This document shows, in pieces, positions 1-64,000 of a DNA stretch of 64,000 nucleotides. Position 1 is the first letter of the stretch, and each line of letters starts with the position of its first letter. The notes under the pieces are model-generated. The model was not told the DNA's origin, made no database searches, and saw nothing but the letters and a program-made list of their open reading frames with translations. The DNA is taken from positions 100,378,001-100,442,000 of the forward strand of contig OZ320317.1 of the NCBI GenBank assembly GCA_976226885.1, in the 5' to 3' direction. The translations under genes were made by a program, and so were the position numbers. The stretch comes from Iphione sp. A-MEVVRFRX5. Its lineage: Eukaryota.

Positions 1-86
1 GATACACTTCTACACACGAAGTTTCAGATACAACAGCAGGATACTCTGACACTACATCGTGCCAAGCCCTGGTGAATTTGCGCAAT

Positions 87-900
87 TTAGCTAAATGCTT
101 TGAATTTCTGGGATGCCTGCTGTGCAGCCAGAAACTTTGAGGCATACACCTGATAGGATGAGTCTGATTTCCAGGTACCTTATGCTTGTATGCCTTGTGG
201 GTCTGCGCCCAATAGCTGAAGGGTGATGGCCCCCCCCCTTCTAAAACTATGCAAGGTATAAGCAGTTGTGGGGAGAACATTCGAGGCCTTTCTTACTGTT
301 AATGGCAGTGCAAACACGGGGTCCCTAAAGACTGGGGAATCCAGGGATAGCTGTGGAAACAGGGCCAGCTTTTCTTCAATGCTGAGATTGGACATAGGGC
401 AGTACATATTTTTGGAACAAAAATTTTTGTTGGAGAACGTTTTGAGACGGTCTTGGCCCATTTCACTATAACATTGCAACCATCATTGGCAAACTCCAGA
501 TCCTTGAACAGAAGTAGCTTTTTTGTGTCTACCCTGGCAAGGGATCTGACTAATATGGCGTAGAAGCGAGTGGAACATGAACAGGAAGAGGGATTATATT
601 ACTGTACCTATTTTTGCCATGTTATCCAATAATGCCACCATCACATTTATATGTGATACAGATATAGGCAATTTACGATCAACCTACGAGGTAGACATTT
701 TCTCATTCACCTTAAGGGTGACTTTGACATCGATATTGGGAGGTCAAGTAATAACAATGAATGGTTCACGGCAGAAACATACTCAGAAATAGTCTGAGGA
801 TTTGTATATTTTTCTGCTAGATATTCAAAAGATGAGAATGTCCGGGACCTACAGGTCCTGCCAGTCCAAACCACAATACATAGAGAAGCCAATTAATAGT
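87..900 (-). pseudogene. Tyrosine recombinase, disrupted
   Basis: HSFRRGGA (H-x-x-R) and GxWKSxxxxxY catalytic region; stops and frameshifts split it across ORFs 707..892, 180..479 and 87-179. Confidence 0.85.
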
Positions 901-1510
901 TTGAGCATGTGAATCCAAGCTCAAAGTGAGTCTTGCACAACAGCTTGTGTCTGTCACCTTGCTGCCTTGTCCGCTAGCGACCTGAGCCTTAGATCTGCAA
1001 GTGCAGCTTAAAATGTGAAAACCTTCTGCATGGTTTTTTGTTTAACAAAGATTCGTGACATGTTTGGATGATCCATCAGGTAGTTATTAACTATTAATAC
1101 ATACATGGGGACTAGACAATAACTACTAAGGGCATCCGTGATTATCATCTAAGCATCTTCTTTGTGATGGAAAATGATGTTACAATCATACTGAGCCTGA
1201 GCAGACCAAATAACTCTAGTGGCTTTCAGCAACCAGATGTCACTACCTCATCCAGCTGAGAAAACCAAAACCGCAGCTATGTTATCACAATGTACGCGAA
1301 TTGGACATCCTGAGGGGTATCTGAGTAAGAAGGACTGGACTGCAAGTGCTACATTAAGAGCTTCTATATGAGAGATGGGAAACGCTCTTATGCATTGGAA
1401 AGCTGGAGCGTGATAATACAGAAATAAAGAATATGCACCAATGCCTTGCAGGCAGGCGTCACAGTGGAAGTCATCAATAACAGTAAATCACAGAATACAT
1501 GACCCTCCAT

Positions 1511-2010
1511 TTAAACATGGTAGGTAACTGGAAAACCAAGATATGCTTCAACTTCTTCTGTCACCAGGACAAGATGACAGCCATTGGCTATGGTGGATCG
1601 ATATGCAGATAGCAACCTACTGACAAATAACCTTGCCAGATACACACATTTGGCGATATAATTCAAATAACCCATCAGCTGTTTCATCTGTTTCAGTGAC
1701 AAATTTCTGGCCTTAAGTCTTTGTCTAACCATTTCAAGGCACTTCTTGACTTTAACCTGGGGAATTGAAAAGAGCTGGTGCTTGATATCAATGGTAATAC
1801 CTAGCCAGTTTAAAACCTTGGCAGGCAGGCAGCATTTTTTAACAGAAGGCGACAGGCCTAAATCATTAGGAAGAGCCATGAGACATTGATAAGCCTGGGT
1901 TGCCTGTATGTGTGAGAAAGAAATGAACACATAGTCACCCAAGTAGGCGAAGCCTACTAGCTTGTGGTGCTTACCTTTTGCTTCAATAGAGTCTGGGTAA
2001 AAAGCCTTTA
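1511..2010 (-). pseudogene. DIRS/Ngaro reverse transcriptase, C-terminal half (fused by internal deletion to a gag-like fragment in ORF 1511..2440)
   Basis: YLGD motif, KKCCLPAKVLNWLGITID and LMGYLNYIA are typical of YR-retrotransposon RT; the N-terminal RT motifs are missing. Confidence 0.8.
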
Positions 2011-3699
2011 GGATTGCATCCATATTGTCTTGTGTGATATTGTGGAGCTCCTCTGTAGTAGGGGTGTCTTGTGATTTGTCCTGCTGTTCCTTGTCTGGCG
2101 CCTCTGTCTCATCATCACCATGTGTTTCCTTACCAGCTTCTTTGTCCTGTGCAATTTTGGCTACCTGCCTCGTTTGAATTGATGTCTTTGGCCTGCATTG
2201 TTTCGTCCTTTCCATGGCGTCTATCCTCCCCTCCATTGACTTGAGACGCTGTGTGAAAATTGCTTTAATTTCAGCATCTTCCTTCCCCACCATTTTCCAC
2301 ACAAAAACGATGGGGAAGCTACATAAACAACAAGAGCCAGGTGACGGTCGAGTGTGTTGTTCACTGTTGTAGAGCATATAAATAGCAACTGTCCCCTGGT
2401 TGTTTGCAAGATAAGACGCTACCATCACCTGCAGTACCATCCTTATTTACCACCTAGGACAACTCTGTACCTCAACCATCAACACATACCATTACCACTA
2501 TAACAAACATAAACCTTCTCCAACAATGTCCCACCAGCAGTGCGTAGCACAGGAGCCACTCAACCAGCACCCCTGTACACCCTATTCACATGGTAAATGA
2601 AAACAAGGCCAAGTGAGACAGTAGCTGCAAGCCAGTGGTGAAAATACCCTATTATTAACCATCATGTTATTTAACTATTTCCTTGATTCTGAGGATAATT
2701 TATCTTCAAATTCAAGGGATTATACATTCCCTTAGTAAAGACAATGATTTTTAGCTCTTTATTAGTTATATGGGCTTGACAAGCCCAGCCACAGTTCCCC
2801 TGTGTAGCTACATATACTTTGGTTATGGCACAGTTTTGAATTCAACATGATGATACCACAATATGACTGTATAGTACCACCAACATAACATCAACACAAA
2901 CTACCTGCAACTCGCTAACAGCATATTCTATGGTAACCTGGTTCTGTAGTTCTACTACACCATAAGATAATTGCTTGGCAGATGGGAGGTGTTGTTATCT
3001 GAATTAAAAGAGTGTAACATTGTTTGTGTGTCATACAAAATGGTTCAGTCTCGAAAGTAGCAGAGAAAAAATGTATAGCGAGGAGACTTAGAGACACCTG
3101 TTGATATGACCTAAATTATTTCCATATGGATAGATTTTACCATGTGTGGTGATATATATTAGTGACCCATTCCAGTGAAATGAGTCAGAAGTCAGAAAAA
3201 ATCAAATTTGAGTTATATATCCCATGAAGAAATGCCATTTCTGACTTTTCAAATGAAGTTAGCATGTCTTCCTACCCTAATTAGGCAAAATATAGTGAAG
3301 CGACAAAGTTATGCAGTAATGCGGTAAACGGTAAAAGAGAAACTGAGATATTTGTGTTTCAAGTTTTGGTACCACACTCTACCACAGTCTCCCTTAGCAA
3401 CGACTATTTCTTTTTTCTCAATCTTCGTGAAACTCAACATAGTCTATCTACACTATCTAAGCTACCAAAGAATCATGCATTTTGAGACATAATATTTTAT
3501 TCATGCCAGCCTCTGAAAATGTGACAAAATAATAAATGAACCGTCCTAAATAAAGTCTTTGTAAAAATGGTTGAACAACCACTTGTGGTTTTCAAGTAGA
3601 AATTCAATTCTAGTCTAGCAGACGTTCACACAGAATTGCTGGAATAAATTCATCTGGTCTAGTTTTTGGTCAACCACAACCACCTTAAGCACACTTAGC

Positions 3700-4505
3700 T
3701 TGTGGTTACAGCCCTGGCTCAGAGTCAAAGTCCTGGTCTGAGCTGAAGCTCTCTATTGTCTGAACATCTTCTCCTCCTCATCTTTATCCTCCTTCTCTGA
3801 AGGGTCTGCCCTTGCCCCTACATCTGCCTCTGCCCCTGTCTCATGTGAGCCTTCCTCAGCAGATCTTGGAGCTGGTCCTGGCTCTGTGTCTGAGTTTGCT
3901 CATGTCAGAGCAGGCTCAGGAAGACACGGGTACATGATGTTCTTGGTATCCTCTGTGCAGAAGTCTCTGTTGTTCTTGAACAGATACCATTTAAGACTGA
4001 GATGAGATGATGATTCATTGATATGATGGACCCAGCACATGCTTAAGGATTCCTGAGAAAACCTAAGTAGAAGCTAAAAAGAGAGAGAGTTGGTTGATAG
4101 GTCAGTATGAAAACCTTGAAGGAAAGTGAAGCGAAGTATGCAGTAGTGGTTCAATTGGCAGGAAAAGCAACAGTCCTTTATTAATACAGTTACAAAATGG
4201 TGAGCAGCCAAGTCCTGTGTAAGTAGATGCTACAAAGCCTTGTAAAAATGGTTCCAGGGAAATTGTTTTTGTTCTGGCAAAGCTGACCACACAACAAAGA
4301 ACTTCTTTGCCAGGGGAACCACTAAGGAAAGCAACCAGCCATCCACATATTGAGAGTATATCCTTATATTTTTTGTTAGTCCTATGTACAAGCTGCTCCT
4401 TTCAGGGGAAAAATACAGTTGATAGTCAATAAACAACCAACTCTCAATAAAACAAATCCAGTAGAGATTTAAAAAATCAACTAGTCCCAAAGTAATTTTC
4501 CACAT
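3700..4505 (-). pseudogene. Degraded DNA-transposase-like remnant (possibly Sola-like) with acidic C-terminal tail
   Basis: Minus-strand fragments YVDGWL..KKF, WNHFYKAL, HHF and KWYLFKNNRDFCTEDTKNIMYPCLP resemble the C-terminus of invertebrate transposase-like proteins; heavily disrupted, family assignment from memory only. Confidence 0.35.
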
Positions 4506-4784
4506 TACTAACTTTTAGTATGGTCGGTAAGGTGTAGTGTGGTGTCTGGCGCCACTCACGGTGTACCTAAGGATTTTTCAAGGTAGGAACAACTCCCATG
4601 TGACTAAATTGGACAATTGGTATTGTAAAATGACAAGGGTCGTGACAATTAGTGACATGACGAATTATTTTAGTTAGGCTGGTCTACTGTTTGAATTTAA
4701 ATTTCTTCACTACTAGTGTTTGATATTCGAGGAAGGGAATTTGTTGGTGTTGGGGAACATAGTGTGACCTGTGGTATCTATTAA

Positions 4785-5862
4785 CCCCTTAACGACCGGG
4801 TAAAACCATGTTTTGGACTGTGGGAATAAAGGTAAAAGATTAACTCTCCTCCTAACAGGAGTATGCTGATAGAATTGGTATCATACCATGCATCATTGTA
4901 AGCCTTGGGAATTGTACTTTGATTTAGCATCAGTTTTGTTTCTATAATTTAAGTGCCATGGTAACAGGATAGTCATGAGTAAAGGCCCTTTTTTCTGAAA
5001 ATACTAAAAAATTTCCATTTATTGACATTATATGTAAAGAAAGAGTTATAAATATTGGTTTTAGAGAAAAACTTACTATTGGGCAAATGTTTAGGAAATG
5101 ATGGTGCAATCTTTTGATACCTCATTTGTTATTGTCCATAGATTAATTACATTGTATCATGATGTGCCATTTTGCCTCTATCATCCCAAAAATGTTAAAT
5201 CCTTTGCATCAGCTGCATCACTTATATTGCATCATCCCATTTCAGGTGTTGCCATGGTAACACATTGAATAATTGATCAATCATATCAAGTAGATCTAAA
5301 TGCTCATTAGTCAGTCTAGCATTTTATATATTATTTTTGTAGGAAACATTACATATTTTAAGAGGTTTGGTAGATATAATATGTATACCTATTGCAAAGC
5401 ACCATGTAATGCATTGCATCATGTATATACCCATTGCCAGTGGAGATGCAACTGACATTTGTTTGTTGTATTCTACCTAAGTGAATAAAGAAAGAGGATA
5501 ATCTATGAAAAAAGTGCTCAAAATCAAACATAAACCTATATTCTATGGTATGATTTCAAAATAGATTGAAAATCTATACATTTCTTTACCTATACAAGGG
5601 CTTGCTTTTGTAGTTGCATATATGTATAGTGCTGAAATTAGCTGCTGGTTCTAATTTATGCAAATGAGGATGGTCATGTGATCAGTTTTACAGGCTTTCC
5701 TCTTAAAAAAGTAGAGCTTTCCATCAAACCTGAGAAAAAATCCAGATTTCTGTCTTTTCTGGACACAGATATAGAGAATGGCTTAAAAAATAATGTTTTA
5801 AATGCTCACTAAGGTTCATAGGACAACAATGTCCGATTTTACCATTGTTGGTCATTAAAGGG
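4785..5862. mobile_element. Non-autonomous piggyBac-like element (~1.08 kb)
   Basis: TTAA at 4781-4784 and 5863-5866; ends CCCCTTAACGACC and GGTCATTAAAGGG are imperfect inverted repeats starting with CCC; no internal ORF. Confidence 0.85.
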
Positions 5863-6065
5863 TTAATAGACTGCGGTGACTAGGACACAGCACAGCACAC
5901 ATGTGTAATATCGAGTTGAATGCCCAACAACAAATCCCCAGGTGTAACACCTGAAGTAATCACAAAATCAAAGCATTAGCAAGAAATCAGGGCATTTTTA
6001 AGTAAGATACTTCCAGGGCGTGATATTACTGACTTAACTCAAGAGGCATTATTTGACAGGGAAAC

Positions 6066-6896
6066 TATGGAAGGGTTTAATCTTATCCCGAGTACCCCTG
6101 GGTTTGAAACTGAAAAAGCAAGTACTCAGCATAAAAATGATAAAATCCTCAAATGCAGGCATCTCTAGATGATCAGGACAACATAAAGTCATTGACTATT
6201 GCTAGTTTAATACCAGAACTTTTGGAAAGTTGTGACATTTCATCCAAAAATGCGAAGAAAATTGGTGATGACCTGAGTGCTATACAGAATGAGTCATCAA
6301 AATGCACAGGTTTAATAAAGGAGCAGACAAGAAAAATTAGCACACTGGAAGATAAGGTAGCCAACCTAAAAAATCAAAACGATATGCTAAGTGAAGAACT
6401 TCGGCAGGTCCGAGAAGATAGTCCAAGCAGTAAAAATACAAGGTTGACCGACAAATTAGATCGACTGTCCCAATGAAATGGTATCTATATTGCCGGTTTG
6501 TCTATAATCGAGAAAAGTGATGTGTTGCCAGAGGTAATACATCTTTTGGAGTTGATTAACGTGACTATTGGTGCTGACGTCATAATGAAATATACCAAAC
6601 CAATCAGACAAAATGTGAATGGAGTGTCATTGATCTATATGAAATTTATACGAAACATAATAAAGATGGAGGTGCTACCGTCCTAAAAGGGACTGAAGGG
6701 TCAAAATATTTGGATAAACGAGGATTTAACCTCGAAGCAGCACAGTGCTCATGGCAAATGGAGAGGCATAATTCATCACACATGACAGAATCATCCTGAG
6801 ACAAAAGTCACACAAAGAGGCAACAGTCCAGTTATAGAAACTGTGTGGTATACAATAGACTCTATTGATCAGATCCCCAAACAATACTGTCCTTGA
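6066..6896 (+). pseudogene. LINE A ORF1 (coiled coil + RRM-like), disrupted
   Basis: Heptad coiled coil (6153-6476), NGIYIAGL, and KGQNIWINEDLT matching LINE B KGKDVWINPDLT; several stops. Confidence 0.75.
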
Positions 6897-7797
6897 GCTT
6901 TGCATGAAACGGAACTAGAAGGTCTATGTGTAGCACAAAGCCAACACCACAAGTCAGGTTCAATATCAGCCTTTTATTCTTCTCAGCAGCAACCAGTACA
7001 GCAAGTCAGCATATCTACAGCATGATGAAGGTGAGTCCAATGAGAGTGTCGGCTCAAGTGCTTTTATACTTGACAGTAGAACATTCTGCTTGTGTCAACC
7101 GGATATGACCATTTATTACCCGTCATGGATACAATGGGTCATTAAAGTCTAAGGTATCATGGCATCACTAGCGCCTGGTATCTTAGGTCTTGTAAGGTAT
7201 CACTGATAAGATCTACCTTGCTCTACCTCAGTGACTTGACATGAAATACAATAGCTTGAACACTGCTTTAAGTCTAGTTACATTCAACACTGATAAGAAG
7301 AATTGTGCAATAGAACACAAATTCCTGCCAGACAGACAAACTTTTTCATCAAGTACACGTTACTTTGCAGTAGGCTTTTCTTGTAGTATTTCTAACTATA
7401 CACTGTACATATCATAACATTATACCAATTGCACCAGTACTTAAAGTGTTATCTTGATAATGTCACATAATGTTATCTCACAGACATAAAATCATTTATT
7501 ATGCGGCTACTTACATTAGTTCAAACATTATACAATAGTACCCTCTTTTAAGAGCATTGAGTCCAATGACATCATCACCTTTATCCAAACTGTGTTACAT
7601 CCCTCCTTGGAAGTAATGCACAGCGTTAGAAGTTTATCCCCTTCCCCGACACAAAGTCCATCTGATCAGACTGGGCGCTGACCCCAAGTTTGCCTTATTG
7701 GCAAGCCGAGGCAAGACAAAAGCCATAAATGCACTTCAATATGCCTGGCTCATCGTACTGCAACAGAACCACACCTTTATCCAAACTGTGGTACATA
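6897..7797 (-). repeat. Inserted non-coding repeat fragment, homologous to 53400-54030 (probable LINE 3' UTR piece)
   Basis: Shares blocks TAGCACAAAGCCAACACCA, TTCTTCTCAGCA, AGTCAGCAT, GGTGAGTCC, TTACTTTGCAG with 53400-54030; interrupts LINE A between ORF1 and NADAR; ~25 bp direct repeat CACCTTTATCCAAACTGTG at ~7576 and ~7772. Confidence 0.7.
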
Positions 7798-8077
7798 TGT
7801 TTATTTGCTTGGAAGAGTTCACCCCTTCAAATCTTTATCCCTGTGAGCCTTTGAGAAAATAAAAAGTTTCACAGCGCTGAGCAAGCATATACGTATGCCA
7901 AATGCAAAAGTGCAGATGATCGTTCAAAAACCTCACTTAGCCTACACACAACCAACTACAAATTCATGATGACCTACCAAATGTTGAAGGCTGGGATAAA
8001 GTTAGAGTTGAGGTGATGGAGGAAAAATTTTTGGCAACATTCGGTCAAAACGATGAGTTGAAAGCAGAACTCATGAA
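7797..8077 (+). pseudogene. LINE A NADAR/YbiA domain, N-terminal half (frameshifted)
   Basis: Manual translation: SNLYPCE (7827-7847), KKFHSAEQAYTYAKCK, EGWDKVRVEVMEEKFLATFGQNDELKAEL; aligns with LINE B NADAR. Mostly absent from the ORF track. Confidence 0.85.
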
Positions 8078-9940
8078 GGGCATGTCAGACCAGAAGCAAG
8101 TAAGTCAAGATCAGCATGGCTTCCGCCAGGGACGCAGTACGGAGACAGCAGTAACCTGTGTCATAAACAGGACTCTGGAGGTGCTCAACATGGGCCTATA
8201 CTGCTGCCTTCTAGCATTCGATCTGAAGAAGGCCTTCGATTTGGTTCCTTCTTCAGGAGTGCTACGTAGGCTGGCCACGGCGGGAGCTAGTTCAAGGATC
8301 TTAAAACTGATTGCTAGTTACTTTCAAAATTGGCATCAGTTTGTGAGATGTGAGGGGGAGGTCTCGAGCCTGAGGAAGGTTGCACACGGTGTACCACAAG
8401 GGTCGATCTTCGGCCCCAGTGCCTTTACCATGATCATAGATGAACTGGCCGGCAAATTGCCATCTTATGCTAAGGTCACACTCTATGCAGACGATCTTAC
8501 GATAGTGGTGTCTGCAATGGACCTTCTGAGGCTGCGAGGATGTGCACAGTACGTCATCAACACAGTCGTCTCATGGTGCCGTTCAAACGGGCTACTACTC
8601 AGTGAAGGGAAATGTAGCTACATGGTGATGGGAAAGGCGGCTGCAACACCCCTTGATCTACACATCAACGACACTGAGCTGCAGATGGTACGGAAAATCA
8701 AATTGCTAGGTTACATGCTGGATGACAGGCTCACTTTTCGCGAGATGCTAAGAGACACAAAGGCGAAGATGTGGGGTGCGGCCCTGAAGATAGGACGGGT
8801 TAAAACACTACTTCCGATGGAGACACGCATGCGACTTTTCAGAGCCCTAGTTATGCCTCATCTGAACTACGGTGCAGCGACCCTTTTCAGCCTAACGGAG
8901 GCAGGTAAAGCTAATCTGCAGATTCACCTAAACAGGTGTCTCAGAGTGGGGGTCATGAGAGAAAGAGCTCTGACTGCCAAAGCACTCTGCCAGAGGTTTG
9001 GGATACCACGCGTGTCGGATCTCATTGAACAGAGAGCCATCAACGCTACACATCGACTGGTGCATCTGGAATTACTTCCACTGGCAGAGCATTCGCGGAC
9101 GAGGGTGGGATCATCATTGCTGATAAGAATCCCGAAGCCCAAGGGACTAAGGTTCATGAAAAGCTTAAGATATGGGGCCTGCACGGCTTGGAATGGGCTA
9201 CCGCGCGACGTCAAGTTGAGGGTAAAACCGCCAGGACGTCCAGGAAGAACGTAGAAGCAGGATGGTCGAAACAGCACGGAGGCAATTGGTTCACTGACGC
9301 TAGTATAGGATGATGGGGGTAACAACTATGGCTGCCTCCCCCAAACAACAACATCTGAAGGGGTCTTTTTGGGGAGGGGGTCTACTTCTTTCGTGGGTAG
9401 CAACTCTAGGGAGTACTGGGTTAGATGGCGGGGGCAGACATCCACACTACGAGGGTTCCACATGGTTGATGGTCACTGGGTTCTACTGCGTGGGTTGGGG
9501 ATCTACATATGGGGTTGAGCGTGTTGGGTATTAATCGTGAACGGTATTGTACAAGGGGGGCGATGAGTAGCTCAGTGTTACTTATTTATACACTGAACGT
9601 CATTCTTTCACTTGAGTGATAGTTGTGTAAAGTTCTGTATCGTCAAGCCTCTATGCAGCAACACATTATCTCTAGCAGTCAACAAAATCCCAGCAACACT
9701 GACATACTTGGGGGGCGTCTCCTCCTAGTTAGATTTGTGCGGGTATTGTTATAACCTGCTGTGCTGTACATATGTGTCTGTACCATACTGTTGTCTTGAT
9801 TGAAAACTGTCTGTCCTGTATTGTCATATTCTGTATGTACCTTGTTGTTATGTTCCATGTCCAATATTTTTCAATTGACCAAGGAGAACTTTGTAAATGT
9901 ACGAAGATTTGGTTGATCAATAAATTCAAATTCAAATTCA
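8078..9940 (+). mobile_element. 5'-truncated LINE (RT + 3' UTR) inserted into the LINE A NADAR domain
   Basis: RT QHGFR, FDLKKAFD, VPQGSIFGP, YADD; C-terminal RYGACTAWNGLP; AATAAA 9919-9924 then (TTCAAA)n tail; degenerate target-site duplication AACTCATGAA (8068-8077) / AACTAATTGAA (9941-9951). Confidence 0.9.
8085..9254 (+). CDS. Non-LTR reverse transcriptase (5'-truncated ORF2, open frame); same lineage as LINE C RT
   Basis: Uninterrupted RT motifs including YADD; close match to 50854..52191 (QHGFR..STETA, GLYCC, KIGRVK.LLP). Confidence 0.9.
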   Translation, partial: SDQKQVSQDQHGFRQGRSTETAVTCVINRTLEVLNMGLYCCLLAFDLKKAFDLVPSSGVLRRLATAGASSRILKLIASYFQNWHQFVRCEGEVSSLRKVAHGVPQGSIFGPSAFTMIIDELAGKLPSYAKVTLYADDLTIVVSAMDLLRLRGCAQYVINTVVSWCRSNGLLLSEGKCSYMVMGKAAATPLDLHINDTELQMVRKIKLLGYMLDDRLTFREMLRDTKAKMWGAALKIGRVKTLLPMETRMRLFRALVMPHLNYGAATLFSLTEAGKANLQIHLNRCLRVGVMRERALTAKALCQRFGIPRVSDLIEQRAINATHRLVHLELLPLAEHSRTRVGSSLLIRIPKPKGLRFMKSLRYGACTAWNGLPRDVKLRVKPPGRPGRT

Positions 9941-10120
9941 AACTAATTGAAACAGGAGACTCGGGACTGGTGGAGGCGACCTATCATAAATTCTGGGGTG
10001 CAGGGAAGAGGAAAAACCTGGGGTTTTCAAAGAACGGCGAATATCAGGGTGGAAAGTTGTTTAGGTCAATTTCTTGAGTGTGGAAGAGACCAGCTGTCAT
10101 CTGAGATGGAAGTGAACTAA
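9941..10120 (+). pseudogene. LINE A NADAR domain, C-terminal half
   Basis: LIETGDSGLVEATYHKFWGAG...GEYQGG then shifted GQFLECGRDQLSS*, matching LINE B LLSTGDKLLIEATQNDFWGAG...GKILESVRQHLSS*. Confidence 0.85.
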
Positions 10121-10153
10121 ATGCACTTGTGTGATTATATAACCTCTGTGTAT

Positions 10154-10161
10154 TATATAAA
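10154..10161 (+). promoter_or_regulatory. Candidate TATA box upstream of the LINE A SGNH ORF
   Basis: TATATAAA about 50 bp upstream of ATG 10204; no clear equivalent seen in LINE B or C. Confidence 0.3.
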
Positions 10162-10203
10162 GGGGAGAGCGGAGAAAGTATAGTTGTCACAGTCGGTCAC
10201 ATT

Positions 10204-10869
10204 ATGTCGCAGGACTCAATGGTTCATACCTTCATGTCTAGTCAAGCAATATGTCATCATTTTGGATGGAATTGTCATGTTCACTTATTTCCTGGAGTGA
10301 CAATTCAGGACTTATGTGCTCGAATTGTTGAGTATAAATGGGTACCATATCCGACAGTGATTATGCTGTGTGCAGGAGGTAACAATCTGACATGGATGGT
10401 TCGGATTAACGACGACCAGGGACAAAGCCTGAGTTATGTTGTTCCGAGATATTTTGACTCAGCTGCTGCTGTTGAAGAAATAGTAGTCCTTTTATTGGAA
10501 ACTAGGCGCATCATATAGATGCGCTACCCATATGCAGCTATTGTCTTTGGTACAATTTTTGTGTGTGGATTACCTAACATACAACAACCGCCTAAATGGG
10601 TACCGTGGTTCACCTAAGGTCATAAGACGAATCCAGTCAATATTATATTCGGTAACCACTGAAATAAATGGGCATATTGTTGGTATGAATCGCCAGTTTA
10701 GGATACCCACTCCTTGGACTGGGTCAGTAATTGGAACTCTTGGAACAACGGCCATCGGCGTCACAGGACAGGGCGTTACTTTGACGGCTGTCACCCGTCG
10801 GTCTACTGGAAATTCACACTGGTACAAGGCATGATAAATTCACTAGAACGTTTGATTAACGGAAATTGA
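10204..10869 (+). pseudogene. LINE A stand-alone SGNH/GDSL-type hydrolase ORF, disrupted
   Basis: FPGVTI (block II), CAGGNNL (block III), YFDGCHP (block V, in a shifted frame); strongly similar to LINE B ORF (DYLTYNNRLNGY, IPTPWTG). Confidence 0.85.
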
Positions 10870-11902
10870 TTTTTGCCCACTTTCATGACTTATTAACGTT
10901 AGGATGCTGCCTATGGTTTAATGTGAAGTTTAAATTTACGGTTTAATGTGAGTTTAATGTGACATCTAGTGAAGTTTCGCTAGTGATACGACACCTAGTA
11001 CTGGAGGATGGAGGAATATCATTATGTATCCAAGCTCAGTATGGTGCATTGGATGCTGACAACATTATCAGTGAATTTATCATGCGTCACTACCTTGTAT
11101 GATAGGTGATACAGATAGGGGGCAAGGTAATGTACCTTCACAATCTGATCTTGCTATATCTCACTACCCACTACGTTTGATGATAAATCATTGGAAAGGT
11201 AATGTACCTTCGTTGGCTGGTTGAGACTTAGTTTGTGACACAATATCATAAAGGTACGTGGTACTATTAATGATCGCTGACTTTTAACTTTAGAGTTAGT
11301 ATAGCATAAGTGTGTTGCATTCAATTATTGTCAAATTGTTGAGGCGAAGACACGTGTTATTGTTGATGAAGCCATACTCATGATTTATGAACAAATACCT
11401 GCAAAATAATACAAAGTTCCTATGGTATAATCGGTCATTTAGGTTATCATTACTATAGTATCTATTTCACAGCCACTTACCATGTGATTTATATTGTTGT
11501 TCTAAAACATTTATGTCGTTGGAAGTCTGTTTGATAAATTGCCTTAGTATGTATCACTTTGGGGGTTGTTCCACTTGATATTACAAGATTAAGTTCTGAT
11601 TTTACAACTTTATTTGTTCGACTATTTATAATGTGAAGATATAATTAAAACTGTTCTTGCTGAAATTAGCTTGTTATAGTATTTTATTTTTCTCCGACTG
11701 GGACCGGGAGTGGTGTCTATACACTGACCAATTAGATTAAACTAATTAAATTACTTCATTTGATTTTTGAGCATTAGACTAAAATTGTATTAATATATTA
11801 ATTCTTTATCACTGGTCGTATAGATTGATTTGCTACTAACACTGGTGTATGAGTCCTGTCTCCAATCAGGTACTGATGTGATGGTGTGTGTAATGAACTA
11901 CA

Positions 11903-14202
11903 ATGCATGATGTCAAACGCTTCGGGGGATTGACTATTCATCACTTGAATGTACGCAGCATCGAAGGTAAGATATCTGAACCTACTTTATCACTGAATAA
12001 CACAAACCCAGACCGTTTGGTTATTACAGAATCATGGTTGGATAAGGGGATACCCGATAGTCTGTTAAGATTTGTAAATTATTCTATTTTTAGGCAAGAT
12101 AGACTTACAGGTAGTGGGAGGGGGATATTAGTCTTTCTCTCAAATAAGTTAACCTCATATACAGACTCAATTGATTTCTGCGTACATTCGGGGGCTGATA
12201 TTGAGTGTCTAAGGCTTCATCTTAAAGTACCTTATAAAAAGGGATATATAATAGGATGCCTTTACAGACCTCCTAAAGGGAATATTACCAATCATATAAA
12301 CAGTGTGCAAGAGAAGATAGAGTACTGCACTGAACTGTTACAAAATAACAACATAATTCAGGTAGGTGACTTTATAAACTATAAATGCACGTGAGAGTAC
12401 CCCAAAGTGGATTAATGGTGAGTTATTAGATTTAATTAGGCAAAGACATCAGGTTTTGAACCGCTATCGTCGCTCATAGGCTTTGGAAGACAAGTTATCA
12501 GCCAAAATATTGCCTTATCGTGTGAGGAAACTGAGTAATAACTGCGTAATAACTAAAATATGACTACATAGAAGAAATACTGAGCCATACAGCCACTAAC
12601 CCGGGAAAATTTTGGTCCAGATTGAAACAGAGCTAGGGGTATTGTAAACCTTGAGTGAAGCCTGCTTTTAAAAAAATGACGGTTCCCTGCTAAGCACTGC
12701 GGAAATAGCTAAAGCTTTTAACAAACTTTTCTCTGAGATCAGATCAATGGTGTCACGTTCTCTACGAGACAGAGAATGCATAAGGGGAGCCCGAGGACAG
12801 ACTCATATGAACAGAGATACGTTCGTATGAGATGATAAAAGCTATGCTCTCACTTTCATCAAATAAGTCCAATCTAATATCATATCTGCCCATTGAATAA
12901 CTGAAACAAATCTTTTTGACTCTGTCAGATGAAGTAACAGAATTGTTTAATTGTTTGCTATCCAAATGTATTCCTGCCGACCTGGACAACTGGTGGTGTT
13001 AACGACCTAAATAATTACTCTCCAATCAGTCAACTGCCATTTATATCAAAAATCCTGGAAAAGATCATTTTTCAGAGACTAATGAATTATTTAGAGGACA
13101 ATAATCTATCATTTAACAATCAATATGGATTTAGTAGATCCCGGAGCACCGATAATGCTATTCATGCATTAAATAGGGATAATAGAAAAAAGATGCTTTG
13201 TTCACTTTCCAAAAGCATTCGAATCTGTCAGTCATTATGTGATTTTAGAAAAGTTAACTGAGATGGGGATGGAGGAGATTATACCCCTGATGAAATCATA
13301 CTTATGCAATCATTGGCCAGCTTGTGTGCTTGATGGTGAACAGTCAGGCAAAATGGCAATTCAGTGTGGGGTCCCTAAAGGATCCATTTTAGGGCCCTTA
13401 TTATTTCTCATATTCATTAAAAGTTTACCTGATGTCATAAGAGATAGTGTGTGCTATCTGTATCCAGACGATGTTGCCCTGATTTTGATTGCAACTTCCT
13501 TTCAGGAAGCGGAACAGGGCTTCAGAGAGACATTGACAAGTTGTTTGAATGGACGAAAAGGAATTGAAGTTGAGTGAATATGAAAAAAAAACCAGGTAAT
13601 GACTTTCTTTATGGTACCAAAAAGTAGGAAGTAAACATCACCATGAAACAAGAGGCACTTGAACAAGTAAGTGAGTTTAAATACCTTGGAGTTTACTTTT
13701 CCAGCAGCATGAATTGTGATGAACATATTAAAGGTATCCTTGTTAAAGGACAGCTAAAACTGTCACACCTTAGGGCGATTAAGCCTTGGGCTAATAGCTT
13801 ATCTCAATGAAAATAGTAAGAACCATGATTTTTCCAGTGTTGGAATACGGTAACTTTCTACTTGTAAGAACGACCAGTAGACACTTTCAGAAACTGATTA
13901 CCTTGCAAAGAGCCATCTATAGAGTGCATTGCTATCCTAACTCACTCCCAGCCAGATCGGAGATTGTCGACGAGATACTATATGCTCTGGACTCTACAAT
14001 ATTAAGATTGGGGTACATGCATAACAGCCTATCGGGTGCGAATCCGACATTAGTGGGTAATGTCAGGACTAGTAGTCTTGGTAGAAAGCACATACACTAT
14101 GTTATGCCTAAAAAGGAGGCTTTGAAATCGTCAATGAGCTTTAATTTTCAGAAACTATGGGAGAGTTCTAACCGTGGCCGAAACAAACTACATGTACAGT
14201 GA
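11903..14202 (+). pseudogene. LINE A ORF2 (APE endonuclease + RT), internally deleted and frameshifted
   Basis: APE motifs in 11903-12394; PKWINGELLDLIRQR linker; KILEKIIFQRL; PKGSILGPLLFLIFI; YPDD; C-terminal KSSMSFNFQKLW. Confidence 0.9.
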
Positions 14203-14388
14203 ACCTGAGAAGAAAGCAGTGTGGAAACAATTAAGATGAAGTAAGCGAATAATTGCTAACTATAAGGTGCCCTAAATAGTACATATCTGATATTATGAGC
14301 TGGAGAACACAGGTACAAAGCTGGTAAGGCCTGTTGGTACAACTCGAGGGCCGCTCTCCTGGTGCATATGATAGATATGGTGCATAGT

Positions 14389-14640
14389 CAGGCCCGTAGC
14401 TAGGAGATTTTGTGGGGGGTATCTTAAATTAGAGAGGTGGAACTCCTGGTAAGAGACGTGGAACTACTGGTAAGAGAGGTGGAACTCCTGGCAAGCAATC
14501 AACATATTTCCTCACATTTTCCTCACTTTTCCTCACTTCTGTTCACAAGTTTTATCATTTAAAGATATTTCTGGGTGGAACTAATGAGTCTTCTGGGGGG
14601 TATTGGACGATACCCTGATACCCCCTTGGCTACGGGCCTG
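14389..14640. mobile_element. hAT-like MITE in the LINE A 3' UTR
   Basis: Terminal inverted repeats CAGGCCCGTAGC / GCTACGGGCCTG; three internal ~21-nt repeats AGAGAGGTGGAACTCCTGGTA; 8-bp TSD not clearly preserved. Confidence 0.7.
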
Positions 14641-14803
14641 ATAATACGTTTGGAAAATGCACCGCTTCCCTCAACCACTCAACCTAAGTCTAATATCGGT
14701 TGCTTATTCAAATTGCTGGATGTTATTATCTGAGTGTAGATGACTAAATAATGAGTATTGCACCAGACTAATTGTTAGTTGCTGTCATGAGACCTTTATG
14801 GTA

Positions 14804-15093
14804 TGGACATGGTCCTGTTATACAGTAAATAGTAAATAATAGATAGTAAATAGTTGTTCAATATACTGCAATGCGGAAAGGACATGGTCAAAAAAATAGT
14901 TAATTATCTAACTACCCTCTACATATGGGGTAAGGACATGGTCCTACCAAAGTACGCTTTAGGTAGACATTTAAGTTGGAAATGGATATGATTCATAATT
15001 TATACTTACAATTTACATAGGTATGGACATAGTCCTTTTGTATTTGCTATAATTACCTCAGCTTTTGAAGAGGAGGTAAAGACAAGGTCCTAC
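14804..15093 (+). repeat. Five dispersed copies of the palindromic motif (A/T)GGAC-NNN-GTCCT in the LINE A 3' UTR
   Basis: Copies at 14804, 14879, 14933 (perfect AGGACATGGTCCT), 15024, ~15079. Confidence 0.75.
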
Positions 15094-15439
15094 CAAAACT
15101 TGATCAAGTGACCTTGGTTCGTACTAGAGCAGGTAACTTGGAAGGGATATGACCCTCGGCAGAGGTAACGTTGTGATGCGATGCTGCCTGCAGGATTGGT
15201 TGAGCACTTGTACCCCGGCAAAGGTGTGGCTCTGTGCAGGGAGGGACTCATACACCAACATTTATACATCTATATGTGTATGCATAAGATTATGCCTACA
15301 TATATATATATGTATAAAACCTACTAACAACTGTTAAATGAAGATAAGAATGTTATGTACAAAGTATTGTGCTGGCTGAAAATACTCAATGATGTATGTA
15401 ATATTGCCAGTTGAAATAAAGAATTATAAAGATAATAAT

Positions 15440-16050
15440 CCGTTCTCAGGTCACTACTCCAAAGTAAATATCCATCCTAGCAATGAACTCTCAAGGGAGA
15501 CTAACTCAGGTCAAAGACCATAATTCCCCAGTCCCAAAGTGAATTCTGACACTTCAAATCAACAGTCAGGACCAACTCAGGACATCAACCGAAACTATCC
15601 AGTCACAACCTCGATTGCCTAAATAAGTTTCAACTGTAGTTGTTTTGTACATTTACAATGCATCTGGTATGTACTAACTACAGTAAGTCTCTGCCTAGAA
15701 TGACTGATTTTCATATATAGAATCCACGTTCAACGGGGATTCCCTTATCATAGGCTCAGGACACACTGAAGTACCATATGAGCACAGTTAAGGAGTTTAT
15801 AATCTCTTAATATATATTATCCTTGTCCTATCTGCATGAAGTAACACTAGATCTGTGTCAGTCAACTCAATTTATCTCAGCACTTCAGCCTGTCTGCTTT
15901 CTTTCCTCCTGTGTGTTGTGTTCTGGGATATTCCACCATTGGTAAATTAACATCATTTTCACCAGTTTTTTACCTTAAGGTATGTGTAGTATAGGCAGGA
16001 GTATCAAAGGGCGTAGAAGTGGTTCTCTCACCAATACATTTAAGGTTTGT
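15440..16050 (+). repeat. Upstream flank of transporter copy 1, duplicated at ~32660-33300
   Basis: Long collinear similarity, e.g. TGTACATTTACAATG, CCCTTATCATA, TTAAGGTATGTG in both. Confidence 0.75.
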
Positions 16051-17802
16051 CACCACTACTTGGCATGTTACATACCTAGCAGTTCCTTTCTATCAGTTGT
16101 GCTTTTACTAGATCATTTGTATTACACATTGTCTTACATACCAACCATAATTACCAGGCCTTCTTTGTATCTATTATCATGTAACATAAATGTCACATCT
16201 TTACTCTCTTTTTCATTCATGATACATAACTATCAGGTCTTTTTCTATTTATCATCATGCTCCAGTAATACAAGACCATATCTTGGGTATCAGTAGAATC
16301 ACTTTGATACTGCCATTCACGGAGTTGGATATTTGTTTGATAGTCAAACTGATGTCTCGTATCTGTTAGGTAAGAGCGGACACATTATCTTAGCAAATCA
16401 AATAGAAATATTTTGGCTATTTTCATCTCAGTAAAGTGTAATTCACCTAGCAAGCAAGGCTAATAAGGCTCTATGAACAGTAAGTGCTATAATTAACATT
16501 TTTAAATCTGCTTATGTTTCATGAAGGGCATATGTGTTGTGTCTGTGTATCATTATGACAGGATTTGCATGGCCACAATGTGGACTGTGAAAGGTTGATT
16601 GATGGAATGCCAATATATTGACATTTATTGCATCCATATCCATTGTCTGACCGAGCATCACACCAGAATGTCTACAAGATTACTGGTAGAGACAAGTTAA
16701 ATGGGTAACCTAGGGTTGAGGTGAGTTACACAAGAGGGTTGTGGCTAAAACTACAGACATATTATCCAGCCTTACTCATGGAACAATCAAGGTCCTCCAA
16801 CAAGGTCTGAACCAATAGAGTATCAAGCAGACACCAAAACACTTCAGACAGCATTTGTGGACACCCATCACCACTGTGAATCTCCGCTGTGGCAAGACTT
16901 TATGCAGTTATAAACACAGGTATATGTTGTGACCAGTGATATTCCAACCACAAAGGTACTGCTTTTTGGGGGGGCATCAGGAGGAAGATTTTGAAACTGC
17001 AAGGCAATGAGTTGGCAAGTTGCTATCAAGCAAGCCTACTTACTTAAAGAGTTAAAGAGATGCTAGAACCTCAGGCACATGCAGCCATGGGCATTATTTT
17101 GTTTGCAAGTGACACCGATGTTTCAGTTCCCCTTCTTTAGGGAGACTCCTAATGTATAACTTCTCATATAAAACCTTTCTTCTTTTACACAATAGGCAGA
17201 GTATAAATAGAGTGTATTACACAGACATAGCACAAGTCTTTGCCAGTAACAGGGTAACTTGTACACACGTGGTAGTCACACAAACGCTATCTCAGTATAA
17301 GCGTGTTTGTTAAAGATCGTCTTAACTATGGTCAATGTTCACATATTGCTTGTCTACAGAATCTATTTGCAGGGATCTAGCAAAACCTCGGGGTTTTCTT
17401 GAAGGAAACCTGGTTGAATTATCCCTTGAGGTCTATTATTCCATCATGGGATGCTTCTACAATGAATGATATGCTGATGTGTAATTCTGTACACATCTGT
17501 GTATAACTTTATACACATTAAAGAGTGTACATCTAACACATTTAGGGGCACCTATGGATTTTTGTGCCACACTAATGGAGTCTTTGTGAGTCTACAGTGA
17601 ACAGGATTAGGGCTGCCTCGATGAACAAGGTCCTTTGTATGGGTCTTCATATGCAGCAGTACAACTTACAAAATGCAATAACTTGTACATATCCCTTTCC
17701 TGGAAACAAATGATCAGCAATCAAAAAATATTTCTGAAGAAAAGTCTATGATTTAAAAGTATTATATGCTAAAGGAAAATTATTCTTTCCAGATCAATAA
17801 AG

Positions 17803-20800
17803 ATGCCTGATCACAGGAAAGAGACCTGCTCAGCATGGCTGACATGTGCAGCGTGCTTTTTACTTTTTACCATTATTGGTGGTTTCATCTGTTCAATGGG
17901 AGTGTTGTATATCATGTTTGAGGAAGCTTTGAGTGCTGAAAAGAGTGCAGTAGCTCTCATACCTTCTCTCCATTACTGCATTTACTGCATCACTGGTATG
18001 CTTACCTTCTTAGAATTACATTAGCAACCTGTCTTATGGTCAACTCGACTGGCCAGCAATCGCACAGTTATGAGCACTTAGGCTTTGTCCAAATGACCTT
18101 TCCTATAGGTTCAATCATTCAGAAATATGACCATCCCTCAGCAGCAGACAAATCAGTTCAGTCAGATTAGTAGGTTGCATTAGCGAGTTGCTACTATGTT
18201 TCCCTTACCACCTCTGTTGAGGTTTTTCTCTGAGATTTTGAATTTTAAAACTGCACTGGAAATTATAGGAATATTGCTGAACTGCAAAGAGCATATCTTA
18301 GAAAGTGCTAATTAATGTACCCTTGGTTTTTAGCCAAACTGCTCTGAAATGAGACATCTCCCCATTAGAGGCTTCCTTTAATTTAAAGCAAATTTTTTTT
18401 CTCTAAAGTTTCCTTTGAGAAAGAATATCCTGATTGGGAAAATGTTCTTAATATTGCTTTCCTCTTTTATATCTAAAGCTCACAATGATATTTCACTCAG
18501 ATGACTTTAGTCTCTTAAAACAATTTCATCATATAGGTCCTCTATCTGGTCTTCTTGTGGAACACTTTGGGGAGCGTAAGATTGCCATATTTGGTTCAAT
18601 CCTGTCTTCCTGTGGCACAGCACTGGGCTCATTAGCAACAGAGGTAGGCTTTTCATTACTTCTTAAGACTTTGTAAGACTTAAGACTTTGCCCAAAGTTA
18701 TGTAAATAATGTTAGAAGACAAACACTATCCTAACCATTGACTCCAAATACTCTCCCACCCGTTAATGACACTATGAGTTATTTAAGAAGCAAGCAATTA
18801 GTTGGCCACTGAAATATTGTTCAAAATTAGTCAGAAGGTGTCTTTTGCTAGATTCACTTGACCAGCCATCTATCAAGTACCTGTAAGGCTGTGACTATCT
18901 GAGTAGTTTTCACTTTCTCTATGCAGAATTGAGAATTACCTTTAAACATAGATTTTGACAGTAAATAGAATTATATCATTGTTATCAATGAAAGAAGCTA
19001 AGAGTCAAGGAACAAAGAACAAGACTTACCTTTTAGTAAGCTTTATTAATTTGATAAACAAAACATATACCATGCGCTGCCTGTAAGTTAGGGTAAAGCT
19101 TTAGATTTATATTTTTATCACCAGGCTTGCAGTAAGGCAATTTCTCAGGACCATGAAGTCATCAATAAGGGGAAGGATGAGAACATTAAGTGCAGTTAGA
19201 TGAGGTGATCTTGGATTAACCAGAGAAATCGGGTAGTTAAAAAATGCAACATTTGCCCTCTACTATCCAGTTTATAACCAGATTAAGACAACACATATAT
19301 TAAATGTATCTAAATTCTTCTATGTCTTCCAGGAATATATGATGTACCTAAGAAAGGAAAATATAAGATTGATAAAAGTCTCTCATGAGCCATATATGAA
19401 CAGCTGATGGTATGTTTCTTGTCTAGGTCACACATCTCTACATTACCTACAGTGTCACCAATGCTGCAGGTCTTACCCTGATAATGACTGCTTCGCTTGC
19501 TATTCTGGACAAGCACTTTCAAACAAAGAAGAACTTAGTCAATGGCATAGTTGAATCTGGCATAGCGATTGGTGCATTAGCTTTCCCACCTGCCATCAGA
19601 CTACTCGAGGGTGTATATGGCTGGAGGGGAGCTCTTCTGCTTCTGGCTGGCATCAACCTACAGATGGTTATTTGTGCATCATTGTTTAGACCAATTCATA
19701 GGACTAGATCTAGGCTGAGTGATTTAAAGACTCAGGAAAAAACATTAGATGCAGTGAAGATATCATTAGATCAGCCTAAAGAGACTGTGATGCTTGAACG
19801 GCTGAAACTATTTACTCAGATCCGATTCTCTTTCACCTGTTTACATTATTTGATCTTCACCTTTCCATACTGCCTACTTTATACTCACCTAGGGGCCTAT
19901 GTTTTGGCCCTGGGTTTCTCTTCAAAACACTCAGTCCTAATCTATACGACTATTGGGTGCATTTCAATGATAGCCAGATTTCTTATAGGTTTCCTTGCCT
20001 ATATGACTGGGGTTAATATATTCATTTTTCCACTGGTCAGCTCCTTTTTCCTTGGCATTTTTACACTTGTACTTCCCTTTTGTAAGGCACTCTGGATGAT
20101 TTACATATATAGTGCTCTTTTTGGATTGTTCAGTGCATCATTCAATTCCTTAATAATGCCAATAGCTGCTGATTTAGTGTCCTCTGAACTGCTTCCAACT
20201 GCAATAGGTATCATATTTTTGTTTCGTACACCAGGATCAATTGCTGGACCCCCTGTAGCAGGTAAGGCTATTCAATTCTATGTCTTATATTCTAGTCTAT
20301 TTCCAAATATAGTTATTATCATATAATCATAAACTAATCATCCCTAATTATGATGTGTGTGGAAATCACAGTGGCAATGCCATAACCTATTATCATTTAT
20401 GATGGTAACAGGTATTATATTTTCATTGTATTTTATGAATATATTTCATTGAGAATGTAAATAATAGAAAAGACAACATTCATTACAAACATGGCTGAAC
20501 TAGACCCTGGACAATTTTTGTCTTTCCTGCAGTCTGTTATCATTAAGGCAGTTTCTATATGGAGGGAAATTATTTTTTTCTTGAAAATATGAGTCTCTCC
20601 CAAATTTTGTTTTTTCCTGAAACTTGTGAATTTCTATTGCATTCATCTATGATGTTACTAAAGACACATTGTCAGACTGCAAAAGGAACCTGAATTAATA
20701 ACATGTCGTATCCGATCTCCTCTCATCAGTAGTTTCTCATACTCATTTATTATTCTCTCTTTCCAGCTTCACTTTATGATCTAACCGGCCAATATTCTAC

Positions 20801-20915
20801 CACACTCTTTACTGCTGGTGGTTTGACAATGCTAGCTGCACTATCCCTACTGCCAGTTCTCTTCAATACAAAAAAGACAGAGCAAAGCCTCCATCCTCAG
20901 TCTGATACTTTGTAA
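17803..20915 (+). CDS. SLC16/monocarboxylate-transporter-family MFS protein, copy 1; join(17803..17995,18537..18643,19427..20261,20767..20915), 427 aa
   Basis: GT-AG junctions with compatible phases; open frame; GPLSGLLVEHFGERK, KHFQTKKNLVNG, YGWRG and 12-TM-like hydrophobic pattern; identical exon structure in three paralogues. Confidence 0.9.
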
Positions 20916-22165
20916 AAAGTTTTGTTCTCATCAGATTGACATCTTGGATTGACATGTATTCATTTTAATGTTTTGATTTTCATCCCTTTATGCATTAAGG
21001 GTGTTTACAAAATATGGACCTTAGCATTCAGCATCATGGGATATACTTTTAAATTGAGTTTAGTTTATAAATTCCAAATTATCAATTTAGATTGGGTTTG
21101 TATCCAAATTCGTGAATATTTCCTGGACCTCCTGATTACATATTCTAGGCCTGGGTACTCAAGTTTCCAGATCACTCAAGCTAATTAGTTGTACTTTACT
21201 TAATGTAGTGGATGCAGGCCATATCAATCCCTTGCATTTTTGCATTGTGAATCTGAGAATGATCCAATATATGAATCTTATATCTTATATGTAAATAGTA
21301 AGATTGAGTAGTAAAGAAATTGTATGCTGTATTGTTGGGAAATGCTGTATTGCCACAAGGGTTCCAACTGTATTTAATAAAGGACATATCTCTGAATATG
21401 CAAACACTCTCTCCCTGTACTTTTATTAAAGATTCAAGCAGAGTTCTTGAAATGGAGTGAACAGAATTTCTTTGTTTGGACATTTTCCCAGTAGGGAGAT
21501 TGTGAACCATCACTGTCAACTCAGGCTACCATACATAATTATAAGTCCCATTAAGTTGGTTACTTTAGGTTATTCTTTTACAGCGTACTGACAAATGATC
21601 ATAACAGTTTAAAAGCTGTAAAATTAAAGGTTTGTATTTCACATAGGCAAAAGCCTTAGTTATTGTTTATTAGTCCTAAAACAAGCCATACCAATTGAAA
21701 AATAAGAAAAGATCTTTGTTTATTAATATGAAAAAAATGTGTATGATGTCAATCACATTATTTCATAAGAAAAGTATAACTTGGTTTGAAAATGATTTCA
21801 AAAGTACAAGTCAATAACATCTCATAAATGTTCAAGTCTCTAAAATACAAAATTGTCTTAATGGAGTACCTTTATCTTTGAGACCCTTTTTTGTTTTGCC
21901 TGTTTATCAATTTATCATCATCTTTGAAAATTAATTATGTTATATATTTTTGCTGATGATATGCTGGTTTGAGTTGTATCTAAACAAGATTAAGGCTTAA
22001 AAGGAAAACCATATGAGCGACAAGAATAAGCCTAGAATGTAGAATATCATACAGAATTCTGTCAAGTAAATGCAGAATCATGATCATTGCTATAAGAACA
22101 TGGTTATTCACACAGAGTACTATACACGGTCTTGTCCACCTTAAGATTCTATCAACTGTTGACTG

Positions 22166-22973
22166 TCGGGGTAAAGGTAGGGGAAGTTCTAAAAGGAAAA
22201 AAGAAAACAGCCCTGGTACCGAATTAAAAATGGACAAACAGGTCCTTGATGGTCTTTCACCCGAAATGAGGGTTCTTATGAATGAAATATTAGAAAACAG
22301 GCGAATTGCAAGTGAGGCATCGTCTGAAATAAGTTCTAGGCTAGAAAGTCTTGAATCTAAAGTTAGTAACTGTAATGCTACGGTGGGCATTAATACTAGG
22401 AGATTAGACACTGTCGAAGAACAATTAAAACAATTACAGAGTGAGAATGACTCACTTAAGGCTGAGGTTGCAGAATTAAAGAAAGTGAACCCAAAGGGTG
22501 CAGTCAGTAGAGACAAAGAATCATGGGATCGACGTTGGAGGCAGAATTGTGTGTTTATCGATGGCCTTAATGTGGAGGAGGATGAGGATTTGTTAAGCGA
22601 AGTTGTCTCATTCTTAGCAACCTTGGACTCAACTATTGAAGAGAGTGACATTGACGATGTTTTCCGTACAAATCGCAAAAATTCCTCTGGGAATCCAATA
22701 ATCTCAGTTAGATTCACTCGGAGCATTGCAAAGCAAAAGGTAATGAAAGCTAAAGGGCAGTTGAAAGGGAAGGACGTATGGATAAACCCTGATCTAACCC
22801 AAATCCAACGTAAGAACTTGGCTGTCGTTAAAAGTGCTTTAAGACATATCAGGTCTGTTGACGAGAATGTTGAAGTGAAACTGAAGGGGGACAAATTATC
22901 TGTAGATGGTACCATCTATACTGCTGAGAATCTATATAAGTTACCAGATCACCTGTGGCCCCCCCTGAGTTGA
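22166..22973 (+). CDS. LINE B ORF1: basic N-terminus, coiled coil, RRM/CTD-like region (first internal ATG 22230)
   Basis: KRKKENSPG; heptads; NCVFIDGLNVEEDEDL, DIDDVFR, PIISVRF, VWINPDLT, LSVDGTIY typical of L1-type/Crack-type ORF1 proteins. Confidence 0.85.
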
Positions 22974-23449
22974 TGGATGTTGAAGGTGAAAACGTGTTGT
23001 TTTCTGGGAAAAAATCACCGTTTTCGAACTTATACCCATGTGAACTCAGCTGGGATGGGAAAAAGTTCAGTAATGTCGAGCAGGCCTACACTTATTCTAA
23101 GTGTAAGGCCACTGGTATTAAATCGAAGCAATCACTAAGCGAACATACAACTGACTACAAGTCATTGAAAACCATCAGAAGTGACTTTCCCCCTATTGAT
23201 GAATGGGAGAAAACAAAGCTAGAAATCATGGGCGACCTGATTTTCAGTAAGTTCTCCTCTGATGATAAATTAAAGGAAATCTTGCTATCGACAGGGGATA
23301 AACTACTGATTGAAGCAACTCAAAACGACTTCTGGGGGGCAGGTGTAACTAAAAAGTCGAAATCACTACATGATAACACTTTCAAAGGGCAGAATCATCT
23401 GGGTAAGATTTTAGAAAGTGTAAGGCAGCATTTATCGTCAGATGCCTAA
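22955..23449 (+). CDS. NADAR/YbiA-family domain (C-terminal domain of ORF1, separated here by a 1-nt shift in a C7 run)
   Basis: FSNLYPC, F-S-N-V-E-Q-A-Y..K, W, KF...LKEILLSTGDKLLIEA...FWGAG, GQNHLGKILESVR: the full NADAR motif set. Confidence 0.92.
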   Translation: MAPPELMDVEGENVLFSGKKSPFSNLYPCELSWDGKKFSNVEQAYTYSKCKATGIKSKQSLSEHTTDYKSLKTIRSDFPPIDEWEKTKLEIMGDLIFSKFSSDDKLKEILLSTGDKLLIEATQNDFWGAGVTKKSKSLHDNTFKGQNHLGKILESVRQHLSSDA

Positions 23450-23562
23450 TTGCTGTGATTTTACGAATGACCGGTTCGGTCGGCTGAGGTAACCGTACTG
23501 GTCACACCGCTTTTGACACTGCATTGGCTGCCACACACCGTGTCATAGGCCCAGACGGTATT

Positions 23563-24246
23563 ATGGAGTACAATATGTCTATTCATGTTTTTGCCTCGTC
23601 TCATGGTAGGAGGCTTCAGGAATGTTTTCAAAGGCTGGGTTGGACGGTTTTCGTCCATGTTTATCCTGGAGCACGCCTGCGTGATATCTGTGAGCATATT
23701 TTGCTCGAGGACTGGTGGCCAATCCCAGACCTGGTGATAATTTATGCAGGAGGTAACGATATGACGAAGCTGATACGTATGGCTACACCTGAGGGAGGAA
23801 GCAAAAGGTATTTAGTGCCTCGATTTAATAACGCTGTTGTAGCTGCAGACACTGTTGAGTACTATTTATGGACAACAAGAACTGCAGTGCAAACAAAATA
23901 CCCATTGGCAAACATTATGTATTGTACCCTGTGTGCTGTGGACTATTCAACATATAACAATAGGTTGAATGGTTATGACTCTGGTTCTGCCCGTCGTATT
24001 TATGTTCAGGAGTTACTCAACGCCAGTATGATTCTACTGAACCAACGAATAGTCTCTGTGAACAAAACTTATGGGATACCCACGCCATGGACTGGTTTAG
24101 TAGTGCATAGTCGTAACAATGGGCGTTGGTGACATAGGCTATGCAGATACTACGATGGGTGCCATCTGCGTATTTATTGGAAAATGAGGCAACCGGAGAA
24201 GATAATTTCAGCTATTACTCATCTGTGGTATGGTGTGAGGTGGTGA
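23563..24246 (+). CDS. Stand-alone SGNH/GDSL-type hydrolase ORF (one in-frame TGA at 24130-24132)
   Basis: Block I VFASSHG, block II YPGARL, block III YAGGND, block V YDGCHL found by reading through the single stop. Confidence 0.85.
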
Positions 24247-25157
24247 ATGCATTGTTGAACGGTAATCATAGTCATGAGATTGTGATGACTGATTTGCAAA
24301 GACATTAATGTAGGTTTATTTGATTAACTGACATGGTACATGGTATTCGATTATACGGTACTTTAATGGACGTGGTTCCTGAATGTACGTTTGTATAACT
24401 GATTTATTATGTATATTTAGGGCAATATTTGATTGAATTATGTTTTAATGGACATGGTTCCTGAATGTACTTGTGTACAATCAATTACTGCCAACATTTA
24501 CACTAACGTTATGTATTTACTTATTGTTCCTCAGTTAAGTAATGAGCTATGAAGTGTAGATTTATAATGAAAACTGATATGGACGTGGTTCCTGACAGTA
24601 ATTTGCATTACAAATCATTACAACTAAGATTGAGTATTATGTACTAATTACACTATTTCTCATTAACAAATTGTATTTGTATCTTGTTTATTTGGATTGT
24701 TATCACGAACACTCGCAGCTGATGTTGTTGTGGCTTATAAATTCACCTGACTTATCTGTTAGTAGATTGCTCTATACGTGGGTGGTTGTAAGCGTATTTG
24801 TTTCTGAGAAAATCGTTTGTTCTTAATAATAATATTTGTAACTGTTTTCGAGATTAAACCATAAGTAATGCTAAACTTATATGATTTGAAGCTCTGAGTT
24901 TGACTGTTGCTATTGATTGGAGCGGCGTATGGCATCTCCAGCCAATCTTAATGTTTTATTAACTATCTAATTTGACAAAATTATTAATTTCGTCGAATTT
25001 GTGTACCTTAATTACTTAAACTTTACTACTTTTGTTTGTGTACGTTGAATTTAGTTAACTTGATGCTTTGCTACTTTGCATTGTTCACTATACTAATTAT
25101 TGTTATTATGAGCTCTATTACCAGGCGATATGAAGATATATTGATGGTTGATAATGT

Positions 25158-27992
25158 GTGATGCCAACTATCGGAAGGATTTCTGGCTATGCAATTTATC
25201 ATGTTAATATCAGGAGTTTGATGGGTAAGTGGCATGAATTTGAATACTTTATGTTTAAGTTACAACCAGATGTGATGATTCTGACAGAAACATGGTTGAC
25301 GCCTGCAATACCAAATGAATTAATTAAACTTCATGGATATGTAAATTTAAGACATGATAGATTATACGGTAGGGGTGGGGGTATCCTAGTGCTAATAAAA
25401 GACCGTTATAAGTCGGTTTTCAAGGAAATTTCCGACTGGTCGATAAGTGATGTTAATACTGAATCGCTCTGGTTGATGTGTATATATAGTAACAATAGAA
25501 AAGTATTTATAGCCTTTACATACAGGCCTCCAAGTGAAAATATTACTCTGTTTCAAGAGTATCTACATGAAAGATTACAACAAATAAGGGAAACATCAAC
25601 TAATTCCTCAACCATTATAATTGATGATCTTAATGTAGACTGGCAGAAACCGTCTACATTTAAGAGGAAAATAATGGAAATATGTACTTTATTTGGTGCA
25701 CAGCAACTCATACGGTCCCCAACTAGAGTAACTAGTACATCTCATACCACTATTGACTTATGTATATCGAATGTTGAAACAGACTTATATGCTAATGTAA
25801 TTGAGTGTAACTTAAGTGATCACCATATGATTGAAATCATATTAATGATTCCCCCTGGGCCAAGTTACACAAAAATCAAGCAAGAATTTAGAAAATACAA
25901 TGAGATTGACCTGAGTGAATTGGAGCAGAGATTAATATTTTTAGAAACTGATACTTTGTTTAATGAAAGAGATGTTGACTCTAAATGGGAGATGTTGGTG
26001 TCAATGATCTCGACTGTTATAGATTCTCTGGCTCCAATAAAAACATCTATGCAAAGGGAACACGCACCTATATGGGTTGATGAAGAATATCTTGAATTAA
26101 TTAATCAGAAACATTGTGCAGTACGTAAATACCGAATAACGGGTAATTTAGAGGACAAGTTAGTACTGAGACTATTGAAGTACCAAGTACGTAAGAAAGG
26201 AAATGACCTTAAACGCAATTATTTAAGTAGCAGAATCAACAGCCACGTTCGAAGTCCAAAGAAATTTTGGCAATGTCTCTTAAAATCATTAAGTTATGCT
26301 AAAAGTCAAAATAAGATAGCACTGAAAATCGATGGTATACTAACTGATAATGAACTTGAGGTTGAGGAATGTTTTAATATCTTTTTTAATCAGGTTGGTG
26401 CCAGAGTAGCAATGCAGATCGAGGAGGTTCCTCTGGAAGTAAATAGAGTAACTAACAACAGATTTAAATGGAACTTAATTACTCTTGAGGAGGTGTCGTC
26501 TGCTATCTGTGACATGCCTAACAATAAAGCCAGCCTTGTAAAAGATATTCCGGGTAAATTGCTGAAAGAAATATTACTGACATTAGGGCTAGAATTCTTG
26601 GATTTGTTAAATAAATGTGTGGAAACATCGAAGCTACCCGTACCATGGACTACAGCCAAACTAACCCCGCTATTTAAATCGGGCAGGAAAGATGACTTAA
26701 ACAATTATCGCCCCATTAGTCAATTGCCTATGCCAGCTAAAGTCTTAGAAAAGTTATTGTATCAACGCATTATGTTGTATTTGGAAGAGAATAAAGTAAT
26801 TTCTGGCTGCCAGTTTGGTTTTAGGAAAAACAGTGGGACAGGTGATGCAGTGTATATATTGCTGCGGGATATTCACACAGCCTTGAATACTGGAGATAAG
26901 GTGGTTGGGTGCTTTGTAGACTTCTCCAAGGCATTCGACTCGGTGAGTCATGAAGTAATTTGTTTAAAGATGCGGGAGCTGGGTTTGGACGTGCTGGTGC
27001 CGCTAATGGAGAATTATCTAGGTAACAGGTGGCAAGAAACTGTCATTGGCTTAGCAAGATCCAGTAAATGTAGAGTTACATGCGGGGTGCCTCAGGGGTC
27101 CATCCTGGGCCCCCTGCTGTTTTTGATATTTATTAACGATCTCCCCACCATTCTAGAACATGTTAGGTGTATAATGTATGCAGATGACCTGGTATTACTC
27201 TCCCACTCGAAGGATATTAATATAACGAAGTCGAATCTGCAGGATGATGTAAATTCCCTAGCAAGGTGGTGTAATAAGAACAGAATATTAATCAACGTTA
27301 AAAAGACTAAGGTAATGTCATTCTATTATGCAAAGAGGGGTCAACCAGATAGCATGCTCATTAGATTTGGAGACCACGTATTTGAACACGTAACTAAATT
27401 TAAGTACCTTGGGATAATTTTGAGTAGTAATCTAAGGTGGGATAATCATATTACTGAACTCCTCAGGAAGGCTTATTTGAGACAGTTACATTTTAGGCAC
27501 ATCAGAAGGTTCATAGAATTAAAACACGCGATAATTCTACTGCGTGGAGTCATATTACCGGCAGTAGACTATGGGGTGTTTTTGATAACTGAATTTAAAG
27601 GAAGAATAACTGATAGATACATCACTGCACGTAGGTCCCTATACAGAACTTGTTTTCACCCGAATCCCCCTCCAACCCGTGCTGAATTAGTTGAAGAATT
27701 AACAGGAATCAGGGACTCCATATTATTGAGATTAGGCTACAAGCATGAGGTGTGTGGCAGAGCTAATACAACCCCAAGAGTAGTGGTGAACACAAGACAG
27801 AGTCTGAGGAGACATATACCCGTGATTTGGCCACAACGAGAGGGTTATAAAAGGAGCTTTTATTACAAATTTCAACTAATATGGCGTTCACTAACACCCC
27901 AGGAAAGTCATTATAATTTACTTCAGATGACGGCTCTATGGAAAAGATTAAGAAGAAGTAAAAGGTTGGTGTGCAATTACTTTGTTGGTTAG
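25158..27992 (+). CDS. LINE B ORF2: APE endonuclease + reverse transcriptase, 944 aa uninterrupted
   Basis: HVNIRS, LTETWL, YRPP, DDLN (usually GDLN), TIDL, SDH; NYRPIS, QFGFR, DFSKAFD, PQGSILGP, YADD, KYLG; C-terminal KRSFYY...W. Confidence 0.97.
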   Translation: MMPTIGRISGYAIYHVNIRSLMGKWHEFEYFMFKLQPDVMILTETWLTPAIPNELIKLHGYVNLRHDRLYGRGGGILVLIKDRYKSVFKEISDWSISDVNTESLWLMCIYSNNRKVFIAFTYRPPSENITLFQEYLHERLQQIRETSTNSSTIIIDDLNVDWQKPSTFKRKIMEICTLFGAQQLIRSPTRVTSTSHTTIDLCISNVETDLYANVIECNLSDHHMIEIILMIPPGPSYTKIKQEFRKYNEIDLSELEQRLIFLETDTLFNERDVDSKWEMLVSMISTVIDSLAPIKTSMQREHAPIWVDEEYLELINQKHCAVRKYRITGNLEDKLVLRLLKYQVRKKGNDLKRNYLSSRINSHVRSPKKFWQCLLKSLSYAKSQNKIALKIDGILTDNELEVEECFNIFFNQVGARVAMQIEEVPLEVNRVTNNRFKWNLITLEEVSSAICDMPNNKASLVKDIPGKLLKEILLTLGLEFLDLLNKCVETSKLPVPWTTAKLTPLFKSGRKDDLNNYRPISQLPMPAKVLEKLLYQRIMLYLEENKVISGCQFGFRKNSGTGDAVYILLRDIHTALNTGDKVVGCFVDFSKAFDSVSHEVICLKMRELGLDVLVPLMENYLGNRWQETVIGLARSSKCRVTCGVPQGSILGPLLFLIFINDLPTILEHVRCIMYADDLVLLSHSKDINITKSNLQDDVNSLARWCNKNRILINVKKTKVMSFYYAKRGQPDSMLIRFGDHVFEHVTKFKYLGIILSSNLRWDNHITELLRKAYLRQLHFRHIRRFIELKHAIILLRGVILPAVDYGVFLITEFKGRITDRYITARRSLYRTCFHPNPPPTRAELVEELTGIRDSILLRLGYKHEVCGRANTTPRVVVNTRQSLRRHIPVIWPQREGYKRSFYYKFQLIWRSLTPQESHYNLLQMTALWKRLRRSKRLVCNYFVG

Positions 27993-28060
27993 TTTGGGTG
28001 TTAGGCAATAGTCTCTTAATGTTAAATGTCTGTTATGATTATTGTCGTTGACCTAATACT

Positions 28061-28460
28061 ACAGGATTTGATCCTTGAAGTATTTTTGACAGCTGAGAAG
28101 AATTGTATTATGATCAGGATCTAATCCTGAAAATCTGTGAATTTCAAAGATGGAACAAAATGAAATTGGTATTTGTGCACATAACTTAAAACTCTATTAA
28201 ATTGAAATACTGTTATAATATATAACCATGTATTAGGGCAGGATTTGATCCTTGACTCTATATACAAAAACATTGTGAATTGTATTCATATTAATCGCGG
28301 CAGGATTTGATCCTTGACCGTATAATTTAAACACTATTAAATTGAAATACTGTTATAATATATATCTGTATATTAGGGCAGGATTTGATCCTTGACTCTA
28401 TATGCAAAACATTGTGAATTGTATTCATATTCATCGCGGCAGGATTTGATCCTTGACCGT
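28061..28460 (+). repeat. LINE B 3' UTR repeats: six CAGGAT-NNN-ATCCT palindromes, including a ~140-bp tandem duplication
   Basis: Copies near 28062, 28115, 28239, 28301, 28379, 28440; duplicated unit ~28190-28330 / 28330-28460. Confidence 0.85.
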
Positions 28461-30149
28461 ACTGAGGCCATGATATATGGAGTAATTTCAATTAATCCAG
28501 CACTCCTGATGGATTGTTAGTTGATAATCGACATCACCTAATTGGATATGTATGATATTATTCGCTGGCTAAAATAGAGCTCTTGTAAGGTTAATATATA
28601 TGAAGATAACTTACTAACCCTTTATTGTTGTTTTCTAAGACTGTTCGGGCAGAAAAGTATTATGAATTCTGAATGCAAATACATATTGTTGTATAGATTT
28701 CAGAAATAAACAAATTGAAACCTTAAAAAAAAACAATAAAAAGTATACTCGAAATGGTCTCACAATTGCAAAATCTAAATAAAAATGTAATATTCGATAG
28801 ATCTCAATGATATCAGAAAATGGAATTCACCAGATACTTTGAATCATCATAAATGAGTTAAAATTACTTTAAGAATGTTTCTTATAACTTTATAGAGCAG
28901 ACTCAATTTTTTGGACTTGATTAACTATGTCAAAGGTCTAGTTGTTGCTGACTATTTTAATTGTATAGTTAAATTGTACTGTATTGACTTTCCACTGAAT
29001 AAAAGAATCTGATCAAGAAGATTCTATGGATAATCAATAATTTCTTAATGTTATTGGAAATATCTCACATGTACATTGTTAATCTACATCCCGAAAAAAG
29101 AGTAAAGTCAACTTGACATAGGGAATTAGTAATGCACTCATGATATAAGCAATATTTATGATTTTTAGAAAATAATGCAAATAACCTATATTTTATTGCT
29201 TCCCTTTGTAATGACCTATTGGATTTGAAAATAACCTGGAAATAAAATTAGGAACAAAATGAACAATAAATTTAACTGCTGATTATAATTTCATGTCCTC
29301 ATCATTTTGAAAGTTAATCTATATCCTTGAGTTAGGCAGAACCGATCAATTTTGAGTAACTTCCAACCATTTTTATCATGATTATATAAGGGGTTGTACA
29401 CAAAAGATTAATCATCTAGTCATGTTTGACATCTGCTATTATCTTCCATTATAATGTAACATGTCTCTGGGCTAAGATTTTGAAATACCACTACACTTCC
29501 ATCACCTTAAGAGGAAGAACAGCGTTTTTACATAATCACATTTATATTCTTTTGGTTTGGGTTGTAATATCAATCTTACAATGTATGATTACGAAGTCTT
29601 TGTGAGCAACACCTGCCATAATAAAATTGCTTATTTCCTAGACATAGTATTAAAAGGGTTTTCTCCATTTATTATTTTTTTCTTGGTTGGGCTTCTTAGA
29701 AGCAACCATATCAGTTTGTTTGTTTTATGTTAGAACAGAGACAGTGGGCATCATCAATTATACGTTTCTTGATTTTCAAGTGGAATGTCCATTGCATCTC
29801 TTCATGGTGTTCCTCCCATGGAGCCAGAGCCTTGCAAGAGGCTCTTTGAATGGTTGCATAGCAGCTTGGGTAATTTGCTCTTGTCAACGTAAGGTATCCT
29901 CTGCTAATTACACCAACACATTCTGAGGTGTTGAATAGGTGATATTGAAGATTCTGTCAGAGAGCTTCAATATGTTGGACTGTTAGATCGTTCCTAACAC
30001 CTGCAAGATCTTCTTCAACACCACACTCTGTGAGTCACCAAGCTCATCCTGGCCCTGGCAGAAGAAAATAGCATCCGTCTTTCAAGGGCCCCAATATCAA
30101 ATTTCTGATTATCTTTCTTAGCTGGCCAATATAAGCCAGTTCCTGCCAC

Positions 30150-30920
30150 CATTGCTGCACATCGGTCAGGGTCAGTGGCATCCTACTGCTTCCCAACTTC
30201 ATCGCCTTAACCAATTTTTGCTCTGTCTCAACTTGAGCTTCAGCATATCCCTTTTATAATGTTCTTCTGAGTCATTATGCCAGCAGAAAAAATTAGCCCC
30301 AGCATTCCTACCTTTGACAATTACTTTCTTCCTTGTTTTTGCAACTGGTTTTGCATCTTTTCCTTTCTGATTCTTCTTTGTCTTCTGTGCTTTTTGAGCA
30401 ACCAATTTCTCTTCAAACTCCTTTTTTTAAAATTTCACTTCCTCAGTTGGAGCCACTCAGATCTCTTTCTGGCCAGTTTAGTATTCTTCCATCTCCACAA
30501 TCAGAACCCCTGTTATGCTTTGCATACACTTCGAGTTCAAGCTTTTCACCAAGAGCTTTTTGGACGAAAGCTACTCAGACAGAGTCTCTCAATCGATGTC
30601 AGGGTAGACTCAATGCATTAGTCAGCAAACGTTGTTGGCTCTCTCCCTAAATTCTGCGTAGTATGGCTAGTTCCTGTAAGGTTCAGACTTTCTTTTGGCC
30701 CCTCCCAAACCTATCCAGAAGAGCCAGCATGTGCTGCTGGTATGAAGAGGTCTCTGCAGAGGTCAAGTCACCATAGAATGATTGTGCTGCCCTGGCCAAA
30801 GACCAACATCCTCTTTTTTATTTTTTTATCCGACTAGTTCACCCGAGCCCACTCCTTGAATTGCGAATGCCAACCTTCCCAGTCAACTTTTCCCTCATAT
30901 TGTTCCAGCTTGATCAGCCT
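30150..30920 (-). pseudogene. Degraded retrotransposon gag remnant with decayed CCHC knuckle
   Basis: Manual minus-strand translation: KLEQYEGKVDWEGWHSQFKEWARVN, LARAAQSFYGDL...LLDRFG...ELAILRR, and CWHNDSEEHYKRDM resembling a decayed CX2CX4HX4C. Confidence 0.6.
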
Positions 30921-31619
30921 GAAATGAGATGGTGGTTTGGGTTCTCCCTTGGTGGAGTGCCTTGGTGATATGGAACAGATCCTTTGCGGCTAAAGGGATG
31001 TGCCACCTTGTTTGGGTGGTAAGTTCTCTTGCTCTTGGAGTTGATGCACATACTCACCAAACTTCTGTATTGTCTCATCCCAACTGAATGTTAGTCCCCT
31101 CTTGACTTCCCATGCTGGGGCTCACCATTGAATCTGCCGTACCTTTATATTTCATGTTCAAGGAAGATGTGGATTGATCAGACGGGCTTCGCACTTGTAT
31201 TGAGGAGGTCAAAATCAAACCTGACCTCCTTCTGCCCTAGTCTTGCCTGCATTCATTCTTGGCAGTGCTGAACTGATAGGTCGAAATGGGATTTGAGGAT
31301 TTTGACCCAGATAAACTTGGACTGGTCAAACTGGTGGTGTCTGATTCTCGTCTCCAAACTCAGTCCTTAGCTACTGAAAGCACAATATTCTGGGTTGAGA
31401 CCAAACCACTACACTAAGAAGGATGCTTTTTAGCAGTTGAATTTAGCTGAATAATTTATAAACTATATCAAACAATGCAGATTTTCTGCTGGTAATGAAG
31501 AATTTTGCAAAAAGTGCAAAAGTTGACAGCGAATAAAAGAGTATAACATGCTTAGTCACAGTAATTGATAAATAATGGCAGGTCAGGATACTGGAAAGTG
31601 ATAACCAACACAAGTGGTT

Positions 31620-32100
31620 TTTCTGATAATTACAAAGCAGGATAATTACAAAGAATATTCAAAACACTCTTTTGGCCCTGTTTCCAGCTTCAGGCAGCTG
31701 ATTCCAACTCACCACTCCCAGGTACCAGTGGGATGTCGTAAAGATAGAACTCTTCCTTTTAGGTACTACACCCGTGATACCTCTTCCTTCCTCTGTGTGA
31801 GTTTTCTTGCAATCAGACACATGTCTAGCTGGGTGATATTTTCAAATTTCGGCTCTATGTCTAAAATTTTTTGGTCCAGCAGCAATGCCATCAGGCATAC
31901 AGACACATTTGGTAACATACAATATGACACCTTCTGTTCTACACCAGCCTACCATTGCTTCAATAGTCTTGTTTGCTACACTCCTTTATCTCAGGAGATC
32001 TTTCACATAGGTAAGAATGGAGAGATTTTCTACATAAAGCATAGCCAGAGAGTCATGTGGAAAGATTGAAATCACCACTTGAGTCACCAGGTTGAAGGTG
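31620..32100 (-). pseudogene. Ancient LINE ORF2 C-terminal fragment, also present at ~60600-60720
   Basis: YLGVVSWNQLPEA motif (LINE C-terminal Y.G...WN.LP); paralogous copy shares TTTTGGCCCT...AGCTTCAGGCAG. Confidence 0.5.
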
Positions 32101-33789
32101 GTTGGCCTGAAGATGAATACCCGTGGAACATTTTGTTTGGTCAATAACTCACATGAGTTGTCACCTCAACATCACACAAAGTGGTGGTGATTGTCCAGGT
32201 AATGTTTCACCATGTTTACCAATGTACAACTCACTCCCTTGTTGTCTTATCACTCACTTATTGGGCACAAAATCAAATGTTTCTTTTAGGACAACGTTTA
32301 GCAAGTAAGTATTGTGACATGTCTTAATCTAATGAAGTGTTATCAGATAGATCCTCTGCTGTGCATTCTGTAATCTTGTTGAACAAAATCCTGAACATGT
32401 AAGAACTAAGTGTATTTACCATCTAGATCTACCAAGGTACCCTGGATACACATCACTGTGATGTCACTGGGTGTTAGACCATTGAATGAACACCATTCAT
32501 GTGACATAAGATAGTTGATTCTGTTTGAGTAGCAAATAGCATGTGCACGGTGTTTGTCATAAACTTGAGTATATAGGAGAGTGCTGTCTCATTGGCGCGG
32601 GGTACAGCTTGTTACAGTCCCCTAAACCGGCTGCTCCAGTCTAGAGGCACCTACACTTGACACTCACTTAGTAACCAAATCACAGAGAAGACAAACCTGA
32701 GGGAGATACTAAAATCATCACGTCCCAAAGTAAATGTCCACACTATTAATACACTCTCATCCACTTAGGCAAAAATCACCCAACCCCTAATCGAATGTCC
32801 ACACTAGGACTGAAGAATCAGGGGAGACCAACTTGGGGGAGGGAGCAAAATCATCCAGTCACAATGTCACAATGTTGATTGCCTACAAAAGCTCCAACTG
32901 TAATTGTTCTGTACATTTACAATGTGCCTGGTACTCACTAACTAGAGTAGACAGTTCTCCCTTTGGAATGACTCGTTTTTAGACACAGAGTCCATGTTTG
33001 AAGGGGAGTCCCTTATCATAAAGTCTGGATGCACTGCAGTATTCTATGAGCACAGGTTAGGAGCTTCTAATCTACTATATATCATCCTTATCATGTATCA
33101 GAAGATAACATGAAGTAAGACTAGATCTTTGTCAGTCCACACCTATCTCAGTACTAAAGCCTATCTGCCTTCTTTCCTCCTCTGCTCTGTGTCCCAGAAT
33201 ATTCCACAGTAGGTCAAAACACATCATTTTCAAAACTTCGTTCTTTAAGGTATGTGTTCTATACATGCTGCACACAGGAATATATATGGACCTGTAAGTG
33301 GTTCTTTCACCATGTGTTACATATATTTATGGCTTGTTGCTGTAACTTGGCATGTTACATACCTACATTCTAGCAGTAATACTTTTACTAGTTCATTTGC
33401 ATCAACAGTTTTTTTCCATTTGTCATTCGGCTTTGTCCAGATGGCTAATTCGGTAAGCTATATTGGGCATTGCCTATATGACTCAAATACATCTAAAGTA
33501 CCTACATGTAGTGTATAGGGTGTCAGAGCTCATGCAAGTTCTACTTCCTGTTGTTGAGTGGCTGGGCAAGTTGATGGTGTCTACATTACAAAGGGCCCCT
33601 TTCACCCAAAACATCGAAACATTAATTAATTAATATGTACATAGTATCTCTCCATCGGTACATACCCTACAGTTCATCTTGTAAAAATGATTCCATGATG
33701 TTCATTTTTAGGCAAACATGCATAAATATAACTGTAAGTATCAGGAGAAATATAGGCAAAGAAATTCATATTACATAAGTACCATATCT

Positions 33790-34110
33790 TTTCATTTATG
33801 AATATGTTAAATGAATACCAGACCCTTTGCTGTTATCACCAAGTTAAATAACTACCGGCCATTTTCTATTTTTATCATACTACATAAATACCTGACCTTT
33901 TCCATTTTGATCATGTTACAAAAATATTATACCATTTATAACCACACTACCTAATAAACAGCCATTTTCTTTTAATAGCATATCACCTACCAGAACTTTT
34001 TCTATTTAAGAGTTTACATAATTATGAAACCTTTTCCATGTATCATCATATTGCATAATTACCACGTCTGTTTTGTTAAATGAGTTATATACAAGATTGT
34101 TTCTATAGAT
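33790..34110. repeat. Degenerate AT-rich minisatellite (~37-nt units), related to 16130-16280
   Basis: Recurrent TACC(A/T/G)G(A/C)C..TTTTC(C/T)ATTT..ATCAT units. Confidence 0.45.
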
Positions 34111-35329
34111 CATCACATTAAAAACATCCTAGATCTTCTCTATTATACAATTTTTTTATCTTAATGATATGTGACTCTTTTATATTAAGTTATGTTCGAA
34201 TATGAATAAACACTGCATTAGAATCTGCGAAAGAATTCCATAAAATAATCTGTTAATACTTGGAGGATACAACAAAATAATAACACAACGGGAAATATGA
34301 ATACCTGAGGCATTTTAGACATGCTACACCAGTGGAAGTGCACTACCAACACAACAGATATACATGCAATATAAGGTTTATTATGGTGTTTATTCATCCA
34401 GTGGTTGCCCCTCACCAGCGACCACCTATATACCTCACTTAAACAATACTAGCACATGTCGCCATCTTATATCAACTAAGAACCTCTCTCAAGTGTTAAG
34501 ATTTCCTAATAATCATACATTGTCAGGAAATAAGCATGACTGCCCTGGATAGTATCCCTTATATGTATACATGTGTGGAAACCTTTAAAAGTGACAGTAG
34601 GGTGGCTAAGTATGGGGGTAGCACCTGATGCGGGCTGGAGAGTTCAATTGTCCCTTGATTTATGCCTGCAATACTGAGGGAGTGACACATATATATATAT
34701 ATATAGGAATATAGTGGATTCTATTCTGTTCTAAGGAATTCTGTGTGGAATAGTGAGGGTACTGCAATAGTGGAGTGATGGAGTAGTGAGGCTTGACTGC
34801 ATATTTATATAGCTACTCTCTTCTCTCCAAAAGACGTTATTCCAGGTGTAAAAAGAGGGATACAAATTACACGACATAAGTGACAAATTTCAGGTGTTCG
34901 ATCATTTCTCGGTCTCTTTAAATGTCTGAGCATAAAAAAGACCACCCTGATAGGTTATGTTAAGTTCCTAGACCTTCCAAATTCTTTCTTAGGGGCTGAC
35001 TGTCAGTAAGGACTGTTCGCTGGAGACTTTCCTCCTACCCCAAGGTCTTCATCACTTACCCTCATAGTGTTTTGTGTAGATGTGATAATGGAATATTGAA
35101 ATTGGCACCATACTTAATTATGCTGCAAGTATACATGAACCAATCAAACAAGTTTTCTTTATGAAACATAAATGGGGTGTAACCAAATAATATTATGAAA
35201 CATCTAGTTTTTACAGCTAACATTATCCCTACCAAACTGAACTCCTCTGACTATCCATGATTTGATCTGTTTGGCTGCCTGGCTCTCTCGTTCCCTGTCA
35301 TTCTCTGTTTTACTCTCTGCTTTGTACGT

Positions 35330-35359
35330 TCTTCCTCTCTTTCTCTCTCTGTTTCTCCA

Positions 35360-35411
<52 letters not shown>
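35330..35411. repeat. (CT)n microsatellite
   Basis: Direct sequence. Confidence 0.95.
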
Positions 35412-36546
35412 GCTTTCCCAATGCCTTCATCTCTCTTTCCTTTACAAACATTTAAAACACTGTTTTACGTTAACAAGTCATCATGTAAGTCAAGGATCAG
35501 CTTACTGACTATTCTTTAGTTGCTTTGTATTGAGTTGCGAGTATTAATGATAGAATTTTTAAAACCTTTCGAAGAAATTTATATGTAATATTCTATCAAG
35601 TCCTACCTGCTTGGATCTATTCTAATGCTGAAAGAGACTAAGGGAAAATTGACTGATAAGGACAAAATAATGAAAATAACCTTATTTATAAACCAACATA
35701 ATGACAATGCTCTAGAAAGAACTTAAGGGCTTACAGAGCTAGAACACTTAACAGACTATAGGGACACATTATCTAAGGTCAAGCAAAGCAGCTAACCCCT
35801 AAGGTGGACCTAAAATGGCAGGCACAACAGGCACCAATCGACTTTTGTTGCAAAGTTACACTGATGTTTCCAGTTTTTTACAGGGAGCAAATTGCCCCAG
35901 CAGATTACAAACTTATCGATATGATTTTCTTCCTTTCAACTAAGATGGACATCACTTACCCAGGAATCATACCATGTTTTCCTTTCTCAGGAAAACTCCC
36001 CATGTAATACTTTTCTTAGCTTACACATTGTGAATACCTTTCTATGCATTAATATACTTCATACAAGCATGTCTACTGAATTATTGGTACAAAATACCAA
36101 GGAGTGGGTAAACAAATATCTTACCGTTGAGTTTGGAGTTATTTATCACATGTTATTACATAAATATTGAGGGAGCGCAACTGCTCTCTTCACACTCCTC
36201 TAGCTTATGTCACTGGATGTCGTATAAATTCTGAATAAATAGCGGTTGAACAAGGACCTGATGGTATCATGTATTCATTGAATAGAGTTACATGTACGCC
36301 AAACTGAAAACATTGCAAAGAGATTTTAGGGCCTATATCCCAGCATAAATCATACAAATAATTGCACAACCCATTATTTGAAATAATTTCACTTTCCTGT
36401 TCACATAGGTTAATATATCATGACCTAGCTTATACTATGAAATAACTTGTAAGCCGGACTGGACAAAAAAAGGTATAAAGGATAATGATTCTCTGGAATA
36501 TATCAGGTTGATATACTAAAAGGCATGTTATTCCATTTAAATAGAT

Positions 36547-38927
36547 ATGCCTGAACACGGGGAAACAACCTGCTCAGCATGGCTGATATGTACAGCATGC
36601 TTTTTCATTCAAGCCATCATTGGTGGTCTCCTCTATTCCATGGGAGTTTTCTACATCATGTTTGAGGAAGCTTTAGGTGCTGACAAGAGTGCAGTAGCTC
36701 TCATATCTTCTCTCCATTACTGCATTTACTGCATCACAGGTATGCTTACATCCCTACGAAAAATTATGTGTTTTTTTTACCACCTTTGTTGATGATTTTC
36801 CTACACTACCTCAGCTTGGGAGGAACATATTTTTGAACAATTTTCGTTGCTTGCAAAAATTTTTTTTTTCATATAGGTCCTTTATCTGGTCTTCTTGTGG
36901 AGTACTTTGGGGAGCGTAGGATTGCCATATTTGGTTCAATCTTGTCCTCCTGTGGCATTGCACTGGGCTCTTTAGCAATGGAGGTAGGCTTTTAATACCT
37001 TGCTTATAACTTCTATATAATTATTCATTCATAATTGTTTTAAAATTCATAGAACCTACTCCAAAAGCTATTTATATCATACTGATACTGACCCTTTACT
37101 CCAAACACTCTCCAAACACCTTTGACGTTATGAATTATCAAACAGGTAAGCAAATAGCAGGCTAAGAAATCGTACATGATAGCAACAAAGAGATTGTTTC
37201 TAGAATAATTCCTATGAAGCCTCAGAAGCATCTTTTAGGGGGCCTTCATGTGTATCCATATTTTGCTACAGCTATGGGCCTGCAGACATGGAAAATTATC
37301 TGCATATGTGGCTGTATCTTTATTTATTTACTGCTCTAGATCTGTAGTAATAGCTGAGGAAACCATCTGGAACAGGTTCTCCATAGCTATGGATCAAATT
37401 TCCGTAGAAAACAATGGTGAAAAGACATCTGGTTAACATATGGAATTAATTAAAATAAACACAACTGAAGTTTTCCTACATCTCCTGACTGTTAGATGTG
37501 TTTTCCTATAGAAACATATGAAGAACCCCCTTCATCTCATTTTTCAGCTGATGCAGTTTTCTACTAGTTATTACCAAGAATATATTATGCATCTTGTACA
37601 GCAAAATGTAGTGTGATTTACAGACTGTCATTATTTACATGTAATTACTAAACCTGTTGGTTTCAACCTTCTTCTTGTCTAGGTCACACATCTCTACATT
37701 GCATACAGTGTCACCAATGCTGTAGGACTATCTCTGATAATCACCCCTTCACTTGCTATTCTTAACAAACACTTCCCAACAATGAAGAACTTAGCAAATG
37801 GCATCGTCTCCTGTGGAGTAGGCATTGGTGCATTAGCTTTCCCACCTGCCATCAGACTACTGGAGGGCATGTATGGCTGGAGGGGGGTTCTTCTGCTACT
37901 AGCAGGCATCAACCTACATATGGTTATCTGTGCTGCATTATTTAGACCAGTTTGTATTACCAAATATTGGCTGAGTAATTTACAGATCCAAGAAAATAAG
38001 GTGGTTGTGGCAAAAGCATCACTAGATCAGCCTAAAGAAACTTTGATACTTATTACACGGCTAAAATTATTTACTCAGATCAGATTCTCTTTTACTTGTA
38101 TACATTTTTTGGTTTTTACCTTCCCATTCTCCCTAATCTATACTCACCTAGGGGCCTATGTGTTATCCTTGGGTTTCTCTTCCAGACACTCAGTCCTAAT
38201 CTATATGATCATTGGTTTTATCACCCTGATATGTCGATTTCTTGTAGGTTTCATGGCCTACATTACTAAAGCTAATATATTCATTTTCCCACTGGTCAGT
38301 GCCTTTTTCCTTGGTATCATTACACTAGTACTACCCTTCTTTAATCCACTGTGGATGATATACATATATAGTGCTCTTTTTGGACTGTTCGGTGCACCAT
38401 TCAATTCCTTAACAATGCCAATATCTGCTGACTTAGTACCCTCAGAAATGCTTCCAACTTCGATAGGTGTGTTATTTTTGTTCTCTTCACCAGGAGCAAT
38501 TGCTGGGCCTCCTTTAGGTGGTAAGGCTCTTTAATTTTATGTTACATTTTCTGTCTGGTTTAAGATAAAGTTATCATGATATAATAATAAAGTAAAAATG
38601 CATACAATGGCTAATGCACTTATATGACAAAACACTAAAGTATGATAATTAACGAGAGTAATAAGTATCATAGATTCATCCTAAGATCATTATTTCATAA
38701 ATTTCAAATAAAAGAATGTCATATCTTGGTCTGATGCATTTTATCAGTAGTTTTTCATATCCAGTTATTGTTCTCCCCTTCCAGCTGTACTCTATAATCT
38801 GACAGGCCATTATTCTACTGCACTCTTTACGGCTGGTGGTTTGGCAATACTAGCAGCTATATCTTTGCTCCCAGTTCTTTTTGGAAAGAAAAACCTGAAT
38901 GCAAACTCCATGCAAAGTCACCTCTGA
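36547..38927 (+). CDS. SLC16/MCT-family MFS protein, copy 2; join(36547..36739,36877..36983,37683..38520,38785..38927), 426 aa
   Basis: Same splice sites and phases as copy 1; open frame; intron 1 much shorter (137 bp). Confidence 0.9.
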
Positions 38928-40628
38928 AGTGATATCTTGAGGGGGTTTCAAAGGAAATCAACTATACTATTTACTTATCATAGCCATTATTTTTAAGTCA
39001 GACCTGTTTTATGTATTCCTAATAATGGATCTTGATTCAGGTGTTATCCCAGTGTGTATTTCTTTAATTGTCTTGAGAGTCTCAGCTGTAGGAAAGTACT
39101 CAAGATCACAAATGTTGCAAAGTTGTTTAGTTTAGGTCTGTTTTAAACAGAGTACTAATAACTAGATGTAGATTACAGGTTCATTCAACAAAGATAATGG
39201 TTATGAGAACAGCCTATATAAATGTTCGTAATCTGCTGAAACATTTCACTGATGTTCAATTGTTAATAAGTGAGTATAGGCTTGATATTGTGGATATAAG
39301 CGAGACATGGCTGGATTCCAGTATTCCGGAAGTGGCCATTCACCTAGCAGGTTATTCAGAGTATAGAAAGGAAATGGGTGAATAGTAAATATAAGAAAGA
39401 TGGAGGGATGTTGTTATATGTTCATGATAATTTAATTCATAAAATCAAAGAGATAGATCTTGAACCAATGTCCGGTTACAATCATGACTTGATGGCCCTT
39501 CAGTATACTGATAAAATCCAGTCTTTCCTAATATAAGGATGCTATAGGCCACCAAGAGGGAGCATTTCAGGTTGTCTTAAGGATATTTTCTTTATTGTTT
39601 GTTCAGACAAGGCTGTAAATGCCAAAAATGTCATTGTACTGGGAGATTTGAATTTAGACATGTTGAAACCCTCAACAACTGGTAGAAATGATATTGATGA
39701 TTTCTTAATTGAGACATACAGTAAACAACATATCAGGTCAGCAACATGTATTACTTCCACCACTAAAACTTTGATTGATGTTACTATTAGTAATTTAGGG
39801 GACCTAGTAACAAGATGCTTGGTTCTCAAAACTTCGTTTAGCAATCATTGTACCATTTTGTGCGAAATAAACCCATTTGTCAATCTCACCCCTGAAATAC
39901 ATCATAGGTGGGTAAGAAAAGGAATCAACGCAGAGAATGCTGACTTTATTAGAAAGTCCAAACACATATATTTATTGCAGGAAGCGCAAAGATATAAAGT
40001 TGATGGTCGCAGGTATTGGTCGCATATGAAAAATTCACTTGGTCTAGCAAGACCACGCTCTGACCGTATTATACTTAAAGATGGTGGAAACACAATTGCT
40101 GATCAAGACATCCCAAACGTAATTAATTATTTCTTTCTCAGAATTGGCAAGAGAATAGCTGACAAATAAAAGGAATACAACACAACAACAATACCTGTGA
40201 TCAACCCGCCTCTTTGTCTAAATGGTATAATCATAACAGATGAAGATGTACTGGGAGTTTTTAAGGCCATAAATGTAACTAAGAAATCCCAACTGGGTGA
40301 AATACCAACTTGGCTTATCGAAAAAGTAATGACCCCATGTTCTGACATGTGGGCAGTGCTGTTTAGAGAAAGCATGGATACATGCACAATTCCAAATGGC
40401 TGCAAACTAGCACTAGTTAGGAAAGGAGGAAAGCGAGATTGTATTGAAAACTACGGCCCAATTAGTCTTCTCAATGTAATAGGCAAAATACTGGAAAGGG
40501 TGGTCTTTGGGAAGGTTATGGCATTTTTAAATGAGGGTAGATTACAGTATAGCGGACCCCTTGGCCGCCACCGCCGCCACCACCTCGACTATCTAGGTCA
40601 CTGGGTTGGTGGCGGCAGCAGCGGCAGC

Positions 40629-40660
40629 ACCGAACAAGAGGCACAGGTTCAAATCCCACC
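40629..40660 (+). other. tRNA-like 3' half with Pol III B-box
   Basis: GGTTCAAATCC at 40646-40656, next to the inner end of the left TIR. Confidence 0.55.
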
Positions 40661-40725
40661 TATGTCCCCTGACATTTTTCGTCTGTCGAGAGAACATACA
40701 CACACTCAACAGATCGATCCATCGT

Positions 40726-40875
40726 AGGGGGGTGTGGGGGGTTTCCCCCCACCATATTAAGTCCGGATTCATTAAAAAAGTGAAGGGGGGTGTGGGGGGT
40801 TCCCCCCACCACATTAAGTTTCATAAACAGAAAAAAAATGAAGGAGGGGGGTGTGGGGGGTTTCCCCCCACTCTA
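40726..40875. repeat. Three ~60-bp units containing a GGGGGTGTGGGGG(T)TTCCCCCC hairpin motif
   Basis: Direct sequence; inside the TIR element. Confidence 0.8.
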
Positions 40876-41030
40876 TTAAGTGAAGATTCTCATTCTTATG
40901 TTAAATGAACAGGTCTCCAGAGGTGTCCAAATCAGAAAATAATTTTGCAGTTTAATCCAATACATAAGTGTACACCAAGTAACACCCTCTTCTATACATG
41001 TACTCCCTCCCCTTCAAAGCCTTTAGTTGC

Positions 41031-41063
41031 GTCGCGGTGGTCCAGTGGTTAGAGTGCTCACCG
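41031..41063 (+). other. tRNA-like 5' half with Pol III A-box
   Basis: GCGGTGGTCCAGTGGTTAGAGTGCTC; A-box TGGTCCAGTGG at 41038-41048, next to the inner end of the right TIR. Confidence 0.6.
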
Positions 41064-41100
41064 CTGCAGCCGTCCTGGCTGCCGCCACTGCCACTTGACC

Positions 41101-42655
41101 TAAGGTTTCAAGGTTTCAAGGTTTCAAGGTTTATTGAGCCACCAAATTCACTTCATACAAAATGATATTTCATGAGGTTCTCAAAGCAAGAGCAACAATT
41201 AAAGGAAAGTAACTTTAGTACACAAATGTTAAATCACCAAATGTTAAATCACCATATTTGTACAAGAATATATTGGGTTTCAGTGTCAGTCTTCAGTTCA
41301 CCTTTTAGCTTTGTGCTCAGCATAGCACTCATTGGAGAGATAATACTTAAAACTTTGTCATAGTAGCAGCATAATACAAAACAATACAGATTGATTCAGC
41401 TTAGATAACCCTAATATGAGCCACACATTCCTCTTGCACACACTCATTCCTTGTGCATCATGGCAGCCTCCTCAGATATTGGGGATGCATACCATGCTCC
41501 ACATAGGCACTTATGTGCCCTCTACTCTCTCCTTCTTTTTCATCACTCAGATAGTTGAATGATGGACCTCACCTACATATATACTTCAGTGTCAGTTTTC
41601 AGTACACCTATTAACTTAGTGCCCACAATAGCACTTATTGGAGAGATAAAGCTTTGCCATAGCAGCAGTGTAATACAAGTCAATACAGGTTAATTGGCCT
41701 GAGATAACCCTAGTATTATCCACACATTCCTCTTGCACACACTCATTTCCTTGTGTATCATGGCAGCCTCCTCAGATATTTGGGATGCATACCATGCCTC
41801 CACATAGGCACTTAAACGCACTCTACACTCTCCCTTTTTGTTCACCACTCAGTTGAATGATGGACCTCACCTACACATACACACAACAACGACATCACTA
41901 ACATATACTCTGTCTCAAAATTGGTGAGTACCTACTTTGACCTACCCCACCATAGGTCTTGTTACATCAAGATTTCGCTAGCAGGCCTCTACTCTGTCTT
42001 ACTGACCTCTTAAATCGCGGCTTATCCAGTAGTCTTGTACTCAAGGGGAGATCATTCCAAACCTTTGTGCCTTTGTATACCAACCCATTTAAGTATACAC
42101 TATTCCTAGGTTTCTCTAATTTGAGCTCATTATTGACAGAAGCTCGTGTTCTCCTGCCCCCTATCTCATCAAAAACATTTAAACGTGTCAGATCATAGAA
42201 AAGCAGTGATATGTGATATCTCACTCTGTCTTTCACCCCAGCTACACTTTGTTCATTCATCCGCTCTCTTGCCTTTCCCCGGGATTGAAATCCTGTAAGG
42301 AAACACTGCTTTGTTGTATCATATAGAGCATTGTCCAGCTTCTCTAAGTTTTTATCTGTTGTTCCTATCAAAAATTCAATACAATCATTCAAAACCGATG
42401 CCACAAATGCATTATAGGCTAACAGCATTGTTCTTTTATCAAGTCCCCAGCTAGCCCTTGCTAGAAAGTAACTTTTCACCTTCATCTGTTTTATTTTATT
42501 GTCAGTCATGAGACCAAACTTCAGTTTCTCATCCAAATCATAACCCAAATATTTAAAATTTAGTTACCCCCACCTAACTCCAAGTCCAAGTTAAGTGATG
42601 ACGATTTACTAAAGCACATGTACTTTGATTTTTCAACATTAAGCCTCATACCCAC
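41101..42655 (-). mobile_element. LINE E: 5'-truncated LINE inserted in the right TIR; 3' UTR contains a ~306-bp tandem duplication
   Basis: Minus-strand GMRLNVEKSKYMCF, KYLG region, C-terminal RTRAS..LKLEKPRN..YKGTKVWNDLP; AATAAA then (CCTTGAAA)n tail at 41101-41135; duplication 41279-41584 / 41585-41880. Confidence 0.9.
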
Positions 42656-45600
42656 CCCCCGACACCTAGTAGACCTAGACCTAGTAAGAGGTGGAGGCAG
42701 TGGCGGTGACCAGGAGGGGTCCGCTAAACTGTAAGTGACCCTTAAATGATACTGATCAGCTGAGTTAGTTACAGCATTGATTTCGTGCCTCATGCTCAAC
42801 CAAGTTAGCCATTGCTGAAGTACTGAACAACTGTCATCGCCCCCTAAATGAGGGGCTATACGTCATTGGGTTGTTTGTGGATTTTAAAAAGGCATTTGAC
42901 TCAGTTGATCATGAGGTAAAAATGTCGAACATGGGCATCCGAGGTAAGTGCCTAAACTGGATACGTACCTACCTATCTAAGCGTAATCAAATTGTAGTAT
43001 GTAATAATGTTGAATCGCGAAAAGGTTACATCATGTGGAGTTCTTCAGGGGTCCATCCTTGGACCCCTGATGTTCCTCATGTTCATAAATGACTTTACAG
43101 AGTTAATAACTGATGGCTCTTGCACTCTATATGCAGACGATGTTGCTATAGTAATTAGTGACAAAACTATGGGTGGTCTGATGAAAAAAACGGAAAGAGT
43201 AGGGATAAGCCTATGGAACTGGTGCTTAATGTCCAAAATGTTAACTAAATGTGTTCCCTTCTCATACAATAGGAAACGTTTCTTGGCACTGGGCTCCAAT
43301 ATTAGCTTATCCCATCATGAAATAGAGGTGGTAAGAGAGATGAAATACTTGGGTATTTGGCTTGATCATAAGCTGTCCATGTCAAGCACCAATATCAGTA
43401 TTCTACGAAAAGTATACTCAAAGTACTTCTATTTTAGAAAAATAAGAAAATACCTAAATATATTCAATGCAGTAAATCTTGCAAGAACAATGTTACTACC
43501 AATCACAGAGTATTCAAGTATCATTAACACAAACACAACCTCAAGATCTTTCATAAAACTGCTCAGGCTGCGAAAATGCATCATAAATACAGCATTTGGT
43601 TGGAGAAGGTATACACTGACAGAAGTCAAGGGAGACTCAAGGAGAAAACCAAAAAGAGAAGGGTATAGAAGGTCGATTGAATACCAAAGCTCATTACTTC
43701 GGCAAAAACTTACAGATAACCTAACAGTCTGTAATAGGAAATGCTTTATTGAGCACTTAAAAGGTCTGAGCAGGAGATATCGTCTGTCCTTAAAGGTAGG
43801 TTAGGTATTGCTCTCAAAGAAAGCTATGTATGTGATTATTTAGTATACATTTGATGCAGATTATCAAACATCATGTGATGGAAACATGCACTGAGATAAA
43901 TTTCTCTAGTTGAATAGCACAAACTGTGCACGGAGCTATGCTGCTGCACGCATGCCATAATTCACACATGGAGCTATGCTGCTGTGTGCTACAAAATCCT
44001 ACATATACTGAATGAAAAAAACAGACTATGAGAACTAGTGTATGGAGCTCTGCTGCTGCACTTCTCTAATACGACACAAATGAAGCTATGCTGCTGAGTG
44101 TCAAAAGGACTGGACATACCTATATCATCGTTTTTCACAATACCTATCACCAAATGTGTTTTCATAGTAAGAATATAACTGGTTATTGGATAGTCATACA
44201 AATATTGTATTTAAAATCCAGAGAAAAATTAATAAAGATATAAAAAAAAACTGATCATGACAATTTAGAATCCTTTAGGTTGCTGATTGATTATTTCCAT
44301 AGGCTAATTGTGTTTGTAATTGTAATGGTGTAATCATACATCTTTTTCTTGCATGTGCAAAGCTTTTAATGTATAAATTGAAAGAGAGAAAAATAAACAT
44401 GATATATGTATGACAGGCATTTCACTTACACAAGAAAGTTATAAAATCATATGAAAATGGCAAATATTCCAAGACTTCATAAACTAACTACTTATTATAT
44501 GGATTTAAGGATTAGGTTAATTGCCCCTTATATGTGACAGCATTGCTACACAAACTTACAGCAGTTAACAACCCTAAATCCCAATGACAGCAAGGACTTT
44601 GCACTTAATACAACATTCAGGTTCATATAACACAAGGTTTGTCTTCGTATGTGGAAACCTAATCACCACTAAATAGAATGAGTTTCTTACCTCTTTGCTT
44701 TCAGACCTAGAGGGTGTAAACTTTATAGTTTTCTATTTGTAAGCCTATAGAATGATTAATGGCTTGGTTGTTAGAATGAAGGTACAAGTGTTTGGAGTAC
44801 TGTAAACAGGTCAAATGTATCCATTTTGATATACGATGTTCTAGAGTGAAGTGAAAAGGACCTACGTGACTTGCATAATGTCACTCTTGCCTACAAGTAC
44901 AAAATCACAATGTACAATAAACTCAAGACTGTCTGTGTCACTCGTGACAATAAATGGTACACCATACTTGTAGGTTCATTTTATCAGCCTTTATTCTTCA
45001 CAGCATCACAGCACAGTTTCAGTGTCAATGTACGTGAGACTGATCAGAGTGTCATTCTTTTGGCAAGATCAAATGCCTTGTTACTGTCAAATAGTTTTTC
45101 TCTCTCCTCTTTCTCTTATTCTCTTCTGTGCTCCCTCACTCTTTACTCATCACCATCTCTCTATCTTTGTTTCACTCTCACATGGTCCTTCTCTCAGTCT
45201 CTCCCTATCTTTACCCTCTCTCTGTTGCATACACTGCTAAAATACTGATTTAGCTTAATCAATCATCTAAGTCAAAACTAAGCCTTTTGACTATTCTCCA
45301 GTTGTTTGGTACTTAATTTTTTTTATCAGAAAATACAATGATTGTAGTTGTAGTTGTTGTGACATTTGGTATTTTGTGAAGTCTTATTTCCCGGGGTATT
45401 TTTTGATAGTAAAGAAAACTATAATTAGGAGAAACCAACAATAAATATCAAACTATCTAGCGCTTCTCTTCTAAAAAGCAATTATTATACTTTCTGGTGT
45501 AACTCATTTGTTGTATAAGAGGATTCTTTGCTTTTTCAAACGACATTATTTATTCATAAATCACTAATGACCCATTCTTGGAGAATTCAATATTTTCCAA

Positions 45601-45672
45601 TCCTCAGATGTCTCCGATTATTGTATCAAATGCAAATACATTTTAAAGTACAAAACTTTTTCATTTTGAATT

Positions 45673-45683
45673 CAAGATGGCGG
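45673..45683 (+). promoter_or_regulatory. YY1-type motif CAAGATGGCGG at the LINE C 5' end
   Basis: Matches the YY1 consensus found at the 5' end of L1-type internal promoters; begins a CpG-richer stretch 66 bp before the ORF1 ATG. Confidence 0.6.
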
Positions 45684-45738
45684 ACGAGTAGACACGTATC
45701 GCGATTGCTCTCCCGGTCGAACGTCAAAAAACTGTGTT

Positions 45739-47598
45739 ATGGGCCGCACATCTAACTCAAAAAGGGCATCCAATGAGGATACAAGGATGACATCTCATAG
45801 GTCCACGATGGAGATCTTGCTTGGTGGAACTAAGGATAAAAATCCCACTCGCATTAACCTGACTGGATCGTCAAGTTTGAATCCAACGGTCAAGCTGACC
45901 AAGCTGCCCATTACAGTCCTTGACAAGTATTCGAGCAGCCAACCACAATCAACGGTCAAACAAATCAAGTGGTCCAGTACGGTCATTGACAAGTATCCAA
46001 GCAGTCAACCACAATCAACTTTATATGGCAACGAGCCTTCAGGTGGTAAGTCTACGTCAAAATCAAACTGCAAAAATGGGCCATTGGATGTCTCAAGTGA
46101 TGAACCCTCGATCTTGTTAGACAAGACTGGATGTTCTGAGGAAAACATCTACAACTCGCCAATTGGTAGGAAATTTCTTGCTAACTCTACTTTTAACGTA
46201 GGTATCGATTCGGTGCACTCAAAAAATATTGACCCACCTGATGATAGCAGCATCCTGTTAAATATGAGTGACCCTATCTTATCCGCTTCGGTGGATGACG
46301 AATCAGCTGATTCAGTTGGGTCGCCGATACCAGGAGACTCTGTCAACACTGACAACAATAGTGGTTATTACCATTACATGGAATCTCTGAAGTCTGAAAT
46401 TATGCATGATATTCGTGATTTGATCTCGGAAGCTACACACAAGGTGGAGCAGTTGATCAAGGATGTAAGGGGAGAGATCTCAGCTCTCAAAAATGAGATA
46501 GGCATACTAAAAGTCCCACAGGATAGCACAACAAATACTGCGAATGCAAACATTGACAATGCGATCAATGACATTGACATCAAACTACGCTACTTGACTG
46601 ACTCAATTGAGAAAACTAAGCTCTCCCTAACAAGGCTAGAAATTAATGACAGAAACAGAAGGGTGGTGATTGAAGGTATTCCCAGCAAAGAGCGGTCAGG
46701 ACTTGGAAACTTTCTATACAATGTTTTCAACAAGATTGCAGGGCTTAAAAAACATGAGATTATCGACTGTCAAGTCTACAGTGAGAGCCAAGTTGGGCTC
46801 AGAGTGGGAGTTCTCCTCGACTCGATTGAGTCACGTAATAGTCTGTTACGCAGTAGATTCAATCTTCAAAAAGAGGAGGGGCTGAGAAAAATATTCATAA
46901 AAGAAGATCTCCCAAAATCAGCTATTGAAATGCACGCCAAGCAACAGAGGAGAGCGGCGAAAGCACATGGGCACAGAAATAAGGCCACTGTCAGAGGCAT
47001 CGACCTAATTATCGATGGTGACAAATTCACGCCCCTTGACACGCAATACCTACCTGGCTACTTGACTGACAACTCCTTGAATGCTATTATTACGGATAAC
47101 GAATATGCCTTTGACTGTGATAACACGCATTTCTCCCCTGAAATATGTGGGCCGATAATCCATGATGGTAAACAATACACGTCACCGGAAATGGCTCTGC
47201 ATGAATTGAGGTCACGTCTGGAATGAGACTTGAAACTAGAGCAAGCCCTGCATAATTGCGGAACCGTCATTGAGGCCAGACATGATAGTCGCCGTGCTAA
47301 AGGAACAGAAAGATGGGAATTGAATTCGAAGGCAATTCTATCACAAGTATATGATTATTACTTTTCGAAAAACAAATTAGCCCGTGAGGCCCTCCTTGCG
47401 ACTGGATCAAAGAATATAGTGTATGCGGACAGTAATGTTTAGCTTGGCACGAGGGCCCATATGGGGTCGGGCTCAGAGGGCGACTCAACTGATGCAAAAG
47501 GGAAAAACCTCGTAGGAGAGGCACTGATGGGGCTATGCAAGAGATACACTAAACAACAATCAACTCAGTATCATTACCGCTTGTGCGCAACTTGCTGA
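45739..47598 (+). pseudogene. LINE C ORF1 with in-frame C-terminal NADAR domain (two internal stops: 47224-47226, 47440-47442)
   Basis: Ser/Asp-rich N-terminus with a 66-nt internal repeat, coiled coil, RRVVIEGIP, IFIKEDLP, LIIDGDKF; then HFSPEICGPIIHDGKQYTSPEMAL...W...FSKNKLAREALLATGSKNIVYADS..GKNLVGEALMGL, all in one frame. Confidence 0.85.
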
Positions 47599-47684
47599 GC
47601 TCTGAACAAGTGATACTTATTATGATTTACTAGATTGGTTACTTTCGCTGATGTTACTGCTTCTTTTCTCACCCAGCGAGGATC

Positions 47685-48391
47685 ATGCGTTACCCGCCGT
47701 CGGTACGTGCGAGCCACTCAACCAGAATACTCGTCATCGCGGACACTCGTAGTTCGCCTGCTTTCAAGGAACTGGAGTCTCAGCTGCATCTACTCCCTCC
47801 AACCAACATCCACCTCATCACCCTGAAGCGGGCATCCTACAAAAACATAGCCCGCTGGTTGTCGTATACGGAGGTAGTGCGATATCACCTGGTATTGATT
47901 GCTGCTGGGATGTATGATTGGGTGAGAAAGGAATCTGGGCTTTGGGTGGTACATTCTGGCTCTCCTGCAGAATATGCCCGAAAGCTGGACTTCTACCTGG
48001 AGAAAATCCGCGGCCACTGTAGTGACATCGATGGTTCAGGCCCCCACTTGGTGCTATCATCTGCTGCTGGTGTTGACTTGGCGGGATTAGCTCCAGATAT
48101 CAGTGACGACATTGAGCAATTCAAGATTGACTGTGCAATCTCTATTCAAAACATGCGCTGTGATTCTTCCTCCAGTGAGATTGGTGCTGTCTCTCCTCAC
48201 CGGTTAGCATTCCAAGTGGTGGCTCGATTACCCACAACTTCGACCATCTACGCTCTGATGGTTTCAGACCGAAGGATGGCACACTAAATGAGTGGACATA
48301 TTCGGTCCGTCTATTCCTTCATGACTACATTAGGTTATATGGTCACTTCCACTTGGAGAACAATGGCCCCCTAGTGCATGTCCACTACTAA
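47685..48391 (+). pseudogene. LINE C stand-alone SGNH-like ORF (divergent; one frameshift)
   Basis: ILVIADTR (block I-like), LVLIAAGMYD (block III-like), shifted-frame HNFDHLRSDGFRP (block V-like); occupies the same position as in A and B. Confidence 0.65.
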
Positions 48392-49462
48392 AATATTCCT
48401 GTGTTACTTGTAACTCGAGGGCACCAATTTGTCCTATGAACTGCTCAGCTCAAGACTTATTTGCTGACCTAGACCAGGAGAGCAATGTCAGCAATGTCAG
48501 CATAGTCAATTTATTCCTGAGCCAGAGGATAACCCTCAGTTGACTTGAGAAGGAGTAGTTTATTGATTCTCTTTACACTTGCATTTGAGTTGTTTCTTTT
48601 CAACAAGTTTTCACACGCAATACATGTGATAGATCACTGAAAGCACTACTCAATTAGTATAAGGTGGATTCAACAGGTACAGAAATTGGTTTATTAATTA
48701 GTCTATTCATGTGTTATGTTATTTTGTCATGTAGCCCTCGAACCCATTGTCAGTACATGCCACCTCAGAAGGAACTAAGCTGCGTGATCCTTTCAGTGTT
48801 GCTAGGAATGTTAGCTTATCTGTGATCTCTACGCTTGTATCCGAGTTACCTTTAACCATACTATCTGTGCATAAGAAATATTCCTCAAAGTGTAATGAGT
48901 GTGTGCTATCTCTTTTTCTACCCTCATATCGCTAATCGTCTAATCAAGTATTTCCCAAACACACTAGTAGAAATATTTATCCCAGAGTGACTTACTCTCG
49001 TGCTTGATCGGTGTTCTGGTGAAGGTATTTTCTATTCATATCTCTATAATATATTCGACTTGTTTAATCAAAAAATTTTGCTACTACTCAATAGCATGTT
49101 AATCTGTATGCGTATGTAATTGTTTCTGTTACGAGCATAAAGGTAAACACAGTCAGGTAACAGAATTGTTGTCATATTTAATATTCTTTATTATCTGCCA
49201 ACAAGTAATTAATATACATTATCACTTGTCAACCAATATGATTACCCCCTTGTAATTATCTATTCTGATCTCGGACTTCCTAAGTTACTTTATAACTACC
49301 GTTGCACTTTCTTCCAATCGTGACTTATCGGATTGTTTGAATTATCATACTTAACTGCTGCCTATGAATCAATAAATGGTAGAAGCTCAACCTTCCTAAC
49401 CTGTGAGTTGATAGGCCTTATCTTGCCCACCCAACATATAAAAGGCCTGATATTACCCCAAG

Positions 49463-52191
49463 ATGGCACCAGGATTGAACATAATGTGCTTCAATGTAAG
49501 GAGTATTGGGAAAAAGTTACCAGATATTGCCTCACTGTTTAAATCTGAGAATGTGGACATTGGGTTAATAACAGAGACCTGGTTAAATGAATTTTATAGT
49601 GACTCGGCCCTACATATACCTGGGTACCTTTTCATACGTGCAGATAGGAAGAATAAGTTGAAAACTAAAGGGGGTGGACTAATGCTTTACTACTGAGATT
49701 CATTTGTTGTAACTAGGGTATTATCTGATGACAAAAGACAATCACTTGAGTACCTAGGTGCTAAAATCAAGGCTGGTAAAAGGAAGCCAATCGAGATTTT
49801 GTGTGTGTACAGACCTCCCCATGTTGCAATCTCGGAAACTGTGGTTACTCTTGACGAAGTGTGCAACTCCCTATTCTCGAAAAAAGGTACTGACCACGTA
49901 ATAATGGGAGATTTCAATTACGATTACACTTCTGAAGTAAGGTGGGTTACAGGATCATCAGATTGCTGAGTGGGCTAGGTCTTCGACAAGTCATACAGGG
50001 AGGAACTATGGTCAACAGTGACAGCTGTCTTGACCATAAATGGGTCAACTGTCAGGTTAGGAATGCAGGGTCCCCTCTTGACTATTTCATTAGCGATCAC
50101 CTACCGGTAGCGGTCACAGTAAAAAAGGGGGCACCCAATGTAACCAAGGAAGTGGTGACGATCAGGTGTTGGTCTAAGGTAGACATTCAACAACTTACTA
50201 GGGAGATAGTTGAGGGAGGGTATACTTACAAAGAGGGTGACCATGAGGAACAGTGGGATAGGTTCGAAGAGTACACCAGAAAGAGCTTGGAGAATATCTG
50301 TCCCATGAAAAAGATAGTAGTAAAAAAGGACCCTGATGACTTTGCACCTAGTGCGAGTTTAAAAAATCTCATTGAAGACAGAGCATACTTCTTCCGTAAA
50401 TGGAAAAGATCTTAGGACATTGATAGTAGATGCATCTTTAAATATCTAAACAAAGAAGTCGAGAGGGGCCTAAAATGGGAAAGGAGAGCTTATTGGAGCA
50501 ACAAACTATCGCAGGCAAAGGGTGATAACAGGGCAACCTGGGGGATCCTCAACAGGGTTGTTGGAAGAGACAGGGACATCCCTAGGTTACCATCCGTACC
50601 GACAGGCAGTAAGGACAATCTAGCAACATCCTTCAACAATCACTTCATAGGGGTAGTTGATTCCTTAACTGCAAACCTAAACCCAACAATTGACTCAACA
50701 GATTCTGGTCCCACTAACACCTTTGAACTTCCCTATCCCAGTCCAACTGAGGTAGCCACTGCTATTGGTAAGCAAAAACTCACCAAGCCATCTGGGGTCA
50801 GTGGGATCCCGTCAAAAATCCTCAGGCCGCTTCTACTGAACTGCCATGAGTTTTTGACTTGGATATTCTTTCAATCAATCGTGTTAGGGAGATTCCCAGA
50901 CTCTTGGAAACTTGGGAAGGTAACGCCTGTCTTCAAGAAGGGGGACCATGGGAACTTAGCCAACTACAGACCTGTAACCATCTTGCCCCTCCCCGGGAAA
51001 ATCTTTGAGCATTGGTTTTGTGGCAAACTATCTAACTGGATGGAGGAAAATAAGCTTCTGCGAAGTGAGCAACATGGATTTAGAAAAAACCACTCTACAG
51101 AAACAGCCATAACTAGTCTCTGGTGTGATATCATGGAACAATGTAACAATGGGTTATACTGTTGTATCCTCTTATTCGATTTAAAGAAAGCATTTGACGT
51201 TGTGTCACATGTGAAGCTATTGGATGATATGAGACAAATAGGCATAGGTGATCATACCAGGGAGTTCTTTGCCAGCTACCTCTCCAACAGACGACAGTAT
51301 GTTGTATTCAATCACCAAACCTCTTGCAGCAGTGTGGTAAAACACGGAGTACCTCAGGGGTCTGTGTTGGGGCCTTTGGCCTTCAGCATAGTAATAAATG
51401 ACATCCTTTCTGTTATTCCGAAGTGTTGTTCTCCGATCTTAAATGCTGATGACTTAACTGTCGCCATCTATGCCCCAAACCTTCACAAACTTTGTCAACT
51501 ATCAATGCTAATTCTTAAGAGTGCAGCTGACTGGTGTAAAAAGGCGGGGCTGATACTCAGTGAAAACAAGTGTGTGTATTTGACAGTTGGACGAGCCAGT
51601 AGCTATGACCTTGACCTCTCATTGAACGGGTTGCCATTATGTCATGTCCCTTCTTGTAAGATTCTGGGGTACATGATCGACTCTTCATTAAAGCCATTGG
51701 CCAGCTGGCGTCATGTAAGAAGGTTGATGTGGTCGGCTTCTCTCAAAATTGGACGCGTAAAATACCTGCTTCCTCTGAAATCAAGAATGGGGCTCTTCTC
51801 ATCCTTAGTAGTAAGTCACTTGTACTACCATGCTGTTATGCTATATAGTCTATCATGTTCTCAGCGAGTGAAATTGCAGACCTTCGTAAACAAGTGTGCT
51901 AGAGTATGTTATCAAAAACATGATTTCCTCCCTGCACGAGTACTAATGGAGAAATTTGCAGTACCGAGAGTTCACACTTTGATTGACAGCAAAGGTCTGC
52001 GGGCAGTAAATAACCTAATGTCTCTTAATCTTCTGCCTATGTCCCATGCCACCAACACCAGAGTTGGTCAATCGCAGAGAGGTGCCCTATCTAAGCCTAA
52101 TTCTGTTATCTATGAGAGATCCTTGCGATATAATGGAGTCAAGGCATGGAATGATCAGCGTCGCCCAATTGTAAAATTGACTAGTGTGTAA
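49463..52191 (+). pseudogene. LINE C ORF2 (APE + RT), few disablements
   Basis: CFNVRS, ITETWL, YRPP, GDFN, SDH; NYRPVT, QHGFR, FDLKKAFD, PQGSVLGP, NADD (mutated YADD); stops at 49694 and 50413 plus frameshifts. Confidence 0.92.
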
Positions 52192-52757
52192 TGACCTGTC
52201 TCTTACCTGTACTGCTGTACTGTCCAATGTTCTTACCGATGTAGTACGTAGGTATGCTACTGAAATGCATGTGACGTCTTGGGCTTGAAACACATTCATT
52301 CTCATGTGTAGTCCCCATAAGGGCTATTTTACTTGTCGTCTGACGACTCTAGATTCTATGTGCTTGCTAAAGTTTACTACCTGTGCCTATGCGTCTTCTA
52401 TCTTAAACCAGCACCCCATTGAACGGTTAATAGGATACTTGTTATCTAACTAAATGTACTCTGTGATATTTAATGTGTGTAACAATCGTTTTCTGCTGAC
52501 ACTCATGTTGATCCAACTATATACACTTTTTGTTTGTTTATATGCTTTGATTATCTTGTACAATCTTTCAATTGACATGTATTAGCCTCTTGATGTAAAT
52601 GTGTTGATTCTTTCTTTGTTGTTATTCACTGGCAGGCGGCCAATTTCCAAGTGAAGCTCTAGACCTGTATTTAGAGATGGAAATAAAATATCTTGTATCT
52701 TGTATCTTGTATTTTGTAAAACCTGTGCTTAGTGCCAGAAAATGATCTGGGATTTAA

Positions 52758-54035
52758 CATTTGAGATTTGAGATTTGATTTGTTTATAAACCGGTCACAA
52801 GTTAAACTATATAAAATTCTCCTTTGGTTAATGTAGATTTCAAAAAATATATGTACAGCATTGACAGTAAAATACAGTGTAACATAAAACAGAAGTGACA
52901 TAGTGTGAGGTGCATTGGATGATATTTTATACCTGCTATACAGAGTTAATCTGATGGGAAGGATACGCAACACAATACATGACACAATATACAAGAATTT
53001 TGAGTTTGTGGAATATACAGGTACATTACAATTGATACCTGTTTACAGTGATGTGCATAGATTGTGTACCATATGCAGTCAATATTGCAGCATAGCATTT
53101 AGTGAGACACATTTATGCTGATTATGTGCATAATCAGTATTGTACCAAGTGGCTTAGATTACCTAAAGCCATTATCAGCTAATGTTCCTTGAACACCATC
53201 CCACTGGAAAAAATAGGTAACCTCTTATGCAGTGCAACAGACAATAAATTGCTATTTGCATGTGTAGTGTACATAAATACACAATCGATGGCACAATATG
53301 GAGCATAAATGAAAATGTATATCTATTATTTATTGGTGTGTTTTCTTAGTAGCATAAACCATATTTGTCATGATACAAAATATGATAGGTAACAACTCGA
53401 GCTGCACTATGACCTATAGTAAATGTTCATGGAGTAGCACTAATTACACCGCCTTCCTCACATGTATGCCACAGTGCAGGGTCTGCGGTCCATTGCATAC
53501 TCAGGGGTCAATGAACCCAAGCCCATTTGTAGCACAAAGCCAACACCACCAGTGAGGTCCTATTCTGCCTTTTATTTCTTCTCAGCATCAGATGTTACAT
53601 TGAGTCAGCATCTTCAACAGCAACTGAGGGTGAGTCCGGCTACAGCGTCGGACCGCTAAGCTTATATACCACAGTGGACCAGATACAGCCATTCTTTACT
53701 GACACATGCACAATAGGTCGTAAAAGTCTATGACATCACTAGAGTCCCGCATCCTATCCACTGATAGGAAGAATTGCAAATTACAAAAAGGTCACAAACA
53801 AATTTTTCATCTGGTACATGTTACTTTGCAGCAGGCATTACTTACAATCCTTTCATCTATATACTGTACAGTATGTTGCCATATTATCATAACCATCTGA
53901 GATTACTTTCATTTCACAATCACACATAACGTAATGACATAGTACCCAATTCCCCCTCTTAAGGAGTAGTGGTTTTGCCAACATCTTCATCATCATGTTC
54001 ATAACTGTGTTACACATGATACAGTTAACTAGTTT
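52758..54035 (-). mobile_element. Non-coding LINE 3' fragment (long 3' UTR) lying tail-to-tail with LINE C
   Basis: Minus-strand end ACCAAAGGAGAATTTT...ATAAA then (AAATCTC)n; terminal motif resembles GACCAAGGAGAACTTT of the 8078-9940 element; homologous to 6897-7600. Confidence 0.65.
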
Positions 54036-54043
54036 GACATGCT

Positions 54044-54530
54044 TAAATTGAATTGATTGATGCTTATTAATCCTTCTTTGTCATCAAATACAAAGCCATC
54101 CGGATAAATACAACATAGATACAGTCGGTACAACAAGATACAAGACACACAGACACACTTTGGAGGGCTTGAGCAACACGGTTGCAATATACAAGCAATA
54201 TACAGGTTGAAACAAGATACAGTATGGCATAATATGGAGGGAACACGTCGTGAGATAATTAAGGCAACAGGAATACACACAATAATTAACAGATGCTTCA
54301 CACAGGTGCCTTGGCTTCAAAGCACCAATCTTGTTTACCAGATGGCACCACATTTGGTTACTCCTATTCCAATTGTCTCTCTCCCTTAATCTCCCTGCTG
54401 CTGTGTGACTGCTTCCCAAAAAACTTGTGCTTCTGGTTTCGCGGTCATGTTTCAGATACTGAAAGAAAGCCTGTTCCATTGATCCACTCCTTTGAATCTT
54501 AATGAGTTTGGTTTTTGCCCTTAGTGCCAC
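54044..54530 (-). mobile_element. Short 5'-truncated LINE 3' end
   Basis: Degenerate ORF2 C-terminus (HDRETRSTS...W), hairpin CTTTGT/ACAAAG, AATAAG and (TCAAT)n-like tail on the minus strand. Confidence 0.5.
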
Positions 54531-55095
54531 CAGTCTCCTACTTGCCCCTCCCCTACACCTAAGAAGTGTACAAGGATTAGCTACAATAGTCAGAAAGAAC
54601 TCACATTTTCACAATGCCAAATTCTCTAAGGAATACATCAACTACCATTGCTATGGACTAAACACATACAGTTGTATGCATGTAGAAATGTACACATATC
54701 TTGTTGACATTGGTTGTTCAAATGGGTAATTTTTTCTTGTTGCCCTTTACATTGTACATGTATTCTGATAAATTTAGTTTTGTATTCACTTAACAAAAAG
54801 AATTGCCTCCCTCTAATTGAATCTTGTGTAGTAAATTTATTGGTGTAACATTCATGGCCTGCCCTGAAAAACCCATGAACAGGGTTTCATCCACTACAAG
54901 TTATCTATTCCTACACAATCCAGACTCAATTGTCTTTAAAATAGACCATTAATTCCATACCTAGCCTGTATTATACAGATATTAATTTTCTGGAGAACTA
55001 ATATGAAAAAGGCACAAATAGATATGAAAGAAACCACTATAATACATAGATATCATATGCTTTAAACGTCTATATTTCTTTACAGATCAATAAAG

Positions 55096-58000
55096 ATGCC
55101 TGAAGTTAGGAAGGAGACCTGCTCAGCATGGCTGATATGTGCTGCAAGCTTTGTCAATCATGCCATCATTGATGGTCTCCTCTATTCAATGGGAGTTTTG
55201 TACATCATGTTTGAGGAAGCTTTGAGTGCTGATAAGAGTGCAGTAGCTTTCATACCTTCTCTGCATTACTGTATTTACTGCATCACTGGTATGCTTACCT
55301 TGCCAGAAAAAGTTACAAAAAAGTCACAGTAGCAACCCGCCTCATAGCCAACAGGACTGTCTGAGCAACTTACAGTTATGGGCACTTATTCCTGGTCTGA
55401 ATAAGTTCTCCTATAAATTTCAATCAGAAATCCAATCAACACTCAGTAACAGGCAAATCAGCTTGGTCTGATGAGTGATTGCTTTGGTTGGTTGCTACTG
55501 TATATCTATTTCGCTTACTAAACTGTTGAATCATAACGTTTCACTGAAAATCATGGGAATACTGCTCAGCTGGAAGGCATATATCTAGAAGTTTCTAATC
55601 AGGATACCCTTAGATTTGACCAAATCTGCTCTGAAATGAGACATTTTGCAATAAAAGGTCTTGATTACGTAAAGCACATGTTCCTTTTTGTCAGACATTT
55701 CCTTTCCTAAAGAATGTCCTCATTGGAGATATGTCCAATACATGGCTTTCCTCTTTTATGTCAAAAGCTAAGAGAAATATTTTACTTATTTTACATTCAT
55801 CACTTTTAATAATTTCTCATCATATAGGTCCTCTGTCTGGTCCTTTAGTGGAGTACTTTGGAGAGCGTAAGATTGCCATATTTGGCTCAATCCTGTCTTC
55901 CTGCGGCATAGCGCTGGGCTCTTTAGCAACAGAGGTAAGCTTTTTTATACCTCCTTAAGATTTTCTATAACATTGACCTAAAGTCTGTACTTAATAAAGC
56001 TTCAAATCTATATAAATAAAGTAAGAAGACACTTTGAGCACTATCCTAGCCATTGACCCGAAATACTCTCCTACCCATTATCCTTTTGAGTTAGTCAACA
56101 GGCAAGCAAATAGTTGGCCAACTACAAAATTGCCAATGTTGGCATGTACATTACTTTTATTGGAATACATCAACTAGCAATCTAGGGAATTGCCGGTAAG
56201 GCTCTGTACACTTTATTAGTTACACTTTCTTTATGCATAATTGAACTTTGATTTTGATGGTGAATAGAATAGAATAGAAAGAGCTAGGACTTAATAAACA
56301 AACAACAACCCTAACCTTTTAGTAAGCTTCAAAAATTTGAAAACATTACATAGACCATACACTACATGTGAATTAGGGTAAAGCTTTAGATTCATATAGT
56401 AATCACCAGGCAATACAGACATTAGGAAGTTAAAAACTGCAATATTTGCTCTCTGCTATCCGGATTAAAACTTGATAAAAAGGTGTCTACTTTCTACCTT
56501 GTCTCGGCCACCATAATAATAGAAGAATTTTCTACATTAAGTAAAGTTGAATGAGAAATATTTATCTTATCCCAACTTACATAATGACCATTAATTACTT
56601 CCAAGAATATATTATGTATCTTGTACAAGAGATGTAGGATGGTTTATATTTTGTCATTATCCATATATAAAAAGCTGTTGGTCTTTACCATTTTCGTTTC
56701 TAGGTGCCACATCTCTACATTACCTACAGTGTCGTGAATGGTGCAGGTCTCACTCTGACAATGACTGCTTCCCTTACTATTCTGGACAAGCACTTTCAAA
56801 CCAAGAAGACCTTAGCCAGTGGGATAGTCTCCTGTGGAGTAGGCATTGGTGCATTAGGTTTTCCACCTGCCATCAGACTACTAGAGGGTGTGTATGGCTG
56901 GAGGGGGGTTCTTCAGGTAATGGCTGCCATCAACCTACACATGGTTGTCTGTGCTGCATTGTTTAGACCAAGTCATAGGACCAGATCTTGGCTGAGTAAT
57001 TTGGAGAACCAGGATAAAAAAATAGATGCACTGAAAATATCACTTGATCAGTCTAAAAAGAATTTCATGCTCATTGAAAGGCTAAAACTATTTACTCAGA
57101 TCAGATTCTCTTTCACCTGTTTACTTTATTTGATCTTTACCTTCCCATTCTCCCTACTCTATACTCACCTAGGGGCTTATGTTTTGGCCATGGGTTTCTC
57201 TCCTAGACACTCAGTCCTAATCTATATGACTATTGGATGTATCTCGATGATAGCAAGATTTCTGATTGGTTTCATTGCCCATTTGACTGGGGTTAATATA
57301 TTCATTTTCCCACTTGTAAGCTCCCTTTTCCTTGGCATTATTACACTAATACTGCCCTTCTGTAAGGCACTCTGGATGATTTACTTGTACAGTGCTCTTT
57401 TTGGATTGTTCAGTTCATCATTCAATTCTTTGATAATGCTAATTGCTGCAGATTTAGTGTCCTCAAATCTGCTTCCAACTGCGATGGGTGTCCTCTTTTT
57501 GTTTCGTACACCAGGATCAATTGCAGGACCCCCTGTAGCAGGTAAGTCTCTTCAATTCTATGCCATACATTTTCAGTCAGAATCAAACTTATGTTATTAT
57601 GATATAAACATAAAGTAATGATCCACATTCTAGGTAATTAAATCAAAGGGACAATGCATTCAAATATGATAATTTATTATAGTAACAGGCATCATAATTT
57701 TGTTCTACTTCATGAAAATATTTCATTAATTCCTTTAAATAATAGAAAAGACAGGTCTCCATACCATACAGTACAAACATGACTGAACAAGGGACTGCAC
57801 CATTCTTATTTGTCCTGCAGTCGTCTATCATTAGGCAGTTTCTGTATGGAGGAAATGTATTTGTTATTCCAAATATTAGTCCTTCTTACATTTTCAATTT
57901 TCCTTAAATTTGTTTTTAAGTACGTTTCCACCATATATATCTATAGTGTAAGTAATGATATGTTTTCAGACTGCAAATGAAGTCTTAATAAAAACCATTT

Positions 58001-58190
58001 CAAATCATAAGCCGACATGCTCATTACAGTAATTCTTTATACTCCTTATCATTTTCTCCTTCCAGCTGCACTTTATGATCTTACAGGCCAATATTCTACC
58101 ACACTCTTTACTGCTGGTGGTTTGACAATACTAGCTGCCCTATGCCTGCTGTCAGTTCTCTGTAGAAAAAACAAAGATGATACATTCTAA
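55096..58190 (+). CDS. SLC16/MCT-family MFS protein, copy 3; join(55096..55288,55828..55934,56704..57541,58066..58190), 420 aa
   Basis: Same exon structure; open frame; introns collinear with copy 1; slightly earlier stop. Confidence 0.9.
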
Positions 58191-58916
58191 GGCCATCAAA
58201 CAACAGTACTTTGTAAAGGTTTCTGCTCATATCAGAATAACATCTTGTGCCTTCATGTTTATTTTATAATTTCAATATTTATACTTTTAGAGTGTTTCTA
58301 AAGAAATGGACAGTAGTATTAAGTAATCATGGGCTTGACTTTTAAATTCCTATGTGTTTTATGTAATGCTTAATATTGAAAATTGATTGGTCATTATTAA
58401 TATTGATTTGGTTGCCATATAAATGTGTAAATATTTCTTAATTTTTCTGATTTAATATCATAGGCTAGTATATTCAAGACTACAGATTACTGAAGCTGCT
58501 TGGTTGAGGATGGTTATGGGTTGAGACAACCCTTATAACTCTCTTAACATTCTTCATTTACCAAAGAGATAGCTGGTGAACCATCACTCTCAACCCAGGC
58601 TACATTACATAATTGTAATCCCCTTAAGTTAGTTAGTTCATGTTTTTGCTATACAAAGTACTGACAAATAACCACACTACATCAAGCCTGCCAAATGATA
58701 AATGAAAAAAAGATGTAAATCTTAGTTTATCGACATGAAAAAAAACTTTGATAATGACAATCACAAGCTAGTAATTGACAAAGAGTCATTATTTTACCAA
58801 AAGAAATATAACTTGGTTTAGAAATAATTCCTAAATTGCCTCAGTCATGCTTATATCTCTAAAATGCAAATTAGAAAATGGAAACATTACTTATTGGTTG
58901 AAAATCAGACTATCGA

Positions 58917-59373
58917 CAGAGAGAATTCAAAAACCGAGCGATCATTTCCACCAAAATCGTTTGGTTTTTGGAAAATTAGGATTTGGAATAGTTGCCACAG
59001 GCGGGGGAAAAATGAAGATTGTGGCAAATCCCATGGTGGCAGCCTGCATGTAGCTCTTACATAACCATTTCACATGTCTGTATTTGACTTTGAACCTCTG
59101 TGAGTCACTCTGCGCTATGTTGTGGCTAAGTTTAGGAGGGTAACTCTTATGTAATTGTCGTTTTGGGATGTCTATACACACACTAACGCCTGATGCTTCC
59201 TTTGTTCTCCCATGGAAGACAGAGCATTTGGTTTTTTAAAAGTGTTTGGATTTGGAAATTGAATATTTTGGATATATGAGTTGTTAAATACAGGAAAATG
59301 GTTGGTTCCCAGAAATATTGATCAGTTTTGGGAAAATTAGGTTTTTGAGTGTTTGGATTTTGACTTTCCTCTG
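58917..59373. mobile_element. Tc1/mariner(pogo)-like MITE
   Basis: Imperfect TIRs CAGAGAGAATTCAAAAACC / GGATTTTGACTTTCCTCTG; TA on the right flank only. Confidence 0.55.
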
Positions 59374-61299
59374 TACATCCTTGGTCTAGACCATTTCATA
59401 TTGGCATAAAACAAGTACACATTTTAAAAAGCTGCAGATATAAAGGAGTGATTTTAATCATCAATAAACTTGATGAGGAATTAACATATTTGGCATTAGC
59501 GTTGATTTATATGAATGACAAAAAACTAAGCCTGGAATAACTGATATAAAAAATCATGTAGATTCAATATAGAATCATGGATATTGCTAAAAAAACATAG
59601 TTATTCACTCAGAGTACTTAATACACTCCTGTTCACCTCAAAATTATGTCAGCTATAAAAGCTAGACAGGTAAATGTTCTTGAAATTAAATTTATAATTG
59701 CAAAATCTCAAAAAACGTAAACATTTTATAGATTTCAATGGTATCAAACAATCGAATTCATTTGATACTTTGGTTCATAACATGACTAAAACATGACTTT
59801 AAGAATGTTTGTCTTATATCATTTAAAAACAAATTAAATCTTTAAGGATTGATTAATTGTATCACAATCCTAGGTTTTGTACAAAAATCTACATTGATCT
59901 TTTGTTGATCTTGTGCTGACTGTTTAAATTGTGGAGTAATCAATTGTACTGCATTGACTATCTACAGGATAAAAAGCATTCTGTGGTGACAAATTGTTCT
60001 TAATGTTATCAGATACATCTTTATATCAGCTGTATGCTTTTAGTCTACCTGCTATAAAAGAGAAAAATAAACATACCATATAAAACAGATAATATTCTCA
60101 TGATATTAGCAATATTTATGTAAGGAAATGATGAAAATAACCCACACTTCATTGTTCTTTCTCCTCAATTTGAAAGTAACTTGGAAATCAAGTTAGTGAC
60201 CACATCTATAATCATTGAATTTTACTGTTGTTTATAAAATCATGTCCTGTCATCTTTAGAGTAAATTTATATCCCTGAGTAAGAAAGCATGACCCAAGCT
60301 TCAGTAACTTCTTGCCACTTTTTTTATGATTGTATTGATGGTTCAACTTAAAATTCATCTACTATCAGCTTGTAGCCAAAAACAGATTGTTTTGACGGTT
60401 GAATAGAACTAATTACTTATTTACCATATCCAACAAGACAGTTTCTCATGGCGAATGAGGGTAGACAATTTTTGCAGAATATGCAAAAAGTGCAGATTTT
60501 GACAAACAGAATAAAGGAGTATGGCACAGTACAAAGAAGCTACAGTACAAAAAGGAGTGATTGATAAGCTAATGCCGACCCATGTATGCAGAACATTCTT
60601 GGGTCACAAACATATGTTTTGGCCCTCTTTCTAGCTTCAGGCAGATGATGATGAACTCTTCACTCCCGGATACCTGAGGAATACCAGAAAGATTGTTTAG
60701 TTTGGGTACTACACTCCTGACTACTCTTCTTTCCTATGTGCAGGTTGCCAAGTCTGCCTGTGTATAGCCTTAAAGCCTTTGTTTTCTGCAGTCTTTTTTA
60801 CTCTTTCCTGGTCAAGTTTTATGTGTCTTGCCAAAGTAGACATGTAGCTGTTGACCTGCAGTGTGACATAAATGCATTTGGTCATGTGAACCTGAATTTT
60901 AAGAATGTCTACGGTGAAGAGCCTGTATAGGTATTTGACCTGGGACATTAACAGAGCTTTGAAGAAGATAACTCTATAGCCCTACTTGGGAGCAGTTGCT
61001 TCCCTAAGCCAAGACAGAGCGTTACTGTTATCATTGTATCCTTGAGCTCTTTTAGCCACCAAATTAAGTTTCTCATTTAAATGGTAATCCAGCAGCCTAG
61101 TGCTTCTTACCATTATTACTTTTATTTCATACATATACATTGTATTTGGTACCAGAACCAAATAATAATTTGATAATTTATAATTCAACTATACTACTAA
61201 GTTAAACTGTCAGCAACCTCTCAAAAATATGTTATATCACAATAATACTTCGTATGTATCAACAATAAATAACTGAAATTATAGCTTAAATGCCTTAGC

Positions 61300-62420
61300 T
61301 CTAGGACCAAAACCTGTAAGAAGTAAATTTTAAGTAATATTTGCAACCAGTAGGGCATTATTTAGTTGTACACTTTCAGAATCCATAAGCAGATTGGTGT
61401 GAGTACTGAGTATTTATTACATATGGCTAGGATTTGCTGTCATACTTAGTGCCAACAACTTTCATATCGATATACATGACTAGGACCACATTTTGTTTCA
61501 GTCCTGTCTAATACTGCATCATCTAAATCTCTGTCAATGGCAATTATGGCTACATATAAATAACAGATACTTTTTCTTATTGGAGAGGTGGTGGTGCCTT
61601 TAGAGTTGTAGACTGTACTCTGTGACCTGTCAGTTACAGGGGCCTGACCAATGCTGTAAGGGGCCCAACCAGGTAACAAGAGGGCCCAACCATTTGTGGA
61701 GGGGCCCAAGCAATTAGTAGATTGATCCAACCATTTTGTACAGGGGCCCAAGTTATGTACTCAGTGCCCCAGGCACTAACTACTTTGTAACTGCTTCAAA
61801 GGATCTGATTCAAGGAAGACACAGGCAAAAGTAATGTTGTAATGGTTTATTCCATCTTCTGGTAGATTGATCTGGTGACATGACTTATGTGTCTACTATA
61901 ACTATGGTGCTCTGTGGCCAATAAATCAGTCTACACTTGAATTATGTTTTTGGAACTTGTCTCTTCAGAGGAATCGTTAGGAACACATACAAACTTGGAT
62001 AACCTTAAAGGAGACTGGATTAACCTAGCTAGAGATCTAGAGGAGTTGCTAAACCAGGAATATAGTTACTATATTTGGATTTACTAAGTGGGAATTTATA
62101 TAATTACGTTATGGCAAAGGGTGAATCATCAAGGAAAAAAGTAAAAAACAACAGGCCAAGAATGGAGCCCTGTGGTACTCAACTTGTGATTTTCACTTGA
62201 GAAGACATTACACTTCCAATTAATGTTTTTTGCCACCTGTTTCCTATATAGTAAGTCATCAAGGGTAATAAATCATCAAGACCATACAATTTCTCTAGCA
62301 ACACACTGTAATTAACTGAGTTGAATGCTTTGGAGAAATCAACAAAGAACCCGACAACAGCCATAATATTTTGATTCAGCACAGAAATGTAGTGTGCATA
62401 GCCTGATCCCATTAACTTGC
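61300..62420 (-). pseudogene. Degraded LINE RT fragment of the LINE A/B lineage; ends approximate
   Basis: VVGFFVDFSKAFNSV...LLPLMTYYIGNRWQKTLIG...PQGSILG closely parallels LINE B ORF2. Confidence 0.75.
61630..61775. repeat. Short GGGGCCCAA-repeat element (MITE-like) inserted in the LINE fragment
   Basis: Five GGGCC(C/T) units in ~140 bp. Confidence 0.45.
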
Positions 62421-62689
62421 CCTAGAAAGACAAAAAAAGGATGGCTGACGGGCCAACCAAAGCCAAAGGCATTACAGACTATCAACTGGATCTCCACCTA
62501 TGTTCACTCAATCCTCACTATTGTACTTTGCTTCTTCCTATTGAAACCTTTCCATAAAGTATAACAGATTACCCTTCTTCTGGAAGCTACCTGACTAGCT
62601 GACACAATGCCTATTCTTTTAGTACCAACTCCCTCCCTCCACCCTGGAAACTGTCACAAAACTGAATTATGACCATTAAAGCACCATTC

Positions 62690-63390
62690 AGATGGCGACT
62701 GCCCTCCTATTTATAGCTGGGGCCCTCAGTAAATTCCTCTGTGTGATAATAAAGTGCATCACTCACAAATCCTCAAAGATGGGACCCAACCCCTCCCCCT
62801 CAGGATTCCAGATTCTCCTCAAAACAGGGACTGCCAGGGAATATACCATGCTCCTCCTACATGAGTTCAAGACCAAGGCCCTACAAATGACAATGTCCCT
62901 AGTCACTACGGTCACCTCCACTACCACTCTTACTCAATTCACATCACTTACTCTAACTCCCTCTATTGAGCAGACAGTGTTTCTGCTCAAAAAGCTATAC
63001 TCCCTTCAGTCTTGCCCATTCCTCTGGAAATGTGGACACATCAACCACCTTATCACAACTGGCCCATACCTTCCCCTCCATGTCATAATCTTAGGCCAGC
63101 AGAAATGGTCCCAGCCACAACAGAATTCACTATACCCAGCCTTGCCTTTTTGTGCTCCCCTGTAACACCCAAAATAGACTTTCCTCAGTATGCGGAAGAG
63201 CCGTGGGAAATGCAGAATCCCTTGTTTCCTCCCCTCCTACTTGTCATGACCTACTGAAGAAATTTGATGCTGACCAGATAACTGAAGAGTCTGTACCTGC
63301 CCCTACCCCACCGCGAGCACAAAACACTATAGTCAGTGTCTGGAGGCCCTATGCGGCCGTAGCTTCACATGAATTTGAGCTCTTCACATG
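62690..63390 (+). pseudogene. Degenerate gag/ORF1-like remnant with decayed zinc knuckle
   Basis: C..WKCGHINHLITT(G)P resembles CX2CX4HX4C; followed by Pro-rich low-complexity sequence. Confidence 0.35.
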
Positions 63391-64000
63391 AATTTAAGCT
63401 CTTTCCCTTTTTGTAGCTCTTGACGATCAAATAATTATGTTAGGTAGCCCTAGATATCTCCTGTAGAAATACTTTGATGAGAAATTAGGTAGTTACATTA
63501 ATTGGTCATGGTTTGTCATACCATTGATGAAAATCCTATGTTAGTGTGTGTTGTGTATTTTTAAGTTGTACTAATACAATGGTTTTGGAACATCCCTGAG
63601 AGAGAGTTTTCCCTAATAGAAGAATAAATAAAATCTTGGGCACCCTTTTTTCCAGAGTCATGTCCCTCTTGGAATTCCCTCATGTACCTTTATCATGGCA
63701 CTGAATGGAATGGACAAACAATCAGCTTAGATGAACCTTTTTCCTTGCATTGGCAACATTTTTCCCGTGTTTGGGAGGGAGTTATTGACCCCATTAAACA
63801 TCTCTACCATGAGATCCGACGCTGGCTGAGATCGAGTTTCCACCAGCAAGCTCAGGCACAGCATCCCGGCCAGACAAAAAGGAATGAGTGTTAAGCATAA
63901 CAGATTAATGGCAAACCTGTTTATGCGATGGATCAACATATTGTTGTCATCTCCGTTTGCTTTTAAAGACTGATGTAATGTTTGCTTATTTGTTTGTATA

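What the first reader, a model, noticed from the sequence alone, without database searches (positions are those of the whole stretch)
22166..28734. A LINE family with an unusual gene set: ORF1-NADAR + separate SGNH hydrolase ORF + APE-RT
Seen: LINE B has, in order, a coiled-coil/RRM-like ORF1, a complete NADAR/YbiA domain, a separate SGNH ORF with all four S-G-N-H blocks, a 911-bp spacer and an intact 944-aa ORF2. The same order recurs in LINE A and LINE C. Established: CR1/L2-group LINEs are normally one- or two-ORF elements, and SGNH esterases are known as a domain inside ORF1. NADAR proteins are N-glycosidases (YbiA acts on riboflavin intermediates; DarT1-associated and phage NADARs remove ADP-ribose from guanine in DNA). 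I know of no described LINE carrying NADAR, but I cannot check this. Inference: the ORF1 RNP delivers a de-ADP-ribosylating enzyme to the RNA/cDNA intermediate as a counter-defence or repair aid during target-primed reverse transcription, and the hydrolase is a third gene product.
Basis: partly seen in the sequence, partly recalled or inferred. Interest (0 to 1): 0.95.

Follow-up and report, generated by a model that had tools for sequence, protein, structure and literature searches.

The report
LINE carrying NADAR and esterase genes
This is a real 6.6-kb jumping gene (a LINE retrotransposon) whose RNA-binding protein carries an extra enzyme domain (NADAR) of the kind that removes ADP-ribose from DNA and RNA bases, plus a separate esterase gene, a gene set that recurs widely in public sequence data, has had only a passing mention in print and has never been tested.

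Summary
LINE B is a discrete insertion (about 22189-28750), bounded by a paralogous empty site. It encodes, in order:
- an L1-type ORF1 (coiled coil, RRM, CTD);
- a YbiA-family NADAR domain (Pfam 7e-28) with its catalytic residues intact;
- an SGNH-hydrolase middle ORF;
- a 911-bp spacer;
- an intact APE-RT ORF2.

Corrections for this copy: NADAR lies in the -1 frame relative to ORF1, at a C7 run, and the esterase ORF has an in-frame TGA before its His block.

Decayed LINEs A and C keep the same order. In public data, 93 of the 150 closest NADAR relatives are in-frame ORF1-NADAR fusions. Contigs from two other samples repeat the three-ORF layout, and two samples show a two-ORF version without the esterase. 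NADAR therefore belongs to the element and is under selection.

The counter-defence or repair role (removing base-linked ADP-ribose from LINE RNA or cDNA) is plausible but untested. The CR1/L2 assignment is unresolved. One 2025 paper notes in passing NADAR in the ORF1 of oyster "Tx1" LINEs, so this is a new variant rather than a new kind.

First readers of this scan flagged ORF1-NADAR LINEs many times elsewhere in this genome.

The parts
22189..28750 (+). LINE B, a full insertion of about 6.56 kb. Boundaries are approximate to within a few bases. A possible short target-site duplication is GAAGTT (22183-22188) / GAAATG (28751-28756).
   Evidence: The left flank 21001-22157 is collinear with 58292-59654, and the right flank 28764-29387 with 59696-60335, in a paralogous tandem-duplicated unit that lacks the element.
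22230..22973 (+). ORF1: a short N-terminus, a coiled coil, and an L1-type RRM and CTD. The frame stays open upstream to 22080/22017, which lies in flanking DNA.
   Evidence: Coiled-coil Pfam hits. ORF1 profile E=2.5e-39. The AF2 model of homologue P0138 matches the human L1 ORF1p trimer 2yko (E=2e-8, TM 0.71).
22959..22965 (+). A run of seven C at the ORF1/NADAR junction, where the reading frame shifts by -1. The ORF1 stop TGA (22971-22973) overlaps an ATG in the NADAR frame (22973-22975), giving UGAUG.
   Evidence: Sequence read directly and frames. No significant RNA structure lies downstream (z=-1.09). Relatives are in-frame fusions.
22940..23449 (+). NADAR (YbiA-family) open frame. The domain spans about 23009-23434. 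The catalytic Glu (VEQ), Lys (YSK) and Glu (IEAT), and the D-x-W-G motif, are all present.
   Evidence: Pfam PF08719 7e-28. PDB 8bau and 2b3w alignments. Residue mapping follows PMC11543638 section 12. Conservation counts.
23563..24246 (+). Middle ORF, an SGNH hydrolase (esterase): block I FASSHG, block II YPGA, block III GGND, block V YDGCH. It is interrupted by an in-frame TGA at 24130-24132.
   Evidence: A profile built without window sequences gives E=5e-13 across blocks I-V when the stop is read as X. The fold of homologue L003 is SGNH.
24247..25157 (+). A 911-bp T-rich non-coding spacer with about 82-bp imperfect repeats (24344-24603). LINEs A and C have spacers of similar length (1030 and 1166 bp) but with no sequence similarity to it.
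25158..27992 (+). ORF2, 944 aa, intact: APE endonuclease and reverse transcriptase (YADD). The likely start is the ATG at 25161.
   Evidence: Pfam RVT_1 7.9e-36 and Exo_endo_phos_2 6e-8. The RT matches R2 and L1 ORF2p structures.
27993..28750 (+). 3' UTR: five copies of CAGGATTTGATCCTTGA, a 140-bp tandem duplication (28181-28461), an AATAAA signal and an A-rich end.
6144..14269 (+). LINE A, a decayed and diverged copy with the same order: ORF1 6144-6893, NADAR halves 7798-8100 and 9883-10071, SGNH 10201-10866, ORF2 11897-14269. It carries two nested insertions: a repeat at about 6926-7409 and a 5'-truncated LINE RT at about 8100-9880.
   Evidence: tblastn, frames, profile hits, repeat match to 53525-53870.
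45670..52188 (+). LINE C, a much more diverged and decayed copy. ORF1 runs in frame into NADAR (stops at 47224 and 47440; catalytic Glu lost). The middle ORF is 47652-48284 and ORF2 is 49451-52188.
   Evidence: The ORF1_C alignment to P0146 crosses that protein's ORF1/NADAR boundary.
59654..59696 (+). Paralogous empty site corresponding to the LINE B insertion point.

Best explanation
LINE B is a young, nearly intact copy of a non-LTR retrotransposon lineage with an expanded gene set.

Gene set:
- The first protein is an L1-type ORF1p (coiled coil, RRM, CTD: a multimeric RNA-binding chaperone) with a YbiA-family NADAR N-glycosidase domain fused to its C-terminus.
- A second, separate ORF encodes an SGNH esterase.
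- The third ORF encodes the APE endonuclease and reverse transcriptase.

In this particular copy, the ORF1-NADAR fusion is most likely broken by a 1-nt length change in a C7 run. The esterase is most likely broken by a nonsense mutation.

Proposed mechanism (inferred): ORF1p coats the element's own RNA, so the fusion places many NADAR active sites on the LINE ribonucleoprotein. There NADAR hydrolyses base-linked ADP-ribose (guanine-N2-ADP-ribose, possibly on other bases) from the LINE RNA, the nascent cDNA or the nicked target DNA. This keeps the template readable for translation and target-primed reverse transcription, acting as a counter-measure to nucleic-acid ADP-ribosylation or as a repair aid. 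The esterase is an auxiliary protein, comparable to the lipid-binding esterase of CR1/L2 ORF1p.

Shown here: the domains, their order, the fusion, conservation of catalytic residues, and recurrence across samples.

Inferred: the substrate, and the benefit to retrotransposition. I put identity and architecture at about 0.95 and the de-ADP-ribosylation role at about 0.4.
For: The unit is one insertion:
- A paralogous empty site bounds it.

Domain identity:
- NADAR: Pfam 7e-28; PDB 8bau and YbiA.
- The AF2 model of the in-frame homologue P0138 (pLDDT 83.5) matches 8bau (1.3e-11), YbiA (6.7e-9) and the human L1 ORF1p trimer 2yko (2e-8) in a single chain.
- Middle ORF: SGNH fold (Foldseek 2.6e-7, VIA Z up to 17, including PAF-AH at Z 14.8).

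The fusion is the family norm:
- Of the 150 best NADAR matches among 1.84 billion representatives, 93 have an ORF1 CTD directly followed by NADAR. Sixty of these have a near-full ORF1.
- All ORF1-linked NADARs fall on one side of a tree split (support 0.80).

Conservation consistent with selection:
- Among 50 ORF1-linked NADARs, catalytic Glu is kept in 50/50, Lys or Arg in 47/50, the YbiA-type Glu in 47/50 and Trp in 46/50.
- NADAR is the best-conserved segment of 29 ORF1-NADAR proteins (33% identity, against 25-26% for RRM/CTD).

Recent activity elsewhere:
- P0020 is found with an identical sequence and the same neighbouring 964-aa APE-RT ORF at four loci of one assembly.

Gene order recurs:
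- The three-ORF order recurs in L002, L003 and L006.

Published biochemistry:
- NADARs, including YbiA-type and eukaryotic ones, remove ADP-ribose from guanine in DNA and RNA (PMC11543638, PMC11125620, PMC11833690).
Against: - No substrate, no host nucleic-acid ADP-ribosyltransferase and no expression data were examined, so the mechanism rests on family biochemistry alone.
- YbiA itself also acts on riboflavin intermediates, and a nematode NADAR protein works in trans-splicing (PMC9303266, listed; title only, not read), so other roles are possible.
- In LINE B, NADAR is out of frame with ORF1 and the esterase carries a stop, so this copy may make neither product as designed.
- Some relatives (L004; the P0020 loci) lack the esterase ORF, so it is dispensable for at least part of the lineage.
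- The conservation figure for NADAR is inflated because the proteins were retrieved by NADAR similarity.
- The NADAR tree is built on a short domain and has modest support.
Confidence: 0.45

Rival explanations
1. The NADAR domain is catalytically active but does something other than erase ADP-ribose from nucleic-acid bases. Possibilities include hydrolysing a small-molecule N-glycoside or NAD-derived metabolite near the RNP, or acting in RNA processing or RNA binding for the LINE transcript.
For: The first characterised activity of E. coli YbiA is on riboflavin-pathway intermediates (stated in PMC11543638). PMC12477816 suggests processing of RNA intermediates for TE-borne NADARs. A nematode NADAR protein is a trans-splicing factor (PMC9303266, listed; title only, not read). 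Structure searches also show NADAR fused to many unrelated enzymes.
Against: All tested NADARs, including YbiA and a eukaryotic one, hydrolyse guanine-ADP-ribose on DNA and RNA. It is hard to see why a metabolite clean-up role would be selected in a retrotransposon chaperone. The residues conserved are the ones that contact ADP-ribose.
Confidence: 0.25
2. In LINE B the frame offset is functional rather than damage. NADAR would be made either by -1 ribosomal frameshifting on G_CCC_CCC (giving some ORF1-NADAR fusion alongside plain ORF1p) or as a separate 158-aa protein by termination-reinitiation at the overlapping UGAUG (22971-22975).
For: The two frames overlap over only about 31 nt, and that stretch contains a C7 run. 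The ORF1 stop and an in-frame ATG of NADAR overlap as TGATG. Stop-start overlaps are used by some LINEs (SART1; this is from my own knowledge and was not checked here).
Against: Relatives, including decayed LINE C in this window, are plain in-frame fusions. The heptamer is not canonical. No stable downstream RNA structure was found (z=-1.09; 28 of 200 shuffles fold as well). A frameshifted reading normally meets a stop soon, so the overlap can arise by chance. Homopolymer length errors are also common in assemblies.
Confidence: 0.12
3. The NADAR domain is a non-catalytic remnant, a structural or binding module, or neutral baggage carried along with ORF1.
For: Within this window only one of the three copies has an intact NADAR. 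LINE C has lost the catalytic Glu and Trp. No activity has been measured.
Against: The catalytic Glu, Lys/Arg and Glu are kept in 47-50 of 50 highly diverged ORF1-linked NADARs. The domain is the most conserved part of the protein. The losses in LINE C come with stops and general decay.
Confidence: 0.08
4. NADAR and SGNH are host genes or unrelated insertions that merely lie between LINE fragments in this window.
For: ORF1, NADAR, SGNH and ORF2 are in four separate reading frames or segments in LINE B, with a 911-bp non-coding gap before ORF2.
Against: An empty site bounds the whole unit. The same order is found in LINEs A and C and in L002, L003 and L006 from other samples. There are 93 in-frame ORF1-NADAR fusions in public data.
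Confidence: 0.02

Closest known systems
NADAR-bearing ORF1 proteins of Crassostrea gigas 'Tx1' LINE families in Repbase, and the NADAR domain in the Pol of an Ectocarpus Gypsy lineage (noted in PMC12477816, Genome Biol 2025)
   Same: A YbiA-family NADAR domain as part of a retrotransposon protein. For the oyster elements, it is specifically in the LINE ORF1 protein.
   Different: That paper gives only a passing remark: no architecture, no esterase ORF, no distribution and no residue analysis. Those elements are labelled Tx1 (L1 group). The clade of the present element is unresolved, and its ORF2 shows no C-terminal zinc-knuckle motif. I could not compare sequences because Repbase is not available here.
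Human/mammalian LINE-1 ORF1p (type II ORF1p: coiled coil, RRM, CTD; PDB 2yko)
   Same: The N-terminal 320 or so residues of the ORF1-NADAR homologue fold like the L1 ORF1p trimer subunit (Foldseek 2e-8, TM 0.71). The LINE B ORF1 belongs to the same sequence profile.
   Different: L1 ORF1p has no enzymatic domain. Here a NADAR domain follows the CTD. Sequence similarity is too low for a Pfam Transposase_22 hit.
Esterase-type ORF1p of CR1, L2 and RTEX LINEs (ZfL2-1 ORF1p esterase, PDB 4c1b; Kapitonov and Jurka 2003; Schneider et al. 2013, PMC3905857)
   Same: An SGNH/PAF-AH-like esterase encoded upstream of ORF2 in a LINE. The fold is confirmed.
   Different: In those elements the esterase is itself ORF1p (coiled coil plus esterase), and none of them carries an RRM. 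Here the esterase is a stand-alone second ORF downstream of an RRM-type ORF1p. A direct match to 4c1b did not appear among the listed hits, so common descent with the CR1/L2 esterase is untested.
YbiA-family NADAR hydrolases (E. coli YbiA 2b3w; Phytophthora nicotianae NADAR 8bau), and the DarT1-NADAR antitoxins and phage gp30.3 NADARs that counter DarT1
   Same: Same fold. Same catalytic Glu and Lys, and the Glu in the last strand that defines the YbiA family. The phage case is a precedent for a mobile element carrying an orphan NADAR as counter-defence (PMC11257639 abstract).
   Different: Those proteins are free-standing or fused to metabolic enzymes. Here the domain is fused to a retrotransposon RNA chaperone in an animal genome, and no partner ADP-ribosyltransferase is known.

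Membership tests
NADAR superfamily, YbiA family (Pfam PF08719) | Significant match to the NADAR profile above the curated cut-off | tested here: met
   98.4 bits against a cut-off of 35.1, E=7e-28, covering profile positions 9-162 of 163. PDB 8bau 3.8e-8 and 2b3w 2.5e-6.
NADAR superfamily, YbiA family (Pfam PF08719) | Catalytic Glu and Lys (E43 and K50 of P. nicotianae NADAR), and a Glu in the last strand (E125) that separates the YbiA family from the BC4488 (Asp) and phage (His) NADARs | tested here: met
   The alignment to 8bau places VEQ Glu, YSK Lys and IEAT Glu at these positions (residue roles from PMC11543638 and PMC11125620). They are kept in 47-50 of 50 ORF1-linked relatives.
NADAR superfamily, YbiA family (Pfam PF08719) | N-glycosidase or ADP-ribosyl-base hydrolase activity | not testable with these tools
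   Needs enzyme assays.
SGNH/GDSL hydrolases | Flavodoxin-like SGNH fold | tested here: met
   Tested on the intact homologue from L003 (AF2 pLDDT 76.6). Foldseek matches sialate O-acetylesterase at 2.6e-7. VIA Z is 15-17, with PAF-AH at Z 14.8. The LINE B ORF aligns to the family profile at E=5e-13. The LINE B protein itself was not modelled.
SGNH/GDSL hydrolases | Catalytic Ser (block I), Gly (II), Asn (III) and Asp-x-x-His (V) | tested here: met
   LINE B has FASSHG, YPGA, GGND and YDGCH; LINE A has SS, GGNN and FDGCH. Some relatives have replaced the Asn (L002 GTCD, L006 GGICN).
SGNH/GDSL hydrolases | Uninterrupted coding sequence in this copy | tested here: not met
   An in-frame TGA at 24130-24132 lies before block V. 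LINE A has an Arg codon at that position.
L1-type (type II) ORF1p | Coiled coil followed by an L1-like RRM and CTD | tested here: met
   The model of P0138 has a helix at 87-173, then RRM and CTD, and matches 2yko/2ykp/2ldy (2e-8 to 5e-7). The LINE B ORF1 fits the same profile at E=2.5e-39. Pfam Transposase_22 itself gives no hit.
APE-type non-LTR retrotransposon (LINE) | APE endonuclease plus reverse transcriptase in one ORF, and insertion as a discrete unit | tested here: met
   Pfam Exo_endo_phos_2 6e-8 and RVT_1 7.9e-36. Empty-site comparison. The target-site duplication is only tentative.
CR1/L2 (Jockey-superfamily) LINEs | Placement of the RT within the CR1/L2 clade by phylogeny with reference elements | not tested
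   No Repbase or Dfam references are available. The best database relatives are unnamed and only 28% identical.
CR1/L2 (Jockey-superfamily) LINEs | 3' end without a poly(A) tail, typically ending in short tandem repeats (PMC13343379 states that poly-A is unique to Zenon among CR1-group elements) | tested here: inconclusive
   LINE B ends with AATAAA followed by an A-rich stretch (TTAAAAAAAAACAATAAAAAG). This is a single copy and the exact end is not fixed.
L1/Tx1 group LINEs | Close RT similarity to L1 ORF2p and a C-terminal Cys-His zinc-knuckle motif in ORF2 (the motif requirement is from my own knowledge) | tested here: not met
   The RT matches R2 proteins better (7e-13) than human L1 ORF2p (1e-8). 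No zf-RVT or other zinc-finger hit. The last 120 residues hold three widely spaced Cys.

The most novel reading that the evidence does not exclude
Invertebrate genomes use base ADP-ribosylation of RNA or DNA as a restriction mechanism against mobile elements, and several unrelated mobile elements have independently acquired NADAR 'erasers' as counter-defence. These would include LINE ORF1p here, Gypsy Pol in brown algae, and possibly a PolB-NADAR element flagged elsewhere in this genome. This would be a eukaryotic parallel to DarT1 defence and the orphan NADARs of T4-like phages. The LINE ORF1-NADAR fusion would then be the first retrotransposon-encoded anti-restriction enzyme of this type.
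Probability: 0.2. Interest if true: 0.9.

Novelty: new variant of a known kind. Interest (0 to 1): 0.7.

Why it matters
LINE ORF1 proteins are regarded as RNA chaperones. The only enzymatic ORF1p type described so far is the esterase type, and Schneider et al. 2013 (PMC3905857) called it unique in that respect.

This lineage differs in two ways. It puts a second kind of enzyme, a nucleic-acid de-ADP-ribosylase-type N-glycosidase, on an L1-like chaperone, and it carries the esterase as a separate gene. It is also not a curiosity of one copy: about two-thirds of the closest NADAR relatives in a library of 1.84 billion proteins are such fusions, and some families look recently active.

Two consequences follow:
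- A share of the 'animal NADAR proteins' listed in surveys may in fact be retrotransposon proteins.
- The biological role of base ADP-ribosylation in animals is an open question. It becomes testable with a retrotransposition assay comparing wild-type and catalytic-mutant NADAR.

Tried and rejected
1. DNA self-comparison of LINE B against the window found no other copy at nucleotide level. The relatives are visible only at protein level.
2. A word-based homologue search with ORF1 found nothing. The exhaustive search with NADAR was what revealed the fusions.
3. Pfam alone does not establish the SGNH call (E=0.028 for LINE B; no hits for L002 and L003). A PDB sequence search gave only noise. Structure prediction was needed.
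4. Programmed frameshifting: no downstream structure was found. It is kept only as a minor rival.
5. Clade assignment. Named homologues, Atlas cluster names and PDB comparisons did not resolve CR1/L2 against other clades. The APE domain alone matched nothing in the PDB.
6. Organism identity. Papers were searched for the sample accessions, an exact-protein look-up was run and the scan's own notes were searched, all blank. The host MFS ORFs sit nearest to echinoderm and chordate clusters, which is only a hint. AlphaFold DB rows came back without organisms.
7. Spacer conservation. LINEs A, B and C have spacers of similar length but no detectable sequence or coding similarity.
8. A first midpoint-rooted clade test of the NADAR tree, with a weak ORF1 label, failed. 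With profile-based labels and unrooted splits, all the ORF1-linked domains fall on one side.
9. Direct-repeat search for a target-site duplication found nothing. The boundaries came instead from the paralogous empty site.

Full report
**What is there.** The + strand between 22080 and 27992 holds four open segments.
- A 297-aa ORF (22080-22973).
- A 164-169-aa frame (22940-23446).
- A 202-214-aa frame (23488-24129).
- A 944-aa ORF (25158-27992).

Pfam gives only coiled-coil noise for the first. The second is a strong NADAR hit (PF08719, E=7e-28, 98 bits against a 35-bit cut-off, nearly full profile coverage). The third is a weak GDSL hit (E=0.028). The fourth has APE and RT domains. NADAR also matches the two solved family members: Phytophthora nicotianae NADAR 8bau (3.8e-8) and E. 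coli YbiA 2b3w (2.5e-6).

**It is one mobile unit.** The window contains a tandemly duplicated host segment with MFS-transporter ORFs.
- The left flank of LINE B (21001-22157) is collinear with 58292-59654.
- The right flank (28764-29387) is collinear with 59696-60335.
- So a paralogous site lacks the whole 6.6-kb block.

It also shows that ORF1, NADAR, the hydrolase ORF, the spacer and ORF2 arrived together. It moves the probable ORF1 start to the ATG at 22230, because the longer open frame runs into flanking DNA. The 3' end has an AATAAA signal and an A-rich stretch.

**Two defects in this copy.**
- *Frame break.* NADAR is in the -1 frame relative to ORF1. The frames overlap for about 31 nt around seven consecutive C (22959-22965).
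- *Stop in the esterase.* The hydrolase frame carries a TGA at 24130-24132, after which the same frame continues with YYDGCH, the His block. LINE A has an Arg codon at that position.

With X at the stop, the ORF fits a profile built only from non-window homologues from block I through block V (E=5e-13). The four SGNH blocks are therefore present, but the ORF is not intact.

**The same order in LINEs A and C.** tblastn and profile searches recover ORF1, NADAR, middle ORF and ORF2 in order at 6144-14269 and 45670-52188, at 23-59% amino-acid identity to LINE B or less.
- LINE A is decayed. It carries an unrelated repeat between ORF1 and NADAR and a 5'-truncated LINE inside NADAR.
- In LINE C the ORF1 frame runs straight into the start of NADAR. 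Its alignment to P0146 crosses that protein's ORF1/NADAR boundary. However, its NADAR has two stops and has lost catalytic residues.

**The fusion is the rule outside this window.** An exhaustive search with the NADAR segment found 9072 proteins at E<=0.001.
- Among the best 150, a profile of ORF1 finds 95 carriers.
- In 93 of them the ORF1 CTD is immediately followed by NADAR, and 60 have a near-full ORF1.
- All 29 aligned full-length examples have a Pfam NADAR hit.
- The AlphaFold model of one of them (P0138, pLDDT 83.5) has a disordered N-terminus, a long helix, RRM, CTD and then NADAR. In the PDB it matches 8bau (1.3e-11), YbiA (6.7e-9) and the human LINE-1 ORF1p trimer 2yko (2e-8, TM 0.71).
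- The LINE B ORF1 fits the same profile (E=2.5e-39).

The protein is therefore an L1-type ORF1p with a C-terminal NADAR. The offset in LINE B is most simply a one-base change in the C run, or an assembly error. Frameshifting lacks a supporting RNA structure (z=-1.09). A UGAUG stop/start overlap at 22971-22975 is noted as a minor alternative.

**Signs of selection and activity.** Residue roles are taken from PMC11543638 and PMC11125620.
- LINE B keeps the catalytic Glu, Lys and the YbiA-type Glu, together with D-x-W-G.
- Among 50 ORF1-linked NADARs these residues are kept in 50, 47 (Lys or Arg) and 47 cases, and Trp in 46.
- NADAR is the best-conserved segment of the 29 aligned proteins. There is a retrieval bias in its favour.
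- All 96 ORF1-linked domains lie on one side of a tree split (support 0.80). The other side holds multi-NADAR proteins, including one from a prokaryotic mobile-element context.
- One family (P0020) occurs with an identical protein and an adjacent 964-aa APE-RT ORF at four loci of one assembly. That suggests recent transposition.

**The middle ORF.**
- Contigs L002 and L003 (one sequencing run) and L006 (another assembly) carry ORF1-NADAR, then a 192-240-aa ORF homologous to the LINE B middle ORF, then APE-RT.
- The model of the L003 protein (pLDDT 76.6) is an SGNH hydrolase. Foldseek matches sialate O-acetylesterase at 2.6e-7, and VIA Z reaches 17, with PAF acetylhydrolase at 14.8.
- L003 has GDS, GIND and DGLH motifs. 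LINEs B and A keep Ser, Gly, Asn and His. Some relatives have replaced the Asn.
- L004 and the P0020 loci have no such ORF, so the esterase is a variable module.

**Comparison with what is known.**
- Esterases are known as ORF1p in CR1, L2 and RTEX LINEs. Schneider et al. report that none of those carries an RRM, and call esterase-type ORF1ps unique in having an enzyme function (PMC3905857).
- ORF1 types are modular across CR1/L2 (PMC4120745).
- Extra esterase ORFs occur in LTR elements (PMC5408684).
- Full-text searches for NADAR or YbiA together with retrotransposon or ORF1 terms found a single relevant paper. PMC12477816 notes in passing NADAR in the ORF1 proteins of several oyster 'Tx1' LINEs in Repbase and in Ectocarpus Gypsy Pol, and speculates on RNA processing.

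NADAR-in-LINE is therefore not entirely new. The following appear undescribed in the searchable literature: the three-gene architecture, the L1-type chaperone context, the breadth of the family and the conserved catalytic site.

**Clade.** I could not place ORF2.
- Its best relatives are unnamed and only 28% identical.
- The RT is closer to R2 structures (7e-13) than to L1 ORF2p (1e-8).
- There is no zinc-knuckle hit.
- ORF1 and the A-rich tail look L1-like.

**Mechanism.** Published work shows that NADARs of several classes, including YbiA and a eukaryotic enzyme, remove ADP-ribose from guanine in DNA and RNA but not from phosphate ends. T4-like phages carry orphan NADAR-type antitoxins against DarT1. 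Fusion to a cis-acting RNA chaperone would concentrate this activity on the LINE RNP. I therefore favour erasure of base ADP-ribosylation from LINE RNA, cDNA or target DNA (about 0.4). Another N-glycosidase or RNA-processing role comes next (about 0.25).

**Earlier notes of this scan.** First readers flagged ORF1-NADAR LINEs repeatedly elsewhere in this genome, and also a PolB-NADAR fusion. I treated these as leads only. Those concerning this window were checked and agree.

Noticed in passing
window 19484-20326, 37782-38534, 56704-57618: Three long MFS_1 (monocarboxylate-transporter-like) ORFs spaced about 18.5 kb apart indicate a tandemly duplicated host gene array. The first and third units are collinear around LINE B at about 66-78% identity, which supplied the empty site. 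The nearest Atlas clusters are from echinoderms and chordates.
   Followed up: partly
window 28062-28456: The 3' UTR of LINE B holds five exact copies of CAGGATTTGATCCTTGA (a small palindrome, AGGAT..ATCCT) and a 140-bp tandem duplication (28181-28461, 93% identity).
   Followed up: no
window 24344-24603: The spacer between the esterase ORF and ORF2 holds three imperfect repeats with a core ATGGACGTGGTTCCTGAATGTAC, at 82- and 131-bp spacing. LINEs A and C have spacers of similar length (about 1.0-1.2 kb) with no sequence similarity.
   Followed up: partly
window 22971-22975: The ORF1 stop and an ATG in the NADAR frame overlap as TGATG. This is a stop-start arrangement of the kind some LINEs use for translational coupling. 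Here it probably arose by chance after a frameshift.
   Followed up: partly
window 6926-7409 and 53525-53870: An unrelated repeat family (73-79% identity between the two copies) is inserted in LINE A between ORF1 and NADAR. A 25-bp direct repeat lies at 7576-7600 / 7772-7796.
   Followed up: no
window 7941-9251: A 5'-truncated LINE (RT domain, Pfam 1.3e-27) is nested inside the NADAR domain of LINE A and splits it into two halves.
   Followed up: partly
L005 10001-11071 (Logan SRR31646608); proteins P0001-P0013: The highest-scoring NADAR matches are proteins with 2-7 tandem NADAR domains. One example is a 4240-aa protein with seven. Another is a two-domain protein in a prokaryotic phage- or conjugative-element-like gene neighbourhood (Peptidase_M78, RNase H, LysM/G5).
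   Followed up: no
L002 326-2212 and L003 388-2418: These ORF1-NADAR proteins carry a further 200-300 residues of Gln/Pro/Ser-rich low-complexity sequence after NADAR. LINE B has no such tail.
   Followed up: no
window 39215-43714, 62161-62358 (-): Further LINE ORF2 fragments of other families. The window is dense in non-LTR retrotransposon remains.
   Followed up: no

What the first reader, a model, noticed from the sequence alone, without database searches (positions are those of the whole stretch)
45739..47598. In LINE C the NADAR domain is in frame with ORF1, so it is a fused C-terminal domain
Seen: reading through only two single stop codons (47224, 47440) gives a 620-codon frame from the ORF1 ATG through a divergent NADAR (DGKQYTSPE...ALLATGSKNIVYADS...GKNLVGEALMGL). 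The ORF track breaks it into pieces, hiding the domain. LINE C's RT is of a different lineage from A/B (it groups by motif with the 8078-9940 element). Inference: the ORF1-NADAR fusion is old and has been kept in at least two RT lineages, which points to selection, not a one-off capture.
Basis: partly seen in the sequence, partly recalled or inferred. Interest (0 to 1): 0.85.

Follow-up and report, generated by a model that had tools for sequence, protein, structure and literature searches.

The report
Dead LINE with degenerate ORF1-NADAR fusion
A dead copy of a jumping gene (a LINE) in this animal-type genome has its RNA-coating protein joined in one reading frame to a NADAR enzyme domain, as its intact relatives elsewhere do, but this lineage's domain has lost the residues those relatives always keep.

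Summary
Window 45739-47598 is one 620-codon frame with internal stops only at 47224 (TGA) and 47440 (TAG). It runs from an L1-type ORF1p (disordered N-terminus, coiled coil, RRM, CTD) into a complete, colinear NADAR domain. Read through with X, the domain scores 46-50 bits over nearly the whole profile; shuffles reach 6 bits at most.

The nearest detectable relatives of this ORF1 are intact single-ORF ORF1-NADAR proteins, several followed by APE-RT ORF2s. LINE C's RT forms a fully supported clade with the 8013-9251 element. That clade is apart from LINE A/B and from other ORF1-NADAR elements, so the fusion spans at least four RT groups.

The "kept by selection" reading is only partly supported for LINE C. 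Fourteen intact relatives and LINE A keep the S-N, E-Q and last-strand Glu residues. LINE C has S-P, E-M and Tyr, each a two-step codon change. The copy is only about 2% decayed, so these changes belong to the family. Its NADAR is also far more diverged than its ORF1 core.

No other copy of the family could be reached, so whether the stops are copy-specific, and dN/dS, remain untested.

ORF1-NADAR LINEs were mentioned in passing in a 2025 paper (PMC12477816). This scan has noted them on other DNA of this genome about 100 times.

The parts
45739..47598 (+). ORF1-NADAR reading frame of LINE C: 620 codons, broken by two stops
45739..46383 (+). N-terminal low-complexity region of ORF1p (aa 1-215), with a short internal duplication. 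No family hit.
46384..46650 (+). Coiled coil (about aa 216-304)
   Evidence: Weak coiled-coil Pfam hits over aa 216-308. Helix 2-33 of the AF2 model, which starts at aa 272.
46651..47085 (+). RRM plus CTD of an L1-type ORF1p (about aa 305-449)
   Evidence: Core HMM built from public proteins: E 6e-19 and 52-66 bits. Profile A2 hits human L1 ORF1p 2YKP at E 1e-12. The AF2 model has pLDDT 91 and matches 2YKP/2YKQ at TM 0.6-0.74.
47095..47541 (+). NADAR domain (aa 453-601), complete in length and divergent, with non-canonical residues at invariant columns: S-P at 47134-47139, E-M at 47188-47193, Tyr at 47422-47424
47224..47226 (+). First in-frame stop (TGA), inside the NADAR domain at a variable column
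47440..47442 (+). Second in-frame stop (TAG), at the column of the conserved aromatic residue (Trp in most relatives) of the W-G-x-G motif
47685..48287 (+). Middle ORF of 200 aa, at the position where LINE A has its GDSL-like ORF. No detectable relatives; status open.
48288..49462 (+). AT-rich stretch without an ORF, upstream of ORF2
49463..52191 (+). ORF2 (APE plus RT), broken by a stop at 49694, a frameshift near 49930-49950 and a stop at 50413. The RT domain lies at about 50938-51678.
52192..52778 (+). Probable 3' UTR ending in short tandem repeats: (TATCTTG)x4 at 52689-52718 and (GATTTGA)x4 at 52751-52778. The element's end is inferred and no target-site duplication was found.

Best explanation
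LINE C (about 45.7-52.8 kb, + strand) is a dead, apparently full-length non-LTR retrotransposon copy.

Its first gene encodes an L1-type ORF1p (disordered N-terminus, coiled coil, RRM, CTD) that continues in the same frame into a C-terminal NADAR domain. This matches the intact ORF1-NADAR proteins of related LINEs in other genomes.

The two stops inside the domain are most likely decay of this copy after it stopped being selected (inferred). The element carries four in-frame stops and one frameshift in about 1,730 codons, which corresponds to roughly 2% neutral change.

The NADAR of this lineage is not a canonical enzyme. The Asn of the S-N motif, the Gln of E-Q and the last-strand Glu that defines YbiA-type NADARs are replaced by Pro, Met and Tyr. 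Each replacement needs two base changes, so they predate this copy.

The fold-length domain was kept without indels, so the lineage most likely carried NADAR as an inactive or re-purposed module on ORF1p, for example one that binds nucleic acid or ADP-ribose.

For the wider family, the conserved active site suggests that ORF1p brings an N-glycoside/ADP-ribosyl-base hydrolase to the LINE's own RNA, cDNA or target DNA. That step is inference from bacterial, phage and oomycete NADARs and is untested.
For: - One frame with two stops.
- Full-length colinear NADAR match with X at the breaks: 49.9 and 45.7 bits, shuffles at most 6 bits. Pfam NADAR hits the middle piece at E 4.8e-5.
- An exhaustive phmmer search of 1.84 billion representatives with the 495-aa piece gave six hits. 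Four are intact ORF1-NADAR fusions aligned into the start of NADAR.
- L003, L004, L009, L011 and L012 show such genes upstream of ORF2s. APE and/or RT were shown for L003, L004 and L011 by the Pfam families listed with the contigs (and by hmmscan for L003 and L004), and for L009 and L012 by RT or L1 ORF2p matches in the PDB.
- The ORF1 core has the L1 ORF1p fold.
- Invariant S-N, E-Q and Glu in 13-14 public proteins and LINE A, against S-P, E-M and Tyr in LINE C, with codons CCT, ATG and TAT.
- Mapping of the SxEQ Glu and the Lys seven residues after it onto E43 and K50 of 8BAU. The last-strand Glu is the YbiA-family hallmark.
- Decay estimate 2.0% (95% CI 0.5-5.1%). Three two-step codon changes arising by decay has p<1e-6.
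- NADAR-to-core score ratio is 0.87 in C, against 1.2-2.0 in relatives that are equally distant in the core.
Against: - Only one copy of the family is available, so the state of the two stops and of the odd residues in active copies is inferred, not seen.
- Both ORF1 stops lie in the NADAR part: 2 of the element's 4 stops fall in 11.5% of the stop-prone target, p = 0.07. That leaves room for a domain already being lost before this copy inserted.
- Pfam does not reach its gathering score on any single piece.
- The decay estimate assumes the element was intact at insertion and rests on four events.
- The ancestral residues are assumed to equal those of today's relatives.
- No activity or expression data exist; no sequencing run was listed.
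Confidence: 0.72

Rival explanations
1. Vestige. In the LINE C family ORF1 already ended at the 47224 stop, or NADAR was otherwise already unselected in the master element. The downstream NADAR sequence is then a decaying remnant, not a working part of ORF1p.
For: - Both ORF1 stops lie in NADAR.
- All three invariant catalytic-type columns, plus the conserved Arg of the final L-M-x-x-R motif, are changed.
- NADAR scores less than half of what relatives with a comparable ORF1 core score.
- The ORF1-NADAR terminal branch of C is the longest in the tree: 3.13 against a median of 0.95.
Against: - The enrichment of stops is not significant (p = 0.07).
- The domain keeps full length with one 2-residue gap and no frameshift, and still scores 46-50 bits. 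Neutral drift long enough to make three two-step codon changes should have left many more stops and indels.
- The second stop sits at a conserved Trp column, as expected of late decay of a sense codon.
Confidence: 0.2
2. Independent capture. LINE C acquired its NADAR separately from LINE A/B and the public elements, so the shared layout is convergent.
For: - LINE C's NADAR is very divergent, about 22% identity at best over the ORF1-NADAR alignment.
- Its placement in the ORF1-NADAR tree is unresolved.
- Gypsy elements of Ectocarpus acquired NADAR independently.
Against: - The ORF1 core itself is homologous to the cores of the fusion proteins: E 6e-19, and four of the six exhaustive hits are fusions.
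- The domain follows the CTD after the same short linker and in the same order as in all relatives.
- One fusion inherited with ORF1 is more parsimonious.
Confidence: 0.05
3. Programmed read-through or recoding. The two stops are decoded, so this copy still makes the fusion protein.
For: None beyond the shared frame.
Against: - The stops lie inside a folded domain, one at a conserved Trp column.
- ORF2 of the same copy has two more stops and a frameshift.
- Intact relatives have no stops at these places.
Confidence: 0.02

Closest known systems
ORF1-NADAR LINEs: ORF1 proteins of LINE families of the Pacific oyster that Repbase files as Tx1, noted in PMC12477816 (Genome Biol 2025)
   Same: A YbiA-type NADAR domain carried by the ORF1 protein of a non-LTR retrotransposon. 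The same single-ORF layout is seen here in 14 intact public proteins.
   Different: LINE C's RT is a separate lineage (C+D clade); whether it is Tx1 was not determined. Its NADAR lacks the invariant N, Q and E. It also has an extra 200-aa ORF and a 1.2-kb spacer before ORF2.
LINE A and LINE B of this window (22.0-28.0 kb and 6.2-14.3 kb)
   Same: ORF1 core, then NADAR, then a middle ORF of about 200 aa, then an AT-rich spacer, then APE-RT ORF2.
   Different: - RT is 29% identical to LINE C and in another clade.
- A's NADAR is canonical (Pfam E 7e-28; N, Q and E kept) but sits in another frame, with a 19-nt overlap with ORF1.
- The middle ORFs show no similarity to LINE C's.
Human LINE-1 ORF1p (PDB 2YKP, 2YKO, 2YKQ)
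   Same: Coiled coil, RRM and CTD architecture: profile E 1e-12, model TM 0.6-0.74.
   Different: L1 ORF1p ends after the CTD and has no enzyme domain. Sequence identity is about 15%.
Characterised NADARs: Phytophthora nicotianae NADAR (8BAU), E. coli YbiA (2B3W), DarT1-linked NADAR (PMC11543638, PMC11125620)
   Same: Same domain family. The public LINE NADAR P0003 hits 8BAU at E 7e-12 and YbiA at E 4e-9. The ribose-binding Glu and the basic residue seven positions later are kept in LINE C.
   Different: Those are free-standing or toxin-linked hydrolases with a Glu, Asp or His in the last strand. LINE C has Tyr there and Pro in place of the S-N Asn, and its activity is untested.

Membership tests
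NADAR domain (Pfam PF08719), YbiA family | Profile match over the whole domain | tested here: met
   With X at the two breaks: 49.9 bits over HMM 3-155 of 162 and 45.7 bits over HMM 4-153 of 157; shuffles reach 6 bits at most. These are my own HMMs, not Pfam's.
NADAR domain (Pfam PF08719), YbiA family | Pfam gathering score (35.1 bits) | tested here: not met
   Only the 71-aa middle piece hits, at 24.1 bits and E 4.8e-5. Pieces had to be searched apart, so the test is handicapped.
NADAR domain (Pfam PF08719), YbiA family | Glu of the S-x-E-Q motif (E43 of P. nicotianae NADAR, distal-ribose contact) | tested here: met
   The Glu is kept (codon at 47188), but the following Gln is Met.
NADAR domain (Pfam PF08719), YbiA family | Basic residue seven positions after that Glu (K50 of P. 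nicotianae; K95R is active in E. coli C7 NADAR) | tested here: met
   Arg at 47209.
NADAR domain (Pfam PF08719), YbiA family | Glu in the last strand, the residue that defines the YbiA family | tested here: not met
   Tyr (TAT at 47422). Glu is present in all 13 public proteins that reach this column and in LINE A and B.
NADAR domain (Pfam PF08719), YbiA family | Asn of the N-terminal S-N-[FHLM] motif | tested here: not met
   Pro (CCT at 47137). Asn is invariant in 14 public proteins and in LINE A.
NADAR domain (Pfam PF08719), YbiA family | Hydrolase activity on N-glycosidic or ADP-ribosyl-base bonds | not testable with these tools
   Needs an enzyme assay.
L1-type ORF1p (coiled coil, RRM, CTD) | Sequence-profile and fold match to LINE-1 ORF1p | tested here: met
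   Profile A2 against 2YKP: E 1e-12. AF2 model pLDDT 91.4; Foldseek top nine hits are all human L1 ORF1p, TM 0.6-0.74.
Non-LTR retrotransposon (LINE) | ORF2 with an APE endonuclease and a reverse transcriptase downstream on the same strand | tested here: met
   Exo_endo_phos E 3.5e-4 and RVT_1 E 1e-29. tblastn alignment to LINE A ORF2 residues 10-834.
Non-LTR retrotransposon (LINE) | Defined ends: target-site duplication and a 3' tail | tested here: inconclusive
   Short tandem repeats at 52689-52778 could be the tail. No target-site duplication was found.
ORF1-NADAR LINE group (PMC12477816) | ORF1 core and NADAR in one open reading frame | tested here: met
   Same frame and colinear with 14 intact fusion proteins, but interrupted by two stops in this copy.
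Tx1 clade of LINEs | RT groups with reference Tx1 elements | not tested
   No reference RT set was on hand. Comparisons with solved L1 ORF2p and R2 proteins gave no consistent clade signal: C hits R2 at 36.6 bits and L1 at 27 bits, A gives no L1 hit, L009 hits L1 at 77 bits.

The most novel reading that the evidence does not exclude
The LINE C lineage keeps a catalytically dead NADAR on its ORF1p as a binding or scaffolding module (a pseudo-enzyme). If so, what LINEs gain from the domain is not, or not only, hydrolysis of ADP-ribosylated bases.
Probability: 0.3. Interest if true: 0.5.

Novelty: new member of a known kind. Interest (0 to 1): 0.38.

Why it matters
An enzyme domain of the kind that strips ADP-ribose from DNA and RNA bases, carried on the RNA-coating protein of LINEs, suggests that these elements meet or use base ADP-ribosylation during retrotransposition. 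Nobody has tested this.

This copy adds three things:
- The fusion is one ORF in a further, well-separated RT lineage.
- The fusion was inherited together with an L1-type ORF1 core.
- Some lineages keep the fold after losing the canonical active site, which gives a natural inactive comparison for functional work.

By itself it is a dead copy of a barely described but already reported kind of element.

Tried and rejected
Searches for other copies of LINE C, all blank:
- tblastn within the window finds only the copy itself.
- Word-indexed protein search of the ORF1 core: no hit.
- Exhaustive phmmer search: best hit 29% identity.
- RT search: best hits 33-43% identity over partial lengths.
- Their contigs L005-L007 show no ORF1 or NADAR upstream.
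- Metagenome scan: no hit.
- Exact-product look-up: not on record.
- Two sequencing-run searches listed none, so read laying could not be used.

The middle ORF (47685-48287) stayed unidentified:
- No Pfam, PDB or Atlas match.
- BLASTP against LINE A's middle ORF: E 54.
- hhalign against the A+B middle ORFs: probability 0.1%.
- No tblastn hit in any fetched locus.
- The single-sequence AF2 model is unusable, pLDDT 35.

Other points:
- Naming the RT clade from matches to solved L1 ORF2p and R2 structures was rejected, because members of one starred clade behaved differently.
- Chance similarity to NADAR was rejected by the shuffle control.
- Enrichment of stops in NADAR was tested and is not significant.

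Full report
**Observation.** Translation of 45739-47598 on the + strand gives 620 codons starting at an ATG. The only internal stops are at 47224 (TGA) and 47440 (TAG). The ORF list splits this into pieces of 495, 70 and 45 aa.

Pfam finds NADAR only in the middle piece: E 4.8e-5, 24.1 bits, profile positions 63-123. The C-terminal end of the first piece and the whole third piece are too short to score alone. I built an HMM from five clear NADAR domains (four public proteins and LINE A) and scored the tail of the frame with X at the two breaks. The match is 49.9 bits and covers HMM positions 3-155 of 162 with a single 2-residue gap; 2000 shuffles reach 6.0 bits at most. An HMM from 13 public sequences alone gives 45.7 bits. 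A complete NADAR domain therefore lies in the ORF1 frame across all three pieces.

**What the ORF1 part is.**
- A profile of the region between the coiled coil and NADAR (LINE C, LINE A and 11 public proteins) hits human LINE-1 ORF1p at E 1e-12.
- An AlphaFold2 model of LINE C residues 272-449 has pLDDT 91.4. Its nine best PDB matches are all chains of the human L1 ORF1p trimer, TM 0.6-0.74.
- The protein therefore reads as: low-complexity N-terminus (aa 1-215), coiled coil, RRM, CTD, short linker, NADAR (aa 453-601).

**Relatives.**
- A word-indexed search found nothing.
- An exhaustive phmmer search of 1.84 billion representatives with the 495-aa piece found six proteins at E<=1e-3. Four of them (P0002, P0003, P0005, P0006) are intact single ORFs with the same core followed by a Pfam-significant NADAR, E 3e-18 to 4e-35. 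The alignment with LINE C runs into the start of their NADAR.
- A profile search added ten more such proteins.
- Their contigs show whole elements:
  - L003 and L004 have ORF1-NADAR followed by APE-RT ORF2s of 972 and 956 aa.
  - L008/L009, L011 and L012 have ORF1-NADAR, a 1.2-2.1 kb spacer and a long ORF2.
  - L001 has an APE start 1.75 kb downstream.
- The in-frame fusion proposed for LINE C is thus the normal intact state in its relatives.

**RT lineage.**
- LINE C's RT is 39% identical to the 5'-truncated element at 8013-9251, which is nested in LINE B's NADAR. It is 29% identical to LINE A and 27-28% identical to L003 and L004.
- In a maximum-likelihood tree, C+D is a 100/100 clade on a long stem. 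A+B+E is supported at 100/99, L003+L004 with their kin at 97/95, and L008/L009+L011+L012 with their kin at 100/99.
- ORF1-NADAR elements therefore occur in at least four separate RT groups.
- In the ORF1-NADAR tree, A+B is again 100/99. The proteins whose ORF2s fall in the L009/L011/L012 RT clade sit together in a 91/90 clade. C has the longest terminal branch (3.13 against a median of 0.95) and is not placed.
- The two trees agree where they are resolved, which fits inheritance of the fusion together with the RT, but the test has little power.
- I could not name the LINE clade. Matches to solved L1 ORF2p and R2 proteins were inconsistent within one supported clade.

**The active site.**
- Published work makes three residues of NADARs important:
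  - the Glu equivalent to E43 of the Phytophthora enzyme;
  - a Lys or Arg seven residues later (K50; K95R is active in the E. coli C7 enzyme);
- The alignment of P0003 to 8BAU and 2B3W fixes these columns.
- In 14 intact public ORF1-NADAR proteins and in LINE A, the S-N motif, the E-Q pair and the last-strand Glu are invariant.
- LINE C keeps the first Glu and has Arg at the basic position. It has S-P, E-M and Tyr at the other three, Cys at the conserved Arg of the final L-M-x-x-R motif, and its second stop sits at the conserved Trp column.
- The three replacements (codons CCT, ATG, TAT) each need two base changes from any codon for the conserved residue.

**Copy decay or family trait?**
- The element has four in-frame stops and one frameshift in about 1,730 codons.
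- A model of the stop-prone target size of these codons gives 2.0% neutral change (95% CI 0.5-5.1%). Even at the upper bound, three named codons each taking two hits has p<1e-6.
- The odd residues are therefore inferred to be a feature of the family, not of this copy.
- Against HMMs from public sequences, LINE C's ORF1 core scores 52.3 bits and its NADAR 45.7 bits. LINE A scores 62.6 and 127.4. Public members with similarly distant cores (70-90 bits, leave-one-out) score 108-141 bits for NADAR.
- NADAR is thus specifically over-diverged in this lineage, yet it has no indel beyond two residues and no frameshift.
- I read this as a retained fold with a lost or changed active site. The rival reading, a domain already on its way out, cannot be excluded. 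Both ORF1 stops lie in NADAR, though that enrichment is not significant (p = 0.07).

**What could not be done.**
- No other copy of the family was reachable.
- No sequencing run was listed.
The broken frame was read only with X at the breaks.

**Rest of the element.**
- A 200-aa ORF at 47685-48287 starts 87 nt after the NADAR frame ends. LINE A has a 202-aa ORF 75 nt after its NADAR, weakly GDSL-like at E 0.028. The two show no similarity, and the LINE C ORF matches nothing.
- A 1.2-kb AT-rich stretch without ORFs precedes ORF2. The same is seen in LINE A and in several public elements.
- The 3' region ends in short tandem repeats. No target-site duplication was found.

**Comparison with what is known.** PMC12477816 (2025) reports, in passing, YbiA-type NADAR domains in ORF1 proteins of oyster LINE families that Repbase files as Tx1, and suggests a role in RNA processing. 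Further literature searches found nothing else on the subject. Earlier notes of this scan describe the same fusion about 100 times on other DNA of this genome, and for LINE A and B in this window. LINE C is therefore a new, divergent and inactive-looking member of a known but barely described kind.

Noticed in passing
window 47685-48287 (+): A 200-aa ORF with an ATG start lies 87 nt after the NADAR frame, in the same position and of the same size as LINE A's GDSL-like ORF (23524-24132). It has no detectable similarity to that ORF or to anything else. By eye, the strings I-L-V-I-A-D-T and L-I-A-A-G-M-Y-D recall SGNH blocks I and III.
   Followed up: partly
window 48288-49462 and 24133-25157; L001 2523-4273; L008 5001-6522; L009 2549-4070; L011 1707-3813; L012 1429-2588: Many ORF1-NADAR LINEs have a 1.0-2.1 kb AT-rich (GC 0.25-0.37) stretch without ORFs in front of ORF2. 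L003 and L004 have only 0.4-0.5 kb. This could be an internal promoter or an entry site for ORF2 translation; it was not examined.
   Followed up: no
window 22940-22973: In LINE A the ORF1 frame and the NADAR frame overlap by 19 nt in different frames. All 14 intact public relatives have one ORF, so LINE A probably carries a single frameshift at the junction. Programmed frameshifting was not examined.
   Followed up: partly
window 7798-7980 and 9928-10071, with 8013-9251 between them: LINE B's NADAR is split by a nested, 5'-truncated element whose RT is the closest relative of LINE C's RT: 39% identity and a 100/100 clade.
   Followed up: partly
L009 4071-6215 and L008 6523-8625 (NCBI assemblies GCA_013332915.1 and GCA_029979845.1): The ORF2 downstream of the ORF1-NADAR protein P0136 aligns colinearly with human L1 ORF2p from the endonuclease into the RT, E 8e-21. 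This is much better than for LINE A or C, and may correspond to the Tx1 families mentioned in PMC12477816.
   Followed up: partly
window 19484-20326, 37782-38534, 56704-57618 (+): Three ORFs with MFS_1 transporter domains (E 3e-19 to 3e-24) lie about 18-19 kb apart on the same strand. They look like a tandem array of host genes with LINEs inserted between them.
   Followed up: no
window about 45900-46020: The low-complexity N-terminus of LINE C's ORF1p contains a short internal duplication: two similar stretches of about 17 residues rich in Ser, Gln and Pro.
   Followed up: no
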